A stretch of DNA of 40,134 nt from UHGV virus genome UHGV-0384302. One strand, given 5' to 3'. This stretch comes from a virus. Below are positions 1-40,134 of this stretch, piece after piece. Positions within the stretch are counted from its first letter, which is position 1; the number at the start of each line of letters is the position of its first letter. Below the pieces are notes generated by a model. The model had not been told where the DNA came from and ran no database searches. It saw nothing but the letters and a program-made list of their open reading frames with translations. The position numbers were made by a program, and so were the translations under genes.

Positions 1-18
1 AAAACCGCATCCCTCCTC

Positions 19-552
19 ATGGAACGCATCATCAGGGACAACACGGACTGGCTCCCCGAACGTGCCGCCGCCTTCGCCCGGCAGGCCCATGAAGGACAGA
101 CCCGAAAATTCACGGGCGCCCCCTACTACACCCACGTGGAACGGGTGGCTGCTCTTGTCAGGGAGCGCACGGACAGGCTGGAACTCATCGCCGCTGCCTA
201 CCTCCACGACACGATGGAAGACTGCGGCGTCACCTATGAAACCCTCGCGCAGCACTTCGGCCATGCCGTCGCAAACATTGTCCACGCCCTCACCAATGAC
301 GATGCGCGGAAAAAGCAACAGGGAAAAGTACGCTACATGATCGACAAACTCACTGCCATGAACCCGGATGCCCTCCTGGTCAAACTCTGCGACATCCTCA
401 ACAACATTTCGGAAACCCAGTCCGCCAATCAGGCTCGCAACTACATCCTCATCATGGACGGCCTTCTCTCCAACCCTCCCCCTGTCTGGAACAAAACACA
501 CGCGGATATTGCCGCGCAAATCCTCACAGTCTACCAGAAAAACTGGTCATAG
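19..552 (+). CDS. Mesh1/SpoT-like HD-domain small alarmone hydrolase ((p)ppGpp/(pp)pApp hydrolase-like). The reading frame is open to base 1, so the 5' end could lie upstream of the window.
   Basis: Translation shows the RelA/SpoT HD-hydrolase signature: AAAFARQAHEGQTRKFTGAPYYTHVERVA...LIAAAYLHDTMEDCGVTYETLAQHFGHAVANIVHALTND...LLVKLCDILNNI. It aligns motif-for-motif with metazoan Mesh1 and bacterial SAH (H...HD...D metal ligands present). Size of 177 aa is typical of stand-alone SAH. Confidence 0.8.
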   Translation: MERIIRDNTDWLPERAAAFARQAHEGQTRKFTGAPYYTHVERVAALVRERTDRLELIAAAYLHDTMEDCGVTYETLAQHFGHAVANIVHALTNDDARKKQQGKVRYMIDKLTAMNPDALLVKLCDILNNISETQSANQARNYILIMDGLLSNPPPVWNKTHADIAAQILTVYQKNWS

Positions 553-612
553 GAAATTTTTCATTATATGCCGTCCAGAGATTGGAGGAGAAAATTATTA
601 GCGTAGTATAAA

Positions 613-1062
613 ATGGCAACAAAAAACGAGGATAAATTACCATCTGTATTTTTTGCTGATGCGAAGGATTCTTTTTTTGACAGTAAAAAAGTTATGCCTG
701 TTTTGAAAGATTCTTCGGAAGATCGAAGTAAACGGCAGAAAGAGAATATAGGAAAGGTATTATCAGGAGACCAAATTAAGCGGTATCATAGTACGGTCTC
801 TGAAAAAAAAGGAAACGTGTGTGGACCTGTCATTCAATACTGTTTAATATGGGCCGCTGTTGCAATAGCCGGAGGTTATGGAGTATTCCTCATTTCTAAA
901 GATGCTTGGTTCCATTTCCCTGTTGTTCTTTTATGGAGCCTATGGGTAGGCATAGGTGAGATTGTTTTTCTAACGGAGTTTGAAAAACAACACGGAAAAA
1001 TTGCCCTTTGGCTTTTTACAATTCAAATAACTGCTCTTCTATTGTGGGGGATATTAAGCTGA
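613..1062 (+). CDS. Small membrane protein (three predicted TM helices in the C-terminal half); AT-rich moron
   Basis: 149-aa ORF in a locally AT-rich island (about 560-1070) that contrasts with the high-GC flanks. Hydrophobic stretches: CGPVIQYCLIWAAVAIAGGYGVFLI, HFPVVLLWSLWVGIGEIVFL, IALWLFTIQITALLLWGIL. Confidence 0.5.
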   Translation: MATKNEDKLPSVFFADAKDSFFDSKKVMPVLKDSSEDRSKRQKENIGKVLSGDQIKRYHSTVSEKKGNVCGPVIQYCLIWAAVAIAGGYGVFLISKDAWFHFPVVLLWSLWVGIGEIVFLTEFEKQHGKIALWLFTIQITALLLWGILS

Positions 1063-1069
1063 AAAAATC

Positions 1070-1888
1070 TTAGATCCTACTCCAATTCGTTAGGGTTGTT
1101 ACATAGATGCCCGATATACGTCCTCCATCCATTGGTACAATGTCTTTGTACTCCGGATTGATCGGCTTGAGAACATATTCCAGCTTGCCGGTTTCCGGAT
1201 TTTTACGGCGTCCCAGTTTTTTGAGAGTGACGCCTCGTTCGTCATTGTACTCCACGATTGTTCCTACTTTGGGAATGGGGGGAACGGTATATTTCTTCAC
1301 CACGATAAGAGAACCGTCCATGATTTTAGGCTCCATGGATTTCCCGTTGACCCGCAACACGTATTCTCCTTTTCCGAGCGGCCTGTCTGTACGGATCATA
1401 AAAGGTATCGTATCTCCTTCCTCTAAGTTGCCGGCCGCAATATTGCCGATGACCTCCGCCTCTTGAGCAGGCACAGGATTTTTCAGATAGAAATAGCTCT
1501 GACCGCTTTCCTCTTTCTCTCTAAGGTCGATTTGGGGTCGGTCGGCACACCATTTTACGGTTAGAGAGCAGTACTCGGAAAGTTTCATTCCACGGCGGTA
1601 AGCTTCCTGTTCGGCTTTTTGAAGGGTAGTCATGTCCATTTCCACCGGAAGACGAAACTTTGTGTCCGTTTCAGCTTTATGAAGGTATTCGGGGCCGTAC
1701 TCCTTCTTTCCTGTAGTCTTGAAAATGAGAGTTTGAATAGTCAATTGAGCCTTAAAAGGAACCCCCCGATCTGACGACAACCATGTATCCACCGTTGCCT
1801 TACTGACACCACACTCCTTTGCAAGCCATGCCCGCTCAAGATTGTTCTCCCTCATCCAGTTTTTAATCTCATCTTTAGTTACCCTCAT
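1070..1888 (-). CDS. CI/LexA-like phage repressor: N-terminal HTH plus C-terminal S24 (LexA/UmuD-type) autopeptidase domain
   Basis: N-terminus KDEIKNWMRENNLERAWLAKECGVSKATVDTWLS (HTH). C-terminus GDTIPFMIRTDRPLGKGEYVLRVNGKSMEPKIMDGSLIVVKK...VTLKKL carries the S24 Ser (GKSMEP) and Lys (LKKL) dyad pattern. Begins the minus-strand regulatory cluster that faces a plus-strand early operon. Confidence 0.75.
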   Translation of the reverse strand: MRVTKDEIKNWMRENNLERAWLAKECGVSKATVDTWLSSDRGVPFKAQLTIQTLIFKTTGKKEYGPEYLHKAETDTKFRLPVEMDMTTLQKAEQEAYRRGMKLSEYCSLTVKWCADRPQIDLREKEESGQSYFYLKNPVPAQEAEVIGNIAAGNLEEGDTIPFMIRTDRPLGKGEYVLRVNGKSMEPKIMDGSLIVVKKYTVPPIPKVGTIVEYNDERGVTLKKLGRRKNPETGKLEYVLKPINPEYKDIVPMDGGRISGIYVTTLTNWSRI

Positions 1889-1894
1889 GTCTTG

Positions 1895-1922
1895 ATATTA
1901 TGCGATTATTGCAAATTGTCAA
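1895..1922 (-). promoter_or_regulatory. Putative sigma70-type promoter giving a leaderless repressor mRNA
   Basis: On the minus strand: TTGACA (1922..1917), a 16-nt spacer, TAATAT (1900..1895), then ATG of the repressor 6 nt downstream (1888). The geometry resembles lambda PRM-type leaderless cI transcripts. Confidence 0.3.
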
Positions 1923-2044
1923 CACATAAATAAGACAACAGTTTGACGCTTCCGCAGAATCATCTTGACCACTATGTGCGGAAAGCGCAAATTGACCCCA
2001 TGCGGACAAAGCCATCACAGACCAGATTTCCCCGAAGCATCCTG

Positions 2045-2371
2045 CTATCCTCGGTATGGCATGGCAGTATGCAGATGCAACGTAGCGTCAAGCCATTCTT
2101 CCGTCGTCAACCCCCGTCTTGCCGCCTCAATCTGGATAAGCCGGTAACGCTCGTTGGAGACCCTGATATGGACGTCTGTTTCCCTGTATACTTTGGCGTA
2201 GTGGCTATCAATAAGGTTGTCCAGCAGCCGTTGCTTGTCAGCGGGGATGGGAACCGTAGACAGCCACTTGTCTATCATGCCCTTTTTGACAGCACAGCGA
2301 TGCGCCAGTTCTTCCCGAGTCATGCGGGTGTCTTTCAGAAATACCCTGATTTTAGCCTTGAGGTCATCCAT
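2045..2371 (-). CDS. Small DNA-binding regulator (N-terminal HTH paralogous to the repressor, C-terminal RHH-like segment). The ORF track starts at 2392; the start is moved to the Met that aligns with the two paralogues.
   Basis: MDDLKAKIRVFLKDTRMTREELAHRCAVKKGMIDKWLS aligns with the N-terminal domains of the 1070..1888 and 2551..2931 genes. C-terminus IRVSNERYRLIQIEAARRGLTTEEWL is ribbon-helix-helix-like. Confidence 0.5.
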   Translation of the reverse strand: MDDLKAKIRVFLKDTRMTREELAHRCAVKKGMIDKWLSTVPIPADKQRLLDNLIDSHYAKVYRETDVHIRVSNERYRLIQIEAARRGLTTEEWLDATLHLHTAMPYRG

Positions 2372-2550
2372 ACGTGCATTTTTCGCATACACGAAATCTT
2401 GGCAAGGCTTTTCTTGGGTATTTTCGCAAACAGGAAATATTTATTGACTTTTGTTAGAGATGGAGGAAAAAATGTTTTCGCAATCCAATAAAAAACCAAG
2501 TTATGAAGATAACAACCCAACACCACCATATACCTGGCTATGAAAGAGCC

Positions 2551-2931
2551 TTAGTCCGCGTCCTGTGTTTTGCGCGGAGATCGAGAGCCCTGTTCCCCTG
2601 CCATGTGAGCCACCTGCACCGCCCATTTGGCAATACCGTCCGCCGTAGGTTCAAATCCGCTTTGCGCAGCCCAGGCAGCAAATTGACCGTAGGTTTCAGC
2701 ATCCAGTTTCAGAACAAGATCCAAAGCTCCCCGGCATTCACCAGTCACATCTGGAGAGGATGGTTCCATCAGCTTTTTGATTTTATCCAGCTTTATGTCA
2801 GGAATGGGACGATTGGCGGAAAGCCAGTTGTCTACCTGCCTTTTGCTTACAAAGCATTGTTTGGCAAGCCAAGCACGATCCTTCCCGGTTTCTCTTAACC
2901 ATTCCTTAATATCCTCTTTAGAAGGTTTCAT
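2551..2931 (-). CDS. HTH DNA-binding regulator, paralogue of the repressor N-terminal domain. The ORF track starts at 2967; the start is moved to the Met matching the repressor N-terminus.
   Basis: MKPSKEDIKEWLRETGKDRAWLAKQCFVSKRQVDNWLS versus repressor MRVTKDEIKNWMRENNLERAWLAKECGVSKATVDTWLS. The upstream extension MIEYSLCCIYQD of the track ORF has no counterpart in the paralogue. Confidence 0.55.
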   Translation of the reverse strand: MKPSKEDIKEWLRETGKDRAWLAKQCFVSKRQVDNWLSANRPIPDIKLDKIKKLMEPSSPDVTGECRGALDLVLKLDAETYGQFAAWAAQSGFEPTADGIAKWAVQVAHMAGEQGSRSPRKTQDAD

Positions 2932-3072
2932 GTCCTGATAAATACAGCATAGAGAGTATTCTATCAAGACTTAACTGTCCATATTCAGCTAAAAGTGCAT
3001 TTTGTGTTGACATAATACAGCGCAAAGAGTAATTCTGAAAACATCAGCGAGGAATACCACCCCATTACAGCC

Positions 3073-3255
3073 ATGATCGAAATCAAAATCCCCATCGAAA
3101 AAATTGCCGAAGACAAGGCGGCAAGCAAAGCACTCATCCAAGAGTGCGTTGAATCCGGGAAGGCTCCGGAAGACGCCTTCCTTGACATTCTCAAAAGGCG
3201 CGGGCTTCCCCAAGCCCGGAAGAAGAACCCCCAACCCAAGAAGCCCGCGGCCTAA
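3073..3255 (+). CDS. Hypothetical small basic protein, first gene of the plus-strand early operon
   Basis: 60-aa ORF beginning just after the divergent regulatory gap (2932-3072). Lys/Pro-rich C-terminus. No recognisable domain. Confidence 0.35.
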   Translation: MIEIKIPIEKIAEDKAASKALIQECVESGKAPEDAFLDILKRRGLPQARKKNPQPKKPAA

Positions 3256-3322
3256 TGGATGACGCCCTGATTGAAGAATTTATCCGGCTCGGCTGGCACA
3301 AGCTTTAAACCATTATCAACCA

Positions 3323-3577
3323 ATGTCTAAACGATTACAAATCACTGATCGGAGAGAATGGTACTGCCCCAAGGATATTGAGGATGTGTACGGCATCTCC
3401 CGCGAATCCCTGCGGCGGATCATGGAGGATGCGAAAGAGCAAGACATGCCCATCAAAACAGCAGTCCTCAAGTTCCGCAATGGCTCTACGACTACCCGCA
3501 AACGCCCGTTCGTCAGGATACAGAAGAAGAGCCTGGAAGCGTACTTGGAAGCCCACCCCGGAGAAATTGAAGTATGA
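3323..3577 (+). CDS. AlpA/excisionase-family (MerR-like) HTH protein
   Basis: YGISRESLRRIMEDAKEQDMPIKTAVLKFRNG...RPFVRIQKKSLEAYL matches the AlpA/Xis pattern (helix, then a 'kind of W/Y...dV..Wl' tail). Confidence 0.5.
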   Translation: MSKRLQITDRREWYCPKDIEDVYGISRESLRRIMEDAKEQDMPIKTAVLKFRNGSTTTRKRPFVRIQKKSLEAYLEAHPGEIEV

Positions 3578-3683
3578 AGATTTTCTCCCGACTTTCTCGC
3601 TCCACAAGCTTTTGACGGTTTACCAAAACCGTCCCGCCCCTCACGGTTCGAGGGATAAAACCAATAGAAAAATACATAATACA

Positions 3684-3944
3684 ATGAACACAAGTAATAT
3701 TGATACTGCATTAGACCCAATTCAAGCAAAGCCCTTTGATACGGGCGACAGGGTGATGTTAAATTCCCAGCTTATCATCACCATGCCTAATCGCGGCAGA
3801 ACTTATCGTTTTTTCCCAGAGGACGAATTTGTTGTGGTACGGCGCAAGGACGAGAGAAATTTCTATGTCGCCTTCATTAAGGCTCCCTGGTTGGGCGTTT
3901 TTGAACTGGATGACGAAGCCTTCACCTTGGCTGATGAAGACTGA
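3684..3944 (+). CDS. Hypothetical protein. The 3378 start in the track reads an alternate frame of the upstream gene, so the start is moved to the internal ATG.
   Basis: MNTSNIDTALDPIQAKPFDTGDRVMLNSQLIITMPNRGRTYRFFPEDEFVVVRRKDERNFYVAFIKAPWLGVFELDDEAFTLADED. The coding-like part starts at the ATG at 3684. Confidence 0.4.
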   Translation: MNTSNIDTALDPIQAKPFDTGDRVMLNSQLIITMPNRGRTYRFFPEDEFVVVRRKDERNFYVAFIKAPWLGVFELDDEAFTLADED

Positions 3945-4014
3945 TATTCCTTCGCGCCCCCATCCGGGACGCGTCGATTGAACCTGATAAATAAAATAAA
4001 ATAGTAACAGTTAA

Positions 4015-4737
4015 TTGATAATAAAAAATAATAGAAAAAATACGATTATGATCGCTACGAATACGACTACAGCACTACTGACAAATGCAGAACCCCTCTC
4101 CCGCGGCAACGGGAAAGGGGCCTATGTTGTGAATAATGGCAAGACTGCGAATCCTATCATTGCTCACAGCCCAGTAAGTACGACAGACAGGAAGTCCTGT
4201 CAACCGGCAAAGGCTGCCAAGACAGCCAAGAAGCCTGCCGCCCCCAGGAAGAAACGGTACTATGAAGAGGATTTGATAGCCTTCGGAAAGAATGCTTGCA
4301 TGCTCCGGGGTGCTGCAGAAGCCATTCTGGACATGTTCCACGCCTTGTTCTATGCCGATGACGACCAGGAAGAGATTGTCAATGGCGTGAAAGAAGCCTT
4401 CGAGGATGCTGCCATCCTTCTGGAAAATGCGGCGAATGTGTTTGAAGAGGGTATCCCTCTCAAGGTTTTAGACAAGAGGCGGAAGACTTTCTTTGCGCTG
4501 ACGGAAATTGACGATGGCGATATGAGCGCCCTTGCTGCGTTCACAGCCATCAATAGCGGCGGTATACGATGGGATGAAGGAAAGGTTTGCATGGCGCAGA
4601 CCCGTTATCTCATGGCTACGGAACTGCTCGGCCGCGCTCTGGAAAGCGCCAAGAAGTCCTTCTACCTTGCCGAAGACGCAACCTCCAAGCCTGCTCTTGC
4701 CGCAACGCTTGCTTCCATGAAAGGAGGGGTGAAGTAA
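4015..4737 (+). CDS. Hypothetical protein (alternative start at 4048)
   Basis: 240-aa ORF after an AT-rich gap (3945-4014). Basic Lys/Ala/Pro-rich segment followed by an acidic helical domain. Its stop overlaps the next start (TAATG). Confidence 0.45.
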   Translation: MIIKNNRKNTIMIATNTTTALLTNAEPLSRGNGKGAYVVNNGKTANPIIAHSPVSTTDRKSCQPAKAAKTAKKPAAPRKKRYYEEDLIAFGKNACMLRGAAEAILDMFHALFYADDDQEEIVNGVKEAFEDAAILLENAANVFEEGIPLKVLDKRRKTFFALTEIDDGDMSALAAFTAINSGGIRWDEGKVCMAQTRYLMATELLGRALESAKKSFYLAEDATSKPALAATLASMKGGVK

Positions 4738-4913
4738 TGAAGGTGAGACGACAAAAAATCACCATTGACCTTGCCCCCGGCATCCTTGGAATCTTGAAAG
4801 CGAAGGCTGCCAAGGCGGGGAAACCCCCGGAAGAGTTCATTTCCGACATTCTCACCAAGGGCGTACACCTGGCATTGGAAGAAGCATTGATCGGGAAAGG
4901 AGGACCTAGGTAA
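4737..4913 (+). CDS. Ribbon-helix-helix (CopG/Arc-like) DNA-binding protein
   Basis: MKVRRQKITIDLAPGILGILKAKAAKAGKPPEEFISDILTKGVHLALEEAL shows the beta-strand then two-helix RHH pattern. The start overlaps the upstream stop (TAATG). Confidence 0.5.
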   Translation: MKVRRQKITIDLAPGILGILKAKAAKAGKPPEEFISDILTKGVHLALEEALIGKGGPR

Positions 4914-5173
4914 TGAAGATTGTTACCCTGAAAATCCCCATCTCTCAATCCATGTATGATACCGCTACGTTTGCGGTAGAAAATGGATCTGCCAGAAGCG
5001 AAGAAGAATATCTGTCCAGCGTTGCACTCAAAGGTCTGTTCTCTGAATTTTATGAAGATAGGCAACTCAACCTGGACTTAAAAGGCTATTTGGATGAAGC
5101 GGTTAAAAACCTCTACACCAGGGAAATCGCCAGAAAACGTCGGCAACACTCTAAAAGAAGGAGGGCTCAATGA
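4913..5173 (+). CDS. Second small RHH-like protein
   Basis: MKIVTLKIPISQSMYDTATFAVENGSARSEEEYLSSVALKGL..., translationally coupled (TAATGA) to the neighbouring genes. Basic tail. Confidence 0.4.
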   Translation: MKIVTLKIPISQSMYDTATFAVENGSARSEEEYLSSVALKGLFSEFYEDRQLNLDLKGYLDEAVKNLYTREIARKRRQHSKRRRAQ

Positions 5174-5664
5174 TTGGTCTCCGTACTTTCAAGGACGTTC
5201 ACGGGAATAATCTCATTGAGCACCCGTTCATTCAATTCCCTCCCCAGCATCTGGGAAAAGCTGATACTCCGCCAGAGGGGTGGATAGCCACCCGTGACTT
5301 GAGCAAACAACTGGGATGCTCTCCGGCTTCCGTCCGGCTTGCCTTGCACAACAGGTACGCCCGATATGTCCATGTCCGGAAAGGGGGGCTTTACTGGCAT
5401 CATGAGGACGTGGGTAGGTTCCTGGATGATTACGCGCCGGAAACCAAGCGGATTCCTGCCGGGTTTGTCTGCATCACAGATGCCTGTCGCTTGCTTGGAA
5501 CCGTTCGCAGCTACATCTACAGGCTTGCCAAGAGAGGCAGGGTCCAGGAGTTCAAATGTCGCATGAGGACCGCCCGCGGGTGCCGCCTCCGGTGTTTTTA
5601 CAAACGAAGCGACCTCGAACGCATTCTGTCTGGAAAGGCAGAAAAGGAAAGGAGGACCGCATGA
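5170..5664 (+). CDS. Protein with two tandem excisionase/AlpA-type HTH motifs
   Basis: ...ASVRLALHNRYARYVHVRKGGLYWHHEDVGRFL... and ...ACRLLGTVRSYIYRLAKRGRVQEFKCRMR...CFYKRSDLERIL both follow the Xis/AlpA 'HTH then W/Y...dV/dL' pattern. Confidence 0.45.
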   Translation: MIGLRTFKDVHGNNLIEHPFIQFPPQHLGKADTPPEGWIATRDLSKQLGCSPASVRLALHNRYARYVHVRKGGLYWHHEDVGRFLDDYAPETKRIPAGFVCITDACRLLGTVRSYIYRLAKRGRVQEFKCRMRTARGCRLRCFYKRSDLERILSGKAEKERRTA

Positions 5665-5894
5665 CACCTCAACAGGAAACAGACGTTCTTCTGGAAGTTT
5701 ATGAAAAGCTTTTCTTACAGGAAAGCAATCTGGTCAAACTTCTTGAAAACCATTCGGGCGACCTTGTTGAACGAGACCGGATAAGGTCCATCATGCGGAG
5801 GCTGAAACGGCTACGTGGTGATACCTACGGCTTGGTCACGCAGAGGTGGCTTAATGCAAAACTTCATGGAAAGGAGGCTAGTAATGACGCCTGA
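5661..5894 (+). CDS. Hypothetical protein (start moved to the ATG overlapping the upstream stop)
   Basis: MTPQQETDVLLEVYEKLFLQESNLVKLLENHSGDLVERDRIRSIMRRLKRLRGDTYGLVTQRWLNAKLHGKEASNDA. ATGA overlap with the previous gene. Confidence 0.4.
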   Translation: MTPQQETDVLLEVYEKLFLQESNLVKLLENHSGDLVERDRIRSIMRRLKRLRGDTYGLVTQRWLNAKLHGKEASNDA

Positions 5895-6186
5895 CGGTTT
5901 TAGTTCTCGCCCCGTATGGGACGGCGAAGAATGGAGACGGTTGGATTTTGGCGATCTCACGCCAAGACAGGAAGAACACCGCTGCATTCAGGAGCTTTGC
6001 AACATCAAGGGAGAACTGGGGCGTACAGGCCGCTACGGCGTGTATTTTGACCTCACAGGCCCGGAGATAGAGTTTTGGGTAGAAGAGTTCGGCAAGCCGG
6101 ACTTCCTGCTCCACATCAAACACCAGGACGCCAGCACGGTGCTGGATTACGTCCGCGAGAGGTGTGAACAATTAAAACTGACTTAA
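5884..6186 (+). CDS. Hypothetical protein (start at the ATG preceded by an AAGGAGG Shine-Dalgarno)
   Basis: MTPDGFSSRPVWDGEEWRRLDFGDLTPRQEEHRCIQELCNIKGELGRTGRYGVYFDLTGPEIEFWVEEFGKPDFLLHIKHQDASTVLDYVRERCEQLKLT, with ggaaaGGAGGctagtaATG upstream. Confidence 0.45.
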   Translation: MTPDGFSSRPVWDGEEWRRLDFGDLTPRQEEHRCIQELCNIKGELGRTGRYGVYFDLTGPEIEFWVEEFGKPDFLLHIKHQDASTVLDYVRERCEQLKLT

Positions 6187-6189
6187 ACC

Positions 6190-6576
6190 ATGGATTATAT
6201 TAAACAAGTTGTGTTACTTGCCGAAACGGTAGGAATAACTGAAGAAGAATTAGATGCTATTGTTTCTCATTTTCTTATAGACTCTTCTTCCCAACTAACA
6301 CAAAAATCTGCTGAGGTTATATATAAAAATCCGGATCCATATTTTAACTGGGTTTTGTATGGACTCCGTTCACGAGAACCTTCGTGTTCATGGGATCATG
6401 CAATACAATTTTTGGACAAACTAAGTGCAGGAATAATTGTCGAGGTGGTTCGATGTTCTGAATGTGTTTACGGACGAAGACAATCTTCCGATAAAATGTT
6501 TAGAGCATGTTCTTTAATCGACAGATGGGAAAGACCAAATCACTTCTGCGCTAAAGGAAAAATTGAAGATAAATAA
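6190..6576 (+). CDS. AT-rich moron: small Cys/His-rich protein (possible zinc ribbon)
   Basis: 128-aa ORF in a visibly AT-rich segment (about 6180-6600) inside the high-GC early operon. Contains C-x2-C...H...C spacing: SWDHAIQF...RCSECVYG...RACSLIDRWERPNHFC. Confidence 0.45.
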   Translation: MDYIKQVVLLAETVGITEEELDAIVSHFLIDSSSQLTQKSAEVIYKNPDPYFNWVLYGLRSREPSCSWDHAIQFLDKLSAGIIVEVVRCSECVYGRRQSSDKMFRACSLIDRWERPNHFCAKGKIEDK

Positions 6577-6579
6577 AAT

Positions 6580-7347
6580 ATGGAATATATTAACGTTCCA
6601 TTATATGTTGCCCGCTCCAGTGAGTATGTCGGCGCCGAACCTGTTCAACGAGCCACTTGGTTTTCACTGATGGCTTGGTCTTGCGACCAGGAAAACATGG
6701 GGCGTATTACCGGGGCCCGGTACTGGGGAGATCGTCGCTGGATGCAGACATGCGGAGTCATGGCTTCCGAAGTGGCGGAGTCCTGCGGTCTTTTCCATTG
6801 GGATGGAGATGATTTAATTGTCACCTTCTACCCGGAAGATGCCCAGCGAGAGATTGAGCGTAAAAGAGAAATCGCGCGTGTCAATGGGCGGAAGGGAGGC
6901 CGGAAACCAACCTCGGAACCTATACCGGAAACCAACGTAGGTTCCGACATAGGAAACCAACCTCGGATAGCAAATGACGCTCCGCCGGAAAGCGAAAAGA
7001 AAGGAAAAGAAAAGGAAAGAAAGGAAAGAGAAGTGGAAGAAAATAATCCATCCCCCTCTATCCCCCCTCCGTGCACTGTGGAAGAAGTCGAAGCCCATCT
7101 TCGGTCTGCGGCTTTTGCGGGCAGGGTGCGTTTAGTTCCTGACCAGATTCCGGATTGTGCAACGGCATATCTCGCCAAGCGGGACCTGACAGATTGGAAA
7201 CGCGGAGAAATCCCAATCACTGCGGTCAAATGGAAATCTGACGCCATCAATTTTGCCGTCAGTTACGCCTCCAATCATCCGCTACCCCCTGGAAACAGAG
7301 ATAGAGACCCATTCCCTGATAGCGCTGACCTTGGAAAACAATTCTAA
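6580..7347 (+). CDS. Replication initiator / helicase-loader-like protein (replisome-organiser-type N-terminus, K/E-rich linker)
   Basis: Sits immediately upstream of dnaB. N-terminus ...EPVQRATWFSLMAWSCDQENMGRITGA... resembles phage replisome-organiser N-domains. Central KKGKEKERKEREVEE low-complexity linker. Confidence 0.4.
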   Translation: MEYINVPLYVARSSEYVGAEPVQRATWFSLMAWSCDQENMGRITGARYWGDRRWMQTCGVMASEVAESCGLFHWDGDDLIVTFYPEDAQREIERKREIARVNGRKGGRKPTSEPIPETNVGSDIGNQPRIANDAPPESEKKGKEKERKEREVEENNPSPSIPPPCTVEEVEAHLRSAAFAGRVRLVPDQIPDCATAYLAKRDLTDWKRGEIPITAVKWKSDAINFAVSYASNHPLPPGNRDRDPFPDSADLGKQF

Positions 7348-7367
7348 CAACAAACATTCAATATTTT

Positions 7368-8681
7368 ATGCAACTTACAGAAACACAACTCAACGCCGAG
7401 AAGACCGTTCTTGGCAACTGCATTTACAGCGTCGACAAGGTGGGCACCCTGATCGACCAAGGCTTCACGAAAGACCATTTTGCCCTTCCGGCGCACCAGA
7501 AGGTATGGAGTGCCTTTGAGGCTCTGTCCAGGACTCCGGAGATGTGCAATATCACCGGATTGATTCAGCACCTGGAAACTGCCGGGGAACTTGAATCCGT
7601 AGGAGGCCATATTGGATTGGTCGAGCTATCCACCAACTATGCCTACCACTACAAGTTCGAGTCCTCCGTGACGATTCTGGCAGCGTCCAAAAAGAAGCGC
7701 GACATGGCAGCCCTGTTCATCTCCGGCTTGGAAAAGCTTCAGGATTTGACATCCACCGCGGAAGAGGCTCTGGCGGAAGCTGAAAAGCTCATGTCCTCCA
7801 TGCGGGAGACGTGCGGAGTAAAAGCCGTGGTCAACATCAGTGACGGCATCCATCAGGTGATTGAGAACATGGAATACCGCATCAAGCACCCCGGCCAGGT
7901 GAAGGGGATTCCCACCGGCTACCAGAAGCTGGACCGCGTTTTAGACGGCCTGCAGGATACAGCCATGATCGTCATCGGAGCCCGGCCTGCCGTGGGCAAG
8001 ACTTCGTTCATGACCAATATCCTGCTCAATATCGCCAATTCGGGAACCCCGGTAGGCATGTTTTCCCTGGAGATGTCCAAGGTGCAGATTTTGGAGCGCA
8101 TCATGTTCGGACAGTCCGGCATCGATCCTATGGCTTTGCGGCGTGGGCAGAAGCTGACCACCTACCAGCAGGGCGCTTTCACTGGTGCTGTCCGCCGGAT
8201 AAAAGGGATTTCTTTCTTCGTGGATGACCGCCCCGCGTTGAGGATTGACCAGATACAGGCGACCGCCCGGCGCATGGTGGCGGACCACGGCGTGAGGTGC
8301 ATCGGCGTGGACTATCTGCAGCTTGCCAATCCTTCCAGCCGCGGCGCTTCCCGGGAACGGGAGGTGTCAGAGATTTCCGCCGGCCTCAAGGCCCTGGCCA
8401 AGGAGCTGAATATTCCGGTGATTGTCCTGGCACAGTTAAACCGGGAAGTGGAGAAGCGGGCAGGAAAAGACGCTGGGGTTCCCCGTGTGTCTGACTTGAG
8501 GGATTCCGGATCCATCGAACAGGATGCCGACCAGATCATGCTGCTCTACAGGCCCTCTGCCAGTGATCGGGATGCCGACCCGAAGGAGGCGAAGGTCATC
8601 ATCGGCAAGAACCGTCACGGAAGCACCGGTTACATTGACCTGAAATGGGACGCTGCCGCCACTACCTACAGGGAAGTTTAA
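7368..8681 (+). CDS. dnaB: Replicative DNA helicase DnaB
   Basis: N-terminal DnaB domain (EKTVLGNCIYS...). Walker A GARPAVGKTSF. Walker B/H4 motifs IGVDYLQL and SREREVSEISAGLKALAKELNIPVIVLAQLNREVEKR. RVSDLRDSGSIEQDADQIMLLYR. Confidence 0.9.
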   Translation: MQLTETQLNAEKTVLGNCIYSVDKVGTLIDQGFTKDHFALPAHQKVWSAFEALSRTPEMCNITGLIQHLETAGELESVGGHIGLVELSTNYAYHYKFESSVTILAASKKKRDMAALFISGLEKLQDLTSTAEEALAEAEKLMSSMRETCGVKAVVNISDGIHQVIENMEYRIKHPGQVKGIPTGYQKLDRVLDGLQDTAMIVIGARPAVGKTSFMTNILLNIANSGTPVGMFSLEMSKVQILERIMFGQSGIDPMALRRGQKLTTYQQGAFTGAVRRIKGISFFVDDRPALRIDQIQATARRMVADHGVRCIGVDYLQLANPSSRGASREREVSEISAGLKALAKELNIPVIVLAQLNREVEKRAGKDAGVPRVSDLRDSGSIEQDADQIMLLYRPSASDRDADPKEAKVIIGKNRHGSTGYIDLKWDAAATTYREV

Positions 8682-8685
8682 TGCC

Positions 8686-9066
8686 ATGAAAATAGCCTCA
8701 TTATCCGCATTGGAGTTATTGAACGATGTGAGCATTTGCTGCACCGGAGAGCGCATCCTAGCTTCACAGGTGGCCGTCCTGACGACGGTTGCCCGGTTCC
8801 CTGGGGCTACATCCGGAATGATTGCCAACCATACCAAAATCAGCCTTCCCTCCGCGGGAAGGCTTCTTGGCTATCTCATCAACAGCGGAGACGTGACCGT
8901 GTTCCGCAAACCCATCACCAACGGACAGGTGCGCCGGAAGTTCTACGTCACTCCCCAAGGAGTCAAGACGACGGATAGACTACTTCGGCACCTGGGATGG
9001 AGCCAACGGGGCAAATTTGGCGTTGTCCCGGTTCAGAGTTCACCTACAGAAATTTTTGAGTTATAG
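8686..9066 (+). CDS. Winged-helix (MarR/ArsR-like) regulator-like protein
   Basis: VLTTVARFPGATSGMIANHTKISLPSAGRLLGYLINSGDVTVFRKP...R.FYVTPQG fits a wHTH recognition helix plus wing. Confidence 0.35.
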   Translation: MKIASLSALELLNDVSICCTGERILASQVAVLTTVARFPGATSGMIANHTKISLPSAGRLLGYLINSGDVTVFRKPITNGQVRRKFYVTPQGVKTTDRLLRHLGWSQRGKFGVVPVQSSPTEIFEL

Positions 9067-9073
9067 TTTAACC

Positions 9074-9565
9074 ATGAAAGAATTGACGGAGAAACAGAAG
9101 ACATTTGCCCGCGGCGTGTTTGAAGGATTGAGCCAGCGGGAAGCTTACAAGAAAGCCTACGATTGCAACACGAAAAAAGACAAGACCGTGGATGCTCTGG
9201 CAAGCCGCTTGCTAAGTAATGTTAAGGTGAAGGAGTACTTGGAAGAGCTGAACAAAGAGGTGGAAAGCCCGCTTATCCTGACCAAACAACAGCGGATGAT
9301 CTGGCTTTCCCGCGTGGTTACAACACCGCTTCATGAGGTAGATGACGATTCCGATTTGTGCCAAGAGCATTCTGTAACGACAGGAGAGAATAGCTCAACG
9401 GAGAGAATCAAGATGCCCTCCAAGCTGGGCGCCATTGCCGAGCTCAACAAGATGACCGGAGCCTATGCACCGGAGAAAGTGGAGACCAAAGTTGAGCATT
9501 CTTTCAGCTCGCTTCTCAAGGGGCTTCCTGCTGCTCCTTTGGTTCCACCCCCGGCGGAGTCATAG
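9074..9565 (+). CDS. terS: Terminase small subunit (Terminase_2/P27-like). The track start of 9017 is trimmed to the ATG after the upstream stop.
   Basis: MKELTEKQKTFARGVFEGLSQREAYKKAYDCNTK...ALASRLLSNVKVKEYLEEL...KMPSKLGAIAELNKMTGAYAPEK matches the conserved LT.KQ..F...Y / A...AGY / ASRLL / KL.aLe.L.K..G.y layout of small terminase subunits. Confidence 0.6.
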   Translation: MKELTEKQKTFARGVFEGLSQREAYKKAYDCNTKKDKTVDALASRLLSNVKVKEYLEELNKEVESPLILTKQQRMIWLSRVVTTPLHEVDDDSDLCQEHSVTTGENSSTERIKMPSKLGAIAELNKMTGAYAPEKVETKVEHSFSSLLKGLPAAPLVPPPAES

Positions 9566-10715
9566 CTTCCGCCAGCTTCTCAAGGGCTGCCCGTCGCTGC
9601 TCGTCATCTGGACGGATGTAGAGCTGGTGAACCGCTTCGGAGTCATGGCCCACTACTTCACGGGCAAGGGCCGCGTCCACGCCGGCGGCATGCAGTAGGG
9701 TTGCTGCCGTAGCCCGTAGGCAGTGGAACGTTTTTGGAGAGACAGAACGGGCGCGGGCTCCTTTGATGGATTCCAGCTTGGTGACAATACCTGCGTATTC
9801 CAGTTCCTTCCGGAATTGCTGGGAGACACCACCGGCTCCATTCCGGCTGTACTTATTTGCGATAACAGGGTGCACATATCCTTCTGTGGGACATAAAGAC
9901 GCGAGGTGCTGGCGGAGAGGCGCCACGATGGGGATTCGCATAGGGCGCCCCGTCTTGGCTGTTTTGAGGGCAATGATGCCCTGTTTCATATCAATCTGAT
10001 CCCAAGTCAGCATTGCCACGTCTCCAAGCCGCTGGCCGCCCATGTAGATACAGCAGATGACCATGCTGCGCCATTCAGGCGGGAGGGTCTGCACCATTCT
10101 ATGAACCTCTTCCACTGAAAAGGCTTCCTTGTCCACGTCTTCAATAGCGTTGGAGTCAGGAATACTTACCCGGAAACATGGGTTCTTGTCGATGATTTCA
10201 CTATCCAGGGCCGCCATGAAGGCTGGTGATAGTGTAGTCATGTATTTTCGCACGGTGCTACGTCTTACCGATTTCAGTTGTGCATTGATGAAGTCTTTGA
10301 TGTCCGACCTTTTGACCGCCGTAATAGGAAGATCAGCCCGGCGCCCCATATGTTCCAGAAAGAGCTTGATGGCAGTTTTGGAGTTGATGGTCGTCCCTCT
10401 TGTTACCTGTCCTTCCCTCGCTTCAATGTAGTTGTTCAGGTAGTCCCGGACGCTGGGTATTTCTGTTTGGTTTTCTCCGGCCAGACTGGCGATAGCAGCC
10501 TTGACTTTGGCAGCATGCGTTCCTTCCTTGTCTGCAGCTTCGTACCCGTCCGCAACAACCTGGGCGCGGTAGCGAGCTTGAGAAGGGGTTTCCTTTATTC
10601 CATTGATCACAGCCCCTCGAATTGGCACCTTCGTCGACACAAGCCTTTTCCTGTCGCCACTACGCCAGGAGGCGTACCAATACTTCGACGAGTCTCTTTT
10701 GAATAGGGATGCCAT
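9516..10715 (-). CDS. int: Tyrosine recombinase / phage integrase. The track ORF begins with TTG at 10739; ATG at 10715 is chosen.
   Basis: N-terminus MASLFKRDSSKYWYASW (typical Int N-terminus). C-terminal catalytic box HCLRATAATLLHAAGVDAALAREVVGHDSEAVHQLYIR (H-x-x-R ... H ... Y) and RLGDVAMLTWDQID (box I Arg). Its 3' end overlaps convergent terS by about 50 nt. Confidence 0.9.
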   Translation of the reverse strand: MASLFKRDSSKYWYASWRSGDRKRLVSTKVPIRGAVINGIKETPSQARYRAQVVADGYEAADKEGTHAAKVKAAIASLAGENQTEIPSVRDYLNNYIEAREGQVTRGTTINSKTAIKLFLEHMGRRADLPITAVKRSDIKDFINAQLKSVRRSTVRKYMTTLSPAFMAALDSEIIDKNPCFRVSIPDSNAIEDVDKEAFSVEEVHRMVQTLPPEWRSMVICCIYMGGQRLGDVAMLTWDQIDMKQGIIALKTAKTGRPMRIPIVAPLRQHLASLCPTEGYVHPVIANKYSRNGAGGVSQQFRKELEYAGIVTKLESIKGARARSVSPKTFHCLRATAATLLHAAGVDAALAREVVGHDSEAVHQLYIRPDDEQRRAALEKLAEAMTPPGVEPKEQQEAP

Positions 10716-10721
10716 GATGAA

Positions 10722-10964
10722 GTGCAAGACAAACTGCAAGACGTTTATATTGCTTATATATGATTATTGCAACACTAAATGTCTCAAAACATATTGGAAA
10801 TACAGGTATTTGGTGTTTCATAGGCATTAAGTACATAGTGCACGATGCACTAACATTTTCATATCACAAGTTACTGTTTATCAGTGATTGAAACTTTTTC
10901 TTTCTTGAAACTGCAAGACAGACTGCAAGACATGAAAACGGCTTTTAAAGGCATTGTCTTGCAG
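10722..10964. repeat. Five copies of a 9-bp motif (A/C/G)TGCAAGAC flanking an AT-rich core upstream of int; candidate Int arm-type / attP region
   Basis: gtgcaagac(10722), ctgcaagac(10734), ctgcaagac(10911), ctgcaagac(10923) as two tandem pairs with 3-nt spacers, plus the inverted copy gtcttgcag(10956). They bracket an AT-rich tract of about 170 bp immediately upstream of the int start. Confidence 0.5.
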
Positions 10965-11004
10965 TGGAAGCTGTATATTCAACGGGCACAAAATTGCGCC
11001 GGTT

Positions 11005-11038
11005 AAAAAAGCCCTCCCCCGCGTGAACAGGAGAGGGC
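11005..11038 (-). terminator. Rho-independent terminator of the minus-strand late operon
   Basis: Minus-strand RNA GCCCUCUCC-UGUUCACGC-GGGGGAGGGC (9-bp stem with one G.U pair) followed by UUUUUU. Lies directly downstream of the 11067 stop. Confidence 0.7.
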
Positions 11039-11066
11039 CAGCAATAGTTCCCGTGCAGGAAACGGT

Positions 11067-11840
11067 TCAGGCAAGACCGACGAGACGGTTGTATTTGCGG
11101 TTGGCTTCCATGTGCCGGGGATGGGTCGGGTCATCCAGAGCGGCGTAGTCCGGGTGGTTGGGGTCCGTGAGCATAGCATGGGCTTCCTCCGCGTTGCTGC
11201 GGCCAGGAGCGGAGTTCTTGGCGCCCACAAAGGAATCTTCCCCGGTGGCGGTCATCAGAGCGTGCAGGAGCTTGAAGCCTTTGGGGGATTGCAGCGGGGC
11301 CATGTCTTCCGCCGAGAGGCCGGCCTTGGCTCGGAGCTTGGCCGTGAATTGTTTGACGGCTCCCATGTTGGCGTTGAAGCTGGTTCCCCACTCCTCCTTG
11401 AGTTCCTTTGTGGATTGAGCGATCGCTTCTGTCTCGGCCTTCTGCAGCGCGGCAATGACTCCGGAGACGTATTTTCCGGCGGCCTTCCCGTCAAGCCCTG
11501 CAGCCTTGGCTTGTTCGGTGGCCAGGGCCTTGAAGTCGTCGGATGCCTGAAAGTCTTCCGGGAGTTCCAGAACGTATTCTCCGGTATCATCCGGATTTTC
11601 CTGCTTGGCCGGATCCTGCGGATTGTCTCCGCCTCCGGGCTGGGTGTTGGGTTCCGGGTCTGCATCGAGGTTGAAGTTGGCGTCTTCTCCTTCTCCGGGG
11701 GCCGGGTTTTCGTCCCCAGCAGCCGGGGCCGGAGTATCTGCAGGTGTGGTGGCGGGGTTCTGCTCTCCGGGCGGGGTGACGTCTGCGGGGGCTTCTTCGC
11801 GCAGGAGGGGGCGGAATGGATTGAATAGGCTGGTGTGCAT
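11067..11840 (-). CDS. Acidic, Pro-rich then helical protein downstream of portal; scaffolding-protein candidate (T7 gp9 position). Start moved to the internal ATG (track starts at 11942).
   Basis: MHTSLFNPFRPLL..., then an acidic Pro/Glu/Asp-rich N-terminal half (PGEGEDANFNLDADPEPN...DDTGEYVLELPEDFQASDDF), then an Ala/Lys-rich helical region. Position right after portal matches T7 gene order 8-9. Confidence 0.4.
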   Translation of the reverse strand: MHTSLFNPFRPLLREEAPADVTPPGEQNPATTPADTPAPAAGDENPAPGEGEDANFNLDADPEPNTQPGGGDNPQDPAKQENPDDTGEYVLELPEDFQASDDFKALATEQAKAAGLDGKAAGKYVSGVIAALQKAETEAIAQSTKELKEEWGTSFNANMGAVKQFTAKLRAKAGLSAEDMAPLQSPKGFKLLHALMTATGEDSFVGAKNSAPGRSNAEEAHAMLTDPNHPDYAALDDPTHPRHMEANRKYNRLVGLA

Positions 11841-11845
11841 GGTGG

Positions 11846-12124
11846 TTATGGGTTGGTTTTCTGTTGTTGTTTTTCGTATTGGGATAGCTCGTGTTTGAGC
11901 CAGAGGATGACTTCCCGCTGGCCGTCGCGGATGGCGGCGCAAATGGGGTCCGGTTTCAGTGTCTGTCCAGTGAGCGGATCACGCGTCTGGAAGCAGGGGA
12001 GGTCTGTCCGGAATTCTTCTTCCAGGTACGCGATCACTTGTGGGGTGATGTGGGTGGCAAGGTGGGCCCTGCGCCGGTCCACATAATCCTTGTAGTCCTG
12101 TTCAAATTGCTGTTCTTCGTTCAT
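11846..12124 (-). CDS. Hypothetical small protein (start ATG overlaps the portal stop as ATGA)
   Basis: MNEEQQFEQDYKDYVDRRRAHLATHITPQVIAYLEEEFRTDLPCFQTRDPLTGQTLKPDPICAAIRDGQREVILWLKHELSQYEKQQQKTNP. Confidence 0.45.
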   Translation of the reverse strand: MNEEQQFEQDYKDYVDRRRAHLATHITPQVIAYLEEEFRTDLPCFQTRDPLTGQTLKPDPICAAIRDGQREVILWLKHELSQYEKQQQKTNP

Positions 12125-13770
12125 GATTGTGCTGCTTGTTGGGCGGCGGCCATGTCGCGTCCAGCCTTGGCGGCGCCCTGCATGGCTTCCAGTTGAGTCT
12201 GCTGCTGGGCTGCTGCAGCGCGTTGCTCGTCGAGTTGTTGGAGTTTATCTTCCGAGAGCAGGCAGTCCATGGGGGCTCCGGAGTTCTCATACAAGAACCG
12301 GGCATATTTCCGCATGTCCACGATTTCAAGCATGGAAGGGTCGTTTGTGGCCTGGGTGTAGGCAAGGGCCTGTTGGATGTAGTAGTCTCCCCCGTTGCGC
12401 TGGGCTCGCTCAATCGCCTGACTGATTTTGCCGTTGTAGGAGACGGAGGGGATTTTGATTTCAAAGTCTTCGCTGCCGCCCTGGTCCCGGACGACGAGTT
12501 CATCCGGCATATCCGCCGTGGGGAATTTCCCTTGCCGGAAGAGGACGGAGAAGGCGCGATTGATGAGGGTATTGCAGTCGAAAACGAAGAGGGTCATCGA
12601 CGGGGAGAAGGTGAGGACCTTTTCTCCTTCCCTGGCGTTGACTTCCGTCGCGGTCATTTGCCGGTCCACGGACGAGATGACCTGCAGCATGGGAACGTAG
12701 TAGGCTTGGCGGATTTTCTCTTCCTTGTCCTCGATGCGGTCCTTGCCTACGTCGTAGTGTCCGGTGGTTCCCCATTCGCGGGGCAGGTTCAGCCCCGCAG
12801 CCTGCGGCTTGATGACGGTGCGGCCCCCTGCACGGAAGTCAACCTCTCCTACCTGCTCAGCCAGCATCATGATGCGGGGGAAGGCGGCGACTTCCCCGAG
12901 GACGTCCATGACCCGTTCCAGCTTGAGGGTGGCTTTAATCTCTTCCTTGACGTTCATGCCGGGGGCGTAGCCGTAGGGCGATTCCCCAAAGCGCAGGAAA
13001 CGTGTGACAAGGAACGGGAATTCATTGTAGCCGCCTTCCTGAATGACGGTCTTGTCAGATTCCCATGCCAGATATACGGAGGCCCATTTCATCTTCAACG
13101 GGTTGACAAGGTCGTGCCCGAAGTCCGCTCCCGGACGAGGGATGACGAGGTGCAGGTATTGGTGCTTTTCCGTGTAGCGGCGCTTGGGGTCTTCCCAGGC
13201 GTCTTTGATTTTCTGCGGGAGTTTGTCAGCCCCGAATTGTTCAACGGCTTGGTGCGGCGTGAGTTTGAAGAGGCGGGCGAGGGTGTCTACTACCTTGTTT
13301 CTTCCCTCCGCGATCGCGTAGGTGCCCGTAGGAATGTGGGTGAAGTTGAGGCTGCCATCCGGCAAAGTATCGCAGAAGACGCAACCGGTTCCTGTCAGGC
13401 AGCGGTCCAGGAAGCACTGGTGGATGACGGTGTAGAAGTTGGAATTGGCCAGGGCCTTGTGGGTGATTTCCGTGGCCTTGGCAAACCATTCGTCGTACCG
13501 GGACCGCTTGTCGTTTCCTTCCCTGCCGGATTTGAGGGAGAACCATTGCTGCCCCGTGGGCGTGATGTACATGAGGTGTGCCCCGGCCAGCACATGCAGG
13601 GATTCACAGGCAACGGTGGAGTGCAGCCGGCGGTTGTCCGCCGCCGGGTTTTCTTCCTGGTCGGCGTCCGCCTGGGTGTGAGGCATGATGTGGCGGCGCA
13701 GCCAGTCCCATTCGCCGGAGCGGCTGCGCATTTCTTCCAGGAGGGCATCTGCTGTGCGTATGTAGTCCAT
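12121..13770 (-). CDS. Portal (head-to-tail connector) protein, T7 gp8-like. The track start 13833 would overlap the upstream gene by 62 nt, so the start is placed at the MDYIR ATG (13806 is an alternative).
   Basis: FLRFGESPYGYAPGMNVKEEIKATLKLERVMDVLGEV parallels T7 gp8 VRLDGESYGRSYIEEYLGDLRSLENLQEAIVKMSM. Q/A-rich C-terminal tail (EQRAAAAQQQTQLEAMQGAAKAG...) as in gp8. Length about 550 aa. Confidence 0.75.
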   Translation of the reverse strand: MDYIRTADALLEEMRSRSGEWDWLRRHIMPHTQADADQEENPAADNRRLHSTVACESLHVLAGAHLMYITPTGQQWFSLKSGREGNDKRSRYDEWFAKATEITHKALANSNFYTVIHQCFLDRCLTGTGCVFCDTLPDGSLNFTHIPTGTYAIAEGRNKVVDTLARLFKLTPHQAVEQFGADKLPQKIKDAWEDPKRRYTEKHQYLHLVIPRPGADFGHDLVNPLKMKWASVYLAWESDKTVIQEGGYNEFPFLVTRFLRFGESPYGYAPGMNVKEEIKATLKLERVMDVLGEVAAFPRIMMLAEQVGEVDFRAGGRTVIKPQAAGLNLPREWGTTGHYDVGKDRIEDKEEKIRQAYYVPMLQVISSVDRQMTATEVNAREGEKVLTFSPSMTLFVFDCNTLINRAFSVLFRQGKFPTADMPDELVVRDQGGSEDFEIKIPSVSYNGKISQAIERAQRNGGDYYIQQALAYTQATNDPSMLEIVDMRKYARFLYENSGAPMDCLLSEDKLQQLDEQRAAAAQQQTQLEAMQGAAKAGRDMAAAQQAAQS

Positions 13771-13771
13771 A

Positions 13772-14059
13772 TTAGCCGAGGGTTGTACGTTTGAACGGAG
13801 AGCCATAAACGGGGTTTCCAAGGGTGGCTGCATTCACGGTTTTGTTGAGAGAGAGCCGGCGGCGCCCCGCTCCGTTGACCGTGTCTGCTGCCTTACTGAT
13901 GTCCTTGGTTTCCGTGGTGATGGTTTTCTGTTCAGGCTGGTTTTCCATAGCGTCCGCCATGGCATTGGCTGCACTGGCCTGTTTCTTGGCTGCCTTGTTG
14001 GCGCCGTACCCGCCGAACGTAGCGATATTTGCCAAAGTACTCCCGATTGATGATCCCAT
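13772..14059 (-). CDS. Hypothetical small protein between endolysin and portal
   Basis: 95-aa Ala/Lys/Thr-rich ORF tightly packed between the amidase stop (14066) and the portal start. Coding-like composition. Confidence 0.4.
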   Translation of the reverse strand: MGSSIGSTLANIATFGGYGANKAAKKQASAANAMADAMENQPEQKTITTETKDISKAADTVNGAGRRRLSLNKTVNAATLGNPVYGSPFKRTTLG

Positions 14060-14065
14060 AGTAAT

Positions 14066-14656
14066 TTACTGGTTGAGGGTGTAGGCGTCCACGCCCTGCG
14101 CGATGGCGCGGGCAATGGCGCCGGGGGTGTCGTGCATCACGGAAGCGTCTCCGGGGTTGGTCAGAAAGCCGCACTCCACCAGCACTGCCGGCGGCACGGT
14201 CTTGCGGAGCACATACAGGCTGGTCTTGTTTGGCTTACAGGACCGGTCAGGACGTGCCTGTACATGGTCAGCGCGGCCCGGCATGAGCTTGCACAGCGGC
14301 CCGGCAATAGCTTCGGCCAGACGTTTGCCAGAAGGGGAATCCGTATAGGAACCGTCGTCGTGGTAGTTGCGGTGGTGGCAGACATGGGCCCCGCAGGCCG
14401 TATCGGAATCGGAAGAGTCGCAATGCAGGGAGATGGAAATATCATAGCCTCCGGTATTGATGGCCTTGACCGTGGCGGCAAGATCGTCGTCGTTGTCCAT
14501 GCGAGGGAAGTCGATGACGGTGACGGCGTGTCCCCGGGCCCGCAGCATGTAGGCCAGATGGTAAGCGATAGTCTTAGCCGTGGAGTGTTCTTCCAATCCA
14601 TCCAAGCCGCGGGCTCCGGTGTTGTTGGCGTGTCCGATGTCTAAAGCGATATTCAT
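14066..14656 (-). CDS. N-acetylmuramoyl-L-alanine amidase (Amidase_3 family) endolysin
   Basis: MNIALDIGHANNTGARG..., ISLHCDSS, VLVECGFLTNPGD are the conserved Amidase_3 zinc-ligand/active-site blocks. Confidence 0.85.
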   Translation of the reverse strand: MNIALDIGHANNTGARGLDGLEEHSTAKTIAYHLAYMLRARGHAVTVIDFPRMDNDDDLAATVKAINTGGYDISISLHCDSSDSDTACGAHVCHHRNYHDDGSYTDSPSGKRLAEAIAGPLCKLMPGRADHVQARPDRSCKPNKTSLYVLRKTVPPAVLVECGFLTNPGDASVMHDTPGAIARAIAQGVDAYTLNQ

Positions 14657-14712
14657 AGTTATAACTTGTTTTGATTAGAACCGGTTAGAACTGGTAAGAA
14701 AAACTTTACAGT

Positions 14713-14955
14713 TCAATCGACAATCTCCCATTCTTCAGAAAAAAGTTCGATGAACGTTTCCTTCCACGGCACCCGCCCGAAACGGGATTCCACGTATAGA
14801 TAGGGTGCTGTCATCTTGCTATGCTCGTCCGGGAACTGGGCGCGGATGACTACATCCGGGGACCACTTCGGCAATCTGGCTCCCTTGCCATTTTTCAAAG
14901 CGTGGAGAGCATCCGAAAAAGAGCGTCCTGAATTGTTACATAAATTGTTAGGCAT
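14713..14955 (-). CDS. DUF2829-family small protein (Tad2-like, Thoeris anti-defence sponge family)
   Basis: FSDALHALKNGKGARLPKWSPDVVI...MTAPYLYVESRFGRVPWKETFIELFSEEWEIVD reproduces the DUF2829 consensus (ALEALK.GKKV.RKGW...PFI.M.TADG..VPW..SQ.DLLAEDWEIV). Length of 80 aa is typical. Confidence 0.6.
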   Translation of the reverse strand: MPNNLCNNSGRSFSDALHALKNGKGARLPKWSPDVVIRAQFPDEHSKMTAPYLYVESRFGRVPWKETFIELFSEEWEIVD

Positions 14956-14956
14956 A

Positions 14957-15166
14957 TTATTTATTGGTCTGATGTTCGAGGTTGGAAAGGCGGAGGTCCA
15001 TCGTGCGGAGTATTTCGGCTGTCTTGGCCGATGTTTCTGCTTGTTCCTGGACCACCGTCCTGAAGTCCATGTAGATGCAGACGGCGGCCCCAGCTCCGCC
15101 GAACATCATGATGATGTCCTTGTACTTGCGGATGGTTTCCAGCCGCTTGTCTACAAAATCACACAT
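14957..15166 (-). CDS. Small single-TM protein, holin candidate (start moved to the internal ATG)
   Basis: MCDFVDKRLETIRKYKDIIMMFGGAGAAVCIYMDFRTVVQEQ... has one hydrophobic helix. Lies 2 genes upstream of the endolysin. Confidence 0.3.
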   Translation of the reverse strand: MCDFVDKRLETIRKYKDIIMMFGGAGAAVCIYMDFRTVVQEQAETSAKTAEILRTMDLRLSNLEHQTNK

Positions 15167-15170
15167 GGTC

Positions 15171-15488
15171 TTATTTCTTGGTAGCTTGAACGACGGGCGG
15201 CGTATCCGTGGCGGGCTGGGCCTGGCTGTAGGACAGGTGGCCCGGCTCAATGACGAGGCAGGAGCCATCCTTGCAGACCTCCGTGCGGCCTGGGGTCACG
15301 TCTACGGAGTGCCCACAGCCTCCCAGTAAAGCGGACGCCGCATAGGCCGCCCCCGCCAGGACCACCCACAAAAGGCGTTCCCACCATTTCAGGCCGGGTT
15401 TAGTTTTGCTTTTTTCGTAGGCATTCTTCATGCCCTGCTTCCCCGCCTCCAGGGCGGCCTTCTTTTGTTCGTCACTTAACTTACTCAT
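15171..15488 (-). CDS. Membrane protein with lipobox-like LLGGC after a TM segment and a Cys-containing Pro-rich C-terminus; spanin/holin-like (start moved to the internal ATG)
   Basis: MSKLSDEQKKAALEAGKQGMKNAYEKSKTKPGLKWWERLLWVVLAGAAYAASALLGGCGHSVDVTPGRTEVCKDGSCLVIEPG...PPVVQATKK. Its start overlaps the upstream stop. Confidence 0.35.
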   Translation of the reverse strand: MSKLSDEQKKAALEAGKQGMKNAYEKSKTKPGLKWWERLLWVVLAGAAYAASALLGGCGHSVDVTPGRTEVCKDGSCLVIEPGHLSYSQAQPATDTPPVVQATKK

Positions 15489-15888
15489 GGTTTTGCTTTG
15501 TGAAGTATTGGAAAAATGCCACGGCGGCGGGGTCCGTGATGACGAATTCCGGGTAGTCCACCCGCGTGAACGTCCGGCGTCCGCCCTGGGTATTGACGGC
15601 CTCGACGGACAGCGCCACGGCATCGGTGGCAGTCGGCGGCCTGTCGACGTCATCTCCGTGAGTTGTCACCTGCACCAGCCTCGCCCATACCTGGGAGGCT
15701 TGCCAGTCCTCGCCCATGCTGGCAATCGCGGCCACCGCTGCCGCCAGGGCCGGGGCTTGGTCGGCTGGGATGCCGTCCTGCGTGTAGCGGTAGGAACACA
15801 CAAAGCCGTTGCTGTCTGGAAATCTGGCGGTCATGACAAATTCGTCCCACTGTCCTGGGTTGGGAAACTGTAAATATATCTCTTGCAT
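15481..15888 (-). CDS. Hypothetical protein downstream of the tail fibre (possible fibre assembly/tail accessory protein)
   Basis: 135-aa ORF packed between tail fibre and membrane-protein genes. No TM segment. No recognisable motif. Confidence 0.45.
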   Translation of the reverse strand: MQEIYLQFPNPGQWDEFVMTARFPDSNGFVCSYRYTQDGIPADQAPALAAAVAAIASMGEDWQASQVWARLVQVTTHGDDVDRPPTATDAVALSVEAVNTQGGRRTFTRVDYPEFVITDPAAVAFFQYFTKQNHE

Positions 15889-15892
15889 GGTG

Positions 15893-18313
15893 TTATTGCG
15901 CTAATTGGTTGATTTCCACGACAGCGGTCTGGGCATAGTGGTGGCCGACAAAAACCCACACTTGCCGGGGTTGCCCGGTCGTGTTGGGGGCAAGCGTCAG
16001 GGTGATTTGGCCGCCGCCGGCTGGTATCTGCTCCGCGGATTGGCTGCACCATACGGCGGCGGGGTCATGCCCGCACATCGTGTCGTTAATGGCGTACACA
16101 GCCTCCGCCAGTGTGGAGGATACCGTCAGCGTTACTTCACCGCCTTCCGCTCCCACCTCCAGCGCGGAAGCCGTCACCTCCGGCACGGGCTTGACCGTCG
16201 CATCACGCATCACAACGCGCTCCATGATCGGCCAGACATCGTTGACTCCCAGCGCGGGGGCTGCGTCAATCCTCATGCCTCCCATCCGCAGCCCCACTTG
16301 CATGGTACTGCTCACCTCGTGAGCCTTGGCTTTTGCCGTGAAGCAGGCCGTGTTGCCGCTCCCGCAAAACAGGCTTGTCATCGGCATCACGTAGTGGCCG
16401 TCCACAAACATCTCCCAGCGATTCTCAACATTGGCGTGGTCAGCCGATTGCCGGGGAGTTATCGCCACAGAAAGATAAGTAACGCTGGGCGCCAATGCCC
16501 ACATATACTGCTGATCACCTACATCCCGCCCGTAATCCGTGCCGCGCAACAGGCAGGACGTGCTGCTGCCCAGGTAGCCCTTGGGGTAGATCGTCACCTG
16601 CCAGGCGGGCGTCATGTCTCTGCTGGTTGCGCCGTTGACAGAGTTGATCAGCGGGTATCTGTAATTTGCATTATCCCAGGCATAATCTACCCAATGGATG
16701 GGATGCGCATAACAATCCGCCGCCGGATTGGTCGCCGAGGAATAGCCTTGCGCCGTACTCCCCAGCAGGATAGACACCTTGTCAGAGCCGATGATGCGCC
16801 ACACAGAGGCGGCGGCATAATCTCTATTACGGCTATTGCCCATGTAGTTGGCAAACTTCCACGCCCCAGTGCTGCAACCAATCAGAGATATGCCGGCAGC
16901 CTTGGTCATCGTGACCAGCATGTCCTGCCAATCGTTACCGTATACGCCCTCCTTGATGGATACGTTGGCCGTGCCCACATTATAAGCGGCGGACATCTGC
17001 ATCTGCCTCACAATGGTAGTTACCCAGGAGGGGATCAGGGTCTCCATGTAGTACCCCATCCGCCGCCAATCATCTGCGGCCCGCTGCTCTATCAGCGCCT
17101 CGTAAGAGATAGCCTCCTGCGCCGTGGCGGGCAAAGGGACGCGCACGCCACCGTTGGCAGTAACGGTGCCCGTCGCAGTCAGACCGCCGGCCAGCGTCAT
17201 GTTGCCCGCCGCGTCCACCTGCGGGATGGCGGCAAGGGCTTGCTGGGCCGCGGTGGCGGCGTTGCTGGCTGTCTGTGCAGATTGGCTGGCATCAATGGCG
17301 GTCGTATTTACCCTTCCTTCCGTTTTGTCTATTTCCTCTTTGGCGGTTTCCGCCTGTTCGACAAGGGGCGTGATTGCCTCCATGGCTTCCGCCTGGACCG
17401 TCTGCACTGCCTGCACGGCTTCCGTCTTTGCCGTTTCCACGGCTGTGACAGCAGCGCCTTGTGCGCTGGCTACCTTGTCCGTGGCGGTTTTCTGCGCTCG
17501 CCCTACAGCAAGAACGGAATCAGCTTGCTTGGCTTGTATGACGGTAACGGCTTCCTCTTTGGCCGCGCTGATCGTCTGTTCCCCGTTGCTGACCGTCTGC
17601 GTAAAATCTGAAACAATCCCTTCCACAGCCGTCTTAGCGTCATTGGCGCTCCTGGCGTCACGGGCCGCATCAGCGGCGGACGTATTGGCCGCCGTCTCGG
17701 AATTAGAAGCTGCCACCTTGGAAACGTAAGCAGAATCGGCATAGCCTTCCGCTTCTCTGGCACGTTCCACGGCGGTAGTGGCTGCTCCGGTTGCCGTCGT
17801 GGCTGCCTGACTCGCTGTGTCCGCGTCCGTGCGGGTTTGTTTGGCTGCATTCAAGGCGTGTTCTGCAGAGATGGAGGCGAGGGTGCAGGAGTTCCATTCC
17901 AGACGGATTTGACGGGTGACGTCGCCTGGCAGGCGAATGGACAGAGTCCGGGACGCATAGGTTTTGGTGTTGTCGGCAAGCTTCCCAATAGATTTGATGA
18001 CACCGATGTAACCGCTAATAAGGCGGTTCTGGTTTCCGGATTCCGAGACGGCAAAGATTTCATAGGGGTGGCGGCCTTCGGGGAGCCCGATGCAGGAAAC
18101 GATGAGGACGTTGGCTTCTTCCGCTGCTGCGGATTTCTGGATGTCGAGTTCGACGGGTTCCGCCCTGCCTTCAAGATGGACGCGCCCGGTGAAAGTGACT
18201 CCGTCCAGAGATACGGGTTCCAAGGTGGATTCATCGCTAAACATCCAGCGCTGCGTCCATGGAATGTTTTCAATGGCTGACCAGTTTTCTGTGACACCGA
18301 GAAAGTCAAGCAT
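15893..18313 (-). CDS. Tail fibre protein
   Basis: 806 aa. N-terminal globular domain, central Ala/Thr/Gln-rich low-complexity fibrous segment (...AATTATGAATTAVERAREAEGYADSAYVSKVAASNSETAANTSAADAARDARSANDAKTAVEG...) typical of phage fibres, and a large C-terminal globular (receptor-binding-like) domain. Confidence 0.7.
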   Translation of the reverse strand: MLDFLGVTENWSAIENIPWTQRWMFSDESTLEPVSLDGVTFTGRVHLEGRAEPVELDIQKSAAAEEANVLIVSCIGLPEGRHPYEIFAVSESGNQNRLISGYIGVIKSIGKLADNTKTYASRTLSIRLPGDVTRQIRLEWNSCTLASISAEHALNAAKQTRTDADTASQAATTATGAATTAVERAREAEGYADSAYVSKVAASNSETAANTSAADAARDARSANDAKTAVEGIVSDFTQTVSNGEQTISAAKEEAVTVIQAKQADSVLAVGRAQKTATDKVASAQGAAVTAVETAKTEAVQAVQTVQAEAMEAITPLVEQAETAKEEIDKTEGRVNTTAIDASQSAQTASNAATAAQQALAAIPQVDAAGNMTLAGGLTATGTVTANGGVRVPLPATAQEAISYEALIEQRAADDWRRMGYYMETLIPSWVTTIVRQMQMSAAYNVGTANVSIKEGVYGNDWQDMLVTMTKAAGISLIGCSTGAWKFANYMGNSRNRDYAAASVWRIIGSDKVSILLGSTAQGYSSATNPAADCYAHPIHWVDYAWDNANYRYPLINSVNGATSRDMTPAWQVTIYPKGYLGSSTSCLLRGTDYGRDVGDQQYMWALAPSVTYLSVAITPRQSADHANVENRWEMFVDGHYVMPMTSLFCGSGNTACFTAKAKAHEVSSTMQVGLRMGGMRIDAAPALGVNDVWPIMERVVMRDATVKPVPEVTASALEVGAEGGEVTLTVSSTLAEAVYAINDTMCGHDPAAVWCSQSAEQIPAGGGQITLTLAPNTTGQPRQVWVFVGHHYAQTAVVEINQLAQ

Positions 18314-18344
18314 GTGGTCTTGATAACACGCATCTGTTCCAGGT

Positions 18345-18396
18345 GGATAGTTTCATGGTGTTAAGTAGTCATCCGCTTAACACCGTGAAACTATCC
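18345..18396. promoter_or_regulatory. 21-bp inverted repeat (1 mismatch, 10-nt spacer) centred between the divergent tail-fibre and nozzle-like genes; candidate late operator / bidirectional promoter element
   Basis: GGATAGTTTCATGGTGTTAAG-tagtcatccg-CTTAACACCGTGAAACTATCC. It lies exactly 32 nt from the minus-strand ATG (18313) and 32 nt from the plus-strand ATG (18428). The right arm recurs at 25507-25530. Confidence 0.5.
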
Positions 18397-18427
18397 GAAC
18401 CACCCCCGGAGTTTTTATGATGGCTGC

Positions 18428-21400
18428 ATGGCAATGACAGCTTTCAACGGTGGCGAGGTTTCCTCTTGGATGGCACGCAGAGTTGACATGGATGTTCTTT
18501 CCCGGGCTTGCGGCACACTGGTCAATTTTGATGTTTCCCAAATGGGAGGTGTTTCCCGGCGCCGCGGGTTCCGGCGCGTGGTTGCTACTCTGGAGGGCTC
18601 CATCATCCTGCCTTATATCTATTCCACTGATGACCGTTACCTTGTCGAGGCGGCCCCTTCCTCGCTCCGCGTCTTGTCCGTTGATGGCGATGTGGTGGCT
18701 TCCCTGCCATCCGTTTGGACGGCGGCTGATATTTCCCAGCTCCGGCACAAGCAGGTCAACAGCATGCTGTTTCTGGCCTGCCCATCCCACGAGCTCATGG
18801 TGCTCAAACGGGATGATGACGGCGTGTTTGCCCTGGACCCCTACGAATTTAAGAATAGGCCGTGGCGGTATGAGGAGTACCGGGATTTCCCGGTCCGGCT
18901 GACGCTGGATGACGGATGCTACAGGCTTTCTTTTGGCGAGTATGCGGGGGATCCGGATGCCGCCACCAACGAAGGGGACGTGATGCGCGTCCAGGTGACG
19001 GTGCCCCAGCAGACCGGGTACAGCACGGGGGCAGTCATCCGCCAGGGCTGGGTGATTGCCAAGGCGTTCACCGCGGCCTCTTCTTACGCTGCCGGCAGGA
19101 AGCTCTGCATCAACGAGGGGAGTTACTGGTCCTGGTGGACCTGTGACAAGGATTTCAACGGGGCAACGCACTACGTAGACGGCTTCACCTCTCCGGCGGA
19201 TTATCCTGACCATTTCCACAAGGGGATTGCCTGCCATTCCAACACCATCACCTGCAAGGGAACCTGGACATTCTATTGTTACAAGGAGTGGTACGGCACG
19301 TACGCGGTGGAGCGCCGCTATCCGGATGAAGACTGGCAGTTGCTGGGCACGTCCAATTCCAAGGTGGGCGCTGCTTCCAACCTTCAGCTCACCGGAGACG
19401 AGGCGGGCGAGGAATGCTACCTGCGCCTGATGCTCTATGAGTCCCAGCTTTCCAACGCTTCGGACCCCAGCCAGGGTTTCCCCGCTGACGCCTGCGGCAA
19501 CAAGCTGGTCGTGGACGCCTACCGCAAGGACGTGGTGCTGCAGCTGCGTTCCGGCGCCCGTCCGGCCACCGTGCAACGGTTCACGATTCCGGCAACTCCG
19601 ACGCTGCGGCATTACCTGACCAGTACCACGTCCTCCATCAAGGCAAGCCGTGTGTGGGTGGATGATGTGGAGATGACGGGAGCTTCCGCTGTGCTGACGC
19701 TGGGCAAGGCCGGCATTGATGTGACGCCCAGGGGGATTCCCGCGGATGCCCTGGCCGACGGGCAAACAGTCAGGTTTGGATGGACGGTGCCCCAGCAGAC
19801 TGGGCGCATTGCCCTGGATGCTCGCGGGATGCGGACAGTCTATCTTCCTGCAGGGGCGCGGTTTGATGTGAATTTGGGGGCGGACATCTACAACAGGGGA
19901 CGCGGCGCGGTGGTCAAGCTGACGGCTTATTCCGCTGCGGATGTGCAGTACACGACGTTGTGGGAGAGCAAGACAGATGTCTACACCACGCCTTCCAGCG
20001 GGTTTTATACATTTCGGATCACCCTCAATAACGGCAGCACCCTGGAGGCTGCCGAGTGCCAGGCCGAGCTTTCCGGGGTGGCTTCCGGCGTCGTCAAGCC
20101 GGAGGTCCAGGAGGATGCGCCCGCTCCGGCCTCCGTGTCCACCTGCGACGTGTTGCGCTTTTCGCTTCCCCTGGAGCCTACTGCCAAGGCTCATTTTTCT
20201 AAGTCCGGGGTGCCCGCCATCAAGGCGCTGGTGGTGGATAAGGGCCGCTGGACGTTCCAGGGCACGGCCCTGGTAGATGGGGATAACCTAGTCATCAAGC
20301 CCAAAGGGCTGACGACGGATGATCTGGTCAAAGGGCAGACCGTCCGCGTCGAGTGGGATGTGGCCGCCGAGAATTTTTCCATCGGAGCCAACCAGCAGAC
20401 CGGCTCCCGATGGGTGACCCGATTCTTGCCGGCAGGGACGGTCGTCAATTTGAAAGGGTACATCTGGATGTACGCCGGCCAGCGCAACGAGCAGGCCGCC
20501 ATGGTCGGTAAGTATTTAAGTTGGACCCCCAACAGCGGTTCTCATAGCATTTCCACGCACACGACTCTTGCCGGTTCATGGACGGTTTCGGAGGATGGCT
20601 TTTACCTGGTTTACCTCCCCTTTGTCAACGCGTTTTCCAGCGTCATCCAGTGGCCGGCGGCTTCCGCAGCGATTCCGGCCTGTACAGGACATTTGGAGGG
20701 GGAGGTGACGGACCTGACGGCTTCCGCGGAGTATTCGCTTTGGGACAATGTGTCCACGATTCCGGAGGGCGTCCCACCGTCCGGGGAGTCCCTGATGTGG
20801 AGCTTTGCCGCGTTCCGGGGCGTCTACGGGTTCCCTTCTCTGGTGGATGTGTTCCAGCAGCGTCTTGTTCTGGCTGCCACGCAGGCCCAACCGCAGACGG
20901 TGTGGTTGAGCAAGACCGATGACCTCAACAATTTCGAGGTGGGCAAACAGGATGACAGCGCCTTGGCTCTCACGCTTTCCACGACGACGCAGAACCGGAT
21001 TTGCTGGCTGATGGCCCAGTCCAGTCGCCTGTTGCTGGGAACGGCGGATGCCGAGTGGGCTGTTTCCGGCGGCCAGGGAGTAATGACCTCCACCAACGCG
21101 CGGGCGGACAACCACGGCTTTGTGGGTTCCTCCGACGTGCCGGCCCTGATGGCAACCGACAAGGTGCTGTATATTGAGCGCGGCGGTGGCCGCGTGTACC
21201 AATACGGTTATGATTATGAGAGTGACGGGTACGTTTCCCGTGATTTAACTGTGTTTGCCGACCATGTGCTGGCCGACGGCGGCGGGTGCCGGGATATTGC
21301 TTTCATCCGTAAGCCGGAGCCGCGGGCGGTGTTCGTGCGCCGGGATGGACAGCTTGCCCTGATGACCTACAACAGCATGCACCAGGTCAACGCCTGGCAC

Positions 21401-21829
21401 CGGTACACGACGGACGGGACATTCGAGGGGGTGGCCGCCCTGCCCAACGGCGACAAGGCGGATTTGCTGTTTGCCCTGGTGGTGCGCGACGATGGACGGT
21501 TCATCGAGGTGCAGGCTCCGGACAATGAGTTCCAGGATCCGGACGGCAGGGATTACGTGTCCACACTGGTGACTTGTTCATTGACTCCGCCCAGGGATGC
21601 GAGAAAGGGCCACGGGGCCCAGGTGATGATGTGCCTGCGCTCCGAAACTCCCGTGGAGGGAGTGATGGTGAGTTCCGATGGGGATGCCTGGTCCGAACTG
21701 GACAGGTACGGTCTGCTTCCTGCCGGATGGGATACCCTGGTATCTGACGGGGCGTGGGACTTTGACGTGCGCGGCGGTGTTCGGGTAACGGGCAACCGCG
21801 GGTTTGAGCTTCTGGCTTTGAGGTGGTGA
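18428..21829 (+). CDS. Large tail structural protein with a triplicated internal module; nozzle / tail tubular protein B-like (T7 gp12 / P22 gp10 class) candidate
   Basis: 1133 aa, translationally coupled to terL. N-terminus MAMTAFNGGEVSS...R.D....S...N...GG.SRRRG resembles the gp12/gp10 N-terminal pattern. Three repeats of a module of about 150 aa marked by TVPQQTG / GANQQTG followed by ...LPAG...N(L)... . Confidence 0.45.
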   Translation: MAMTAFNGGEVSSWMARRVDMDVLSRACGTLVNFDVSQMGGVSRRRGFRRVVATLEGSIILPYIYSTDDRYLVEAAPSSLRVLSVDGDVVASLPSVWTAADISQLRHKQVNSMLFLACPSHELMVLKRDDDGVFALDPYEFKNRPWRYEEYRDFPVRLTLDDGCYRLSFGEYAGDPDAATNEGDVMRVQVTVPQQTGYSTGAVIRQGWVIAKAFTAASSYAAGRKLCINEGSYWSWWTCDKDFNGATHYVDGFTSPADYPDHFHKGIACHSNTITCKGTWTFYCYKEWYGTYAVERRYPDEDWQLLGTSNSKVGAASNLQLTGDEAGEECYLRLMLYESQLSNASDPSQGFPADACGNKLVVDAYRKDVVLQLRSGARPATVQRFTIPATPTLRHYLTSTTSSIKASRVWVDDVEMTGASAVLTLGKAGIDVTPRGIPADALADGQTVRFGWTVPQQTGRIALDARGMRTVYLPAGARFDVNLGADIYNRGRGAVVKLTAYSAADVQYTTLWESKTDVYTTPSSGFYTFRITLNNGSTLEAAECQAELSGVASGVVKPEVQEDAPAPASVSTCDVLRFSLPLEPTAKAHFSKSGVPAIKALVVDKGRWTFQGTALVDGDNLVIKPKGLTTDDLVKGQTVRVEWDVAAENFSIGANQQTGSRWVTRFLPAGTVVNLKGYIWMYAGQRNEQAAMVGKYLSWTPNSGSHSISTHTTLAGSWTVSEDGFYLVYLPFVNAFSSVIQWPAASAAIPACTGHLEGEVTDLTASAEYSLWDNVSTIPEGVPPSGESLMWSFAAFRGVYGFPSLVDVFQQRLVLAATQAQPQTVWLSKTDDLNNFEVGKQDDSALALTLSTTTQNRICWLMAQSSRLLLGTADAEWAVSGGQGVMTSTNARADNHGFVGSSDVPALMATDKVLYIERGGGRVYQYGYDYESDGYVSRDLTVFADHVLADGGGCRDIAFIRKPEPRAVFVRRDGQLALMTYNSMHQVNAWHRYTTDGTFEGVAALPNGDKADLLFALVVRDDGRFIEVQAPDNEFQDPDGRDYVSTLVTCSLTPPRDARKGHGAQVMMCLRSETPVEGVMVSSDGDAWSELDRYGLLPAGWDTLVSDGAWDFDVRGGVRVTGNRGFELLALRW

Positions 21830-21830
21830 T

Positions 21831-23474
21831 ATGGTGTTGACGCCCGAACAGTACGCGACGTTGCAGACGCTTCTTTCCAACCGGGAGTGGCGGCTGAACC
21901 ACCTGTACTGGATCGTGAACAAGAGAGGGAGGCTGGAACGCTTCCGGCTCAACTGGGCGCAAGAGAAGTTGCACCGGGGGCTGCATTTCTACAACAACGT
22001 TCTCAAGGCGCGGCAACTCGGCATCTCCACCTATACCGCCATGTTGTTCCTGGACATGTGCATGTTCACGCCCAACTACACAGCGGGCATTGTAGACCGC
22101 ACGGGTCCGGAGTCCAAAAAGAAGCTCGCCAAGATCAAGTTCGCCTTTGACCACCTTGACCATCTTCCTCAAAACCCCACGCAGGAGGATTTGGAGCTGG
22201 CCGCCATCGGAGCCGCGTTGAAGGAAGAAATGAAGGGCTGCTACATCGGAGCCACGGAAGCGCGGTTTCCGAACGGCTCCATGATTTACGCCGGAACCTC
22301 CCTGCGCGGCGGCACGCACCAGTTGATTCATATTTCCGAACTCGGCTATGTGGCAGCCCACGACCCGATGAAGGCAGAGGAAACCATCACCGGCACCCTC
22401 AATTCCATCGACCAGACCGGCGTCATTATTATGGAGTCCACCCACGAGGGCGGACGCTACGGCCTGAATTACCATTTGATTTCCGAGGCCATGGATATGA
22501 TCGGCAAGCCGCTTTCCCCACTGGACCCGAAGTTCTGGTTTTTCTCCTGGGTGGAACAGCCGGAGTACCGTCTGAAAGGGTGGAAGTTTTCCGGGAATCC
22601 GGAGCTGGCCAAGTATTTCAAGAGCCTGGAAACGGAGTACAAGATTATGTTGGATGAAGAACAGAAAGCATGGTACGAGGCGAAGAGCCGCACGCAGAAG
22701 TCGAAGATGCGCCAAGAGTTCCCGACGGTGCCGGACGAAGCCCTGAACCCGATTGCGGAAGGGACGATTTACGGCAGCCAAATCAATCACCTTCGGGAGA
22801 TGGGGCGGCTGACGGCAGAGTTCGAGCCGGATCCGTACCGGCCTGTGTACGCCGTGTTTGACAAGGGGATGGCGGACTTTACCTCCGTCTGGTGGATTCA
22901 GCCGCGCCCGGACGGTTTGTTCGCGCTGCTGGATAATTACACGGCCAACGGCCAGGGGCTGGACCACTACATCGGGGAGATTCGCAAGAGGGAGGCCCTG
23001 TTCGGCAGGGTGAAGGATATTGTGCTTCCCCACGATGGGGTGAACCGGGATTACAACGGGGTGAAGTATTTTGAGAAGCTGGAACAGGCGGGGTATTCCA
23101 CCATCCTGGTGAAGCGCACTTCCGACGTGTGGGCTTCCATTGACAGCACACGATCCCTGCTGCGGCATGCGGTGATTCATGCAAGGTGTTCCCAAAACAC
23201 GATGCTGCCGGACATGAAGGAAGGGTATATTTCCGGCGTGGACGCCCTGGCAAATTACAAGATGGCGCCGCCGGGCCGCAACGGTGTTGCTCGGAACGAG
23301 CCGCTGCATGATGTTTGTTCCCACGCCTGCGATTCCCTCCGCACCTTCGCGGATGCCTGGGCCGCCGGCCTGATTGCCAAGGAGACCGGGTGGCGGTATG
23401 AAGAAGACGACGAGGACAGGCGTAGGGGGCCGTATTCCGGGTTGGTGAAGGGAGCGGAAAGCCTCTACATATAG
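21831..23474 (+). CDS. terL: Terminase large subunit
   Basis: Deviant Walker A LKARQLGISTY (compare T4 gp17 SRQLGKT). ATPase then C-terminal nuclease-like half (VWWIQPRPDGLFALLDNYTANGQGLDHYIGEIR). 547 aa. Confidence 0.85.
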   Translation: MVLTPEQYATLQTLLSNREWRLNHLYWIVNKRGRLERFRLNWAQEKLHRGLHFYNNVLKARQLGISTYTAMLFLDMCMFTPNYTAGIVDRTGPESKKKLAKIKFAFDHLDHLPQNPTQEDLELAAIGAALKEEMKGCYIGATEARFPNGSMIYAGTSLRGGTHQLIHISELGYVAAHDPMKAEETITGTLNSIDQTGVIIMESTHEGGRYGLNYHLISEAMDMIGKPLSPLDPKFWFFSWVEQPEYRLKGWKFSGNPELAKYFKSLETEYKIMLDEEQKAWYEAKSRTQKSKMRQEFPTVPDEALNPIAEGTIYGSQINHLREMGRLTAEFEPDPYRPVYAVFDKGMADFTSVWWIQPRPDGLFALLDNYTANGQGLDHYIGEIRKREALFGRVKDIVLPHDGVNRDYNGVKYFEKLEQAGYSTILVKRTSDVWASIDSTRSLLRHAVIHARCSQNTMLPDMKEGYISGVDALANYKMAPPGRNGVARNEPLHDVCSHACDSLRTFADAWAAGLIAKETGWRYEEDDEDRRRGPYSGLVKGAESLYI

Positions 23475-23527
23475 CAATCCAAAATGATATTTTATGAAGC
23501 TAAAGCGTTATATAATACGTCATACGG

Positions 23528-23556
23528 TTGACACTACTGATTAGGGTGCTATTGTT
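23528..23556 (+). promoter_or_regulatory. Putative sigma70-type promoter of the AT-rich moron cassette
   Basis: TTGACA(23528-23533), a 16-nt spacer, TATTGT. The first ATG of the cassette (23564) is about 8 nt downstream, which may give a leaderless transcript. Confidence 0.3.
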
Positions 23557-23563
23557 AATAGCA

Positions 23564-23758
23564 ATGAGAGCGGTCAGGCATATCTCTGTCAAGGAACGTA
23601 TGGAAAGATTGAAACGTGATTTGAAAGAGGCACGTTGCAAGGCGGTCAGTACTGTTTCCCGTGGAAATGTTTGTCTTCTTCAAGGAAATTTTGTGACGCA
23701 AGAAGAGCTGAAGGAGCGCCGTTCCCATGCAGCGGCTTTTCTTAAAAAGATGCGCTAA
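23564..23758 (+). CDS. Small basic protein, first gene of the AT-rich moron (alternative start 23600 with an AGGA Shine-Dalgarno). The track ORF starts at TTG 23528.
   Basis: MRAVRHISVKERMERLKRDLKEARCKAVSTVSRGNVCLLQGNFVTQEELKERRSHAAAFLKKMR in a GC-poor segment. Confidence 0.35.
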   Translation: MRAVRHISVKERMERLKRDLKEARCKAVSTVSRGNVCLLQGNFVTQEELKERRSHAAAFLKKMR

Positions 23759-23763
23759 TAACC

Positions 23764-24357
23764 ATGCGTTCCAGTAAAGAACTTGCGGAGCTTTTGTTTT
23801 CCGAATTTGCCAAAGCTGAAAAGGCAGTCAAGGATTACGAGCATTTAACAGCGGAGCTTCCAGTTCCTTCCGTGAATGAATTGCGGTATGCGGGATGCCA
23901 TGCCGTACAAGCGATCAAGCGTGGAATTGATGAAAGCAATGAATGTCAGGAGTTGCTTGATCGAGCCATACGGCATTCCAAAAGAGCTTATTACGATGTC
24001 TTAGAGTACGATGTCATGTTGATGACTAAGAAGGTCGAAGCGTATCAGAGGTTCTATGAGGGCTATGAACGTTTAGCAGCTTCCATTATTCCTCATTATT
24101 GTGACCATATTGCTAAATTAAATGCTTTAGGAGAAATACTCGGAAGTGCTCATGAACTGGATAAAGAGTCCCCAGATTATGTGAAGAGCTGTCAGGAGCA
24201 TATTCAAGTCATGCGTAGTTTTATCAACGATTTTTTGGCCGCCCAAGAACCTCTTTTTTCAGCGATTAAGCATGATCAAAAAGTTATGCGCCTTACTTGG
24301 ATTTTATGGGTATTAGGTCTCGTGATTAGCTATATCCTTGGCCGCTTTTCAGGTTAA
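23764..24357 (+). CDS. C-terminally membrane-anchored protein of unknown function in an AT-rich moron (candidate exclusion/defence cargo)
   Basis: 197 aa. Helical soluble domain with Cys/His residues (CHAVQ...NECQ...HYCDH...CQEH), then a single terminal TM helix MRLTWILWVLGLVISYILGRFSG. Local GC is well below the flanks. Followed by a strong terminator. Confidence 0.5.
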   Translation: MRSSKELAELLFSEFAKAEKAVKDYEHLTAELPVPSVNELRYAGCHAVQAIKRGIDESNECQELLDRAIRHSKRAYYDVLEYDVMLMTKKVEAYQRFYEGYERLAASIIPHYCDHIAKLNALGEILGSAHELDKESPDYVKSCQEHIQVMRSFINDFLAAQEPLFSAIKHDQKVMRLTWILWVLGLVISYILGRFSG

Positions 24358-24370
24358 TTTTCACTATTAA

Positions 24371-24401
24371 AAGCCCCGTCCGGCATTTCACCGGACGGGG
24401 C
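24371..24401. terminator. Bidirectional rho-independent terminator between the convergent moron and capsid genes
   Basis: AGCCCCGTCCGG-catttca-CCGGACGGGGCT is a perfect 12-bp GC-rich stem with a 7-nt loop. It is T-rich on the minus-strand side (TTTAATAG). Confidence 0.75.
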
Positions 24402-24436
24402 TGACTTATGCAATAACCAACTGGGGAGATGGAGGG

Positions 24437-25420
24437 TTAGGCCGCCGCTTCCTTGCAGGGAAGCACAAAGACGGTCTTGTTGTCCAGGCGCGTTGCGCCC
24501 ATGGCAGCCTTGACCGTGATTTGTTCCCGGACGTCCACGTATTCCGGCCTGGGCTCGATGCGGAAGGAGGCGTCTTTCCACACGCCGAATTTGACGCGGC
24601 TCTTGAGCCAGGCGGCACAGAGGCGGTTTCCGTCGGCATCCACAGGCAGCATGTTGGTGACAAAGAACGTGCACTTGAGGAATTTATTGACTTCGCCGGT
24701 CGTAAGGGAAGAGAAGCCATAGTCCTTGTTCTGCGCCTGTTCCCACAGGATCATGTCCATTTCCTGGGTGGGGGAGATGGCTACGACGATTTCGTTCATC
24801 ATGTCACGGGATACGTTCATTGCCCGGTAGCGGCGGCGTAGTTCAGCGATTTTGTCGATGAGCATGCCGGCAGGAGTTTTGGTGCCTTTCGCAGCGTAGT
24901 CCACCGGGATGACCTGGGAGGAGCCGGCGGAGAGGTCCAGCGTTTCCAGTTCGTCTCCGTTTTCCCCGACGTAGTTCGGGGCGAAGATGCCGCCGCAAAC
25001 GCCATCTGCCTGCGTTCTGATTTCAAAGGCGCCGGATTTGCGGCCAACGCCCAGGATGACTTCATCGAAGGTGCGCTGGACGCCCTTGCGCTGTTCGCTC
25101 ATGACGTCGGATGCAGCAAGGTCCAGGGTGTCCATGTCCATCTTGTCATCTTCCGAGAGCGGGATGGAGCTGTAGAATTTGCGCTTCTTGAGATGACGCT
25201 CCCCAAAGTCCAGTTCATCCCATTCGAGCTTGACCTTGCGCCCCGTGTATTCCCGGATGTCCGTTTTGCCGTGGAACGGCAGGGAGACGGATTTGCCGGA
25301 GCAGTTGGGGTGCAGCGTCACGTAGGGTTTGACCAGGGACGTGTCCTGCTGGATTTGCGTGTTCCACTTGGTTTCGTATTTGGTACGAAACATTTTGGTG
25401 ATGTCGGATGTGAGTTCCAT
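24437..25420 (-). CDS. Major capsid protein (putative)
   Basis: 327-aa ORF. It is the only capsid-sized gene in the structural region, lies on its own strand segment with a strong terminator, and sits adjacent to the gp11-like gene. No clear family-specific motif recognised. Confidence 0.5.
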   Translation of the reverse strand: MELTSDITKMFRTKYETKWNTQIQQDTSLVKPYVTLHPNCSGKSVSLPFHGKTDIREYTGRKVKLEWDELDFGERHLKKRKFYSSIPLSEDDKMDMDTLDLAASDVMSEQRKGVQRTFDEVILGVGRKSGAFEIRTQADGVCGGIFAPNYVGENGDELETLDLSAGSSQVIPVDYAAKGTKTPAGMLIDKIAELRRRYRAMNVSRDMMNEIVVAISPTQEMDMILWEQAQNKDYGFSSLTTGEVNKFLKCTFFVTNMLPVDADGNRLCAAWLKSRVKFGVWKDASFRIEPRPEYVDVREQITVKAAMGATRLDNKTVFVLPCKEAAA

Positions 25421-25482
25421 ATCACCCCTTATGGCATAGGAGACAGAGAGGGGCTGATGCTCGTCCTGTTAATTCCACTGCT

Positions 25483-25546
25483 CATGATGTTAAGCGGATG
25501 GATCGTATTAACACCGTGAAACTATCGAACCGCCTGTGGAACTCCT
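25483..25546. promoter_or_regulatory. Second copy of the conserved TTAACACCGTGAAACTATC element with a short inverted repeat, upstream of the plus-strand virion-protein operon
   Basis: catgaTGTTAAgcggatggatcgtaTTAACAccgtgaaactatcgaacc...tatgATGG shares 19 identical nt plus downstream gaacc/tatgatgg/gcatgg blocks with 18376-18430. Confidence 0.45.
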
Positions 25547-26119
25547 ATGATGGGGCGCATGGACAAGGTGACGTTTTTCCAGCAGGCGCTTCAAACCCTT
25601 GGAGACCGCGAGTATAAGCGGGATACGCCCACGGGGAATGCCTGTGATTTGTGGTTCCCGACGGTGATGCACGAAGCTTTGAATTACGGAGCATGGAGTT
25701 TTGCAACCCGCTCTGTTGATTTATCCGCGGAGGAGGACGGAACGTTCCTGCTGCCGGAAGACTGCCTGCGCCCCTTGAAGGTGGATGCCATGCGCTTCCG
25801 CATCGATGGGCGCCGGGTGATTGTAGAGCAGCCCTGGACCAGCCGCGGTGACAAGGCGCTTTTCCTGCGTTACGTTTCCAATGCTCTGGCGAAGGCGGAA
25901 CGGCTGCCGGAGGACCAGCCCTTGTTCGTCCGCGGGGTGACGCTGCTCCTTGCCGCCCGCATAGCGGTAAAGATTACAGGGGACCAGCAGCTTGCCCTGG
26001 CTCTGGATCAGATGGCTTCCGCCACGCTGGCCGACGCCCTGCACAAGGACGCCCTGGCCCAGTACAGCAATGACCAGCACCCGCTGGCCGATATTTTGAA
26101 TTCTTCCATCGTAGGGTAG
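25547..26119 (+). CDS. Tail tubular protein A / adaptor (T7 gp11-like) candidate
   Basis: 190 aa (T7 gp11 is 196 aa). YGAWSFATRS...TFLLPED and LFVRGVTLLLAARIAVKITG resemble gp11 RGWTFNIEE...ITLLPD and [20 protein letters not shown]. First gene of the operon that continues into internal virion proteins. Confidence 0.4.
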   Translation: MMGRMDKVTFFQQALQTLGDREYKRDTPTGNACDLWFPTVMHEALNYGAWSFATRSVDLSAEEDGTFLLPEDCLRPLKVDAMRFRIDGRRVIVEQPWTSRGDKALFLRYVSNALAKAERLPEDQPLFVRGVTLLLAARIAVKITGDQQLALALDQMASATLADALHKDALAQYSNDQHPLADILNSSIVG

Positions 26120-26121
26120 TT

Positions 26122-26817
26122 ATGGGACAGACAATAGGTAATTTCGCGGCTGCTTCCAATTACCGGGCACAGGCTTCCGTAGCCCGTTCCCAGGGGAGGG
26201 CCCAGCAGATGTTTTTCAACAAGCGGGCGCAGAATCTGGAAGCGGAGGCCGTTTCCGATTCCCACCTTGCCGCCCTGAATGCGGGGCGGATGCGCCAGAA
26301 CCAGAGTGCGGCCATGGGAACCGCTCGGGCGCAGCGCGGCGCTTCCGGCCTGACATCCGAGGGTTCCGGCCAGCAGGCGGAGATCGCCATGGCGGATGTG
26401 TTTGAAAACGCCATTGGAGACATGGCTCTTTCCAATGCGATTTCTGATTCCAACAAGCGGTATGCCGCGGAGGTTTCCCGCTACCAGGGAGGGCTTGCCA
26501 TGCAGCAGGCGAATGCCGCCGCTTCCCAGTACAACACGCTCGCCCGGAATGCGACCACCGCGGGATTGGTTCAGGGTATCGGTTCCGTGGGGGCGGGTGC
26601 CCTTGGTTACACGCTGGGTTATCAGCAGACCAATCCCATCACAGGCAAGACGCATACTCTTTCCGGGTGGCAGGGCGCCCAGGCGGCGTTCAAGAGCGCC
26701 TATGACCTTTCCGGAACAGGGTTGTCCTGGATGCCCGGAACCCTTAACAGCGGCTCCCAAAATAGCGGAGCGCATTTGTTTGATTTCCTTTCCTCCATTT
26801 TCCCCTCCAAGCCATGA
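26122..26817 (+). CDS. Internal virion protein (T7 gp14-like) candidate
   Basis: 231-aa Ala/Gln/Ser/Gly-rich protein (MGQTIGNFAAASNYRAQASVARSQGRAQQMF...). Composition and periodicity resemble gp14-type ejection proteins. Located between the gp11-like gene and the large core proteins. Confidence 0.35.
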   Translation: MGQTIGNFAAASNYRAQASVARSQGRAQQMFFNKRAQNLEAEAVSDSHLAALNAGRMRQNQSAAMGTARAQRGASGLTSEGSGQQAEIAMADVFENAIGDMALSNAISDSNKRYAAEVSRYQGGLAMQQANAAASQYNTLARNATTAGLVQGIGSVGAGALGYTLGYQQTNPITGKTHTLSGWQGAQAAFKSAYDLSGTGLSWMPGTLNSGSQNSGAHLFDFLSSIFPSKP

Positions 26818-27158
26818 GACATTGCCCCACCGAAGCCTACACCTACCTCGAAGAACGGGAGCCCGGCCTTTACCACCGGCTTGTCCGCACGACACTTGAA
26901 TGCAACGGCATCGTCCATGCCGCGCCGGATTGTTTCTGTCTGGCGGTTCCCGCGCCGGACGATCCGCGCACCGTCGTCATCCTGTTCCAATGCTCGGAGC
27001 TCCCCGCCCTTTGGAAGCTGGCCAAGATGTACCGCCACCGTTTCGACAAGGTCCGGTTCCGGCGGGATTTCAAAAACCGCTACCCGGAGAGGACGGTTCA
27101 TATTGTCCGATTTATGCGGAAGGCCAGACTGGCCGCCATTGCCTCAAAGAACTCTTAA
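26814..27158 (+). CDS. Hypothetical protein (T7 gp13 position)
   Basis: 114-aa ORF overlapping the upstream stop (ATGA). Basic C-terminus. No recognisable domain. Confidence 0.4.
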   Translation: MRHCPTEAYTYLEEREPGLYHRLVRTTLECNGIVHAAPDCFCLAVPAPDDPRTVVILFQCSELPALWKLAKMYRHRFDKVRFRRDFKNRYPERTVHIVRFMRKARLAAIASKNS

Positions 27159-27170
27159 CTATTCACTTTT

Positions 27171-29708
27171 ATGCCTGAACAACCCATGTACAGCGGCGCC
27201 CGCACCCAGCTTGGAGACGGCGCTTCCCCCTTTGTCATCCCCAATATTGGAATTGACGCTTCACAGCACGCTATCCAGCGCGGCACCGTGACTCTGGATG
27301 AAACTGTGAAGCAGTATTTCAAGATTCAGGACTTTGGAGAGGAGCAACGCCTTGAGTCCGAGGTAAGGGGATTGCAGAGTAAGTTCGACGTGGAGTTCCA
27401 GCGGCGGGCATCCCTGGCTCCCGGCTCTTCCTCGCAGGCTTTATATGATTCCGACGGCACCTTGCGTGAAAGCGTGCTGCAGGACTTGTCCGATGAGTAC
27501 GCGGGAAAGATTGGAGAGCTGCGGGGCGGCTTTGTGCTGCCGGAGAGCCGCATGAAGTCCGATGCCATGCGCCAGCGAGTAGGTGATAGTTTTCTGAACA
27601 GCGCATACCAGAAAGCCGCCCTGCTGGGGATTCAGCGCACGCGGGAACACTTCCAGAACAACTATGACCTCGCCATTCGTAACGGAGACTACTCCGGGGC
27701 CGGGTACGCCATCACGGACGCACGTGACAACGGCGTCATCACCGCAGAAAAAGCGGACATCATGCTCCTTGACCTTCGGGACACTGCTCTCATGGCCCGC
27801 GCCCAAAAGCAAAGCGAAGAAGACCCCGTCGCCTTCTGGAATGAACTGGACGACGACGGCAGCCCTTACGCCGTTCTCCCCTCCTCTAAGCGCATGCAGC
27901 TCCAACGCCTCGCTTCTCTCTCCATGCAGGGATTCAGCCGTTCCTTCGTCAAATCCGTGGAAACAGGCAACGCCAAGGCGGAAAAAATCCCCGGATCCAA
28001 AACCTCAACAGCATCCACAGGCAGCGCGAAAAAAGAAAAGGAAATCTACAACCCGGCTCCCTCCAACATCACCCGCAATCTTCATGCCCTCTGGCGCAAA
28101 TACAACGGAGACTTCAAGGAAGGGCAAGGAAAAATAGACGCCATGCCCTTCCTTGCGGAACAGGGTCGAGCCATGATCACCTCGCCCAATGACGAAACGG
28201 AGGCGGAAATGGTCATCGCCCTCTACAAGCAATTCGGGCAGGGGGAAGACTACGCTAAAGCCATGGTCAAGCAATGGCAGGAAGACCTCGCCCGACCGAA
28301 GGGTCTTGACCCTAAAGTCACCTTATCCCATGCAGCCCAGGTGGGCTACTTCACCAGGGCGGAAGACGCGGCCATCCTTGCTCTTGAACAGGAAAAAGCG
28401 CAGAAACAGGAAGACGATGAATGGACGCCGGAAGATGAAGCCCGGCTCAAGGCCGCCAAAGACCGGAGAAAAGCCGCTGCGGAAAATGCCCAATCCATCC
28501 TCCTCGCCAATCTGGACATCTGGAAAAACGACCAGCAATACAACGGCGGAAAAGAAAAAAAGGAACTCACGGAACTCGAAATTGCCAACCGCCTGTGGGA
28601 CACCATCGCCAACTACACCCCAGGCAACAGGGATCAGGTTCAGCAAGACAGCTACCGACAACAGGAAGCAGTCAACATCACAGCGGCCAGTGACAATTAC
28701 GTTCGGAAGCAGGCCGCAGCCCAAAGCCGCAACCTTGACCTGAAAGCGGAACTGTCCGTTACCAACCGCCTCAATGAAGAAGAACGGAAAGCCGCAGAAA
28801 AAATGATCGCGGACATCAGGCGCAGGGAAGAAGAAGCCTACCGCCGCACGCAGCCCGTGGACTCCATCGTGCCCGTCAGCCGGAACAAAGACCTCCCCGC
28901 CCAATGGGGGGACGACGGACAGGAAGCCGTTCTCTACGTTCCGGAAGGCTGGTACGCGGAAGGAATCACCGTGGGCGTCACCACCCCCGGCCGCCGCTAC
29001 GCGGAAGCGAAAATCGTCTCCAAACCGGACTGCACCTCTCCCACCATGTCTAAAGCCCTTCGCCGCCAGCTTGGCACCATGAACATCAACTACGACCAAA
29101 TTACCGTCACCGCATCCGGCACCAAAGCCAACACTGCCGCCGGAAACACCGCTGCCCTCATCATCGGCAATGAAGCCCGCCGTGACAAACAGGGCAATCT
29201 TTCCATCTACAGACTCCCAGCCGGAGACGGCGGAGGAACGCATGAAATCGCCGGAATCAACAACGGCAGCCACCCGGCGGAATACGCCAAACTGGAAACC
29301 CTCGTCAAAGCGGGCAAACACGCGGAGGCGGAACAGGAAGCCAAACGGTACATCATGCAATATACCCAGCCCGTCGGAAACATCCTTCAAACCGCAGGCG
29401 TCACTTCCTCCGGCATAGACTACTTCCTCCGGGACATGTACTTCAACGGCGGCGAATATGGGGCCGTCCGCGTCATTCATCGCGCCCTCGGAGTGGAAGA
29501 CTCCAAAAAATTCAATGCGGACACCGTGGAAGCCGTAAAAAACTACCTCAAGACCCACACGGAACAGCAGCTCTTGGAACGCCTCAAAAACGCACGGGAA
29601 CGCCTCTACAAATCCATCGCCGCCAACAACCCGGACAAACGGCAATTCCTCTCCGGCTGGCTCAACCGGAACAACCGCGTCTACGGGCAGGCCGCGGAGA
29701 TGGCTTAA
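27171..29708 (+). CDS. Internal virion (ejection) protein with C-terminal GH108-like N-acetylmuramidase plus PG_binding_3 domain (T7 gp15/gp16 class)
   Basis: 845 aa, long charged helical regions. The C-terminal ~170 aa (...DGGGTHEIAGIN...YFLRDMYFNGGEYGAVRVIHRALGVEDSKKFNADTVEAV...RQFLSGWLNRNNRV) match the GH108/DUF847 core (DPGG.T..GI ... NGG...A.R.LQ.A.GV.DG..G..T) and the F..GW.NR ending of the PG-binding domain. Confidence 0.6.
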   Translation: MPEQPMYSGARTQLGDGASPFVIPNIGIDASQHAIQRGTVTLDETVKQYFKIQDFGEEQRLESEVRGLQSKFDVEFQRRASLAPGSSSQALYDSDGTLRESVLQDLSDEYAGKIGELRGGFVLPESRMKSDAMRQRVGDSFLNSAYQKAALLGIQRTREHFQNNYDLAIRNGDYSGAGYAITDARDNGVITAEKADIMLLDLRDTALMARAQKQSEEDPVAFWNELDDDGSPYAVLPSSKRMQLQRLASLSMQGFSRSFVKSVETGNAKAEKIPGSKTSTASTGSAKKEKEIYNPAPSNITRNLHALWRKYNGDFKEGQGKIDAMPFLAEQGRAMITSPNDETEAEMVIALYKQFGQGEDYAKAMVKQWQEDLARPKGLDPKVTLSHAAQVGYFTRAEDAAILALEQEKAQKQEDDEWTPEDEARLKAAKDRRKAAAENAQSILLANLDIWKNDQQYNGGKEKKELTELEIANRLWDTIANYTPGNRDQVQQDSYRQQEAVNITAASDNYVRKQAAAQSRNLDLKAELSVTNRLNEEERKAAEKMIADIRRREEEAYRRTQPVDSIVPVSRNKDLPAQWGDDGQEAVLYVPEGWYAEGITVGVTTPGRRYAEAKIVSKPDCTSPTMSKALRRQLGTMNINYDQITVTASGTKANTAAGNTAALIIGNEARRDKQGNLSIYRLPAGDGGGTHEIAGINNGSHPAEYAKLETLVKAGKHAEAEQEAKRYIMQYTQPVGNILQTAGVTSSGIDYFLRDMYFNGGEYGAVRVIHRALGVEDSKKFNADTVEAVKNYLKTHTEQQLLERLKNARERLYKSIAANNPDKRQFLSGWLNRNNRVYGQAAEMA

Positions 29709-29729
29709 CCCTCACCACCTCTTTCCATC

Positions 29730-32700
29730 ATGGACTACTTGCAGGAAAACACCTTCTTCATCCCGTCCCCCGCGCCCGCGCCTGAACAACTCGCCTCCCC
29801 GGACTATGAGCAGCAGCGGAAACAGGACATGGACTACCTCTCCAACTACCTCCTCTCCGGCCAGTACCCGGAACACCGCGCCTTGGCGGAACAGGCCCAC
29901 GGCCATGACCCCTATGCCCATGCGCCGGAACAAGAACGCAAATGCTTCGTTGGGCGTAAAGCCTGCGGCGTCCTCCTCGGCAACGACCAGGTCCCGGACA
30001 TGTACTTCCGCCAGCAAAACCTCCCCATCCCGGATGGGGCGGACACGCGGGAAAAAATGTACATGGCCGTCTATGACCACCTTGACGGCGTCGTCAAGCA
30101 GGCCAAGCAGAAACAGGTGGAAGAACAAAAAGCCCTGGAACAATACGGCCAGCAGTTATTGGGGCGCATTGACCGCGCCTGCAAAGGCAGCGGAGAACAA
30201 TGGACGCCCAAAGACATAGACATGATGGGCCGCGCCGGAATCACACCGGACATCATCAACCGCGTCCGCGCCGCCTATGCCAAACTCCCCGTCGGCAGTT
30301 TCATCCTCGATGATGCCGATGCGGCAAACGTCATGACGGCAGCCGGACTCAACAAAGACGACCTCACGCCGGATGACAAAAAAGTGGAAGACATCCTCAT
30401 GAGCCTGTGGGGCAAGGCCATCTATGACAACTACGGAGCCAACATCGACAGACAATATGAAAACCCCGTCGCTCAATATGCCTACGAAAGCATCAAGCCC
30501 ATCCACAACCTCTACTACTCCACGCTCTCCGGCGCAATGGGCGTCTTGGAAAACCTCCGCAATGTAGACGCGGACGTCCCCTCCTTCATGACGCCGGGGG
30601 ACCGCATGGCATACGACCATATCCCCTTTGACAACAAAAACCCCTTCCTCTCGGCGGAAGAAATGCGGCATGACAAGGGACTCCTCCGCACCATCGACTT
30701 CCGGGCAAAAATGAAAAACGTCCGCAAGGCGGCCCAGCAGGCATACACCGAAGGGAGGCAAACCTGGGGAATCAACAAATTCGCCGTCACCCTTGGCGAC
30801 ATGGTCGGTCAATCCGTCCCCAACGCCATACCCTACTTTGGCGTGTACAGCCTCCTCAAAGGATCCGGCACGCAACGCTATGAAGAAGGCGTTGCCCTCG
30901 GACTATCCCGTGAAGAAAACGTCAAACGTGCATCCCTCTTCGGGGCGGCGGACACCCTGGAAGAAAAAATCGGCATGGGCGTCCTTGGCAAAGTCCCCGT
31001 GCTGGGGCGTCTCCTGAACGCCGGACTCAACAAAACGGGCCTCCCGTACAACTCCCTCCGCGCCAAATACCTCGCCAGTGAAACCGCCCAAATATGGGGT
31101 AACACCGCGGCGGGCGTGCTGGAAGAAGGCGTTGCGGAACCCATCGTCGGGGGCACTACCCGCGCTCTCATGAGCAACTTCCTTGACGATGATCGGGGCA
31201 AAACCTCCCTCTCCGCCATCCCCGGCGCCATCCTCCAAAACTTTGAAGGCTACCAGGGCCTCGCCCTTGCCTTCTACTCCCGCGGCTTCGTCAAACTCGC
31301 GGAACCCCAAATCCGGGAAAACGTCAAGCACTTCGCGGAATCCCTGGACGGATTCACCGCTCTCGGCGGTTCGGAATCCGGCTACCTTCGCGCCTTGGAA
31401 ATCAAAGACACCGACGCCCGCAACGACTTCATCGCCGAACACCTTAAAACCGAATGGGCAAACAACCCGGAACAGGCAGCCCGCCGGGCGGAACAGGGAA
31501 ACGCCGCCCTCCTCGGTACACAGGAAATCGCCCAGCTCCGCGAACTCGAATCCTTCCGCGCCTTGCAGGAGCGCGGCGTCATTCCCCGCTTTGAGCCAGC
31601 GCAGGAAACGGGCAAATACCGTGTCTACCTTAACGCGGAAACAGCGGAAACCCGCCGGAAGACCCAACCTTCGGAGGAAGGAATTTCCGCGGAGAACCCC
31701 GTGGCGGAACAAACGCGGCAGGGGCAGGACTACGCCCTCATGACGGAAGACCAGCTCAACACCCTCCTCACCCTCTCCATTGGAGAACGTGAGCGGGACA
31801 CCATCCTGTGGGCGCAAAACCTCCTCGCGGCGGAAAACGTCGTGGACTACCTCGAACAACAGGGATGGAAAACGGAAAACATCGGCCAGACGGAAACCAC
31901 AGCCACCCTCCGCACGCTCGCCCGGCAGGCTACCGCCACCGTCCGCCTGCTGGAAACCTCCGGCATCACCCGGCAGGAAGCCCTTGCCTCGGTCAACCCG
32001 GACATCTCGGAACATGCCAGCCTCCAAAGCATCATCACCGCCTACTCCGGGTCCAAGGGCAGGGCGGCCACCGCCCGCCGCCGCGGGGAACAAACCTCCT
32101 TTGCCTCGAATGCCTATGTCATCCGCCAGCAGGATCCGGTCAACGGAGGCTTCCAGCAAATACTGCGCTTCTCCCGTGGAGAAGCCACGGTGGAAAACCT
32201 GTGGGAAGAAACCATGGAACAGGCCGCCATCAACTGGTGCGCCCAGGAAAACCTCTCCCCGTCCACCTTCGGCAGCCAGCTACAGGACATGCAGCGCGCC
32301 GTCAACCAGCTCTACGGAGAAGAAGGGGGCGTTCAATTCATCGGCCTTGACGTCGTTCCCACCTCCGGCGACGTCGTGGAAGCCCTCTCCCTCATCGGAC
32401 GTTCCCGCCTCATGCACGACGTGGTAGCTGGCACCAGCAGCCTCCCCTCGTGGATCCAGAAACTTGTCCGCTTCGTCTCCTCCTTCCTCGAACAATTCCG
32501 TGCCAAGGCGGAACTCGGCCACGCCATCGCCAAACTGGAATCATCCGGCCAGCTCACCCCGGAAATGCAAAACCTCATCAACGCCATGACCGGGGCCGTG
32601 GACTCCATCCACGCGCGGGACATCCGGCAGGAAGCGGACATCGTCACCGCCGTGGAAAGCTCCATCGCGGAACATGAAGCCGCCTTCACCCGTGCGGGCA

Positions 32701-35700
32701 CCTCCCAAACGAAAACGCTGGAAGACATCCGGGCGGAACTTGACGACGTTGCCGCCCAGCAGGAACAGGCGGAACCTCCAACCACGGAAACCCCGCCGGA
32801 TCCCGCCCAGCCGGAACCGGACGCCAATGCCTTCATCGCCCCTGACGGCACAGTCCTTGCCCCCGGACAGGACAGCCGGAAAGACGCTGCCTCTGATAGC
32901 CCCTTCATCGGCGGCAACTACATCCAGATCGGGGAAGCCCGCCTCGGAGCCGTCCCCACGGCCTCCATCCTCCATGCGGAAGACCTCGCTCAAACCAAAC
33001 GCAATGCGGACGCCAGCGGCCTCACCAAGCCCCTCACTGGAAAATTCAAAAGGGAAACCGCCCCCGTCTACCTCCTCCATCGCAACAACGGAGAACTTCA
33101 TATCTTCTCCGGCAGGCATAAACTCGCCCTAGCCAGAGAAAACGGCATCGACCGTGTCGCCGCCTACGTCTATGAAGAAGACGCTGCCCACACCCCGGAA
33201 TGGGCGCGGTATGAAGACATCCGCCTCAACATCCTCGATGAACAGGCCACCATCACGGAAGTAGCCCTCTACGCCCGCCATCTCAAGGACGCCAGCCCGG
33301 AAGCGGACGTCGTTGCAGACATGACTCACGAGGGACTGGTACGCATCCACCCCCAGCCGTGGCGGCGTACCCCCACCCAAATAGGCGCATTCATCGGGGC
33401 CAACGCCAGCCCTGACTTGCTCGACCGCCTCAAAAACCCGGACAACTCCCTCATGGATGAAAAGGCGGCCTACACCATCTGCCAGCTCACCACGGACGCG
33501 ACCGTCCAGCAATGGGCCGGGGGACAAATCCAGCAGGGGCAGTCCATTGACGACATCGTCGCAGGCATCCAGCAGCGGGACGCCGCCGTCTCCGGCGGTC
33601 AAATCGAATACGACATGTTCGGCAACGCCATCTTCAACAACGCCGAATTTGACCACGTCACCCGCTATGTCAACGCCTGCAAGGCGGAAATCTCCCGCGT
33701 GGAAGCCCTCCTCAAAAGCAAAAACCGCATCGCCAAAGACCAGCCGCTTGCCCGCCAGCTCGGCCTCTCCATTGACCAGCACACGGACGTTGCTTCCATC
33801 CGCAAGCAAATCGCGTCCCTCAAAATCGCCTACAACAACATCGGCGTCCACCCGGAAATCACCGCAGCGGGCCGCCTCTGGAAAGAAGGGGAACCCGTTC
33901 ACCCGCTCAAGGACATCCCGGAACTCCGTCTTGAAAACGTAGAGAAAACGGACACGGAACCCAGGCCCTTCGATGACGGGGAAATGCTCTTCTCCGCCAG
34001 CCTCACCCCTATCCGGAAATCCGCCGCAAACGTCCAGCCGGAAGGCAGCCATGCCCCAAGAATCAACGTATTTTGGCATGGTGTGGAGGAAAAAGACTAC
34101 CGCTCTCTTCCTGTGGAAGAACAAGAACGCCTTGCCAGCCGTGGCCTCGATGAACTCTACCCCATGGCCGAGGCCGTCATGCAGGACTTTGACACCATCG
34201 TCCGCGGCATCGGGGAACGCCTCGGACTGCGCGTCATGATGCGGAAAACTCTCAAAGGCCGGGCACGTGCCTTACAAAAAACCGTGGGAGACAATTACGG
34301 CGATGCCGGAAAACTCCTCGATGTTTTCGGGGGCACCCTCATCATGCCGGACAGTGCGGACTTCTCCCAAGTCATTTCAGAAGTCAGGGAATCTGGCATG
34401 ACTATCGCCCGCATTAAAAATGGCTACAAGGCCCACGATCCCTACGGTTATGCGGACATCAAGCTCAACGTCCAAATGCCCAACGGATTCATCGGAGAAA
34501 TCATCCTCATTGAAGAACACATGATGCGGATGAAAGAAGGCCCCGGTCATAAAATTTACGAAGTGGGCCGCAACCTTCAAAACGAACTCAACCAGAACAA
34601 AGACAACCCGGACTACGGGGAAAAACGCCGTCAGCTCGTCACTGGTTATGTAGAAACCCTGCAACAACTCTCCCACGCCTACTACGGTAATCAGGGGCGC
34701 GAACCAATCAGGGAAGCGGAACAGGAAGCACGGGAAGCTTATTCAAAATTGCATGGCTGGGCATTCTCCAATGCCTCTTCCAGTGAGGAAAGCGGAATCG
34801 TTCCATTAGCTGGATTGGGGGAAGGAATGTACTTTGCTTCAACCAATCTGGCAGACCCATCTTTGGCAACCTTCACCTGGTATGTTTTCCCGGACTTGTC
34901 GGAAGCCCAGGAAGCGTCTCCGTCTCCTCTAGTCCAGAACTCGACCAGTTCCACATCTGATGCTCTCAATAACATATCCACGGATAATGTAGCATCGTCC
35001 CTGAACAATGTCAAATCAGCCCTTGAACAAGCGGGGGAACGCGCATCCTCCCCATCCCCTGAACAGGACGGCCCCGGCGTCAGCTTCTCCCTTGCTCAAG
35101 CCTCCGTCATTTCAAGGCTCATTCTTGCTCCTCGCGCCAACGAAGCCAAAGCCCGTTCCCTCATGCGTGGCATCGACGAAGCCATGAACCGCTGGAACAT
35201 TGCTGCATCCGTGGACATCACCCATGACAGCGCGGCCCGCACCTTCGGGGAACTCAACTCCATCCTCGCGGAAATCCAGCGAGTCCTGCCGGACAACTAC
35301 AAAATCAACATGCGCCCCTACCTCAACTTCGGAGCAGCCTACGCCCGCATGCTGGAAACCGGACGCATCCGCTCCTATGGCAAACTCTCCCCGGAACAAA
35401 AAAACACCCTTGCGGCGGAACTTCAAACCCTCATGGACTCGCCGGACGTTCTCACCGCCATCCGCGGGGAAGTGGTTGATCAAATCTCCATTCGTCAGGA
35501 AACAACAGGAAGGGGAGGCCCGGAATACGCGCAGGCATACCGCACCCAACAGGAAGACATCGTCCGCCAGCTCGCCGAAGGAAGGCTCAACACCCTCCTT
35601 ACCTCCATCATGACCGACGTTCGCGGGCAGCTCGAACAATACCTCAAGGACGAAAGCGTTGCCAAGGTACTTGACCGCATCGCCCGTCTCATGCCCAAAA

Positions 35701-38432
35701 AGAAAGACAACGGAAAATACGGTAAAGGCTCCCTCCCGGCGGACGCCTACCGCACCCTCGGCCAATACCTTGCCATGCTCGATGCGGATGCCTCCGCCGT
35801 AGAAGCGGAAACAGCCAGACTGGAAGCACTTATCCGGGACGCCTCCCTCAACCAGACGGAAGCGGCGGAAGGGGAAACCATATCCATCCCCTACGAATAT
35901 GCGGGAAGAAAAGAAAACCTCACCCTTGACCAGTTGGAAAGCAAACTCGCGGACTGGCAAACCTTCGGAAACTTGGCGGACATGAACCTCGATGAAACCC
36001 GCGCCGCCATGGAAGCCATCATGACCTACATCCAGACCAACCGCACGGCCTGGGTGCAGAAAAACCAGCAGGAAGCATGGCAGAACGAAAAACTTGCCTA
36101 CGACATCTCCGGCTCCATCCGGCAGCATGTCACCGTAGATGAACAAGCCGTCCGCGACGCCAACGAAAACGCGGACAGCTCCCGCGTGGAATGGGCGCGT
36201 GCCTGGTTCTCCGGCCTGCAATCCTTCTCTCAAATGCTCGAAAGCCTCTCCGCCATCGACGGCATGAAGGAACTCTCCCAATACGGCATCTCGGAAATAG
36301 CCAAAGCCAACGTCTCTCTCAACACGCGGGAAAACAACCATGCCGCCGCCTTTGCGCAAATCATTCGGGAATCTGCCGGACTGCGGACGAAACGCGACAT
36401 AGAACGATGGATTCTTGACGCCAAGCTCACCCGCGACACTGGGGCCGTCACCGCCCCTGTCAGGGAAAAAACCGTCACCCTCGACATCCGGACCGCACAG
36501 GAATACATCGACCTCATCGAAGCCGACGACAGGGAAGGCTTTGAAGCCAAGCGGCAGCACATCATGGAAACCGCCCGCCGCCAGGGCATCCGCCCCGAAC
36601 GCCTCGGCCTCATCTCGGAAATGGACATCCCCGCTCTCATGAATGAACTCGCCGCCCATCCCAGGGCCGGGAAAATCACCATCACCAGCCGCATCCTTGA
36701 CAAAAAGGGAACAGCCCGCCCGCTGCGCCTCTCCAAAGCGCAGGCCATGTACCAAATCCTCCTCTACGAACAGGACAGGTACAAGCCCAACTTCGAGCGG
36801 CATGGCTACACTGGGCAAACCATGCAGGCCCTCTACCGCTACGTCGGACAGGACGGCCTCGCCGTTGCCTACGGCCTCCGCGACTACATCAACCAATGCG
36901 GCATAGAACTCGCAGACGTCTTTGAAAAACTCACCGGAGTCCCGTTCCCCAAAGAAGAAAAATACTTCCGCGCCAAATTCAACCACCACGAAGGCGACGC
37001 CAAAACCGCCGTCATCGGAGAAGGCAACAACATCATGGGGCATAAATACTCCATGCTCATCACCCGTAAAAAACACAACCTCGGCCTTGACCTCTCCGCG
37101 GACGTCTTCACCGTCGCCAACGCCTCCCTGGCGGAAACGGACAACTACATCTGCACCAAACACATCACATCCAAATTCCGCGGCGTCCTCTCCCATGGTT
37201 ACGCGGCGGACGCCCTCAAGGTCAAAATGGGAGCGCAGCGATACCGCCAGCTCGTCACGTGGCTTGACCTCATCGACGGGGCGGGCACCCTCGAAGCAGC
37301 CCAGCTCATGGCCCACTCCAAATTCGTAGGCCGCATGCAGGGAGCCAAGGCAAACGCCCTCCTTGCCTACAACCTCCTCACCTGCATCAAGCAGACCTCC
37401 GCCATCCTCCACCCGCTCGCCTCTGGTAAAATCGGCCTCGGAGAACTCATGAAAGAATACTCCCTCATGCTCTCCGGCAACAGCCACTTCACCTTCGCGG
37501 ACATGATGCGGACAGACGCCTTCCAATCCCGTTTCAGAAAAGAACCCGTCATCCGGGAAATCCTCAATTACGGCGCAGACCAGCACTTCGGCTATGGTAA
37601 AAGAATCGCCATGTCCGGAATGGTCCCTCTGGAAAAAATGGACGTATGGAGCAACGCCGTTTCCCATACCGCCCTTGCAAACGCCGTCATCCGCAAACTG
37701 GAAAAGGAAAACGCCGCCCGCATTCGCAATGGGGAAGAGCCAATGACCACCGCAGACATGGAGCAAATCGCCCTCGACGAAGTCCGCCAATCCCTCGAAC
37801 TCGCAGCCCAGCCCACGCGCACCGCGCAGAAATCGCAGCTCCAGGCCATGGGCGGCACCTTCGTCCGCCTCTGGACATTCATGGGCAGCGAAGCCATCAA
37901 CAAATTCGGCAACCTCGTCACCTTCGCCCAAAAAGGCCAGTGGGGTAAGCTCGCTGCCGCATGGGCCAGCCTCTCCCTGTGGGAACAAACCATGGTAACG
38001 CTCTGGATGCTCCTCATGAACCCGCCGGGAGATAAAGACAAGGACAAGGAAAAATGGTGGAAAACGCAGGCTGTGGCTCTCCCCTCCGCCATGCTCGGAT
38101 CCGTTCCTGTCGTGGGAGCAACCATTCAGACAGCCCTTCAAACCTTCGGCCTTGCTCCCTACTACGGCAACTACGGATCCCAAATCATCCCCGCCGGAAC
38201 AGCCGTCTCCAAAATCAAAAAGGCCACGAAGAAAAAAGCCACTTGGCAGGACACCTTCAACGCCTCCCTCGCCGTCCTCCAATGCCTCGCCATCGGCGGC
38301 GGCGTCTTCTCGGACTCCCGCTCCAAGCCAGTTGCGGAAACCGCCTCCGCCCTCATTGGACTATCCGCCGCGGCCAACATCCCAAAAGTCGCCGTTAAGG
38401 CAACCGAAGAACCCAAAAAGAAAAGGCGGTAA
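29730..38432 (+). CDS. Giant (2900 aa) polyvalent internal virion / ejection protein with ParB/Srx-like domain, RelA/SpoT-like nucleotidyltransferase-like domain and C-terminal hydrophobic helices
   Basis: Single uninterrupted 8.7-kb ORF following the GH108-bearing protein. ParB-like block ...ETAPVYLLHRNNGELHIFSGRHKLALARENGIDRVAAYVYEE (about 32900-33190). RSH-like block RVMMRKTLKGRARALQK...DVFGGTLIMPDSADFSQVI...NGYKAHDPYGYADIKLNVQMPNGFIGEIILIEEHMMRM (about 34200-34570). C-terminal hydrophobic segments (37960-38320). Confidence 0.65.
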   Translation: MDYLQENTFFIPSPAPAPEQLASPDYEQQRKQDMDYLSNYLLSGQYPEHRALAEQAHGHDPYAHAPEQERKCFVGRKACGVLLGNDQVPDMYFRQQNLPIPDGADTREKMYMAVYDHLDGVVKQAKQKQVEEQKALEQYGQQLLGRIDRACKGSGEQWTPKDIDMMGRAGITPDIINRVRAAYAKLPVGSFILDDADAANVMTAAGLNKDDLTPDDKKVEDILMSLWGKAIYDNYGANIDRQYENPVAQYAYESIKPIHNLYYSTLSGAMGVLENLRNVDADVPSFMTPGDRMAYDHIPFDNKNPFLSAEEMRHDKGLLRTIDFRAKMKNVRKAAQQAYTEGRQTWGINKFAVTLGDMVGQSVPNAIPYFGVYSLLKGSGTQRYEEGVALGLSREENVKRASLFGAADTLEEKIGMGVLGKVPVLGRLLNAGLNKTGLPYNSLRAKYLASETAQIWGNTAAGVLEEGVAEPIVGGTTRALMSNFLDDDRGKTSLSAIPGAILQNFEGYQGLALAFYSRGFVKLAEPQIRENVKHFAESLDGFTALGGSESGYLRALEIKDTDARNDFIAEHLKTEWANNPEQAARRAEQGNAALLGTQEIAQLRELESFRALQERGVIPRFEPAQETGKYRVYLNAETAETRRKTQPSEEGISAENPVAEQTRQGQDYALMTEDQLNTLLTLSIGERERDTILWAQNLLAAENVVDYLEQQGWKTENIGQTETTATLRTLARQATATVRLLETSGITRQEALASVNPDISEHASLQSIITAYSGSKGRAATARRRGEQTSFASNAYVIRQQDPVNGGFQQILRFSRGEATVENLWEETMEQAAINWCAQENLSPSTFGSQLQDMQRAVNQLYGEEGGVQFIGLDVVPTSGDVVEALSLIGRSRLMHDVVAGTSSLPSWIQKLVRFVSSFLEQFRAKAELGHAIAKLESSGQLTPEMQNLINAMTGAVDSIHARDIRQEADIVTAVESSIAEHEAAFTRAGTSQTKTLEDIRAELDDVAAQQEQAEPPTTETPPDPAQPEPDANAFIAPDGTVLAPGQDSRKDAASDSPFIGGNYIQIGEARLGAVPTASILHAEDLAQTKRNADASGLTKPLTGKFKRETAPVYLLHRNNGELHIFSGRHKLALARENGIDRVAAYVYEEDAAHTPEWARYEDIRLNILDEQATITEVALYARHLKDASPEADVVADMTHEGLVRIHPQPWRRTPTQIGAFIGANASPDLLDRLKNPDNSLMDEKAAYTICQLTTDATVQQWAGGQIQQGQSIDDIVAGIQQRDAAVSGGQIEYDMFGNAIFNNAEFDHVTRYVNACKAEISRVEALLKSKNRIAKDQPLARQLGLSIDQHTDVASIRKQIASLKIAYNNIGVHPEITAAGRLWKEGEPVHPLKDIPELRLENVEKTDTEPRPFDDGEMLFSASLTPIRKSAANVQPEGSHAPRINVFWHGVEEKDYRSLPVEEQERLASRGLDELYPMAEAVMQDFDTIVRGIGERLGLRVMMRKTLKGRARALQKTVGDNYGDAGKLLDVFGGTLIMPDSADFSQVISEVRESGMTIARIKNGYKAHDPYGYADIKLNVQMPNGFIGEIILIEEHMMRMKEGPGHKIYEVGRNLQNELNQNKDNPDYGEKRRQLVTGYVETLQQLSHAYYGNQGREPIREAEQEAREAYSKLHGWAFSNASSSEESGIVPLAGLGEGMYFASTNLADPSLATFTWYVFPDLSEAQEASPSPLVQNSTSSTSDALNNISTDNVASSLNNVKSALEQAGERASSPSPEQDGPGVSFSLAQASVISRLILAPRANEAKARSLMRGIDEAMNRWNIAASVDITHDSAARTFGELNSILAEIQRVLPDNYKINMRPYLNFGAAYARMLETGRIRSYGKLSPEQKNTLAAELQTLMDSPDVLTAIRGEVVDQISIRQETTGRGGPEYAQAYRTQQEDIVRQLAEGRLNTLLTSIMTDVRGQLEQYLKDESVAKVLDRIARLMPKKKDNGKYGKGSLPADAYRTLGQYLAMLDADASAVEAETARLEALIRDASLNQTEAAEGETISIPYEYAGRKENLTLDQLESKLADWQTFGNLADMNLDETRAAMEAIMTYIQTNRTAWVQKNQQEAWQNEKLAYDISGSIRQHVTVDEQAVRDANENADSSRVEWARAWFSGLQSFSQMLESLSAIDGMKELSQYGISEIAKANVSLNTRENNHAAAFAQIIRESAGLRTKRDIERWILDAKLTRDTGAVTAPVREKTVTLDIRTAQEYIDLIEADDREGFEAKRQHIMETARRQGIRPERLGLISEMDIPALMNELAAHPRAGKITITSRILDKKGTARPLRLSKAQAMYQILLYEQDRYKPNFERHGYTGQTMQALYRYVGQDGLAVAYGLRDYINQCGIELADVFEKLTGVPFPKEEKYFRAKFNHHEGDAKTAVIGEGNNIMGHKYSMLITRKKHNLGLDLSADVFTVANASLAETDNYICTKHITSKFRGVLSHGYAADALKVKMGAQRYRQLVTWLDLIDGAGTLEAAQLMAHSKFVGRMQGAKANALLAYNLLTCIKQTSAILHPLASGKIGLGELMKEYSLMLSGNSHFTFADMMRTDAFQSRFRKEPVIREILNYGADQHFGYGKRIAMSGMVPLEKMDVWSNAVSHTALANAVIRKLEKENAARIRNGEEPMTTADMEQIALDEVRQSLELAAQPTRTAQKSQLQAMGGTFVRLWTFMGSEAINKFGNLVTFAQKGQWGKLAAAWASLSLWEQTMVTLWMLLMNPPGDKDKDKEKWWKTQAVALPSAMLGSVPVVGATIQTALQTFGLAPYYGNYGSQIIPAGTAVSKIKKATKKKATWQDTFNASLAVLQCLAIGGGVFSDSRSKPVAETASALIGLSAAANIPKVAVKATEEPKKKRR

Positions 38433-38578
38433 AAAGTATCGCCGCGGCTCCGGAGAACCGCGACGACCTTTGGACACTTGCCTGAAACGAGGCAAGGCGT
38501 TCAGCATATCACCTCCTTTCACGTTCTCGGAAGAACTTCCTTGTGTCATACAAAAAAGAAACAGAAGAAAAACCTTGC

Positions 38579-38601
38579 TTTAGTATCGTGACGATACTAA
38601 A
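38579..38601. promoter_or_regulatory. Perfect 23-bp palindrome (11+1+11) in the gap before the right-end genes; candidate operator for a dimeric regulator
   Basis: TTTAGTATCGT-g-ACGATACTAAA, AT-rich, in a non-coding gap of about 250 bp (38433-38682). No adjacent U-run on the plus strand. Confidence 0.4.
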
Positions 38602-38682
38602 TTAACCATGTCGGCAGGAGATTGGACACCTCCTCCCGATGGGTTCCGGCCTCCGGGACTCAACGCCTGAAACGAAAAAACA

Positions 38683-39024
38683 ATGAACACCGAAATCAAA
38701 AATGAAAACGTCGTGGCTCTGCTTCATGCGGTAGCCGTTTCCTCCGGTCTTGTCAAAGAAGGCTTGCCATGGTGCAAGCGCGTAAAAGTCGCTCCCGGTT
38801 CGATCTCCTTCAACATGTTCGGGCCTACGGAAGACGCCAATGCTTGGCAGGTCTCCTTTCATCTCTCCTCCCTTCGTTCCAGAAAGAAGGTAGATGAACT
38901 CCTGCACAACCTCGCCATTGCCTCCATGGACTTCAAACTCTGCGACGGCTACGAACTCCGCTTCTGCAAGGCGGACAAATACGTCAGCATCATTATCCCG
39001 GACAATGAAAAATATGCAGCCTGA
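38683..39024 (+). CDS. Hypothetical protein
   Basis: 113-aa ORF with a good start context (aacaATGaac). No motif recognised. Confidence 0.45.
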   Translation: MNTEIKNENVVALLHAVAVSSGLVKEGLPWCKRVKVAPGSISFNMFGPTEDANAWQVSFHLSSLRSRKKVDELLHNLAIASMDFKLCDGYELRFCKADKYVSIIIPDNEKYAA

Positions 39025-39994
39025 ACCGAACGCCAAACAAGGAAACAAAGCCATGAACGAATACATCAACGACATTTCCCAGCAAACCGCGGAACGCGCC
39101 TTCAACGGAACCAGCTTCTCCCCTGACAGACGCGGGGAAAGCCTGCGGCGCGAATACGCAAATGACCTCGCCTCCTTCCAATCCGTCTTGGAAAAATACA
39201 TGAAGGGGGAAGACGAAGACAAAATCAACGAAGAATTCGAGCGTTTCCGCTCCGGCCTCAAGCAAAGATACCTTGCCTACTGCTCTTCACACTCCCGCTG
39301 CATGTCCGCCTTCATCGTCGGCCCGGCCCGATTTCCATCGGCACGCATGCAAAAATACTCCGGCTGGGCAGACAACAAAATGAGGGAAATCAGCTCCTTC
39401 ATCGAACGGGCGGAAAAATCCGTCAAAAGGAGATACTTCAAAGACCCCAACGGCCCCATCAAATCCAGTGACCCGGATGCCGTGGAGCGGCTGGAAGCCA
39501 AGCTTTCTGCTTGCCGCAAAACGCAGGAAACCATGAAAGCCGCAAACGCCGTCATCCGCAAAGCCAAGGGAGACAAGGATAAGGCTATGGCCGGACTCAT
39601 TGAAATGGGATTAAGTGAACAGACCGCCGCCAAAATCCTCACGCCGGACTACTGCGGCAGAATCGGCTTTTCGACTTACACTCTCGCTGGCAACAACGCG
39701 GAAATAAGAAGACTCGAAGGCCGCCTCCGTAAAATCAAAACCGCCAAAGAAACCACCCCGGAAAAAATAGAAACGCAAACCGGAATCATCATTGAAAAAT
39801 GCCCGGAAGAGAATAGAATAAGGCTCTACTTCCCGGACAAGCCGGACGAAACTGTCAGGGGCAGCCTCAAGGCAAACGGATTCCGCTGGTCGCCTCGCCT
39901 CAAGGCATGGCAGTCCTACATCAACTGGAAGACGGAACACTACGTCCGGAAAGAAATTGTCGCATCACAAACTGGTGCGCTCATTGAAACATGA
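39014..39994 (+). CDS. Hypothetical protein (start ambiguous: 39005, 39014 or 39053; the track's 38894 start overlaps the upstream gene)
   Basis: About 320 aa, charged/helical (MNEYINDISQQTAERAFNGTSFSPDRRGESLRREYANDLASFQSVLEKYMKGEDEDKINEEFERFRSGLKQRY...). No confident family assignment. Confidence 0.45.
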   Translation: MQPEPNAKQGNKAMNEYINDISQQTAERAFNGTSFSPDRRGESLRREYANDLASFQSVLEKYMKGEDEDKINEEFERFRSGLKQRYLAYCSSHSRCMSAFIVGPARFPSARMQKYSGWADNKMREISSFIERAEKSVKRRYFKDPNGPIKSSDPDAVERLEAKLSACRKTQETMKAANAVIRKAKGDKDKAMAGLIEMGLSEQTAAKILTPDYCGRIGFSTYTLAGNNAEIRRLEGRLRKIKTAKETTPEKIETQTGIIIEKCPEENRIRLYFPDKPDETVRGSLKANGFRWSPRLKAWQSYINWKTEHYVRKEIVASQTGALIET

Positions 39995-40134
39995 CCACTC
40001 CTGAACAATTCATTGACTGGGTAAAACAAACCCTCAACATCAGGAAAACCCCCGCCGTTGAAAAAGCGGTTGGGGTGCTTGGCGTTACGCGCCTCACCAT
40101 CTTCCGCTGGCTCAACGGAACCATGCCCCCCAGC
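39991..40134 (+). CDS. HTH DNA-binding protein, 3'-truncated by the window end
   Basis: MTTPEQFIDWVKQTLNIRKTPAVEKAVGVLGVTRLTIFRWLNG is a classic HTH (AlpA/Cro-like) arrangement. ATG overlaps the previous stop (ATGA). Confidence 0.4.
   Translation, partial: MTTPEQFIDWVKQTLNIRKTPAVEKAVGVLGVTRLTIFRWLNGTMPPS

Follow-up and report, generated by a model that had tools for sequence, protein, structure and literature searches.

An alarmone hydrolase fused to an HTH-like module in a temperate Akkermansia podophage, and its possible pairing with a Tas1-like synthetase domain in the same genome

The window analysed here, the whole 40,134-nt stretch of virus genome UHGV-0384302, opens with a small HD-domain ORF. 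A sequence-only reading described it as a stand-alone Mesh1-like alarmone hydrolase (SAH) and as a possible partner of an RSH-like segment in a giant protein of the same phage. The locus raises the question of what this hydrolase is, where its gene begins and whose nucleotide signal it would act on. The source genome is a circularly closed, temperate 40-kb podophage of Akkermansia. As judged from its sequence, the gene product is a 231-aa protein that joins an HTH-like module of ~54 aa to a Mesh1/SpoT-type, predicted Mn2+-dependent HD hydrolase. Together with the synthetase domain in the giant protein, it may form a pair of toxin and antidote.

The ORF at 19..552 (+) runs over 177 aa from ATG to TAG (550-552). 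It matched Pfam HD_4 at E=7.5e-16 (58.7 bits, cut-off 27.2) and Pfam HD at 1.9e-5, both in excess of the gathering scores, so that the HD_4 search put forward with the sequence-only reading gave a hit above the curated threshold. The ORF also matched phrog_990, annotated as 'metal-dependent phosphohydrolase' (5e-36), and TIGR00691 spoT_relA (9e-22) over the N-terminal hydrolase region of that model. Pairwise alignment with human MESH1 placed R29, H39, H63-D64, E67-D68, D125 and N129 of the phage protein at MESH1 R24, H35, H61-D62, E65-D66, D122 and N126. This is the full MESH1 catalytic set, and the assignment as an SAH-type HD hydrolase with intact motifs therefore holds. All catalytic and metal-binding positions were invariant in a family alignment of 29 sequences. 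Against PDB, the family profile matched the Thermus Rel (5e-35) and human MESH1 (1.4e-32), and also PaSAH and RelH. The AF2 model (pLDDT 86.9) has the all-helical SAH fold, and its best Foldseek matches were MESH1, PaSAH (6yvc; TM 0.72, rmsd 3.3-3.5), RelH and the Thermus Rel hydrolase. The protein shares the HD_4 fold, the metal and catalytic residues and the size of ~175 aa with MESH1 of human and Drosophila, PaSAH and C. glutamicum RelH, at 24-30% identity to the solved SAHs in the Foldseek alignments. Synthetase, TGS and ACT domains were absent from it. It differs from the Mesh1/PaSAH type in its additional ~54-aa HTH-like N-terminus and in being encoded by a temperate phage.

The hydrolase very probably removes the 3'-pyrophosphate from alarmone-type nucleotides. 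Its predicted substrate range is likely broad and would include (p)ppGpp and (p)ppApp, because it carries the guanine-side arginine of the Mesh1/PaSAH type and not the signature of Aph1. The base-binding arginine is that of MESH1 R24 and TtRel R43, and Mesh1-type enzymes cleave both (p)ppGpp and (p)ppApp (PMC7644958, PMC10083569). The adenosine specificity of Aph1 was attributed to D24, D116 and R119 (with R96, K133 and Y134) (PMC10083569). Membership of the Aph1 family was ruled out, since at the positions of Aph1 D24, D116 and R119 the phage protein carries Arg, Ser and Gln, respectively. These positions were mapped via TtRel (R43 = D24, N150 = N114; PMC10083569) on the assumption that there is no indel between N114 and R119. 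In the profile search Aph1 scored 2.5e-15 vs about 1e-32 for MESH1.

The gene does not begin within the first bases of the window (Table 1). In eight related viral contigs (L002-L009) window base 40134 runs directly into base 1, which confirms the circular adjacency that had been suspected. Because the genome is circular, the ORF that starts at ATG 39991 carries on at window base 1 and forms a wrap-around ORF, 39991..40134 + 1..552, of 231 aa. Its start codon overlaps the TGA stop of the upstream DUF3560 gene (ATGA). The sequence-only reading had advised following the upstream frame past the window start; this frame is open from base 1 and in frame with the ORF from ATG 39991. Thus, the ORF at 19..552 is real but covers only the C-terminal 177 of 231 codons, and the label 'stand-alone' had to be dropped, since an N-terminus of ~54 aa with an HTH-like layout is fused to it in frame.

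Table 1. Position of the hydrolase gene, the giant gene and other features in the window
Feature	Coordinates	Strand	Details
Hydrolase gene, 5' part	39991..40134	+	Residues 1-48 of the 231-aa protein; wrap-around translation without stop
Hydrolase gene, 3' part	1..552	+	Linker codons 49-54 (bases 1-18), then the 177-codon HD part (19..552)
HD_4 / RSH hydrolase domain	64..438	+	Residues 16-140 in 177-aa numbering, 70-194 in 231-aa numbering
149-aa protein	613..1062	+	About 3 hydrophobic segments; directly downstream of the hydrolase
CI/LexA-like repressor	1070..1888	-	N-terminal HTH and Peptidase_S24 (6e-11)
Tyrosine integrase	9516..10739	-	Pfam Phage_integrase, 4.8e-15
Probable attachment region	10740-11066		Low-GC gap; GC 0.434 at 10501-11000
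845-aa protein with peptidoglycan-binding domain	27171..29708		Pfam PG_binding_3; precedes the giant gene
Giant 2900-aa protein	29730..38432	+	ORF; hydrophobic C-terminal segments
Tas1-like RSH domain (alarmone synthetase / pyrophosphokinase)	34038..34763	+	Giant-protein residues ~1437-1678; HMM envelope
Structured 250-nt spacer	38433..38682	+	Between giant gene and four-gene cassette; several hairpins
orf113	38683..39024	+	First cassette gene; no match in Pfam, PADLOC or PDB
DUF3560-family protein	38894..39994	+	366 aa from first ATG; Pfam DUF3560 1.9e-6 (shorter form)

The shared frame could be incidental if an HTH ORF of ~48 codons and a 177-codon hydrolase starting at ATG 19 were translated separately. 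Conservation of Met55 (ATG 19) in the window, L002-L009, the L011 clade and most of P0009-P0013 would fit such an arrangement, as would the natural versions with a stop just upstream (L010, L021, P0003 and P0004). We nevertheless consider two genes very unlikely. The uninterrupted 231-aa frame was also found in L002-L009 and in a ~50%-identical clade (L011-15/23/30), so that none of these 15 loci, which belong to two clades with differences at ~50% of residues, has a stop between the HTH-like and the hydrolase part. Gene callers run on other assemblies gave hydrolase proteins of 229-233 aa (P0009-P0014); their N-terminal sequences differ, and P0014 has Ile at the position of Met55. The linker peptide PSKT.SLLLME is kept at the amino-acid level between the clades, and no purine-rich ribosome-binding sequence precedes ATG 19. 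Within the N-terminal 54 codons, variable columns were distributed 2/2/10 over codon positions 1/2/3.

The HTH-like module (..AVEKAVGVLGVTRLTIFRWLNG..) comprises residues 1-48, encoded by 39991..40134 (+). Its Pfam matches were weak and all below threshold, to HTH_3 (E 0.027 and 0.075) and YdaS (0.083), and the AF2 model showed three helices with low to moderate confidence (pLDDT 51-78). The phage repressor and two neighbouring lysogeny-region proteins have N-termini of the same layout, at an identity of only 14-20%. DNA-binding domains in antitoxins serve for tethering or autoregulation. Speculatively, the HTH-like head would tether or autoregulate the hydrolase in a similar way.

The hydrolase gene lies inside the phage. 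Host chromosomal DNA beyond a prophage edge was ruled out as its location, as phage genes were present on both flanks in eight relatives. The sequence-only reading had named a phage boundary between 552 and 1070 as the case that would overturn it, and from there it is ~10 kb to the integrase and the probable attachment region. One related contig, derived from a prophage, terminates at a point that corresponds to window position ~11067. With the probable attachment region placed in the low-GC gap, the hydrolase is internal to the prophage. The CI-like repressor gene is convergent with the hydrolase cassette and marks the lysogeny switch; it has 71% nucleotide identity with the repressor of Akkermansia phage Chambord. 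Between the two lies the AT-rich hydrophobic gene that had been recognised from the sequence (GC 0.38 vs 0.58). It is present in L005-L009 and not in L002-L004 and L010, and its product had no family match in Pfam, PHROG, PADLOC or PDB. A Pfam scan of 40 window ORFs, a set that includes part of the small ORFs, recovered no DUF2829 protein such as the same reading had mentioned. Promoter and terminator scans around the hydrolase gene stayed at background level, and an Rfam search of the whole window found no family.

The other half of the suggested pair is located in the giant protein. The whole protein had no match in Pfam, PHROG or NCBIfam; the gene order and the work of Iyer et al. 2017 (PMC5512222) lead us to infer that it is an internal virion or ejection ('polyvalent') protein. 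The RSH-like segment noticed earlier is indeed present in it and is specifically Tas1-like. With phmmer, the only PDB match of the segment was Tas1 (6ox6; 6.8e-7 and 3.1e-8), a (p)ppApp synthetase toxin that P. aeruginosa delivers by type VI secretion. An exhaustive search with the segment yielded 1344 homologues, whereas a word-indexed protein search returned nothing and tblastn against GenBank phages (50,697 records) gave no match. The family profile matched Tas1 in PDB at 2e-27, RelP/YwaC at 1.9e-7 and RelSeq at 6.5e-5. Pfam RelA_SpoT (PF04607) was matched by 13 of 27 family members, while the window segment itself had no Pfam match. The AF2 model of the segment (pLDDT 90.6) had Tas1 as its top Foldseek match, at ~23% identity, followed by SAS enzymes and CapRel.

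The synthetase motifs are kept as well, namely motif 1 with its basic residues, the D..G Asp, GY.D and the catalytic Glu. The segment at 34080-34769 retains the family-invariant K59, R63, K67, D81, K113, G123-Y124-D126, G136, E140, K152, H157 and Y160. In the family alignment, 9/9 invariant and 6/6 nearly invariant columns are kept in the window sequence. The Asp of the D..G motif binds Mg2+ in RSH synthetases. The motifs LKGR.RA..K, D..G, GY.D and GE.Q/I are common to the segment and the Tas1 family. Tas1 itself is a T6SS effector, whereas the domain described here is embedded in a giant phage protein, and a Tis1-like immunity protein was not recognised in this phage. This is the sole RSH synthetase domain in the window. 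A toxSAS-antitoxin operon of the ATfaRel type was ruled out, as no small SAS gene is adjacent to the hydrolase.

The hydrolase is located 5.4 kb downstream of the Tas1-like domain on the same strand, with a structured spacer and two genes between them. The RNA fold of the spacer had -77 kcal/mol, compared to -60.6 +/- 4.6 for shuffles (z = -3.5), and its hairpins include stems of 13 bp (38438-38467) and 9 bp (about 38581-38601); it matched no Rfam family. The first gene after the spacer, orf113, is a candidate protein-type immunity factor. The second encodes the DUF3560 protein and probably has its real start near 39053. Its product matched phrog_6744 (1e-48) and phrog_19458 ('primase', 7.5e-41); apart from DUF3560, searches against Pfam, PADLOC and PDB gave nothing informative.

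Related contigs were compared for linkage of the two genes. Both genes were present in all nine related contigs that cover both regions; the nine are closely related to one another (83-97% identity) and so amount to about a single observation. The hydrolase stays joined to the giant-gene block in both genome arrangements, and in L002-4 and L010 the genes downstream of it differ while the upstream block is unchanged. A second Akkermansia phage lineage, at ~50% identity and with the same HTH-hydrolase fusion, had no RSH-synthetase domain at E<=1. This search covered 1-53044 of the 53.7-kb contig IMGVR_UViG_3300029549_000236 (five overlapping loci, reaching within 673 bases of the end), including its ~5,700-aa giant ORF, in six frames and with a family HMM that picks up ordinary Rel/SpoT synthetase domains too. 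Within this lineage the hydrolase occurs in some contigs and is missing from a syntenic one. Conversely, no HD_4 gene was found in the flanks examined of three other phage giant proteins with a Tas1-like domain (L111, L113 and L114/115), where the L111 contig ends ~1.2 kb past the giant gene. The link between hydrolase and synthetase is thus not obligatory. Of the proposed partnership, the presence of a Tas1-like domain in the same phage stands, but a lineage with the hydrolase only speaks against a fixed association. The missing Aph1 residues for (p)ppApp specificity, and the spacer and two genes that separate hydrolase and synthetase, also count against the partnership.

We tentatively favour, with slightly less than even confidence, that the hydrolase is the counterpart of the phage's own Tas1-like synthetase domain in the giant virion protein. 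The giant protein would presumably be ejected into the cell together with the DNA, after which the synthetase domain would use ATP to make nucleotides of the (p)ppApp type and bring host metabolism or defences to a halt. This pulse would be ended by the hydrolase, which would also shield the cell while the giant protein is synthesized, and shield lysogens when sibling phages inject the toxin. Synthetase-hydrolase systems of toxin and antidote are already known from other phages. In temperate phages that encode MuF-Apk2 (p)ppApp synthetase toxins, the toxin gene is followed by iapK and by aph1, whose hydrolase serves as immunity (PMC10083569, PMC12226406). The SAH ATfaRel acts as a type IV antitoxin (PMC7229694), and RelA/SpoT domains of phage polyvalent proteins were predicted to act after injection (PMC5512222). 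A wider version of this idea, which we regard as improbable, is a system of attack and immunity. The synthetase of the giant protein would intoxicate every cell that the virion enters, and the HTH-fused hydrolase, made from the cassette next to the lysogeny switch, would immunise lysogens and productive infections. The copies in a rival Akkermansia phage lineage, and the HTH-less copy that adjoins a restriction system on a host chromosome, would in that case be orphan immunity genes acquired against the injected toxin. If true, a single small molecule would be the object of an arms race inside one gut species.

Two other roles would need no synthetase of the phage's own. The hydrolase could serve in counter-defence and, by breaking down their products, neutralise alarmone-based or tRNA-pyrophosphorylating toxins, whether of the host (toxSAS such as CapRel or FaRel) or encoded or injected by rival phages. 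The SAHs of the Salmonella phages PVP-SE1 and SSU5 neutralised all toxSAS tested (PMC7229694), and they were used as a tool in later work (PMC9712102). The second lineage, with its HTH-hydrolase, its lack of an own synthetase and its variable presence and absence, resembles the behaviour of accessory anti-defence genes. In an Akkermansiaceae MAG, a copy with 86% identity and without the HTH adjoins a restriction-modification gene of Type ISP. SAH homologues were also found in 312 of the 50,697 GenBank phage records in which the Tas1-like segment had no match. The hydrolase had no PADLOC match, although the PADLOC library consists of defence and not anti-defence proteins. Counter-defence leaves unexplained why two rare, opposing alarmone enzymes occur in one 40-kb genome. 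We consider it unlikely, though likelier than the other role.

That other role is a reset of host alarmones, in which the hydrolase lowers (p)ppGpp so that the cell stays metabolically active or is biased in the lysis-lysogeny decision, with the HTH as the link to the lysogeny switch. The active-site arginine is as in (p)ppGpp-hydrolysing enzymes (TtRel R43, MESH1 R24). The closest non-phage relatives are chromosomal SAHs of Akkermansia, with 58% identity and a conserved, housekeeping-like neighbourhood, which suggests capture of a host alarmone enzyme. The position near the CI-like repressor in the window, and an N-terminus laid out like those of three lysogeny-region proteins, also agree with such a role, and a similar one was hypothesised for other phage SAHs (PMC12846349). 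Against it, the hydrolase is away from the lysogeny module in four relatives (L002-4, L010) and the HTH assignment is weak. An alarmone reset seems a doubtful explanation. The pairing with the phage's own synthetase domain remains our preferred reading.

PaSpo of Salmonella phage SSU5 and PbcSpo of PVP-SE1 are phage-borne RSH hydrolases like the one described here, from a class shown experimentally to neutralise toxSAS (PMC7229694). They are single-domain proteins from phages without a reported synthetase of their own, whereas here the hydrolase is an HTH fusion and is accompanied by a Tas1-like domain. All 312 GenBank phage homologues of the hydrolase were <60% identical to it. With Apk2-IapK-Aph1 of B. 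caccae and S. pneumoniae, the present phage shares the temperate lifestyle, a virion-associated RSH synthetase and a downstream HD hydrolase on the same strand (PMC10083569, PMC12226406). In those phages, the Apk2 synthetase forms the C-terminus of a MuF protein, whereas the synthetase described here is Tas1-like, sits in the middle of a 2900-aa protein and is separated from the hydrolase by the spacer and two genes. The RelA/SpoT polyvalent proteins are likewise giant, multidomain, encoded near structural genes, equipped with an RSH synthetase and predicted to be injected (PMC5512222). The cases given there are from Spirochaetes and epsilon-proteobacterial prophages and include MuF fusions, whereas the present protein belongs to an Akkermansia podophage. 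Pairing with a hydrolase gene does not form part of that account of polyvalent proteins as far as it concerns these domains (PMC5512222). The Pfam hallmark domains of polyvalent proteins were not detected in the giant protein of this phage.

The gut bacterium Akkermansia muciniphila is of interest to medicine, and to our knowledge the biology of its phages has hardly been studied. A non-functional pairing would make the gene one more accessory phage SAH, of a class that is already known. With its HTH fusion, the protein would be a case in which a putative DNA-binding module is attached to an alarmone hydrolase. A functional pairing would carry the theme of (p)ppApp toxin and hydrolase immunity over from MuF head proteins in siphophage-type prophages to a podovirus ejection protein. 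It would also imply that an immunity hydrolase can be of the broad Mesh1 type and not only of the Aph1 type, and the phage would offer a tractable case for the question, raised in PMC10083569, of whether virion-borne synthetases of this kind are injected in support of infection or have a part in competition.

The giant protein gave no match in Pfam, PHROG or NCBIfam, and phmmer against PDB sequences matched exactly one protein, Tas1, the type VI-secreted toxin that synthesises (p)ppApp. Residues 1469-1605 align with Tas1 245-376 (6.8e-7; segment alone 3.1e-8). Searched exhaustively against 1.84 billion representative proteins, this segment had 1344 homologues, many of them within proteins of 1,000-4,800 aa. 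In the family alignment the window protein keeps 9/9 invariant and 6/6 nearly invariant columns, including the GE.Q/I motif's Glu and the D..G motif's Asp, which binds Mg2+ in RSH synthetases. The family profile matched Tas1 (2e-27), then RelP/YwaC, an exported SAS and the synthetase domain of RelSeq; Pfam RelA_SpoT matches 13 of the 27 family members. An AF2 model of the segment (pLDDT 90.6) had Tas1 as best fold match, followed by SAS enzymes and CapRel. We conclude from these matches, the kept residues and the fold that a Tas1-like RSH synthetase domain, apparently intact, lies within the giant protein; this bears out the RSH-like segment proposed from the sequence alone. We infer that the giant protein would be packaged in the virion and ejected, because the protein encoded before it (845 aa) has a peptidoglycan-binding domain, its own C-terminus is hydrophobic, and it fits the 'polyvalent protein' concept, which explicitly covers RelA/SpoT domains (PMC5512222). 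Three relatives (L005, L006 and L009, ~3908-4930) have an insertion of ~336 aa directly behind the Tas1-like domain (between window positions 35041 and 35085), with an H...GxYF...E-like pattern and a very weak ART-PolyVal match (E=0.25); it suggests that domains of the giant protein are swapped as modules.

A viral contig search with the hydrolase protein gave 19 loci, and in eight of these (L002-L009) window base 40134 runs directly into window base 1. It follows that the genome in the window is circular or circularly permuted and that the cut lies within the hydrolase gene. The ORF that the sequence-only reading placed at 19..552 exists (177 aa, ATG to TAG, far beyond chance), but the gene is longer. 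An ORF starting at ATG 39991, which overlaps the TGA stop of the preceding gene (ATGA), runs past the window end in frame with bases 1-18 and the ATG at 19, and the joined ORF encodes 231 aa. When ORFs are listed on the linear window, the first 48 codons of the gene are lost. The eight close relatives and a ~50%-identical clade (L011-15, L023, L030) have the fused frame uninterrupted as well, with the linker peptide PSKT.SLLLME kept between both clades. Independent gene calls in other assemblies yielded 229-233-aa proteins, among them six clusters at 46-48% identity whose N-terminal sequences are quite different. In the first 54 codons, variable columns among close relatives were distributed 2/2/10 over codon positions 1/2/3. 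From these sequence comparisons we regard the 231-aa fusion as the actual product; an additional product from an internal start at Met55 may conceivably be made as well, and hydrolase versions without the N-terminal part occur naturally (L010, L021, P0003 and P0004).

The hydrolase part matched Pfam HD_4 (E=7.5e-16; generic HD model 1.9e-5), the 'metal-dependent phosphohydrolase' family phrog_990 (5e-36) and, at its hydrolase end, TIGR00691 spoT_relA (9e-22). A profile of 29 relatives matched Thermus Rel (5e-35) and human MESH1 (1.4e-32) in the PDB, as well as Drosophila Mesh1, PaSAH and RelH; Aph1 was a weaker match (2.5e-15). In pairwise alignment R29, H39, H63-D64, E67-D68, D125 and N129 (177-aa numbering) correspond to MESH1 R24, H35, H61-D62, E65-D66, D122 and N126. 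None of these catalytic columns varies in the family alignment, and the HD motifs were rightly described as 'textbook'. A structure search of the PDB with the AlphaFold model (pLDDT 86.9) ranked MESH1 and P. aeruginosa SAH first (TM 0.72 on target). As far as sequence and fold can tell, the enzyme assignment is secure. The hydrolase is not Aph1-like, as Arg, Ser and Gln replace Aph1 D24, D116 and R119 (TtRel mapping of PMC10083569 and profile alignment). Since Mesh1 and PaSAH cleave both (p)ppGpp and (p)ppApp, these residues are compatible with (p)ppApp hydrolysis; as far as the alignment indicates, they are no signature of a (p)ppApp-dedicated enzyme.

The N-terminal module (..AVEKAVGVLGVTRLTIFRWLNG..) has a classic helix-turn-helix pattern, weak Pfam matches (HTH_3, E=0.027 and 0.075; YdaS, 0.083) and an AF2 confidence of 51-78. 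The N-termini of the CI-like repressor and two neighbouring lysogeny-region proteins have the same layout at 14-20% identity, and all four proteins start with the module ..W.... A...GVS..T...WL.G..P. We call the module HTH-like, which is short of proven.

Features of the phage genome around and beyond the hydrolase gene
Feature	Position	Strand	Remark
Hydrolase, N-terminal module	39991-40134	+	
Membrane-protein gene	613-1062		38% GC
CI/LexA-like repressor	1070..1888	-	
Lysogeny-region protein	2045..2392	-	
Lysogeny-region protein	2551..2967	-	
Integrase	9516..10739		low-GC gap follows
Giant protein	29730..38432		2900 aa
Structured spacer	38433-38682		250 nt
DUF3560 protein	38894-39994		
T7-type portal	window		PF12236, 1.4e-91
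DnaB	window		encoded
Small terminase	window		encoded
Capsid and amidase	window		encoded
Terminase-large-like protein and tail protein	window		encoded

The hydrolase locus is phage DNA. The repressor gene has 71% DNA identity to that of Akkermansia phage Chambord, and the contig of one prophage-derived relative ends at window position ~11067. This end, the integrase and the low-GC gap therefore place the hydrolase in the interior of the integrated form, ~10 kb from the integrase end; a phage boundary between 552 and 1070, which had been considered, is not there. The phage group has two genome arrangements, that of the window and that of L002-L004 and L010 (locus ~10545-19462), in which a block with portal, amidase and an 806-aa gene (window 11067-18313) is inverted directly after the hydrolase and takes the place of the membrane gene and the lysogeny and replication modules.

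Between hydrolase and repressor, the membrane gene encodes a small protein with ~3 membrane-spanning segments and no family match. It is present in only some relatives, and its composition suggests a recent, moron-like acquisition. Upstream, one PHROGs family matching the DUF3560 protein is labelled 'primase', and the overlap of its stop with the hydrolase start codon suggests translational coupling. The spacer after the giant gene has several strong hairpins (-77 kcal/mol, z = -3.5 vs shuffles) and no Rfam family; it may serve as a terminator or regulatory element between the late genes and a four-gene cassette. A Pfam scan of 40 window ORFs yielded no DUF2829 protein, a component of the earlier 'nucleotide warfare' picture.

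The nearest non-phage relatives of the hydrolase are chromosomal Akkermansia SAHs (58% identity). These are stand-alone proteins of 174 aa (L216-L218, gene at 8001-8525 or 4610-5134), and in three assemblies their neighbourhood is conserved, with an ABC-F ATPase, a lacto-N-biosidase-like gene (Lnb_N) and a Bat cluster (BatA-D). Judging from these similarities, the chromosomal SAH is the likely ancestor of the phage gene, which the phage probably acquired from its host genus. An Akkermansiaceae MAG (L021) has an 86%-identical copy without HTH (2950-3489), directly after a Type ISP restriction-modification gene (88-2769) and before a MatE transporter; its nucleotide homology to the phage begins exactly at the start of the HD part (window base 14). 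Among sequenced phages SAH homologues are common (312 records, all <60% identity), and GenBank phages gave no match to the window's Tas1-like segment. In the second lineage, other Akkermansia phages with the same fusion, the region past the capsid gene differs between contigs (L219-L221, around 1-3000): one has Hachiman (HamA and helicase), another Lamassu (LmuB_C) together with a CTD7 protein. This region, which lies a few kb away from the hydrolase, resembles a defence hot spot carried by the phage.

Two rare alarmone enzymes of opposing activity, the hydrolase and the Tas1-like synthetase, are encoded on the same strand of one 40-kb genome, which speaks for a tie between them; the two genes and the spacer that lie between the giant gene and the hydrolase speak against it. 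Both genes occur in 9/9 related contigs that span both regions, again in favour of a tie, but these nine are close relatives of one another. The hydrolase remains with the giant-gene block even where downstream neighbours wholly differ; in L002-4 and L010 the inverted 18314..11067 block follows it instead of the membrane gene and repressor. There are direct precedents for a hydrolase-synthetase pairing: in temperate phages IapK and the hydrolase Aph1 come after MuF-Apk2 synthetase toxins, and Aph1 gives immunity, also against Tas1 (PMC10083569, PMC12226406); ATfaRel is an SAH that acts as an antitoxin (PMC7229694). The most likely role of the hydrolase, which we propose tentatively and at somewhat less than even confidence, would be to switch off the Tas1-like synthetase that the phage itself injects, or to give immunity to it.

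Generic counter-defence against alarmone toxins is a less likely but live rival role, which gains from the second lineage, where the hydrolase is present and bases 1-53044 of a 53.7-kb contig (IMGVR_UViG_3300029549_000236) gave no RSH synthetase domain at E<=1, with an HMM that also detects ordinary Rel enzymes and a search that took in a ~5,700-aa ORF. This single ORF extends from contig ~18349 to ~1199 (L204 6847-21021, L210 2-14176). The second-lineage result also speaks against a tie between hydrolase and synthetase, as do the hydrolase residues that differ from Aph1. So do a syntenic second-lineage contig that has no hydrolase, and three other phage giant proteins with a Tas1-like domain that had no HD_4 gene in the flanks examined, one of these being a weak case because its contig ends ~1.2 kb after the gene. 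Resetting of host (p)ppGpp by the hydrolase is a live rival too, of lower likelihood still. Phage SAHs and phage synthetase-plus-hydrolase pairs are known already, and the finding is a variant of these and not a new kind of system.

Follow-up and report, generated by a model that had tools for sequence, protein, structure and literature searches.

Between two divergent late genes of a temperate Akkermansia podovirus lies a 21-bp inverted repeat, which raises the question of whether it serves as one symmetric operator or as two promoters placed back to back. The original prediction had left both readings open, a shared site for a dimeric regulator or a bidirectional late promoter element. The window, namely the whole stretch of DNA that was analysed (40,134 nucleotides), appears to be essentially the whole genome, and no terminal repeat proving a circular window was found. 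The structural genes of the phage are T7-like, but it encodes no RNA polymerase of its own; it possesses a CI-like S24 repressor and an integrase. A Pfam search found no RNA_pol domain in any ORF of at least 600 aa, including p806, tubB, p845 and p2900, nor in the other ORFs tested; moreover, the window ends are almost adjacent, as implied by the related phage L001, leaving no room for a missing polymerase gene. A blastn search of 17800-19000 against 50,697 GenBank phage records gave no match, so that no annotated relative is present among them. The genes concerned are as follows.

15893..18313, minus strand: p806, a tail-fibre-like protein of 806 aa, first gene of the minus late operon
18428..21829, plus strand: tail tubular B (tubB, nozzle)-like protein, T7 gp12-like, first gene of the plus late operon
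21831-23474, plus strand: terL, following the tubB gene

The gene labels of the original prediction proved broadly right. The nozzle/terL operon is backed by a match of tubB to phrog_376 (E=5e-95), whereas p806 matched no protein family and is called tail-fibre-like from its terminus pattern, a conserved N-terminus and a variable C-terminus. The minus late operon extends to about 11067, comprising amidase, portal and scaffold-like genes, with a terminator at 11010-11039. Both divergent start codons are backed by cross-clade N-termini (MAMTAFN against MIRCAFN and MKRISFN; MLDFLGV against MLNFLGV), and the tubA ATG at 25559 gives MDKVTFF, the start used in sister clades.

The repeat ranks first among the inverted repeats of the whole 40-kb window, and consists of two arms separated by a short spacer.

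18345..18365, minus strand: left arm, GGATAGTTTCATGGTGTTAAG (minus-strand reading CTTAACACCATGAAACTATCC), predicted late box facing the p806 operon, core 19-mer at 18346-18364
18366..18375, no strand: inter-arm spacer of 10 nt, tagtcatccg in the window and tgaccatccg in the related phage L010
18376..18396, plus strand: right arm, CTTAACACCGTGAAACTATCC, predicted late box facing the tubB/terL operon, core 19-mer TTAACACCGTGAAACTATC at 18377-18395

The arms are complementary at 20 of 21 positions, the single mismatch being T18356 against G18385; L010 carries a C at the mismatch position, which makes its repeat perfect over 20 bp. Across 100 first-order Markov shuffles of the window, searched for arms with no more than one mismatch and loops of up to 40 nt, the longest arm measured 11-17 nt (mode 12), compared to 21 nt in the real sequence. 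The 21-bp repeat with one mismatch is thereby confirmed and is far beyond chance. Its centring between the divergent starts holds as well, with exactly 31 nt from either arm to its ATG, at 18313 on the minus strand and 18428 on the plus strand.

Each arm is a directional 19-mer, TTAACACC[G/A]TGAAACTATC, which occurs exactly three times in the window, at 18377 (plus), 18364 (minus) and 25508 (plus). Correspondingly, the half-site AACACCGTGAAAC, for which the original prediction proposed a genome-wide search, has a third exact copy at 25510-25522 that it had missed. This copy lies at a second divergent junction, near 25.5 kb, between the capsid and tubA genes. The boxes of that junction and the hexamers of all four late units are as follows.

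25508..25526, plus strand: third exact copy of the 19-mer, facing the tubA/internal virion protein operon
25475..25493, minus strand: partial inverted box, with TTAACATCATGA kept (12 nt) and the distal 7 nt diverged, 21 nt upstream of the capsid box
25454..25472, minus strand: degenerate capsid-facing box, TTAACAGGACGAGCATCAG, a 10/19 match with TTAACA kept, at the canonical distance to the capsid -10-like hexamer
18416..18421, plus strand: -10-like TATGAT (5/6 to TATAAT), 6 nt upstream of the tubB ATG at 18428, conserved in L010
18320..18328, minus strand: extended -10-like TGtTATCAA, 6 nt upstream of the p806 ATG at 18313
25546..25551, plus strand: -10-like TATGAT, 7 nt upstream of the ATG at 25559
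25428..25433, minus strand: -10-like CATAAG, 7 nt upstream of the capsid ATG at 25420

There is one box per late unit, three being exact or one-mismatch copies and the fourth degenerate, and the sole further near-match in the window, at 8678, carries 4-5 mismatches. All four late units share one layout, in which TTAACA is followed at 38-39 nt (start to start) by a -10-like hexamer and then, after 6-7 nt, by the ATG. The hexamers are TATGAT (tubB), TATCAA (p806), TATGAT (tubA) and CATAAG (capsid). Those of tubB and tubA match TATAAT at 5/6 positions, and a hexamer of at least this quality ending 6-8 nt before the start occurs at 0.8% of all window ATGs; because the tubB and tubA units are paralogous, however, their two TATGAT hexamers are not independent observations. 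Those of p806 and capsid match at 4/6, a level reached or exceeded at 6.9% of all window ATGs in the same position, and both TATCAA and CATAAG are without the usually critical T at -7. At the -35 positions, 17-18 nt upstream of the -10 candidates, the hexamers TATCCG, TATCGA and TATCCA are very poor, and a sigma-70 consensus scan of 17800-19000 found no promoter. TATGCC was also considered as the capsid -10 and rejected, as it reads TGTGCC in L010. Promoters of the sigma-54, ECF sigma (GAAC/TGAAAC -35), sigma-32 and extended -10 (TGnAACTAT in the box) types were rejected by eye, the partner element being missing, unconserved among the three copies, or absent in sister clades.

The inverted repeat is probably two copies of one directional late-promoter box placed head to head, one for each divergent virion-gene operon, with the host sigma-70 RNA polymerase, leaderless late mRNAs and a clade-specific activator. 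Each promoter unit would then run in the order 19-nt box, 19-20 variable nt, -10-like hexamer, 6-7 nt and ATG. From this geometry we infer that the polymerase would initiate no more than 1 nt from the A of the ATG (18428 on the plus strand, 18313 on the minus strand), and a start at the ATG would make the late mRNAs leaderless. The box would occupy about -51 to -33, a class II-type activator position beside the poor -35, where it would probably be bound by a phage-encoded, clade-specific late activator rather than a repressor; seen from the opposite promoter, each arm would also span about -82 to -64. The symmetry of the repeat would thus result from joining two units, each with the same fixed promoter geometry, and would not reflect a symmetric operator. 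The Akkermansia host uses sigma-70-type promoters, and about 10% of the transcription start sites of A. muciniphila are leaderless (PMC4782308). The CI-like gene of the phage has a promoter of the form TTGACA-16-TAATAT, ending 7 nt before its ATG. Many genes of this phage are without Shine-Dalgarno sequences, and therefore their absence at the late starts is by itself no argument for leaderless mRNA. One feature counts against leaderless initiation at tubB: a GGAG at 18407-18410 sits 6 nt before an ATG that is out of frame (18417), an arrangement compatible with a leadered transcript that begins further upstream.

That GGAG also bears on a different reading, in which the 19-21-mer would be a complete promoter for a phage RNA polymerase or sigma-like factor, starting at its own 3' edge, about 18397-18401, with a leader that would measure about 30 nt. 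Like T7-group promoters, the box spans about 20 bp, is specific to its clade and recurs before each late operon; its 'ACTAT' superficially resembles the T7 and SP6 promoters, and the GGAG could be a ribosome-binding site in the leader. However, the GGAG serves a 6-codon out-of-frame mini-ORF (18417-18437), whose ATGATGG overlaps the tubB TATGAT, and it is GAAG in L010. Moreover, no large ORF has an RNA polymerase domain and the genome appears complete, and the extended -10 'TGnAACTAT' is absent from the boxes of the sister clades L002 and L014. This reading, which we regard as very unlikely, would also leave unexplained the conserved -10-like hexamers that every clade has 6-8 nt before the ATG, one of them in L072 being a perfect TATAAT.

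Conservation of the motif in related phages, on which the original prediction had partly staked its case, was found: L001 and L010 both have the same three 19-mer positions. The tubB of L010 is 76% identical to that of the window, and the spacers of the two differ at many positions, whereas the boxes and hexamers are unchanged; the p806 hexamer, for instance, is a conserved island amid diverged flanking spacer. The layout of TTAACA, 38 or 39 nt to the hexamer and 6 or 7 nt to the ATG fits all four late units in both haplotypes, and as conservation within this clade rests on these two sequence haplotypes, the statistics are thin. In the L002 and L014 clades, the late genes are collinear with those of the window, and single direct copies of a box stand before capsid, tubB and tubA. 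This box is alignable to that of the window, with 11/18 positions identical, and starts 39 nt from a TATATT hexamer, as in the window. Box type is not followed by tubB, which is 84% identical between clades whose boxes differ. Two further Akkermansia prophages present a comparable arrangement with boxes of their own. L072 has four copies of GTGAGAACGTTCCTCT, each followed after exactly 23 nt by a hexamer (TATAAT, TATAAG, TAAGGT or CATAAT) and then, after 5-8 nt, by an ATG, whereas L073 has three copies of a 25-mer, each followed by 13-14 nt, a hexamer (TATGAT, TATGAC or TAGTCT), 6 nt and an ATG. It appears from these sequences that other Akkermansia prophages possess such a late-promoter architecture independently. 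Public metagenomes show the box in this phage type alone, so that it is no site of a host regulon.

These comparisons also bear on the single operator, in which one dimeric or tetrameric phage regulator would take the arms as half-sites and control both operons together. In its favour are the length of the repeat, its near-perfect match and its exact centring; a 12-nt inverted pairing (TCATGrTGTTAA / TTAACACCGTGA) is found at the second divergent junction too, and in L072 two boxes form a 42-bp palindrome. The arm centres lie 31 bp apart, about three helical turns, and so on the same DNA face, although this distance can also be listed among the reasons against the operator. Such a site is nevertheless unlikely. 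At the second junction, the full tubA 19-mer works with a partner that has lost 7/19 positions (12/19 kept), and the inverted TTAA ends are separated by 12 nt at one divergent site but by 14 nt at the other. The sister-clade boxes are mostly single, with no consistent inverted partner before tubB, tubA or capsid. Each box is fixed in orientation and in distance to the hexamer and ATG of one gene, which marks a directional promoter element and not a half-site. Of the two readings offered by the original prediction, the bidirectional late promoter is therefore the one that is supported, on account of the directional boxes at a fixed distance to hexamer and ATG before every late operon, and the one shared dimer operator is disfavoured. 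Pairing as such may still have a function of its own, e.g. cooperative binding, as inverted pairing is partly present at 25.5 kb and the L072 palindrome occurs without divergent genes.

A protein bound at the boxes could also act negatively. As repressor sites, they would let a phage or host repressor cover both -35 regions and shut off late expression in the lysogen. In each predicted promoter the box does overlap the -35, where occlusion classically takes place, and the phage is temperate, with its CI-like S24 repressor and integrase. We consider this quite unlikely, in that the very poor -35 hexamers should make the promoters weak when unaided, the absence of an early-operon activator would already account for late silence in the lysogen, and the early promoter region near 1890-1945, which is under CI control, has no box.

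The repeat might instead act as a nucleic-acid structure, be it a cruciform in the DNA or a hairpin in the RNA that serves stability, processing or termination. A hairpin of -37.5 kcal/mol is predicted, with z=-9.0 for the plus and z=-5.9 for the minus strand, and the arm mismatch becomes a G-U wobble in plus-strand RNA. Nevertheless, with both divergent genes downstream of the repeat, neither mRNA should hold both arms; there is no U-tract and a terminator scan had no match there, and the paralogous 25.5-kb site folds no better than shuffled sequence (z about -0.6). The Rfam match is only sub-threshold (mir-196, 38.7 bits against a gathering score of 55.4) and is a generic response to long hairpins. 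Altogether, a structural role is highly improbable. Hairpin promoters of the N4 virion RNA polymerase, which have a 5-7 bp stem and a 3-nt loop and serve early genes, were considered and set aside, as the stem here is 21 bp, the loop 10 nt and the genes late and structural.

If the arms are back-to-back late promoters, a phage-encoded activator is to be sought among the early genes.

8686..9066, plus strand: MarR-like winged-helix protein (wHTH), last regulator-like gene of the early operon, directly upstream of terS

This wHTH is the candidate box-binding factor that we infer. In PHROG and Pfam, its profile matches are limited to a weak MarR_2, and its close homologues occur only in the same phage. 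BLASTP against the ORF upstream of terS in L072 detected no similarity, and a single-sequence AlphaFold model was unusable (pLDDT 37). PHROG and Pfam scans of 20 early ORFs revealed no sigma factor and no known late activator. Another protein, p197, was rejected as a regulator, being a helical protein with a transmembrane segment at its C-terminus, in the manner of a moron gene (an accessory gene carried by a prophage).

The gene position of the wHTH resembles that of RinA/ArpU, small DNA-binding proteins of temperate Gram-positive phages; their genes close the early region, directly upstream of terS, and the proteins are needed for late operon transcription (PMC3152322). Compared to RinA, however, no sequence similarity was detected, terS here lies apart from the late operons, and four late promoters are predicted instead of one. 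The T7-group promoters share with the boxes the form of a clade-specific repeat of about 20 bp before structural operons, and the phage shares T7-like portal, capsid and tail tubular genes, but it has no phage RNA polymerase gene, and sigma-70-like -10 hexamers are conserved 20 nt downstream of the box.

The late promoters of P2/P4 depend on Ogr/Delta and include the divergent PP/PO pair, with a box in P2 that is a TGT-N12-ACA dyad centred near -55. The predicted arrangement here is similar in that a temperate phage would use the host sigma-70 RNA polymerase at four late promoters with a poor -35 and a conserved upstream activator box, two of them divergent, as they are in P2 at the packaging/head gene junction. 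Unlike in P2, the 19-mer box has no clear internal dyad, would lie at -51 to -33 and would precede leaderless mRNAs; no Ogr-like zinc-finger protein was identified in this phage. Class II-type activation is known from Mu C/Mor at late and middle promoters and from lambda cI at OR2 on PRM. As in those systems, an activator site at about -42 would abut or overlap a weak -35, although Mu C and lambda OR involve dyad-symmetric sites bound by dimers. Lambda PRM gives a leaderless mRNA and stands back to back with a divergent promoter, one protein activating the one and repressing the other. Leaderless mRNA and back-to-back promoters are likewise predicted here; by contrast with lambda, the same box has the same relative position at both divergent promoters, and both are thus predicted to be co-activated.

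As an element, a back-to-back late promoter box of this sort is ordinary and shows no new kind of mechanism; the Akkermansia phage that carries it has been little studied. A bolder scenario is conceivable though doubtful: the lineage may have lost a phage RNA polymerase and replaced it with an undescribed, fast co-diversifying pair of a small phage activator and its box of about 19 bp, which would drive leaderless late operons. The repeat would then be dual-use, each bound factor being proximal (about -42) for one promoter and distal (about -73) for the other, and so coupling the operons. We found no literature on T7-like Akkermansia phages or their promoters. Akkermansia is of major interest in the gut microbiome, and the biology of its prophage induction is poorly known. 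For this family of temperate Akkermansia phages, the analysis provides a concrete map of late transcription, with four predicted promoters, predicted starts at nucleotide level, a mutable box and a short list of candidate regulators. In addition, the clade-specific boxes can be used for annotating late operons and for classifying these prophages.

The window is essentially the complete ~40 kb genome of a temperate podovirus, the closest genomic relatives of which are prophages in Akkermansia metagenome-assembled genomes (MAGs). Its virion genes are T7-like, comprising portal (PF12236), capsid (PF19821), tail tubular A and B (tubA and tubB) and terL, and the early region also encodes DnaB, terS and an integrase. 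The features concerned here are as follows:

1070-1888 (-), early region, S24 CI-like repressor
8686-9066, early region, MarR-like winged-helix protein (wHTH)
from 18313 (-), late unit running from p806, an 806-aa tail-fibre-like protein, to the portal and scaffold-like genes
from 18428 (+), late unit of tubB and terL
from 25420 (-), late unit of the capsid gene
from 25559 (+), late unit running from tubA to a 2900-aa protein

Between the divergent p806 and tubB genes lie two 21-nt arms (18345-18365 and 18376-18396), which pair at 20 of 21 positions and flank a 10-nt spacer. They form the top inverted repeat of the entire window; the longest arm in 100 first-order Markov shuffles, at no more than one mismatch, was 11-17 nt. 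The repeat is present as originally predicted, and its central placement also holds, each arm ending exactly 31 nt from the start codon on its side (ATG 18313, -; ATG 18428, +); N-termini conserved among distant relatives fix both codons. Alignment of both intergenic regions revealed a common directional unit, a 19-mer box (TTAACACC[G/A]TGAAACTATC) at 18377 (+), 18364 (-) and 25508 (+), and all three copies point toward the first gene of a late unit. The suggested search of the window for the half-site found a third exact copy at 25510-25522. The motif is conserved, as the same three copies occur in the relatives L001 and L010; L010 shows only 76% tubB identity and a diverged spacer and flanks, but its boxes are undiverged. 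A public metagenome scan confined the box to this phage type, three chance matches aside. Judged from sequence comparisons within and across clades, the box is a clade-specific, directional and putative late-promoter element.

The original prediction had proposed either a bidirectional late promoter element or a shared operator for a dimer. The former is supported, in the form of directional boxes, one per late unit, whereas the lone full box at tubA, the unequal spacers (12 nt vs 14 nt), the 31 bp between arm centres and the single boxes of sister clades speak against a single operator for one dimer at 18345-18396. Nor is a structural RNA or terminator favoured: the repeat lies upstream of both genes and lacks a U-tract, the paralogous 25.5-kb site does not fold (z=-0.6), and Rfam yields just a sub-threshold generic hairpin match. 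The repeat is genuine and looks functional, yet ordinary promoter architecture accounts for it.

The four late units of both haplotypes (the window and L010) share one pattern, where the distance from TTAACA to a -10-like hexamer is measured start to start:

tubB unit: TTAACA, 39 nt, TATGAT, 6 nt, ATG
p806 unit: TTAACA, 39 nt, TATCAA (TGn before the hexamer), 6 nt, ATG
tubA unit: TTAACA, 38 nt, TATGAT, 7 nt, ATG
capsid unit: degenerate box TTAACAGGACGAGCATCAG, 39 nt, CATAAG, 7 nt, ATG

At a comparable distance, a TATAAT match of at least 5/6 precedes 0.8% of all ATGs in the window and one of at least 4/6 precedes 6.9%; the internal late genes checked reach at most 3/6. The TATCAA and CATAAG hexamers lack the T at -7, and the units of tubA and tubB, being paralogous, do not count as independent evidence. 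The -10-like hexamers conserved downstream of the box argue against a T7-type or other phage polymerase promoter, as does the lack of a polymerase gene in the window: no large open reading frame (ORF) carries an RNA polymerase domain, and, from the length of a 96%-identical IMG/VR contig, the window ends should be almost adjacent, leaving no space for a missing one.

In the proposed arrangement, each box would sit at about -51 to -33 within its own promoter, overlapping a very poor -35 element, and at about -82 to -64 relative to the opposite one, so that the “perfect centring” would be the outcome of two equal-length units joined head to head. Repression through the box is a less likely alternative to activation, and the missing -35 elements do not suit it well. 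If the -10 element ends at -7, the predicted transcription start is the A of each ATG, which would make the late mRNAs leaderless. Many genes of the window lack a Shine-Dalgarno sequence, which makes its absence weak evidence for leaderless starts. Leaderless late mRNAs appear plausible in an Akkermansia host: Cappable-seq of A. muciniphila gave sigma-70-type -35/-10 logos, with leaderless transcripts at ~10% of transcription starts (PMC4782308). The CI-like repressor gene has a near-consensus promoter (TTGACA-16-TAATAT; 1888-1922, -) ending 7 nt before its ATG, and its mRNA is predicted to lack a leader, as does lambda cI mRNA made from PRM. A six-codon mini-ORF, ATGATGGCTGCATGGCAATGA (MMAAWQ*; 18417-18437, +), has a stop overlapping an in-frame ATG of tubB (ATGA). 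Its ATGATGG, common to the tubA unit, contains the predicted hexamer TATGAT, and the GGAG before its start is GAAG in L010.

Prophages of other clades have related arrangements. In the L002 and L014 clades all late genes are collinear. Their box can be aligned with that of the window (11/18 identical) and, as there, lies 39 nt start to start from the hexamer; it precedes capsid, tubB and tubA singly, in direct orientation, and is not consistently joined by an inverted partner. Relative to these clades, the portal-to-fibre block and capsid are inverted in the window's clade, which brought two boxes back to back. The tubB of the window is 84% identical to that of the L002 clade (L002-L009), yet the upstream promoter box is of a different type, indicating that structural genes and boxes recombine independently (mosaicism). 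L072, an Akkermansia MAG prophage with 48% tubB identity, carries another 16-mer (GTGAGAACGTTCCTCT) ahead of four late genes; after every copy come exactly 23 nt, TATAAT, TATAAG, TAAGGT or CATAAT, 5-8 nt and ATG. L073 has a 25-mer three times, followed by 13-14 nt, TATGAT, TATGAC or TAGTCT, 6 nt and ATG. Upstream of the L072 capsid gene, a near-perfect 42-bp palindrome (17722-17763) consists of two abutting inverted late boxes; because it sits between collinear scaffold and capsid genes, box pairing is not merely a by-product of divergent genes. At the second junction of the window (25.5 kb), a 12-nt inverted partial box is kept 21 nt upstream of the capsid box. Together, the two arrangements make cooperative binding to paired boxes possible. 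In L020, nested 28-32-nt inverted repeats (6146-6247) lie between integrase and capsid genes; many IMG/VR prophage contigs begin there, so the stretch is probably the attP/arm-site region for its clade.

The box is predicted to act like the activator-dependent promoters of temperate phages, namely the late P2 Ogr-dependent PP/PO and Mu C-dependent promoters, and lambda cI at PRM. Compared to these, it has no clear internal dyad, its sequence is clade-specific and its transcripts are predicted to be leaderless. The best candidate regulator is the wHTH, for three reasons. It sits at the early operon's end, directly before terS, the position occupied by RinA-type late activators (PMC3152322); the only close homologues found come from this phage type; and TTAATGCCATGAAAATAGC at 8678-8696 (+), overlapping its start codon, matches the late box at 15/19 positions (chance expectation ~0.1-0.2). 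This box-like sequence may be an autoregulatory site or have arisen by chance. Neither family searches nor a single-sequence structure model of the wHTH added anything.

The terS gene (9017-9565, +) is placed at the early operon's end beside integrase, 12 kb from terL (21831-23474, +), which lies in the late operon behind tubB. The 2900-aa ORF (29730-38432, +) occupies the place of a T7 gp16-type ejected internal virion protein and has no Pfam or PHROG match; its residues 1469-1605 match Tas1 (PDB 6ox6, E=6.8e-07), a type VI secretion (p)ppApp-synthetase toxin, and may be an ejected alarmone-synthetase domain. Between terL and capsid, an AT-richer insert (23528-24402, +) absent from sister clades carries a sigma-70 promoter of its own (TTGACA-16-TATTGT with TG), an ORF of ~64 aa, a helical protein of 197 aa that has a C-terminal transmembrane segment and, 3' of these genes, a perfect 12-bp bidirectional terminator (24372-24402); it looks like a moron (prophage-carried accessory gene) or defence cassette.

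Follow-up and report, generated by a model that had tools for sequence, protein, structure and literature searches.

A repeated 19-bp box before four late operons points to activator-dependent, probably leaderless promoters in an uncharacterised Akkermansia phage

The stretch of DNA analysed here, UHGV virus genome UHGV-0384302 (40,134 nucleotides; hereafter the window), is the genome of a temperate, podovirus-like, uncharacterised Akkermansia phage. It carries genes for a CI-like repressor and a tyrosine integrase, a rightward early operon, and late genes that diverge from two gaps, here called A and B (Table 1). Gap A separates the gene for an unannotated 806-aa protein from that for a 1133-aa tail protein, and gap B separates the capsid gene from a gp11-like gene. 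There is no close cultured relative among the GenBank phages, where the best TerL match is 35% identical and a megablast of the 17-27 kb region returned no match. A search of genome contigs with the capsid protein found no relative, and an exact look-up of the 186-aa gp11-like product returned nothing on record. The host is judged from sequence to be Akkermansia: the loci retrieved with a TerL alignment are almost all Akkermansia MAG contigs, and homologues of the winged-helix protein discussed below are named 'Akkermansia sp.', with up to 92% identity. The G+C content of the window is 55.7%.

Table 1. Genes, boxes, -10 hexamers and start codons in the window
Feature	Position	Strand	Remarks
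CI-like repressor (HTH + S24 peptidase)	1070-1888	-	
DnaB helicase	7368-8681	+	in rightward early operon
MarR-like winged-helix protein	8686-9066	+	126 aa
TerS	9074-9565	+	ATG at 9074
Tyrosine integrase	9516-10739	-	
Portal	12121-13833	-	
Amidase	14066-14656	-	
Tad2-like protein	14713-14955	-	
806-aa protein	15893-18313	-	unannotated
ATG of 806-aa protein	18311-18313	-	proposed transcription start; N-terminus MLDFLGVTENWS conserved from this Met in L009
A-left -10, TATCAA	18320-18325	-	TGT just upstream (extended -10)
Box A-left, TTAACACCATGAAACTATC	18346-18364	-	one mismatch; starts 51 nt before ATG 18313; predicted upstream element of late promoter reading left (from 806-aa gene to amidase and portal)
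Box A-right, TTAACACCGTGAAACTATC	18377-18395	+	starts 51 nt before ATG 18428; PWM 24.4; predicted upstream element (1133-aa tail protein, then TerL)
A-right -10, TATGAT	18416-18421	+	in -10 columns of 13-promoter alignment; 6 nt to ATG 18428
ATG of 1133-aa tail protein	18428-18430	+	proposed leaderless transcription start, from geometry; PHROG tail protein, E 5e-95
Tail protein, 1133 aa	18428-21829	+	
TerL	21831-23474	+	
Major capsid protein	24437-25420	-	
ATG of major capsid protein	25418-25420	-	from ORF list; PHROG major head protein, E 5e-32
Capsid-promoter -10-like, CATAAG	25428-25433	-	TGC just upstream
Box B-left proximal, TTAACAGGACGAGCATCAG	25454-25472	-	degenerate; starts 52 nt before ATG 25420; PWM 15.2
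Box B-left distal, TTAACATCATGAGCAGTGG	25475-25493	-	degenerate tandem box, 21 nt upstream of proximal one
Box B-right, TTAACACCGTGAAACTATC	25508-25526	+	exact; starts 51 nt before ATG 25559; gp11-like to 2900-aa virion operon
B-right -10, TATGAT	25546-25551	+	7 nt to ATG 25559
ATG of gp11-like tail protein (MDKVTFFQ...)	25559-25561	+	proposed transcription start; PHROG tail protein
gp11-like tail protein	25559-26119	+	
845-aa protein	27171-29708	+	peptidoglycan-binding domain
2900-aa protein	29730-38432	+	

The initial annotation had described a control element present twice in the window, once in each of two divergent gaps. The repeated element is real and both copies do lie in such gaps, with only the positions first assigned to them needing to move by one base. 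The exact 19-mer TTAACACCGTGAAACTATC is found on the plus strand in each gap, while no match to it occurred in 100 dinucleotide-preserving shuffles (0 expected by chance). In a global alignment of 18377-18436 with 25508-25567 the box, GAACC, TATGAT, GG and GCATGG stay in register with single-base gaps, so that the similarity of the two exact copies runs on past the box through TATGATGG to GCATGG. The copies number four rather than two. An inverted copy with 1 mismatch faces the exact box in gap A, and a scan for TTAACA followed by a long ORF gave a total of four oriented copies, one per late operon, arranged in two back-to-back divergent pairs. At all four the start of the box lies 51-52 nt ahead of the ATG of the operon's first gene, and none lies before an early operon. 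The degenerate box of the capsid promoter, which at 25472 on the minus strand begins TTAACAGG..., is kept in the related loci L011 and L012. The second, distal box behind it has a homologue in L012 with a PWM score of 17.0, and a tandem pair also precedes the capsid gene of L014; with box B-right, the distal box forms a weak inverted repeat at gap B. Within itself, the 19-bp box is no palindrome and shows no conserved dyad.

Apart from the copies described, the window has one hit with a PWM score of 15 or more, at 8678 (start of the winged-helix gene). It was weighed as a fifth box that would point to autoregulation, but L105 and L106 do not conserve it and such scores arise about 0.17 times per mononucleotide shuffle, so that it was treated as chance. 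No box precedes terS, so some late functions are independent of it. A different repeat is present in the region of the CI-like repressor (1889-1942).

Downstream of each box, at positions 40-45 of the module, is a -10-like hexamer that ends 6-7 nt before the ATG (TATGAT twice, TATCAA and CATAAG). ATGATGG had been taken for a conserved start region; the conserved TATGATGG instead holds the -10 hexamer TATGAT, and the real ATG follows, past a short discriminator, 6-7 nt further on. Together with the variants TATCAT, TAATAT and TATGGT, which fall in the same alignment columns, these hexamers match the consensus of the host housekeeping sigma factor. A -35 element is missing: a consensus scan of 18200-18500 and 25350-25650 found no sigma70-type -35/-10 pair, the stretch 16-18 bp ahead of the -10 holds no -35 hexamer, and the best -35 match at both exact copies is 2/6. 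TTAACA, at the start of the box, was rejected as a -35 hexamer because it lies 33 nt from the -10 and not 16-18. Several of the promoters have a TGn extended -10, while A-right and B-right have neither TGn nor a -35. Elsewhere in the window, the CI-like repressor gene has a canonical promoter, TTGACA-16-TAATAT, followed by 6 nt and then ATG, and terS has TTCACC-17-TATAGT, likewise followed by 6 nt and ATG. These share the spacing from -10 to ATG with the late promoters, which shows that host-type promoters with that spacing occur in this genome.

A search for the motif in the genome and its relatives, as had been suggested, gave further instances: besides the four in the window, it precedes tail, gp11-like, capsid and 806-aa genes in related phages. 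The close relatives L001-L005, L011 and L012 keep all parts of the module. Wider relatives, with gp11-like proteins that are 74% (L006-L008) or 66-67% (L009 and L010) identical, and the further loci L013, L015 and L014 from the same contigs or lineages, retrieved with TerL, all keep the TTAACACC core, ATA at positions 16-18, the position of the -10 and a distance of 51-53 nt to the ATG. Thirteen promoters, which stand before four different genes in four phage lineages, were aligned. The only invariant columns are TTAACA, T16, A41 (second base of the -10 hexamer) and the ATG, while the 18 nt that separate the box from the -10 vary freely. Such a pattern is that of a promoter and not that of a structure in RNA or DNA. 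It also bears on a non-regulatory origin of the repeat, as a packaging, replication or recombination site or as a remnant left by chance from a duplication. The flanks of the copies look mosaic, GCGGATG preceding both A-left and B-right, which suggests copying between sites. Against this, the box lies 51-52 nt from four different start codons, and both box and position are kept where the proteins are only 66-74% identical; a box-to-ATG distance conserved across such diverged lineages argues against a neutral remnant, a pac site or an ori, and we regard this origin as extremely improbable.

More distant Akkermansia prophages (TerL 37-53% identical; loci L021-L100) lack the TTAACAC geometry. They keep the same layout with other, lineage-specific boxes. 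In L028 and L091 the arrangement ACACCGTCACGATTTTATTTT-N13-TAGAAT-N6-ATG is found four times, and precedes homologues of the 806-aa protein (its N-terminal part), the capsid protein and the gp11-like protein. L077 and L080 have CGTTTGCGGGAATAGG..TATGAG-N6-ATG, again four times, or in its fuller form CGTTTGCGGGAATAGGTTTT-N16-TATGAG/TAACAT/TATAGA-N6-ATG, and L042 has TGCCGAAAACGCACATAG...TAGCAT-N6-ATG. When 824 gene starts predicted in related loci of Akkermansia prophages were pooled, TAnnnT showed a sharp peak exactly 12 nt before the ATG, at -12, where it was counted 44 times and the background mean was 10.9 (Poisson P ~3e-14).

From the spacing between -10 and ATG and from this family-wide peak, the mRNAs of the late operons are probably leaderless, with the A of the ATG as the first transcribed base. 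The AUG start that a leaderless mRNA would need is given in each of the 13 aligned promoters, which all end in ATG. The initial annotation had proposed a shared promoter joined to a translation-initiation module; the shared late promoter is supported, and the translation part is most likely a leaderless start instead. In the gp11-like protein, conservation starts at MDKV in all relatives and the codons upstream of it differ. The in-frame ATG at 25547 sits inside the -10 hexamer of B-right, an in-frame ATG lies within the -10 hexamer of this gene in three lineages, and the gene caller picked it (190 aa); the gp11-like gene has thus evidently been called 4 codons too long. Such upstream in-frame ATGs arise simply because some -10 hexamers contain an ATG. 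Together with the mini-ORF MMAAWQ* (18417-18437), they were also considered as regulatory uORFs and rejected, as no consistent pattern was seen across promoters. Before the capsid gene there is an AAGGGG stretch 4-9 nt from the ATG, which could be a Shine-Dalgarno sequence and would count against a leaderless start at that gene. In L014 the best -10 candidate is 3-4 nt further upstream, and its mRNA may carry a short leader. In the Cappable-seq primary transcriptome of A. muciniphila (PMC4782308), logos were obtained for the -35 and for TATAAT, and about 10% of the transcription start sites are leaderless, which makes leaderless late mRNAs plausible in this host.

A GTTAA...TTAAC hairpin had been reported at each copy, and the inverted repeat could in itself be the functional element, as a cruciform or hairpin promoter like those of phage N4, an RNA hairpin or a bidirectional terminator. 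The hairpin holds for copy A, with 21-nt arms that are 95% complementary around a 10-nt spacer (DNA fold z = -8.2), and fails for copy B, whose partner arm is short and imperfect and whose fold is no better than that of shuffles (z = -0.8). The arms differ between lineages yet stay complementary, as in the palindrome of L009, where the gap from the 806-aa gene to the gp11-like gene holds two directly adjoining boxes; this apparent covariation follows from two copies of one box in opposite orientation. The spacing of the arms ranges from 0 to 14 nt. In L007, L013 and L015 there is a single box with no partner, its upstream neighbour being the integrase gene or unrelated sequence, and the capsid box of L014 lies in a co-directional gap. 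The "hairpins" are therefore best read as two box copies facing opposite ways and not as a structural element, and the boxes track operon starts rather than hairpins. An N4-type promoter has a short conserved hairpin (5-7 bp stem, 3-nt loop) and stands before early genes, in a phage that has a gene for a virion RNA polymerase. Here a hairpin forms at copy A, with a stem of 21 bp and a loop of 10 nt, and not at copy B or at the single copies of relatives, and the genes downstream are structural. Neither element resembles a terminator; there is no T-run, the flanking genes diverge and the element lies between gene starts and not gene ends, so that an intrinsic bidirectional terminator was rejected. 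No Rfam family was found at gathering score, and a relaxed scan gave only two sub-threshold microRNA hairpin matches at copy A, which were dismissed as hairpin artefacts. A function of the inverted repeat as a structure is highly improbable.

Alternatively, the box could be a promoter or specificity element for a phage RNA polymerase of T7/SP6 type, or for an alternative sigma factor. A strictly conserved, oriented, phage-specific sequence of about 20 nt before every late operon would fit this reading, as would its GTGAnACTAT part, which we take to resemble the SP6 promoter core. A T7/SP6-type promoter is used by a single-subunit phage RNA polymerase and is continuously conserved from about -17 to the start site. 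In the window, the 18 nt after the box are not conserved, there is no RNA_pol family match, and Pfam, PHROGs, NCBIfam and PDB sequence searches, which covered all larger ORFs, found no RNA polymerase or sigma domain in any ORF, the 806-aa and 2900-aa proteins included. Moreover, a fixed sigma70-like -10 with an invariant A, 20-21 nt past the box, and a fixed distance to the ATG would be unexpected for a T7-type polymerase, and the spacing from box to -10 is too long for the -35/-10 pair of a sigma factor. This alternative is thus very unlikely. Phage-specific transcription machinery had been suggested for the site; no phage RNA polymerase is detectable, and what stands of the suggestion is that the 19-bp box is phage-specific and probably bound by a phage protein.

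The most probable explanation is that these are activator-dependent late promoters, each made up of the 19-bp box, a host sigma70-type -10 and a leaderless ATG, with a MarR-like protein as the candidate activator. The first part would be the phage-specific box, TTAACACC-N5-6-(A/C)ATA(C/T), at about -51 to -33. The second, at about -12 to -7 and with no -35, would be the -10, TATGAT or a variant of it, which in some cases has TGn in front. The third would be the ATG of the first gene, 6-7 nt past the -10, from whose A transcription would begin. Pair A would serve the leftward operon of the 806-aa protein, amidase and portal and the rightward tail-TerL operon, and pair B the leftward capsid gene and the rightward operon from the gp11-like to the 2900-aa gene, so that the modules would switch on the virion and lysis genes. 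Owing to the missing -35 element, the promoters would most likely stay silent until the box is occupied by a phage protein, which would draw in the host RNA polymerase. The box is centred near -42, the position of a class II activator. A host-like -10, boxes that differ between lineages in the same host genus and a position of -51 to -33 all fit a phage-encoded class II-like activator.

The best candidate for the protein at the box is the MarR-like winged-helix protein, whose ORF closes the early operon directly upstream of terS; this link is circumstantial. An ORF that matches the winged-helix profile abuts terS in 71/86 loci with enough upstream sequence, and the 15 exceptions are distant loci whose TerS is <=35% identical. 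Pfam MarR_2 matches the 126-aa protein, and MarR_2, PadR and HTH_20 match several family members, in each case below the curated cut-offs. A profile built from 10 syntenic homologues matched ZitR, AdcR and MarR chains in the PDB with E-values of 5e-9 to 1e-5, which places the protein close to the MarR-family winged helices. At 94-143 aa, the proteins are shorter than typical MarR proteins. The helix SLPS[AV]GRLLGYLI of the window protein recurs in its homologues in L105 and L106 (63-69% identity band); these loci are on the same contigs as L013 and L015, phages that keep the TTAACACC core. In L028/L091 and in L077 the helices differ and so do the boxes. Such co-variation of helix and box is confounded by overall lineage divergence. 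The winged-helix proteins of the window and L028 gave no significant BLASTP match, and their relationship is drawn from profile and synteny.

MarR-family proteins are usually repressors that bind palindromic operators as dimers. A phage repressor might accordingly use the box as its operator, one candidate being the MarR-like protein itself with its profile match to a family of repressors, and the promoters might be active by themselves and kept shut until late in infection or during lysogeny. Several of them have the TGn extended -10 and could work with no -35. It would then be hard to explain why A-right and B-right, the best conserved, have neither and should be weak unaided. Further, the box lies upstream of the -35 position and not over the -10 or start site, and the CI-like repressor's own region has that different repeat. 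We consider repression unlikely, and infer that the box-bound protein, whose identity is suggested by the position and fold of the winged-helix gene, activates rather than represses.

The general features of the late promoters of phages Mu, P2 and P4 are well established. Mu Pmom and Plys (bound by C), Mu Pm (Mor) and the P2/P4 late promoters (Ogr/Delta) likewise have a site of about 20 bp in or just upstream of the -35 region, repeated before several late operons, a sigma70 -10 with a poor or absent -35, and the use of host RNA polymerase. The box centre near -42 is in the class II position, as in these activator-dependent promoters. Unlike theirs, the box is unrelated in sequence and has no internal dyad symmetry, the promoters occur in divergent back-to-back pairs, and the mRNAs are apparently leaderless; no Mor/C or Ogr homologue was detectable. 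The middle promoters of T4 also replace the -35 with a phage box and retain the host -10. The MotA box of T4 is centred at -30, whereas the box here is near -42, and it needs remodelling of sigma by AsiA; no MotA or AsiA homologue was detected.

In temperate phages of Gram-positive bacteria, the gene for a small DNA-binding protein (RinA, ArpU or LtrC) lies upstream of terS and is needed for transcription of morphogenesis and lysis genes (PMC3753634, PMC3152322). The winged-helix gene is in the same position in the 71 of 86 loci above, and a like function is what we infer for it. The systems differ in the family of the fold, MarR-like winged helix here, and in host phylum, Verrucomicrobiota here. 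They also differ in layout: those phages have a single late promoter before terS, while here terS has a sigma70-type promoter of its own and the box precedes four other operons.

Leaderless mRNAs are known from lambda cI transcribed from PRM and are widespread in Actinobacteria and Deinococcus. The -10 that ends 6-7 nt before the ATG here is of this kind, and the CI-like gene has a leaderless geometry like that of lambda PRM. To our knowledge, late operons whose first genes essentially all have a leaderless start have not been described in Akkermansia phages, for which apparently nothing has been published on the control of transcription.

The regulation proposed here is of an ordinary type, that of activator-dependent phage late promoters, and not a new principle; what is new is the unstudied family of phages in which it occurs. 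The result is a testable map of a late regulon, with four promoters, start sites predicted to the base and a candidate activator, in a layout that recurs with interchangeable boxes across a large family of Akkermansia prophages. It could improve the calling of gene starts in Akkermansia phages, as for the gp11-like gene. Plausible, if short of probable, is the wider proposal that lineage-specific MarR-like winged-helix late activators, each with its own 19-21-bp box and a leaderless late regulon, make up an undescribed family in phages of Akkermansia, a member of the PVC superphylum. If that is true, they would match RinA/ArpU in gene position while having another fold, and would offer a gut bacterium that is hard to manipulate genetically a set of inducible promoter-activator pairs orthogonal to one another. 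The pairs of box and activator, together with the leaderless signals, could serve as genetic parts for Akkermansia, which is of medical relevance.

The spacers between paired copies of the box (the 19-bp phage-specific element that precedes the first genes of the late operons) are related in the two intergenic regions, 18365-18376 versus 25494-25507, in opposite orientation. On the minus strand, the sequence GCGGATG lies directly 5' of box A-left, which belongs to the 806-aa gene; on the plus strand, it lies directly 5' of box B-right, which belongs to the gp11-like gene. This pattern suggests that one intergenic region was copied into the other, or that the two recombined, at some time in the past. 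Automatic gene calling places the start of the gp11-like gene at 25547, giving a product of 190 aa; cross-lineage conservation of the protein begins at the methionine at 25559, so that the annotated start is probably four codons too early.

Other Akkermansia prophage lineages carry multi-copy boxes of their own (see table), in the same layout of box, -10, 6 nt and ATG. Around positions -41 to -34 the sequence is GGGAATAG in the lineage of locus L077, and likewise in that of L009/L014. At the start of the winged-helix gene, whose MarR-like product is a candidate late activator, the box PWM matches TTAATGCCATGAAAATAGC; this match is probably due to chance, because about 0.17 of its kind are expected per shuffle and neither L105 nor L106 has kept it.

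Coordinates of promoters, box copies and a late-operon gene
Feature	Position	Strand	Details
CI-like repressor promoter region	window 1889-1930	minus	TTGACA 1917-1922; TAATAT 1895-1900; ATG 1886-1888
Box-like TTAATGCCATGAAAATAGC	window 8678-8696	+	PWM score 15.9; overlaps winged-helix gene start
terS promoter region	window 9039-9076		own sigma70-type promoter TTCACC-17-TATAGT, then 6 nt, ATG
80-aa protein with Tad2-like (Thoeris anti-defence 2) domain	14713-14955	-	Pfam E 2.3e-10; inside leftward late operon
Lineage-specific box copies	L028 5324, 11619, 16961, 18195
Lineage-specific box copies	L077 about 780, 1900, 3010, 11650
Lineage-specific box copies	L042 about 1600, 9010

No TTAACACC box is present at terS. 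The terS promoter and the winged-helix gene's stop codon overlap, and the true terS ATG is at 9074 (N-terminus MKELTEKQ). In L108-L162, a large human-gut lineage, terS is preceded by TTGACG-18-TAAAAT-6-ATG. Upstream of the CI-like repressor gene is a canonical TTGACA-16-TAATAT with 6 nt between the promoter end and the ATG, a putative leaderless layout similar to that of lambda PRM. The sequence TTGATATTATGCGATTATTGCAA of the immunity region (1892-1914) is found again as TTGCTTATATATGATTATTGCAA (10750-10772) upstream of the integrase gene, and the two may represent a common operator. A 39-nt direct repeat (10720-10758 and 10909-10947) lies on either side of the presumed attP region.

Upstream of the amidase gene is a direct repeat, AGTTCTAAC-N2-3-GTTCTA(A/T) (14657-14696, minus strand), which may be a separate control element of the lysis genes; L120 has a sequence like it at about 9915-9962, ahead of a gene for a 193-aa product. 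In the gp11-like virion operon, residues 1469-1605 (34134-34544) of the giant 2900-aa protein, whose gene spans 29730-38432, show similarity to Tas1 (PDB 6ox6; E 6.8e-7). Tas1 is a type VI secretion toxin that acts as a (p)ppApp synthetase, and the corresponding stretch of the phage protein could be an ejected effector domain.

Follow-up and report, generated by a model that had tools for sequence, protein, structure and literature searches.

The window analysed here, the whole 40,134-nucleotide stretch of UHGV virus genome UHGV-0384302, contains a giant open reading frame that is best explained as encoding a phage polyvalent protein made up of a carrier and its cargo. Three blocks of this protein, namely an N-terminal region, a ParB-fold module and a C-terminal scaffold, frame a cargo slot that in this phage is filled by one pyrophosphokinase domain of the RelA/SpoT type (RSH). 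As a whole, the explanation further holds that the protein is ejected from the virion, that it delivers effectors into the infected cell and that their action is later reset by an alarmone hydrolase of the same phage; a probability of roughly 0.55 is assigned to this complete reading. The features on which the argument draws are collected in Table 1.

Table 1. Features of the giant gene, its cassette and the hydrolase locus (window positions)
Feature	Position	Strand	Basis or remark
Tail adaptor/connector (gp11-like)	25547..26119	+	adaptor match 8ck1_E
114-aa ORF, cassette member 5' of the 845-aa gene	26814..27158	+	conserved synteny
Upstream protein of 845 aa, in synteny with the giant	27171..29708	+	synteny; PG_binding_3
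Giant ORF (polyvalent protein), 2900 aa, ATG start	29730..38432	+	ORF call, database homologues
Conserved N-terminal region, aa ~20-1030	29787..32819	+	phmmer; common, weakly, to many homologous giants
ParB-fold module, aa 1064-1397: ParB/Srx N-domain and helical domain	32919..33920	+	AF2, Foldseek, alignments
RelA/SpoT-homologue synthetase domain, Tas1/Apk1-like, aa 1456-1650	34095..34679	+	phmmer, family profile, alignment
RSH helical extension and Ser/Thr-rich linker, aa 1651-1781	34680..35072	+	variant and homologue comparison
Conserved C-terminal scaffold, aa 1782-2900 (1119 aa)	35073..38429	+	present in all homologous giants
Paired hydrophobic segments, aa 2741-2763 and 2779-2803, charged loop between	37950..38138	+	family-conserved
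13-bp GC-rich hairpin right after the giant's stop codon	38438..38467	.	sequence scan
Perfect palindrome TAGTATCG-TGA-CGATACTA in 250-nt intergenic region	38581..38599	.	once in window
HTH-HD_4 small alarmone hydrolase, start (48 codons, HTH part)	39991..40134	+	continues at window 1..552
Small alarmone hydrolase, remainder, HD_4 domain	1..552	+	Pfam, motifs; gene split across window ends

A carrier with a variable cargo slot

The 8.7-kb single reading frame of 2900 aa described in an earlier, sequence-only reading of this DNA is genuine, and its origin by mis-assembly is ruled out by near-identical full-length copies in many independent Akkermansia contigs. A protein database search recovered the intact frame in more than 150 independent Akkermansia assemblies, with contigs of up to 2.9 Mb; the 120 homologous clusters listed, out of 158 matches, are 92-100% identical to the giant and 2900-3274 aa long. 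Purifying selection is apparent across every region of the protein (dN/dS 0.03-0.3).

The order of regions along the polypeptide is a conserved N-terminal region, the ParB-fold module, a variable cargo slot, a Ser-rich junction and a conserved C-terminal scaffold. When the full giant was compared by local phmmer with 150 representatives from an exhaustive search, the N, ParB and C blocks were found to be conserved among the giants, while the slot between the ParB module and the scaffold was variable, at 300-3400 aa; homologous giants with the common scaffold, of which ~70 were found, measure 2200-6081 aa overall. At the cargo junction (aa ~1771-1782), some variants have an extra module of ~340 aa and others a different N-terminal 1820 aa. 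A reading of this extra module, carried by the variants of 3230-3274 aa, as an ART on account of H..., GxYF and YNYVIF motifs was rejected; the module gave no Pfam ART-PolyVal match and no alignment to the ART-PolyVal region of P0134. A genome scan for homologous loci returned Akkermansiaceae loci only, and a homologue search with the scaffold profile, limited by a word prefilter, gave 5 proteins.

The N and C blocks make up ~2100 of the 2900 aa and are helical, with no enzymatic signature (pLDDT of the C-terminal model, 49). The conserved N-terminal region had no Pfam, PHROG or NCBIfam match and the profile of the C-terminal scaffold had none in the PDB, while Foldseek with the AF2 model of the scaffold (pLDDT 49, 10 usable sequences) returned only non-specific helical matches (E >0.4). 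The conserved hydrophobic pair in the scaffold is, to judge from its sequence, a candidate membrane hairpin. A domain scan of the giant in tiles, which the sequence-only reading had proposed as a check, yielded nothing significant in Pfam, PHROGs or NCBIfam, either for the whole protein or for ten tiles of 400 aa, and the ParB module was the sole region matched by tblastn against 50,697 phage records.

None of the hallmark polyvalent families (MPTase, ART-PolyVal, LPD, PBECR, MuF, ddrB-ParB) was detected by Pfam in the giant itself, and its membership of the polyvalent class is assigned because homologous carriers bear hallmark domains. Among 14 homologues that share the scaffold, Pfam identified ART-PolyVal in four, LPD3 in four, the zincin DUF6782 in four and PBECR5 in two, together with RadC, LPD1, LPD5 and MuF_C, which bears out the proposal of a multi-module giant of the polyvalent class. 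Such proteins combine at least two unrelated effector-type domains in one polypeptide, here the ParB fold and RSH within 2900 aa, and are encoded among the virion genes of portal-terminase phages, here alongside genes for TerS, TerL, the portal (PF12236), the capsid, the adaptor (8ck1_E) and the nozzle (8ck1_A, E 9e-50).

Like the polyvalent proteins that Iyer et al. 2017 (PMC5512222) described from conjugative elements and phages, the giant is a very large multi-domain polypeptide located among virion genes and containing RelA/SpoT and ParB-superfamily domains, and its family exhibits the same rampant domain shuffling. It differs from them in having neither a hub metallopeptidase nor a Pfam polyvalent-family match, in N and C scaffolds (~2100 aa) that are absent from Pfam and the PDB, and in a ParB module that is not recognised by their ddrB-ParB model. 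RelA/SpoT and ParB are both listed as phage-type polyvalent domains in that work, and DdrB-ParB occurs with RelA-SpoT in Helicobacter prophage proteins (PMC5512222); the pairing of the two, earlier described as unusual, thus has a precedent. Within the giant's own family, ParB belongs to the conserved core, and RSH is one of the interchangeable cargoes.

Virion-gene context and the alarmone hydrolase

The phage is a temperate T7-type podovirus of Akkermansia muciniphila, and the window is a complete, circularly permuted genome of ~40.1 kb with T7-type portal, adaptor and nozzle. In the virion gene block, the giant comes last in a conserved cassette, of which it is also the largest member. The cassette adjoins the adaptor gene and encodes, in order, a protein of 114 aa, a protein of ~825-845 aa with a PG-binding domain and the giant; the nozzle gene is located apart from the cassette, before TerL. 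The same synteny (114 aa, ~824 aa, giant) is retained in the divergent relatives L036-L038. In the 845-aa protein, whose reading frame is separated from the giant by a gap of 21 nt, PG_binding_3 (aa 766-834, nt 29466-29672, E 2.8e-7) was the only domain detected. Neither this protein nor its homologues gave a detectable lysozyme catalytic domain, including GH108, and the description of this neighbour as lysozyme-bearing is not upheld.

The proposal that the giant occupies the core/ejection slot of T7-like phages stands as regards position, beside the adaptor and in a conserved cassette, but not as regards homology. No relationship to any ejection protein, T7 gp15/gp16 included, was found with PHROGs, with PDB sequence and profile searches or with Foldseek, the last using a low-confidence model. 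Because the conserved cassette adjoins a T7-type adaptor gene, a positional analogy to gp14/gp15/gp16 is reasonable. The gp14-gp15-gp16 genes of T7/phiKMV and the cassette alike form an uninterrupted run of three genes beside the adaptor, each larger than the one before, and one of the three has a peptidoglycan-directed domain, although T7 gp16 is about half the size of the giant. The layout of the N4 vRNAP, with an N-terminal injection region, a central enzyme and a C-terminal encapsidation region, is also that of the giant; neither the T7/phiKMV core proteins nor the N4 vRNAP have detectable sequence or predicted-fold homology to it. By analogy with these systems, the giant is presumably packaged in the virion.

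A gene for an HTH-HD_4 small alarmone hydrolase lies on the same strand 1.56 kb downstream of the giant, with two genes between. This gene and the circular permutation of the window, whose ends divide it, were both overlooked in the sequence-only reading. The HD_4 match (E 6e-16) is above the Pfam cut-off, and the protein has matches to the hydrolase domains of Mesh1 and Rel (2e-13) and to Aph1 (5.8e-7). Its catalytic motifs AHxGQxR (AHEGQTR), PYxxH (PYYTH), HDxxED (LHDTMED) and DxxxN are intact and align to those of Mesh1 and Rel. All ~20 contigs of this phage lineage carry the gene. Among sister Akkermansia phages it co-occurs with RSH: those that possess the same repressor/DnaB module and RSH-less giants lack both the gene and its neighbours, and it is likewise absent from five other RSH-less loci; a further locus (L040) pairs a small RSH of the same clade with an adjacent HD gene. 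The link between hydrolase and giant is not general, since the 3-4.7 kb of flank downstream of two divergent RSH-bearing giants (L035, L037) contain no HD_4 gene and in L036 and L038 an integrase directly follows the giant.

The hydrolase gene near the giant recalls the toxin/immunity pair Apk2-Aph1 of a temperate Bacteroides caccae phage, in which a MuF-fused (p)ppApp synthetase is accompanied by a small alarmone hydrolase as immunity (Ahmad et al. 2023, PMC10083569). In both cases a temperate phage of the gut encodes a Tas1-lineage synthetase on a presumed capsid-internal carrier and, downstream on the same strand, an HD-type alarmone hydrolase. Apk2 has MuF as its carrier, where the present podovirus has a 2900-aa scaffold encoded in its ejection-protein slot; the present hydrolase is two genes (1.56 kb) away, has an N-terminal HTH and resembles Aph1 less than it does Mesh1 and Rel; and the present synthetase, unlike that of the Apk2-Aph1 system, is of a G/I subclade in which ATP-contact residues are altered. 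The locus of giant and hydrolase is a variation on known polyvalent-protein and phage toxin/immunity themes.

An S24 repressor gene of the lysogeny switch (1070..1888) adjoins the hydrolase gene, which also follows a hairpin and a 250-nt intergenic region, a location that makes transcription apart from the late operon possible. The palindrome in this intergenic region is a candidate operator by its sequence; promoter and terminator scans gave no excess over shuffled controls. This location also favours an alternative account in which the giant is not a means of host takeover but part of a phage-borne inter-bacterial toxin/immunity system, packaged or released, such that particles from lysogens would poison non-lysogenic Akkermansia while a constitutive hydrolase would protect the lysogens. 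In keeping with it, the bactericidal toxins Tas1/Apk1 and Apk2 come with immunity genes, the same alternative was raised for MuF toxins by Ahmad et al. (PMC10083569), and phages that are otherwise near-identical show mosaicism in the cargo cassette, as expected of arms-race loci. However, a toxin that kills its recipient would abort the phage's own infection, and RSH-bearing relatives without a nearby hydrolase exist; this account is considered unlikely.

The synthetase and ParB-fold modules

The RSH-like and ParB-like calls of the earlier reading were both correct, and the giant thus contains two enzyme-type modules as opposed to structural repeats only. For the RSH module, a single-sequence phmmer search matched aa 1469-1605 to Tas1 (6ox6) at E 6.8e-7, and the profile of its clade matched Tas1 at 7.7e-26, RelSeq at 2.7e-6, RelP at 6e-6 and RelA at ~1e-6; the Pfam RelA_SpoT model did not match. 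All seven clade-invariant residues are kept, among them K1509, R1513, K1517, D1531 and E1590, and the module retains the G-E-I motif with its catalytic Glu, the Asp, and the basic motif LKxRxRAxxK. The dN/dS of the module is 0.06-0.18. By these comparisons the module is closest to the (p)ppApp toxin Tas1/Apk1 and belongs to its lineage.

Tas1/Apk1 of Pseudomonas aeruginosa (6ox6) is the best solved relative and has the motifs LKxRxRAxxK, D...T, GY and G-E-I in common with the giant; it is delivered by the T6SS via a PAAR domain, with immunity provided by the binder Tis1. Two of the five ATP-contact residues of Apk1, R330 and Q384 (PMC12691689), are missing from the giant, where G1534 and I1592 replace them. 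The G/I state is found in 21 of 87 related segments, which form a distinct 'G/I' subclade. Given these replacements, and given that related exported synthetases make (p)ppGpp, (p)ppApp cannot be presumed to be the product of the module.

The replaced residues, ATP/nucleotide contacts that are conserved from RelSeq to Tas1 (DVFGGT and GEIILIE in the subclade), also speak for a second alternative, in which the module is not a nucleotide alarmone synthetase but a translation-targeting toxSAS that pyrophosphorylates the tRNA 3'-CCA end like CapRel/FaRel2, or an enzyme with a novel substrate, and in which the hydrolase removes the modification. Substrate switches within toxSAS enzymes are documented. 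Nevertheless, among solved structures Tas1 is the closest in sequence (E 7.7e-26), and the structures of CapRel and FaRel2 are not among the profile matches at E<=1, which makes this alternative distinctly improbable.

The PF02195 ParB_N and PF18763 ddrB-ParB models gave no match to the ParB module of the giant. Among its homologues, one aligned member matched Pfam ParB_N at E 0.12 and a precomputed PF02195 match exists for P0272, P0288 and P0306; the module profile matched only SbnI (E 0.19) and an unrelated DUF507 among PDB sequences. The assignment therefore relied on structure prediction. The AF2 model (pLDDT 81.6, pTM 0.70) has ParB, Noc, KorB, Spo0J or PadC as its top 30 Foldseek matches in the PDB (E ~1e-4, probability 1.0, ~220 columns), with Srx also named among the best, and in BFVD it best matches fragments of phage entries named 'large polyvalent protein' (E 1e-9). 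A ParB N-domain fold followed by a helical domain of the DNA-binding type is accordingly assigned to the module. Its conserved Arg-containing phosphate-binding motif (GERRxR / GxHR) is present as G1128-R1129-H1130 in 'SGRHKLALA' and is invariant in alignment A7 and nearly so in A9.

A module of this kind, of ~300 aa with ParB and helical parts, is common to the giant and to NVP1211A_14 (2715 aa, 'N6 methylase') of the P22-like Vibrio phage 1.211.A (MG592581), at 25% identity and E 1e-13. The gene for the Vibrio protein follows the genes in the ejection-protein slot and precedes the tailspikes. The two proteins have no other similar region, and the cargo of NVP1211A_14 is a DNA methylase, not RSH. 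A natural variant of the giant, P0121, is without the ParB core.

A predominantly structural role for the giant, as a core protein or 'molecular ruler' whose enzyme-like modules are decayed non-catalytic passengers, would fit the ~2100 of 2900 aa in helical blocks without enzymatic signature, the P0121 variant and the failure of Pfam models on both modules, but is very unlikely given the strong purifying selection on both modules (omega 0.03-0.18), the family-invariant residues kept in both and the confident AF2 fold of the ParB module.

Proposed mechanism and significance

Under the preferred reading, that of a carrier whose effector cargo is later reset by the hydrolase, the capsid would contain the three cassette proteins and eject them before or together with the DNA, by analogy with T7 gp14-16, N4 vRNAP, the P1 Dar proteins and MuF-toxin fusions. 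The 845-aa protein would engage peptidoglycan, and the scaffold of the giant would mediate encapsidation and envelope passage, perhaps via its conserved hydrophobic hairpin. The two effector modules would reach the cell before any phage gene is expressed. There, the ParB-fold module would most likely bind or nick incoming or host DNA in an NTP-dependent manner, and the RSH module would pyrophosphorylate an adenine or guanine nucleotide, or possibly the tRNA 3' end, leading to an abrupt damping of host metabolism or defence. The HTH-HD_4 hydrolase would then clear the product of the RSH module, as Aph1 does for Apk2; it would shield lysogens as well as the producing cell at the stage of late synthesis, and would reset a cell that has just been infected.

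Whether toxin fusions borne by phages are carried in particles and injected, and how they benefit the phage, is an open question according to the authors of the Apk2-Aph1 study (PMC10083569). The giant locus is a tractable case, being that of a common Akkermansia muciniphila prophage that occurs in hundreds of contigs from the gut. Its natural variants are distinguished by the cargo cassette alone, and sister phages have the same backbone and lack both synthetase and hydrolase.

The family of phage proteins of 2000-6000 aa to which this giant belongs contains ~2100 aa of conserved carrier sequence that is without any annotation. A more specific proposal, which is possible but doubtful, is that the N and C blocks constitute an undescribed encapsidation/ejection carrier, a 'plug-in delivery bus' of temperate Akkermansiaceae podoviruses, and that a divergent G/I-type relative of Tas1, with a product other than (p)ppApp, is injected as its cargo and later cancelled by the HTH-alarmone hydrolase. 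If true, this would represent a timed switch, effector then antidote, for the takeover of a keystone gut commensal.

A temperate Akkermansia phage and its giant reading frame

The window is a complete phage genome of about 40.1 kb and is circularly permuted, because a reading frame from 39991 leaves the end of the window, resumes in frame at position 1 and ends at 552, and because the junction of the two ends aligns without a break in four independent loci. The phage is a temperate podovirus of Akkermansia whose portal, adaptor and nozzle are of T7 type, and IMG/VR contains ten contigs from it (20-42 kb). Prophage copies L024 and L025 match the window at 97-99.8% identity up to 10850, where host genes (ChlI, rhomboid, DAO, Iso_dh) take over. 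No tRNA genes were found in the window by ARAGORN. The G+C content is 47-50% in the early/lysogeny module (1..10000) and 55-62% in the late region (11000..40000), which fits a mosaic ancestry of the two halves of the genome. The window phage and its prophage relative L001 differ by a large rearrangement: the minus-strand block spanning portal and 806-aa tail protein (10900..18313) corresponds to L001 21051..28698, where it is inverted and directly follows the hydrolase gene. The slot between TerL and capsid is also variable, with a 197-aa plus-strand ORF in the window (23764..24357) and a minus-strand DUF3800 gene in L001 (3762..4463).

Features of the phage genome and of the giant protein (aa numbers refer to the giant)
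Feature	Coordinates	Strand	Remarks
Hydrolase	join(39991..40134, 1..552)		231 aa; HTH, then HD_4
orf149	613..1062
S24 repressor	1070..1888	-
DnaB	7368..8681		among early genes
TerS	9017..9565
Integrase	9516..10739	-
Probable attP	near 10850 (region 10740..10900)		adjoins integrase; from divergence of L024 and L025 into host genes
T7-type portal	12121..13833	-	PF12236
Amidase_3	14066..14656	-
Tail protein	15893..18313	-	806 aa
Nozzle	18428..21829		1133 aa; 8ck1_A, E 9e-50
TerL	21831..23474
Capsid	24437..25420	-
Adaptor	25547..26119		8ck1_E, E 9e-4
ORFs of 231 and 114 aa	between adaptor and 845-aa gene		then 845-aa protein, giant, 113-aa ORF, DUF3560 protein, split ORF
Giant ORF	29730..38432	+	2900 aa; ATG start
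N region	aa ~20-1030		weakly conserved
ParB-like module	aa 1064-1397		in most homologous giants (best 150 of 1105)
Variable slot	aa ~1400-1781		300-3400 aa in other giants
Mosaic cargo cassette	aa ~1401-1781 (33930..35072)
Ser/Thr-rich junction	end of variable slot
C-terminal block	aa 1782-2900		in all homologous giants (2200-6081 aa), always C-terminal (best 150 of 1105)
DUF3560 protein	38894..39994		between giant and hydrolase; E 1.6e-6; primase-like per PHROGs

The single 8.7-kb ORF proposed from sequence alone has exactly the coordinates then given. A search of the giant against 5.8 billion proteins returned 158 hits in all, with 120 clusters among the matches listed; the listed clusters (at least 120) are 92-100% identical and 2900-3274 aa long, and the named ones among them come from Akkermansia or A. 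muciniphila. They are encoded on hundreds of independent contigs, the longest of 2.9 Mb, which establishes a single intact ORF rather than a mis-assembly of several genes. Across 12 related loci compared at codon level, dN/dS is 0.03-0.3 in all regions of the giant.

The adjacent 845-aa protein, which the sequence-only reading described as lysozyme-bearing, has a PG_binding_3 domain (aa 766-834, E 2.8e-7; 4e-8 on the C-terminal fragment), but no lysozyme catalytic domain was detected in it or its homologues. The segment 'NEARRD...GDGGGTHEIAGIN' just upstream of PG_binding_3 resembles the GH108 motif EGGY...DxGGxTxxGI, and is a lead only. Divergent relatives keep the gene cassette [114 aa][~824-845 aa][giant], and this supports a joint gp14/15/16-like role more than any other finding does.

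Carrier, cargo and the polyvalent class

Scans of the whole giant and of 400-aa tiles with Pfam, PHROGs and NCBIfam gave nothing significant; the modules were therefore established by other routes, which revealed a ParB fold and an RSH (RelA/SpoT-homologue synthetase) module. An exhaustive HMMER search with aa 1200-2399 against 1.84 billion representatives yielded 1105 hits, and re-scoring the full giant against the best 150 of these delimited five parts. Pfam analysis of 14 homologues found ART-PolyVal, LPD3 and zincin DUF6782 (4/14 each) and PBECR5 (2/14), as well as RadC, ddrB-ParB, LPD1, LPD5 and MuF_C. In P0134 the slot is occupied by LPD3 and ART-PolyVal, while P0311 has PBECR5, zincin and MuF_C. 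The domains found in these homologues are the signature families of polyvalent proteins (Iyer et al. 2017, PMC5512222). Thus, the 'polyvalent' label holds through homology of the carrier (N region and C-terminal block) to that of proteins with these families, although the giant itself has no Pfam-defined polyvalent family.

Neither the N block nor the C block has a relative in Pfam or the PDB. For the C block the alignment was limited to ten sequences, so that its AlphaFold2 model was unreliable (pLDDT 49), and Foldseek with this low-confidence model gave no meaningful match. Two hydrophobic segments (aa 2741-2763 and 2779-2803), conserved as a pair in the family, are the sole feature hinting at membrane insertion.

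The cargo is exchanged by recombination, as indicated by loci L020, L021 and L033, in which flanks are 99% identical (dS 0.015-0.035) and the cargo cassette only 85-87% (dS 0.28-0.66). The junction at aa ~1771-1782 (~35040..35075) is a recombination hot spot with natural variants P0099, P0108, P0078, P0122 and P0121. Variants of 3230-3274 aa carry an extra ~340-aa module there (motifs ALHASP..F, GWGLYFAE, GIRYADG and YNYVIF), which is common in other giants, directly before the scaffold (C-terminal block). P0122 has a C block 95% identical to that of the giant behind an unrelated 1820-aa N part, and P0121 is without the ParB core (aa 1031-1173).

In sister Akkermansia phages (L024 1..2845; L047, L048, L050, L051) the repressor/DnaB/TerS/integrase module is near-identical. 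Their giants (3725-4026 aa, LPD5 and LPD1) resemble the window giant in the C-terminal scaffold only, and the hydrolase block is absent.

The ParB-like and RSH modules

Sequence profiles of the ParB-like module gave weak matches (SbnI, E 0.19; ParB_N, E 0.12 in one homologue), and three database homologues carry PF02195. The fold was confirmed by a confident AlphaFold2 model of aa 1040-1400 (41 sequences; pLDDT 81.6, pTM 0.70), for which every top PDB match is a ParB, Noc, KorB, Spo0J, PadC or sulfiredoxin structure (E ~1e-4, prob 1.0, ~220 columns); these matches span the ParB N-domain and the helical domain after it. Fragments of phage 'large polyvalent protein' entries score best in a viral structure library (E 1e-9). 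G1128-R1129-H1130 is invariant. By analogy with the ParB literature the module may perform NTP-dependent DNA binding or nicking. Among cultured phages, the sole match comes from Vibrio phage 1.211.A and its relatives: aa 476-762 of an 'N6 methylase' of 2715 aa align at 25% identity (E 1e-13). This protein, too, is a giant, and its gene follows those in the ejection slot of a P22-like podovirus.

The RSH-like segment was also upheld: aa 1469-1605 match the Tas1/Apk1 toxin domain (6ox6) at E 6.8e-7, and a profile of the segment with 20 small homologues matches Tas1 at 7.7e-26, followed by RelSeq, RelP and RelA at ~1e-6. The clade-invariant K1509, R1513, K1517, D1531 and E1590 are kept, the last of them aligned to the catalytic Glu in the motif EIQIRT. 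Pairing with ParB is not the unusual feature it first seemed, since ParB, RSH and scaffold recur together in four divergent giants (L035-L038; RSH 45-49% identical) and Helicobacter prophage polyvalent proteins provide a precedent (PMC5512222).

L023 (3332..17776) has an unrelated ORF, at least 4815 aa long and open to the end of its IMG/VR contig (42 kb), with an RSH domain 37% identical and of the same G/I subclade (described below); this ORF shows no similarity to the carrier of the giant.

The alarmone hydrolase and the proposed mechanism

The split ORF matches HD_4 above the Pfam cut-off (E 6e-16), contains the motifs AHxGQxR, PYxxH, HDxxED and DxxxN, and matches Mesh1 and Rel hydrolase domains (2e-13), PaSAH (1e-8) and the (p)ppApp hydrolase Aph1 (5.8e-7). 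The nearest known system to the giant's RSH and this hydrolase is Apk2-Aph1 of a Bacteroides temperate phage, in which a (p)ppApp synthetase is fused to MuF and a hydrolase encoded downstream confers immunity (Ahmad et al. 2023, PMC10083569). A functional link between giant and hydrolase has roughly even odds or somewhat better. Co-occurrence gives a mixed picture. All contigs of the window phage lineage have the gene, but they count as a single lineage. In L040 it adjoins a small RSH belonging to the same clade, and it is missing from nine loci whose giants lack RSH; four of these are sister phages with the same repressor/DnaB module and the repressor directly after the giant. It was not found in the flanks available for L035 and L037, divergent giants that carry RSH, and in L036 and L038 an integrase directly follows the giant. 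The giant gene is followed by 250 intergenic nt (38433..38682) with a GC-rich hairpin of 13 bp (38438-38467) and a perfect palindrome, TAGTATCG-TGA-CGATACTA (38581-38599); the palindrome occurs once in the window and is a possible operator bound by the hydrolase's HTH.

With the architecture, two folds, genomic context, cargo variability and nearby hydrolase as observed, the following mechanism may be proposed. The proteins of the gene cassette would be packaged in the particle and then ejected, the scaffold providing encapsidation and passage. The proposed layout of the giant (N region, central enzyme modules, C-terminal block) is that of N4 vRNAP, which has an N-terminal injection region, a central enzyme and a C-terminal encapsidation region. 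The ParB and RSH modules would act in the host ahead of phage transcription; the hydrolase would shield the producing cell or the lysogen and, at a later stage, reset the cell that has just been infected.

A rival explanation is an inter-bacterial toxin/immunity role for giant and hydrolase. Another is that the RSH module acts on tRNA or another novel substrate. The ATP contacts of Apk1 include R330 and Q384 (PMC12691689), and these positions are G1534 and I1592 in the giant, a G/I state that marks a subclade (21/87 related segments) enriched in giant proteins; because some Tas1 relatives make (p)ppGpp or both alarmones, no product is assigned to the putative RSH synthetase. The last rival regards the enzyme-like modules as decayed passenger domains; omega in the RSH module is 0.06-0.18, indicating purifying selection.

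Thus, what the sequence-only reading observed is confirmed, and its interpretation is supported in part. Two known kinds are represented here, the polyvalent protein and the phage RSH toxin with a hydrolase; the novelty lies in a carrier without annotation, in a divergent subclade of RSH and in the natural variants that form a useful set in a major gut commensal.

Follow-up and report, generated by a model that had tools for sequence, protein, structure and literature searches.

The window, that is the whole 40,134-nucleotide stretch of DNA that was analysed, is the complete, circularly permuted 40.1-kb genome of a temperate podophage whose host is Akkermansia muciniphila. The phage is common in human gut metagenomes, where it is found as contigs of approximately 40-41 kb. 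Surrounded by genes for a T7-type portal (PF12236), capsid, tail and terminase lies an open reading frame whose translation is a giant protein of 2,900 aa (29730..38432, plus strand), a putative internal virion (ejection) or polyvalent protein. The gene is the last of the late structural operon, and a 21-nt gap separates it from the gene for an 845-aa protein (27171..29708, plus strand) that carries a C-terminal lysozyme/peptidoglycan-binding domain (PG_binding_3) and resembles the endolysin of Akkermansia phage Chantilly. Immediately past the giant gene's stop codon is a GC-rich hairpin of 13 bp (38438..38467), at which the late operon is likely to end; a scan for sigma-70 promoters was uninformative. 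The pairing of an ORF of ~820 aa (about 822 aa) with a giant gene immediately after it is conserved in distant phages, those with remote giants included. Hydrophobic, transmembrane-like segments are present only at the C-terminus of the giant protein (aa ~2745-2890; 37962..38399, plus strand). Since the giant gene follows that of a muralytic, peptidoglycan-binding protein and encodes C-terminal hydrophobic helices, it is plausible from the sequence that its product is an ejected internal virion protein, and it is from gene order, the muralytic neighbour and these helices that we infer the labels ‘ejection protein’ and ‘injected effector’. The organisation is reminiscent of gp15 and gp16 of T7, also a podophage with a T7-type portal, in which two large late genes likewise follow one another, one of them encoding a peptidoglycan-directed domain, and there are C-terminal hydrophobic segments. 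However, there is no detectable sequence similarity to the T7 proteins, the muralytic domain is on the 845-aa protein rather than on the largest, and gp16 is less than half as large as the giant protein. No part of the giant protein resembles a known ejection protein, and searches of PHROGs, Pfam and phage records gave no match outside one ParB-like piece.

The N- and C-terminal parts of the giant protein are conserved, and are held in common with remote homologues of 3,300-3,900 aa, whereas the middle is variable and carries effector cassettes. The ParB/sulfiredoxin-like cassette (aa ~1063-1200; 32916..33329, plus strand) contains the motif SGRHK and was recognised by tblastn, AF2 and Foldseek. 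In tblastn searches of phage records it matches the N-termini of phage DNA methylases, and the core of its AF2 model has a pLDDT of 84-90. The best 44 Foldseek matches of this model in the PDB were nearly all to ParB, Noc, KorB and PadC or to sulfiredoxin, the rest being Atu1540 chains, with a best E-value of 1.1e-3. In one relative, P0001, the ParB-like piece is missing (it falls in an alignment gap) and identity to the giant protein is 78-88% elsewhere. The second cassette, with which the rest of this analysis is concerned, is a RelA/SpoT-homologue (RSH) synthetase domain (aa ~1455-1654; 34092..34691, plus strand). A linker rich in Ser, Thr, Pro and Asn lies 3' of it (34860..35069, plus strand) and is the site of an extra cassette of ~340 aa, with a weak ART-PolyVal match, in four relatives (L005, L007, L010 and L030). 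When the gene was compared with that of the relative L008, dS was 0.77 in the RSH cassette but 0.015-0.06 in the conserved N- and C-terminal parts.

When 50,697 phage records were searched with the giant gene by megablast and tblastn, the ParB-like piece was the only match, and neither the giant protein nor the RSH domain matched a family at threshold in Pfam, PHROGs, NCBIfam or PADLOC, the domain segment giving a weak, sub-cutoff match to the NCBIfam entry PRK09169.1-1 (E 0.0077). A word-indexed homology search likewise found no match although close relatives exist, a result that reflects the sensitivity limit of the tool and says nothing of rarity. A search of viral contigs with P0004 as query was also without a match. 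Orthologues of the giant protein are present at NCBI under the annotation ‘hypothetical protein [Akkermansia muciniphila]’, and these entries gain a testable annotation from what follows.

The original prediction placed a nucleotidyltransferase segment with an RSH fold within a giant virion-type protein, and this has been borne out by sequence, profile and predicted structure, with none of the outcomes named beforehand as refuting it having been observed. When residues 1413-1688 were compared by phmmer with all PDB sequences, they matched Tas1/Apk1 (6ox6), the (p)ppApp synthetase effector of the Pseudomonas aeruginosa type VI secretion system (T6SS), with an E-value of 2.7e-8 over aa 1469-1605 (34134..34544, plus strand); Tas1 was also the only match among PDB sequences when the whole 2,900-aa protein was the query. 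A profile built from 29 family sequences retrieved Tas1 with an E-value of 2.6e-28 and SaEAS with 3.5e-9, together with RelP, RelQ, Rel and RelA. The Pfam model RelA_SpoT (PF04607), against which the prediction was to be checked, did not match the giant protein or a 300-aa segment of it even at an E-value of 10, and recognised 12 of the 29 family members (best 6e-11). The AF2 model of the domain is confident (pLDDT 94.8, pTM 0.86), and its best 50 Foldseek matches in the PDB were all RSH synthetases, CapRel among them, with Tas1 first (E 3e-8, TM 0.64-0.66). Its best matches among viral structures (BFVD) were large phage proteins named RelA/SpoT, DdrB-like, ART-PolyVal-like or Tas1. The family comprises 1,314 relatives. 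On the combined evidence of sequence and of the structural model, aa ~1455-1654 are an RSH synthetase domain belonging to the Tas1/Apk-RelV branch of toxic or exported small alarmone synthetases. The extent first proposed, 34060-34600, takes in the catalytic core but leaves out the helices that reach to about nt 34691 at the C-terminal end of the domain.

Phage polyvalent proteins with RelA/SpoT, DdrB-ParB and ART domains were described in 2017 (Iyer, Burroughs, Anand, de Souza and Aravind; PMC5512222), and the orthologue A0A2N8HXA3_9BACT of the giant protein is already listed in a published set of 1,369 Apk1/Tas1 homologues; the window locus thus fits a described class, the phage-delivered polyvalent proteins, rather than representing a novel type of system. 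As in that class, a giant phage polypeptide with multiple effectors combines RelA/SpoT and DdrB-like ParB domains, with ART in relatives, and the cassettes are gained, lost and recombined among orthologues. It differs from the class in that polyvalent proteins usually have a zincin metallopeptidase as hub, whereas no zincin protease motif (HExxH, HExxxH or HxxEH) occurs across the 2,900 aa of the giant protein, and in that its cassettes are flanked by large conserved N- and C-terminal modules. The hosts of RelA/SpoT polyvalent proteins in PMC5512222 are Spirochaetes and epsilon-Proteobacteria, and the host here belongs to the Verrucomicrobiota. Phage-borne alarmone synthetases, whether the MuF-fused Apk2 enzymes or the polyvalent RelA/SpoT domains, have been predicted or shown to be toxic, while their packaging, injection and use in infection are treated as an open question in the literature. 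It is conceivable, if unlikely, that the enzyme encoded here is active but not injected, and acts instead in the producing or lysogenic cell, for example by timing lysis or assembly or as a toxin, abortive or competitive, that lysis sets free, and perhaps is not packaged. The lack of homology to proven ejection proteins would be compatible with this, packaging being deduced from gene order only, and the role of the phage-borne MuF-Apk2 toxins has itself not been settled in the literature. Against it can be set the closing position of the gene in the late structural operon, 21 nt after a muralytic gene in an arrangement that distant phages conserve, the membrane-type helices at the C-terminus, and a size and cassette architecture that match those of polyvalent proteins, which have been proposed to be delivered with DNA.

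The three peptides on which the original prediction was based are in frame (aa 1501-1517, 1531-1552 and 1564-1601, within nt 34230-34532), and the order and spacing of motifs read from them hold in alignments with RelP/YwaC and with Tas1. The basic helix of syn1, K1509-x3-R1513-x3-K1517 (34254..34280, plus strand), aligns with the RelP helix RxKxxxSxxxK and is predicted to bind the donor triphosphate, a role taken from the FaRel2 structure paper; its three basic residues are invariant in ~150 homologues. The syn2 strand D1531-V-F-G1534-G-T1536 (34320..34337, plus strand) is equivalent to DxxGxR, and all 151 sequences have D1531, the catalytic Asp that is predicted to bind Mg2+. G1573-Y1574 correspond to the GY motif, and in the syn3/G-loop Y1574-A-D1576-I-K1578 (34449..34463, plus strand) Y1574 is predicted to stack on the acceptor base. 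The syn4 strand E1590-I-I1592 (34497..34505, plus strand), equivalent to EIQ, has the catalytic Glu and an Ile in place of the Gln of ExQ. H1607 and Y1610 of syn5 are equivalent to H..Y and are family-invariant, and K1563, K1602 and R1614 are also invariant across the family. All family-invariant catalytic positions, D1531, E1590, Y1574 and the K/R/K helix among them, are retained in the window protein.

The original prediction had also pointed to substitutions at several catalytic positions. These are present, but the change of Arg to Thr in syn2 is usual throughout the Tas1/RelV-like branch rather than a defect. The EIILIE strand is indeed special in having Ile at 1592, although this change, along with Gly for Arg at 1534 and Lys for Asn at 1578 as compared with Apk1, is typical of a conserved subclade. 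This subclade accounts for 31 of the 150 closest relatives, and a majority of its members lie in proteins of 1,400 aa or longer; Ile-1592 co-occurs with Lys-1578 in all 31 sequences, and catalytic residues are retained in 28-31 of them in spite of a divergence to 30-40% identity. As judged from the alignment, Gly1534, Lys1578 and Ile1592 are a conserved, covarying signature of the subclade. Its members have also lost three arginines found close to the active site in the main clade, and have Gly in their place at 1534 and 1565 and Ala at 1575. The ATP-binding residues of Apk1, R330, K353, N370, E382 and Q384, correspond to G1534, R1561, K1578, E1590 and I1592, so that only two of the five are conserved in kind. 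Contacts made to the donor adenine in FaRel2 and RelP, by the Gln of ExQ and the Arg of DxxGxR, are likewise replaced (I1592 and T1536). The Arg of DxxGxR is also missing from Tas1, an active enzyme. As R330, N370 and Q384 are all replaced, binding of the donor must differ from that in Apk1 and could be impaired.

This finding might suggest a catalytically dead relic, in which the domain would serve a large virion protein as a structural or nucleotide-binding module, with the alarmone hydrolase encoded by the same phage an unrelated anti-stringent-response gene. The failure of the window sequence to match a Pfam model would be in keeping with such a relic, as would the common presence of alarmone hydrolases in phages that do not have the domain. 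It is nevertheless highly unlikely. The Mg2+-binding Asp, the catalytic Glu, the G-loop Tyr, the triphosphate helix and H..Y are kept across the 31 subclade members, which would be unexpected in a dead enzyme, and dN/dS in the core is 0.05-0.09, a sign of purifying selection and equal to or below that in the rest of the giant protein. Furthermore, the change from Gln to Ile is perfectly coupled to a Lys on the predicted pairing strand, which has the appearance of a compensated pocket rather than of decay. Judged by its sequence, the domain most likely works as an active pyrophosphokinase that depends on Mg2+.

On present sequence evidence, the product of such an activity could be (p)ppApp, (p)ppGpp or pyrophosphorylated tRNA. 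Tas1 is the best PDB match by both sequence and fold, and has in common with the domain the syn2 Thr that stands where RSH enzymes have Arg, the two catalytic acidic residues (Asp and Glu), the GY loop and the C-terminal motif K..GH..YE..R, as well as the placement of a toxin domain on a delivery module, although for the giant protein delivery is a putative role. The two differ at R330, N370, Q384 and the syn3 GxN of Tas1, where the domain has G1534, K1578, I1592 and DIK, and in setting: Tas1 is a C-terminal domain carried by PAAR and the T6SS with its immunity protein Tis1 encoded adjacently, whereas the window domain lies within a phage protein of 2,900 aa and a search for a Tis1-like gene gave none. 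The Vibrio RelV/VpEAS-type enzymes share the signature DLAR.T / VK.KNRF / GYRD / E.Q.H with the main clade of the 1,314-member family, and outscore Tas1 with family HMMs (128 vs 91 bits for the main clade, 80 vs 67 bits for the subclade), whereas the window domain alone scores slightly higher with Tas1 (39 vs 32 bits). They are Sec-exported proteins of ~250 aa that make (p)ppGpp only and, unlike the window domain, have R, N and Q intact. Because such (p)ppGpp-only relatives exist, the acceptor (adenosine or guanosine) is not assignable by homology, and an assignment of the product from the closest characterised relatives was rejected, the domain being approximately equidistant from (p)ppApp-specific Tas1 and the (p)ppGpp-specific RelV/VpEAS type. 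The syn motifs give no closer indication. The DIK of syn3 fits neither the guanosine-type SxH nor the Apk-type GxN, and the adenosine-type signatures (R.T in syn2, GxN in syn3,.H or.N in syn4) are matched by none of the window equivalents (GGT, DIK and LI). A published attempt to switch Apk2 specificity via the syn motifs failed.

The third of these products would make the domain a translation-targeting toxSAS such as FaRel2, PhRel2 or CapRel, which would pyrophosphorylate the 3'-CCA of tRNA and form no free alarmone. The arginines lost by the subclade at 1534, 1565 and 1575 near the active site bear on this, since a smaller positive patch at the acceptor site has been tied to tRNA rather than nucleotide substrates (FaRel2 paper), and CapRel was among the fold matches of the domain. 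However, the nearest relatives by sequence and structure (Tas1, the RelV/VpEAS type and SaEAS) form nucleotides, K1563, K1602 and R1614 are still invariant, and neither N-terminal tRNA-anchoring helices nor an antitoxin domain of the pZFD type were identified. A tRNA substrate is thus quite unlikely. The hydrolase partner does not discriminate here because small alarmone hydrolases, as Kurata et al. are said to have found in 2021, can reverse the tRNA modification too.

The gene for this hydrolase, a protein of 231 aa, crosses the junction of the window, its 5' part being at 39991..40134 (plus strand), where its start codon and the stop of the preceding gene overlap (ATGA), and its 3' part at 1..552 (plus strand), which encodes a RelA/SpoT-type hydrolase domain of the HD_4 family. 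The match to HD_4 has an E-value of 7.5e-16 and 58.7 bits (cutoff 27.2), NCBIfam spoT_relA also matches, and the PDB matches are Lmo0812, MESH1, the hydrolase domains of Rel, and Aph1. The motifs H39, H63-D64, E67-D68 and D125/N129 are intact, and there is an N-terminal extension of 54 aa that is helix-turn-helix (HTH)-like. The enzyme is of the MESH1/Rel type (R29-K30) and does not have the D24 signature of Aph1. An attempt to read the product of the synthetase from the type of hydrolase was abandoned, as MESH1/Rel-like enzymes cleave both alarmones.

The hydrolase gene belongs to the operon that follows, 1.56 kb beyond the giant gene, and the order of giant gene, three genes and hydrolase is kept in all relatives whose locus reaches that far; no hydrolase gene was found within the flanking DNA examined of the distant giants L021 and L034-L036. 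Pairs of synthetase and hydrolase are an established toxin-immunity arrangement (Apk2/Aph1 and FaRel/ATfaRel). A close parallel is with the (p)ppApp synthetases Apk2 of temperate phages, for which IapK/Tis1-like proteins and Aph1 provide immunity: in both cases a phage Apk-type synthetase is on a virion-associated module and an HD-type alarmone hydrolase is encoded by the same phage. However, in Apk2 the carrier is MuF and the domain C-terminal, whereas here a giant protein, encoded at the gene position of an internal core protein, has the domain in its interior, and Aph1 is replaced by a MESH1/Rel-like enzyme with an HTH-like extension, encoded three genes away in another operon. In favour of a partnership, only ~0.5% of phage records encode such a hydrolase; on the other hand, in 260 of them no relative of the RSH domain was detected, so that the hydrolase may have another purpose. 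Two further conserved ORFs, one of 113 aa directly downstream of the giant gene (38683..39024) and one of 149 aa after the hydrolase gene (613..1062), were examined as possible Tis1/IapK-like immunity proteins and had no match in the PDB (6ox6_B), Pfam, NCBIfam or PADLOC, although immunity proteins diverge fast and one may still be encoded.

Taken as a whole, the locus is best explained, with somewhat better than even confidence, as encoding an active, injected RSH pyrophosphokinase cassette to which the hydrolase of the phage is the counterpart. The synthetase would enter the cell along with the phage DNA, where the K1509/R1513/K1517 helix and D1531 would hold Mg-ATP and Y1574 would stack on the acceptor base. 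With the help of E1590, the beta,gamma-pyrophosphate would be transferred to the 3'-OH of a purine nucleotide, yielding (p)ppApp and/or (p)ppGpp. Rapid consumption of ATP and a rise in alarmone may then arrest host metabolism or defence, and the small alarmone hydrolase would subsequently clear the product, or may protect the producing cell or lysogen. What the analysis shows of this is the homology, the fold, the conservation of residues, purifying selection, the presence of the hydrolase and the organisation of host and genome; catalysis, the product, packaging with injection and a functional link to the hydrolase are inferred. A more speculative and rather doubtful extension of this explanation is that the subclade is a distinct kind of pyrophosphokinase, the remodelled donor pocket of which might take a donor or acceptor unlike that of any characterised RSH enzyme, and that its injection with the DNA, combined with immunity conferred by the HTH-hydrolase of a prophage, might serve superinfection exclusion or kin discrimination among A. 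muciniphila strains in the human gut. The locus is a tractable one for such questions: the 40-kb genome of this temperate phage is complete, its host is a gut commensal of medical importance that can be cultured, the synthetase has clear boundaries, a candidate antidote is encoded in the same genome, and there are natural variants in cassette content. Synthetase and hydrolase are also found together on an independent contig (L038), in which a gene for a 314-aa relative of the domain is followed directly by that of the hydrolase.

The three peptides quoted in the original prediction of an RSH-like (RelA/SpoT homologue) nucleotidyltransferase segment lie in frame at amino acids 1501-1517, 1531-1552 and 1564-1601 (nucleotides 34230-34532), all inside a single plus-strand ORF of 2,900 amino acids (29730..38432). 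No PHROGs match was found for this giant protein, and Pfam returned nothing for either the whole protein or a 300 amino acid excerpt at E values up to 10. A phmmer comparison of amino acids 1413-1688 with every PDB sequence identified Tas1 (Apk1; 6OX6), a type VI (p)ppApp synthetase of Pseudomonas aeruginosa, at an E value of 2.7e-8 over amino acids 1469-1605, and Tas1 was also the sole PDB match of the full-length protein. This is far beyond chance and the RSH observation is therefore real. Exhaustive HMMER searching of 1.84 billion representative proteins recovered 1,314 relatives of the domain at E <= 1e-3 (195 at E <= 1e-10), many of them within proteins of 2,000-4,800 amino acids. A word-indexed protein search with the domain gave no match, which is not a sign of rarity as the collection searched does contain the exact giant protein, along with an ortholog cluster of 67 members. 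When a family profile built from 29 relatives was compared with solved enzymes it matched Tas1 (2.6e-28), the exported synthetase SaEAS (3.5e-9) and RelP/YwaC (1e-7) as well as Rel, RelA and RelQ, and 12 of the 29 members individually match the Pfam RelA_SpoT model that is silent on the giant protein itself. AlphaFold2 produced a confident model of amino acids 1455-1654 (pLDDT 94.8, pTM 0.86), and the best 50 Foldseek matches to this model in the PDB were RSH synthetases only (Tas1, RelP, SaEAS, RelQ, Rel, CapRel, RelA and SpoT). In a viral structure library the best matches were large uncultured-phage proteins named RelA/SpoT, DdrB-like, ART-PolyVal-like or Tas1. The Tas1 match, the family profile and the predicted structure together support the main reading of a nucleotidyltransferase effector domain with the RSH fold.

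The proposed order of synthetase motifs was borne out in alignments, which place the basic helix at K1509/R1513/K1517, the DxxGxR strand at D1531-x-x-G-x-T, the GY loop at G1573-Y1574, the EIQ equivalent at E1590-I-I and the H..Y motif at H1607..Y1610. Invariant or nearly so in the 150 closest relatives are K1509, R1513, K1517, D1531, G1573, Y1574, D1576, N1585, G1586, E1590, K1602, H1607, Y1610, R1614 and Y1652, and the window protein retains all of the family-invariant positions. The published structure of FaRel2 with APCPP assigns triphosphate binding to the basic helix, Mg2+ binding to the aspartate, stacking against the acceptor base to the tyrosine and contacts with the donor adenine to the glutamate and glutamine. 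Several catalytic positions had been described as substituted and these changes are indeed present, but the arginine to threonine change is not a defect since it is common to Tas1 and the whole branch. The window protein belongs to a subclade with G1534 in place of the ATP-binding R330 of Apk1, K1578 in place of N370 and I1592 in place of Q384 (Apk1 numbering from an mBio 2025 paper, mapped via alignments). Ile-1592 occurs in 31 of 151 sequences, every one of which also has Lys-1578, whereas this lysine is found in only 8 of the 108 sequences of the Gln type. Judging from the secondary structure of the model, positions 1578 and 1592 should face each other on two strands of one beta-hairpin. 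Each catalytic residue is retained by 28-31 of the 31 members of the subclade, the sequences that lack one being mostly truncated at the N-terminus, and dN/dS in the RSH core is 0.05-0.09 among close relatives, indicating strong purifying selection. This combination of residue retention, covariation and purifying selection looks like a compensated, conserved alternative pocket for the nucleotide rather than a decaying pseudo-enzyme, and we consider it likely that the domain is catalytically active.

The main clade of relatives carries the signature of the Vibrio RelV/VpEAS-type enzymes (DLAR.T, VK.KNRF, GYRD, E.Q.H), which have (p)ppGpp as their sole product. An HMM of the main clade scores the RelV/VpEAS type at 128 bits and Tas1 at 91 bits, and one of the subclade gives 80 and 67 bits respectively, but with the window domain alone Tas1 is slightly ahead (39 versus 32 bits). 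The syn3 motif of the window reads D-I-K, in contrast to SxH in guanosine-specific RSH enzymes and GxN in Apk1, Apk2 and SaEAS, and a published attempt to switch the specificity of Apk2 by swapping syn motifs failed. The subclade is also without three arginines near the active site, and with this loss the domain might alternatively act on tRNA, as FaRel2 and CapRel do. With divided scores, an atypical syn3, the failed motif swap and the lost arginines, the product is not assignable from sequence.

A gene for a small alarmone hydrolase of 231 amino acids was found on the plus strand with its frame continuous over the window junction (39991..40134 joined to 1..552). The ORF at 19..552 matches HD_4 (PF13328), of the RelA/SpoT hydrolase family, with an E value of 7.5e-16 (58.7 bits; cutoff 27.2), and in the PDB the hydrolase matches Lmo0812 (1e-13), human MESH1 (2.8e-13) and the (p)ppApp hydrolase Aph1 (8e-7) as well as the hydrolase domains of Rel and SpoT. 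Its metal and catalytic motifs are intact. The gene starts at an ATG (39991) that shares bases with the stop codon of the gene before it (ATGA), and the N-terminal extension of 54 amino acids has a weak helix-turn-helix match (HTH_3, E 0.027, below the cutoff). The gene order of giant protein, 113 amino acid ORF, 366 amino acid primase-like protein and hydrolase is kept in all relatives with a locus reaching that far. Pairing of a synthetase with a hydrolase is an established toxin-antidote arrangement (Apk2/Aph1, FaRel/ATfaRel), and of 50,697 phage records only 260 (about 0.5%) have such a hydrolase. An independent module of this kind is present on an unrelated environmental contig (L038; Ga0315284_10182197, 533..2207), in which an HD-type hydrolase ORF comes immediately after one for a 314 amino acid protein related to the RSH domain at about 31% identity. 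Hydrolases are also present in many phages that have no RSH domain, and none was found within the flanks examined of the distant giant genes. The phage enzyme has R29-K30 in contrast to D24 of Aph1 and is of the general MESH1/Rel type; it is therefore uninformative on the product of the synthetase.

The middle of the giant protein behaves as a cassette region. Amino acids 1063-1200 or thereabouts (32916..33329, plus strand) form a cassette with the motif SGRHK that matches the N-termini of phage DNA methylases and models as a ParB/sulfiredoxin fold (core pLDDT 84-90); nearly all of its top 44 Foldseek matches are ParB, Noc, KorB, PadC or sulfiredoxin, the rest being Atu1540 chains (best E value 1.1e-3). 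This cassette is missing from the related giant protein P0001, which is 78-88% identical elsewhere, and is present in the distant giants. Four related loci (L005, L007, L010 and L030) have an extra cassette of about 340 amino acids (HASPHSF...GWGLYFA) placed after window amino acid 1775 or so (nucleotide 35050, approximately), in the Ser/Thr-rich linker behind the RSH domain. It matches ART-PolyVal weakly (E 0.046) and is a possible ADP-ribosyltransferase effector. No zincin protease motif is present in the 2,900 amino acid protein. In comparison with the related locus L008 the RSH cassette (34092..34829) has a dS of 0.77 in its core, as against 0.015-0.06 in the conserved terminal regions on either side, and this suggests that the effector cassette has been exchanged by recombination between phage lineages.

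When the last and first 300 nucleotides of the window were joined and aligned to contigs, about 20 independent contigs matched the junction collinearly with 94-98% identity, which shows the window to be a complete, circularly permuted genome (40,134 bp). It encodes a T7-type portal (PF12236; 12121..13833), an integrase (9516..10739) and an S24 repressor (1070..1888), all on the minus strand, together with capsid, tail proteins, large and small terminase subunits and an amidase. Orthologs of the giant protein at NCBI are annotated 'hypothetical protein [Akkermansia muciniphila]' (for example WP_102746757.1, WP_094135219.1 and QHV66192.1) and occur on chromosomes as long as 2.84 Mb; near-identical copies are found on human-gut metagenome contigs and more distant ones in Akkermansiaceae genomes. 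The phage is a temperate podophage of A. muciniphila. The giant gene is the last of the late operon, 21 nucleotides after the gene for an 845 amino acid protein (27171..29708, plus strand) that has a C-terminal PG_binding_3/lysozyme-like peptidoglycan-binding domain resembling the endolysin of Akkermansia phage Chantilly and is probably a virion-associated muralytic protein. A 13-bp GC-rich hairpin (38438..38467) lies directly 3' of the stop codon of the giant gene, with a 250-nucleotide non-coding stretch behind it, and probably separates the late operon from the one bearing the hydrolase. Hydrophobic membrane-type segments in the giant protein are confined to about amino acids 2745-2890. Distant phages have the same pair of genes, an ORF of about 822 amino acids and then a giant of 3,475-3,908 amino acids; these giants are homologous to the window protein in their N- and C-terminal portions and also carry the RSH domain and the ParB-like piece. 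Gene position, the muralytic neighbour, the C-terminal hydrophobic segments and the conserved pair all fit an internal virion (ejection) protein; we infer this label, as searches of PHROGs and phage records turned up nothing that resembles a proven ejection protein.

Phage polyvalent proteins were defined by Iyer et al. 2017 (PMC5512222), who included RelA/SpoT, DdrB-like ParB and ART among the phage-type-specific domains and suggested that such proteins are delivered along with the DNA and that the host is shut down via alarmone. Published work on the Apk2 toxins that temperate phages carry as MuF fusions has demonstrated that they synthesize (p)ppApp and that IapK/Tis1-like proteins and Aph1 hydrolases counteract them; in that literature packaging and injection are stated as an open question. 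A 2025 survey of Apk1 homologs includes among its 1,369 sequences an ortholog of the giant protein (A0A2N8HXA3_9BACT) that shares its N-terminus and is 83% identical to it in the RSH domain, and the available text of the survey makes no comment on this entry. Homology and concept are thus both already in the literature, and the RSH domain will not surprise a specialist. What is added here is the assignment to a temperate podophage of A. muciniphila, the placement of the domain inside a putative ejection protein, the G/K/I pocket subclade and the hydrolase partner. For the question of whether phages inject alarmone synthetases, the locus is a good starting point for experiments.

Just downstream of the giant gene, the conserved ORF of 113 amino acids (38683..39024, plus strand; 96-100% identity in relatives) had no match in the PDB or any library searched; it occupies the site at which toxin systems keep an immunity gene. 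Three plus-strand ORFs have unusually low third-position GC (613..1062, 0.29; 6190..6576, 0.22; 23764..24357, 0.39) compared with 0.6-0.77 for most genes and are compositionally foreign and moron-like, the first of them lying directly after the hydrolase gene.
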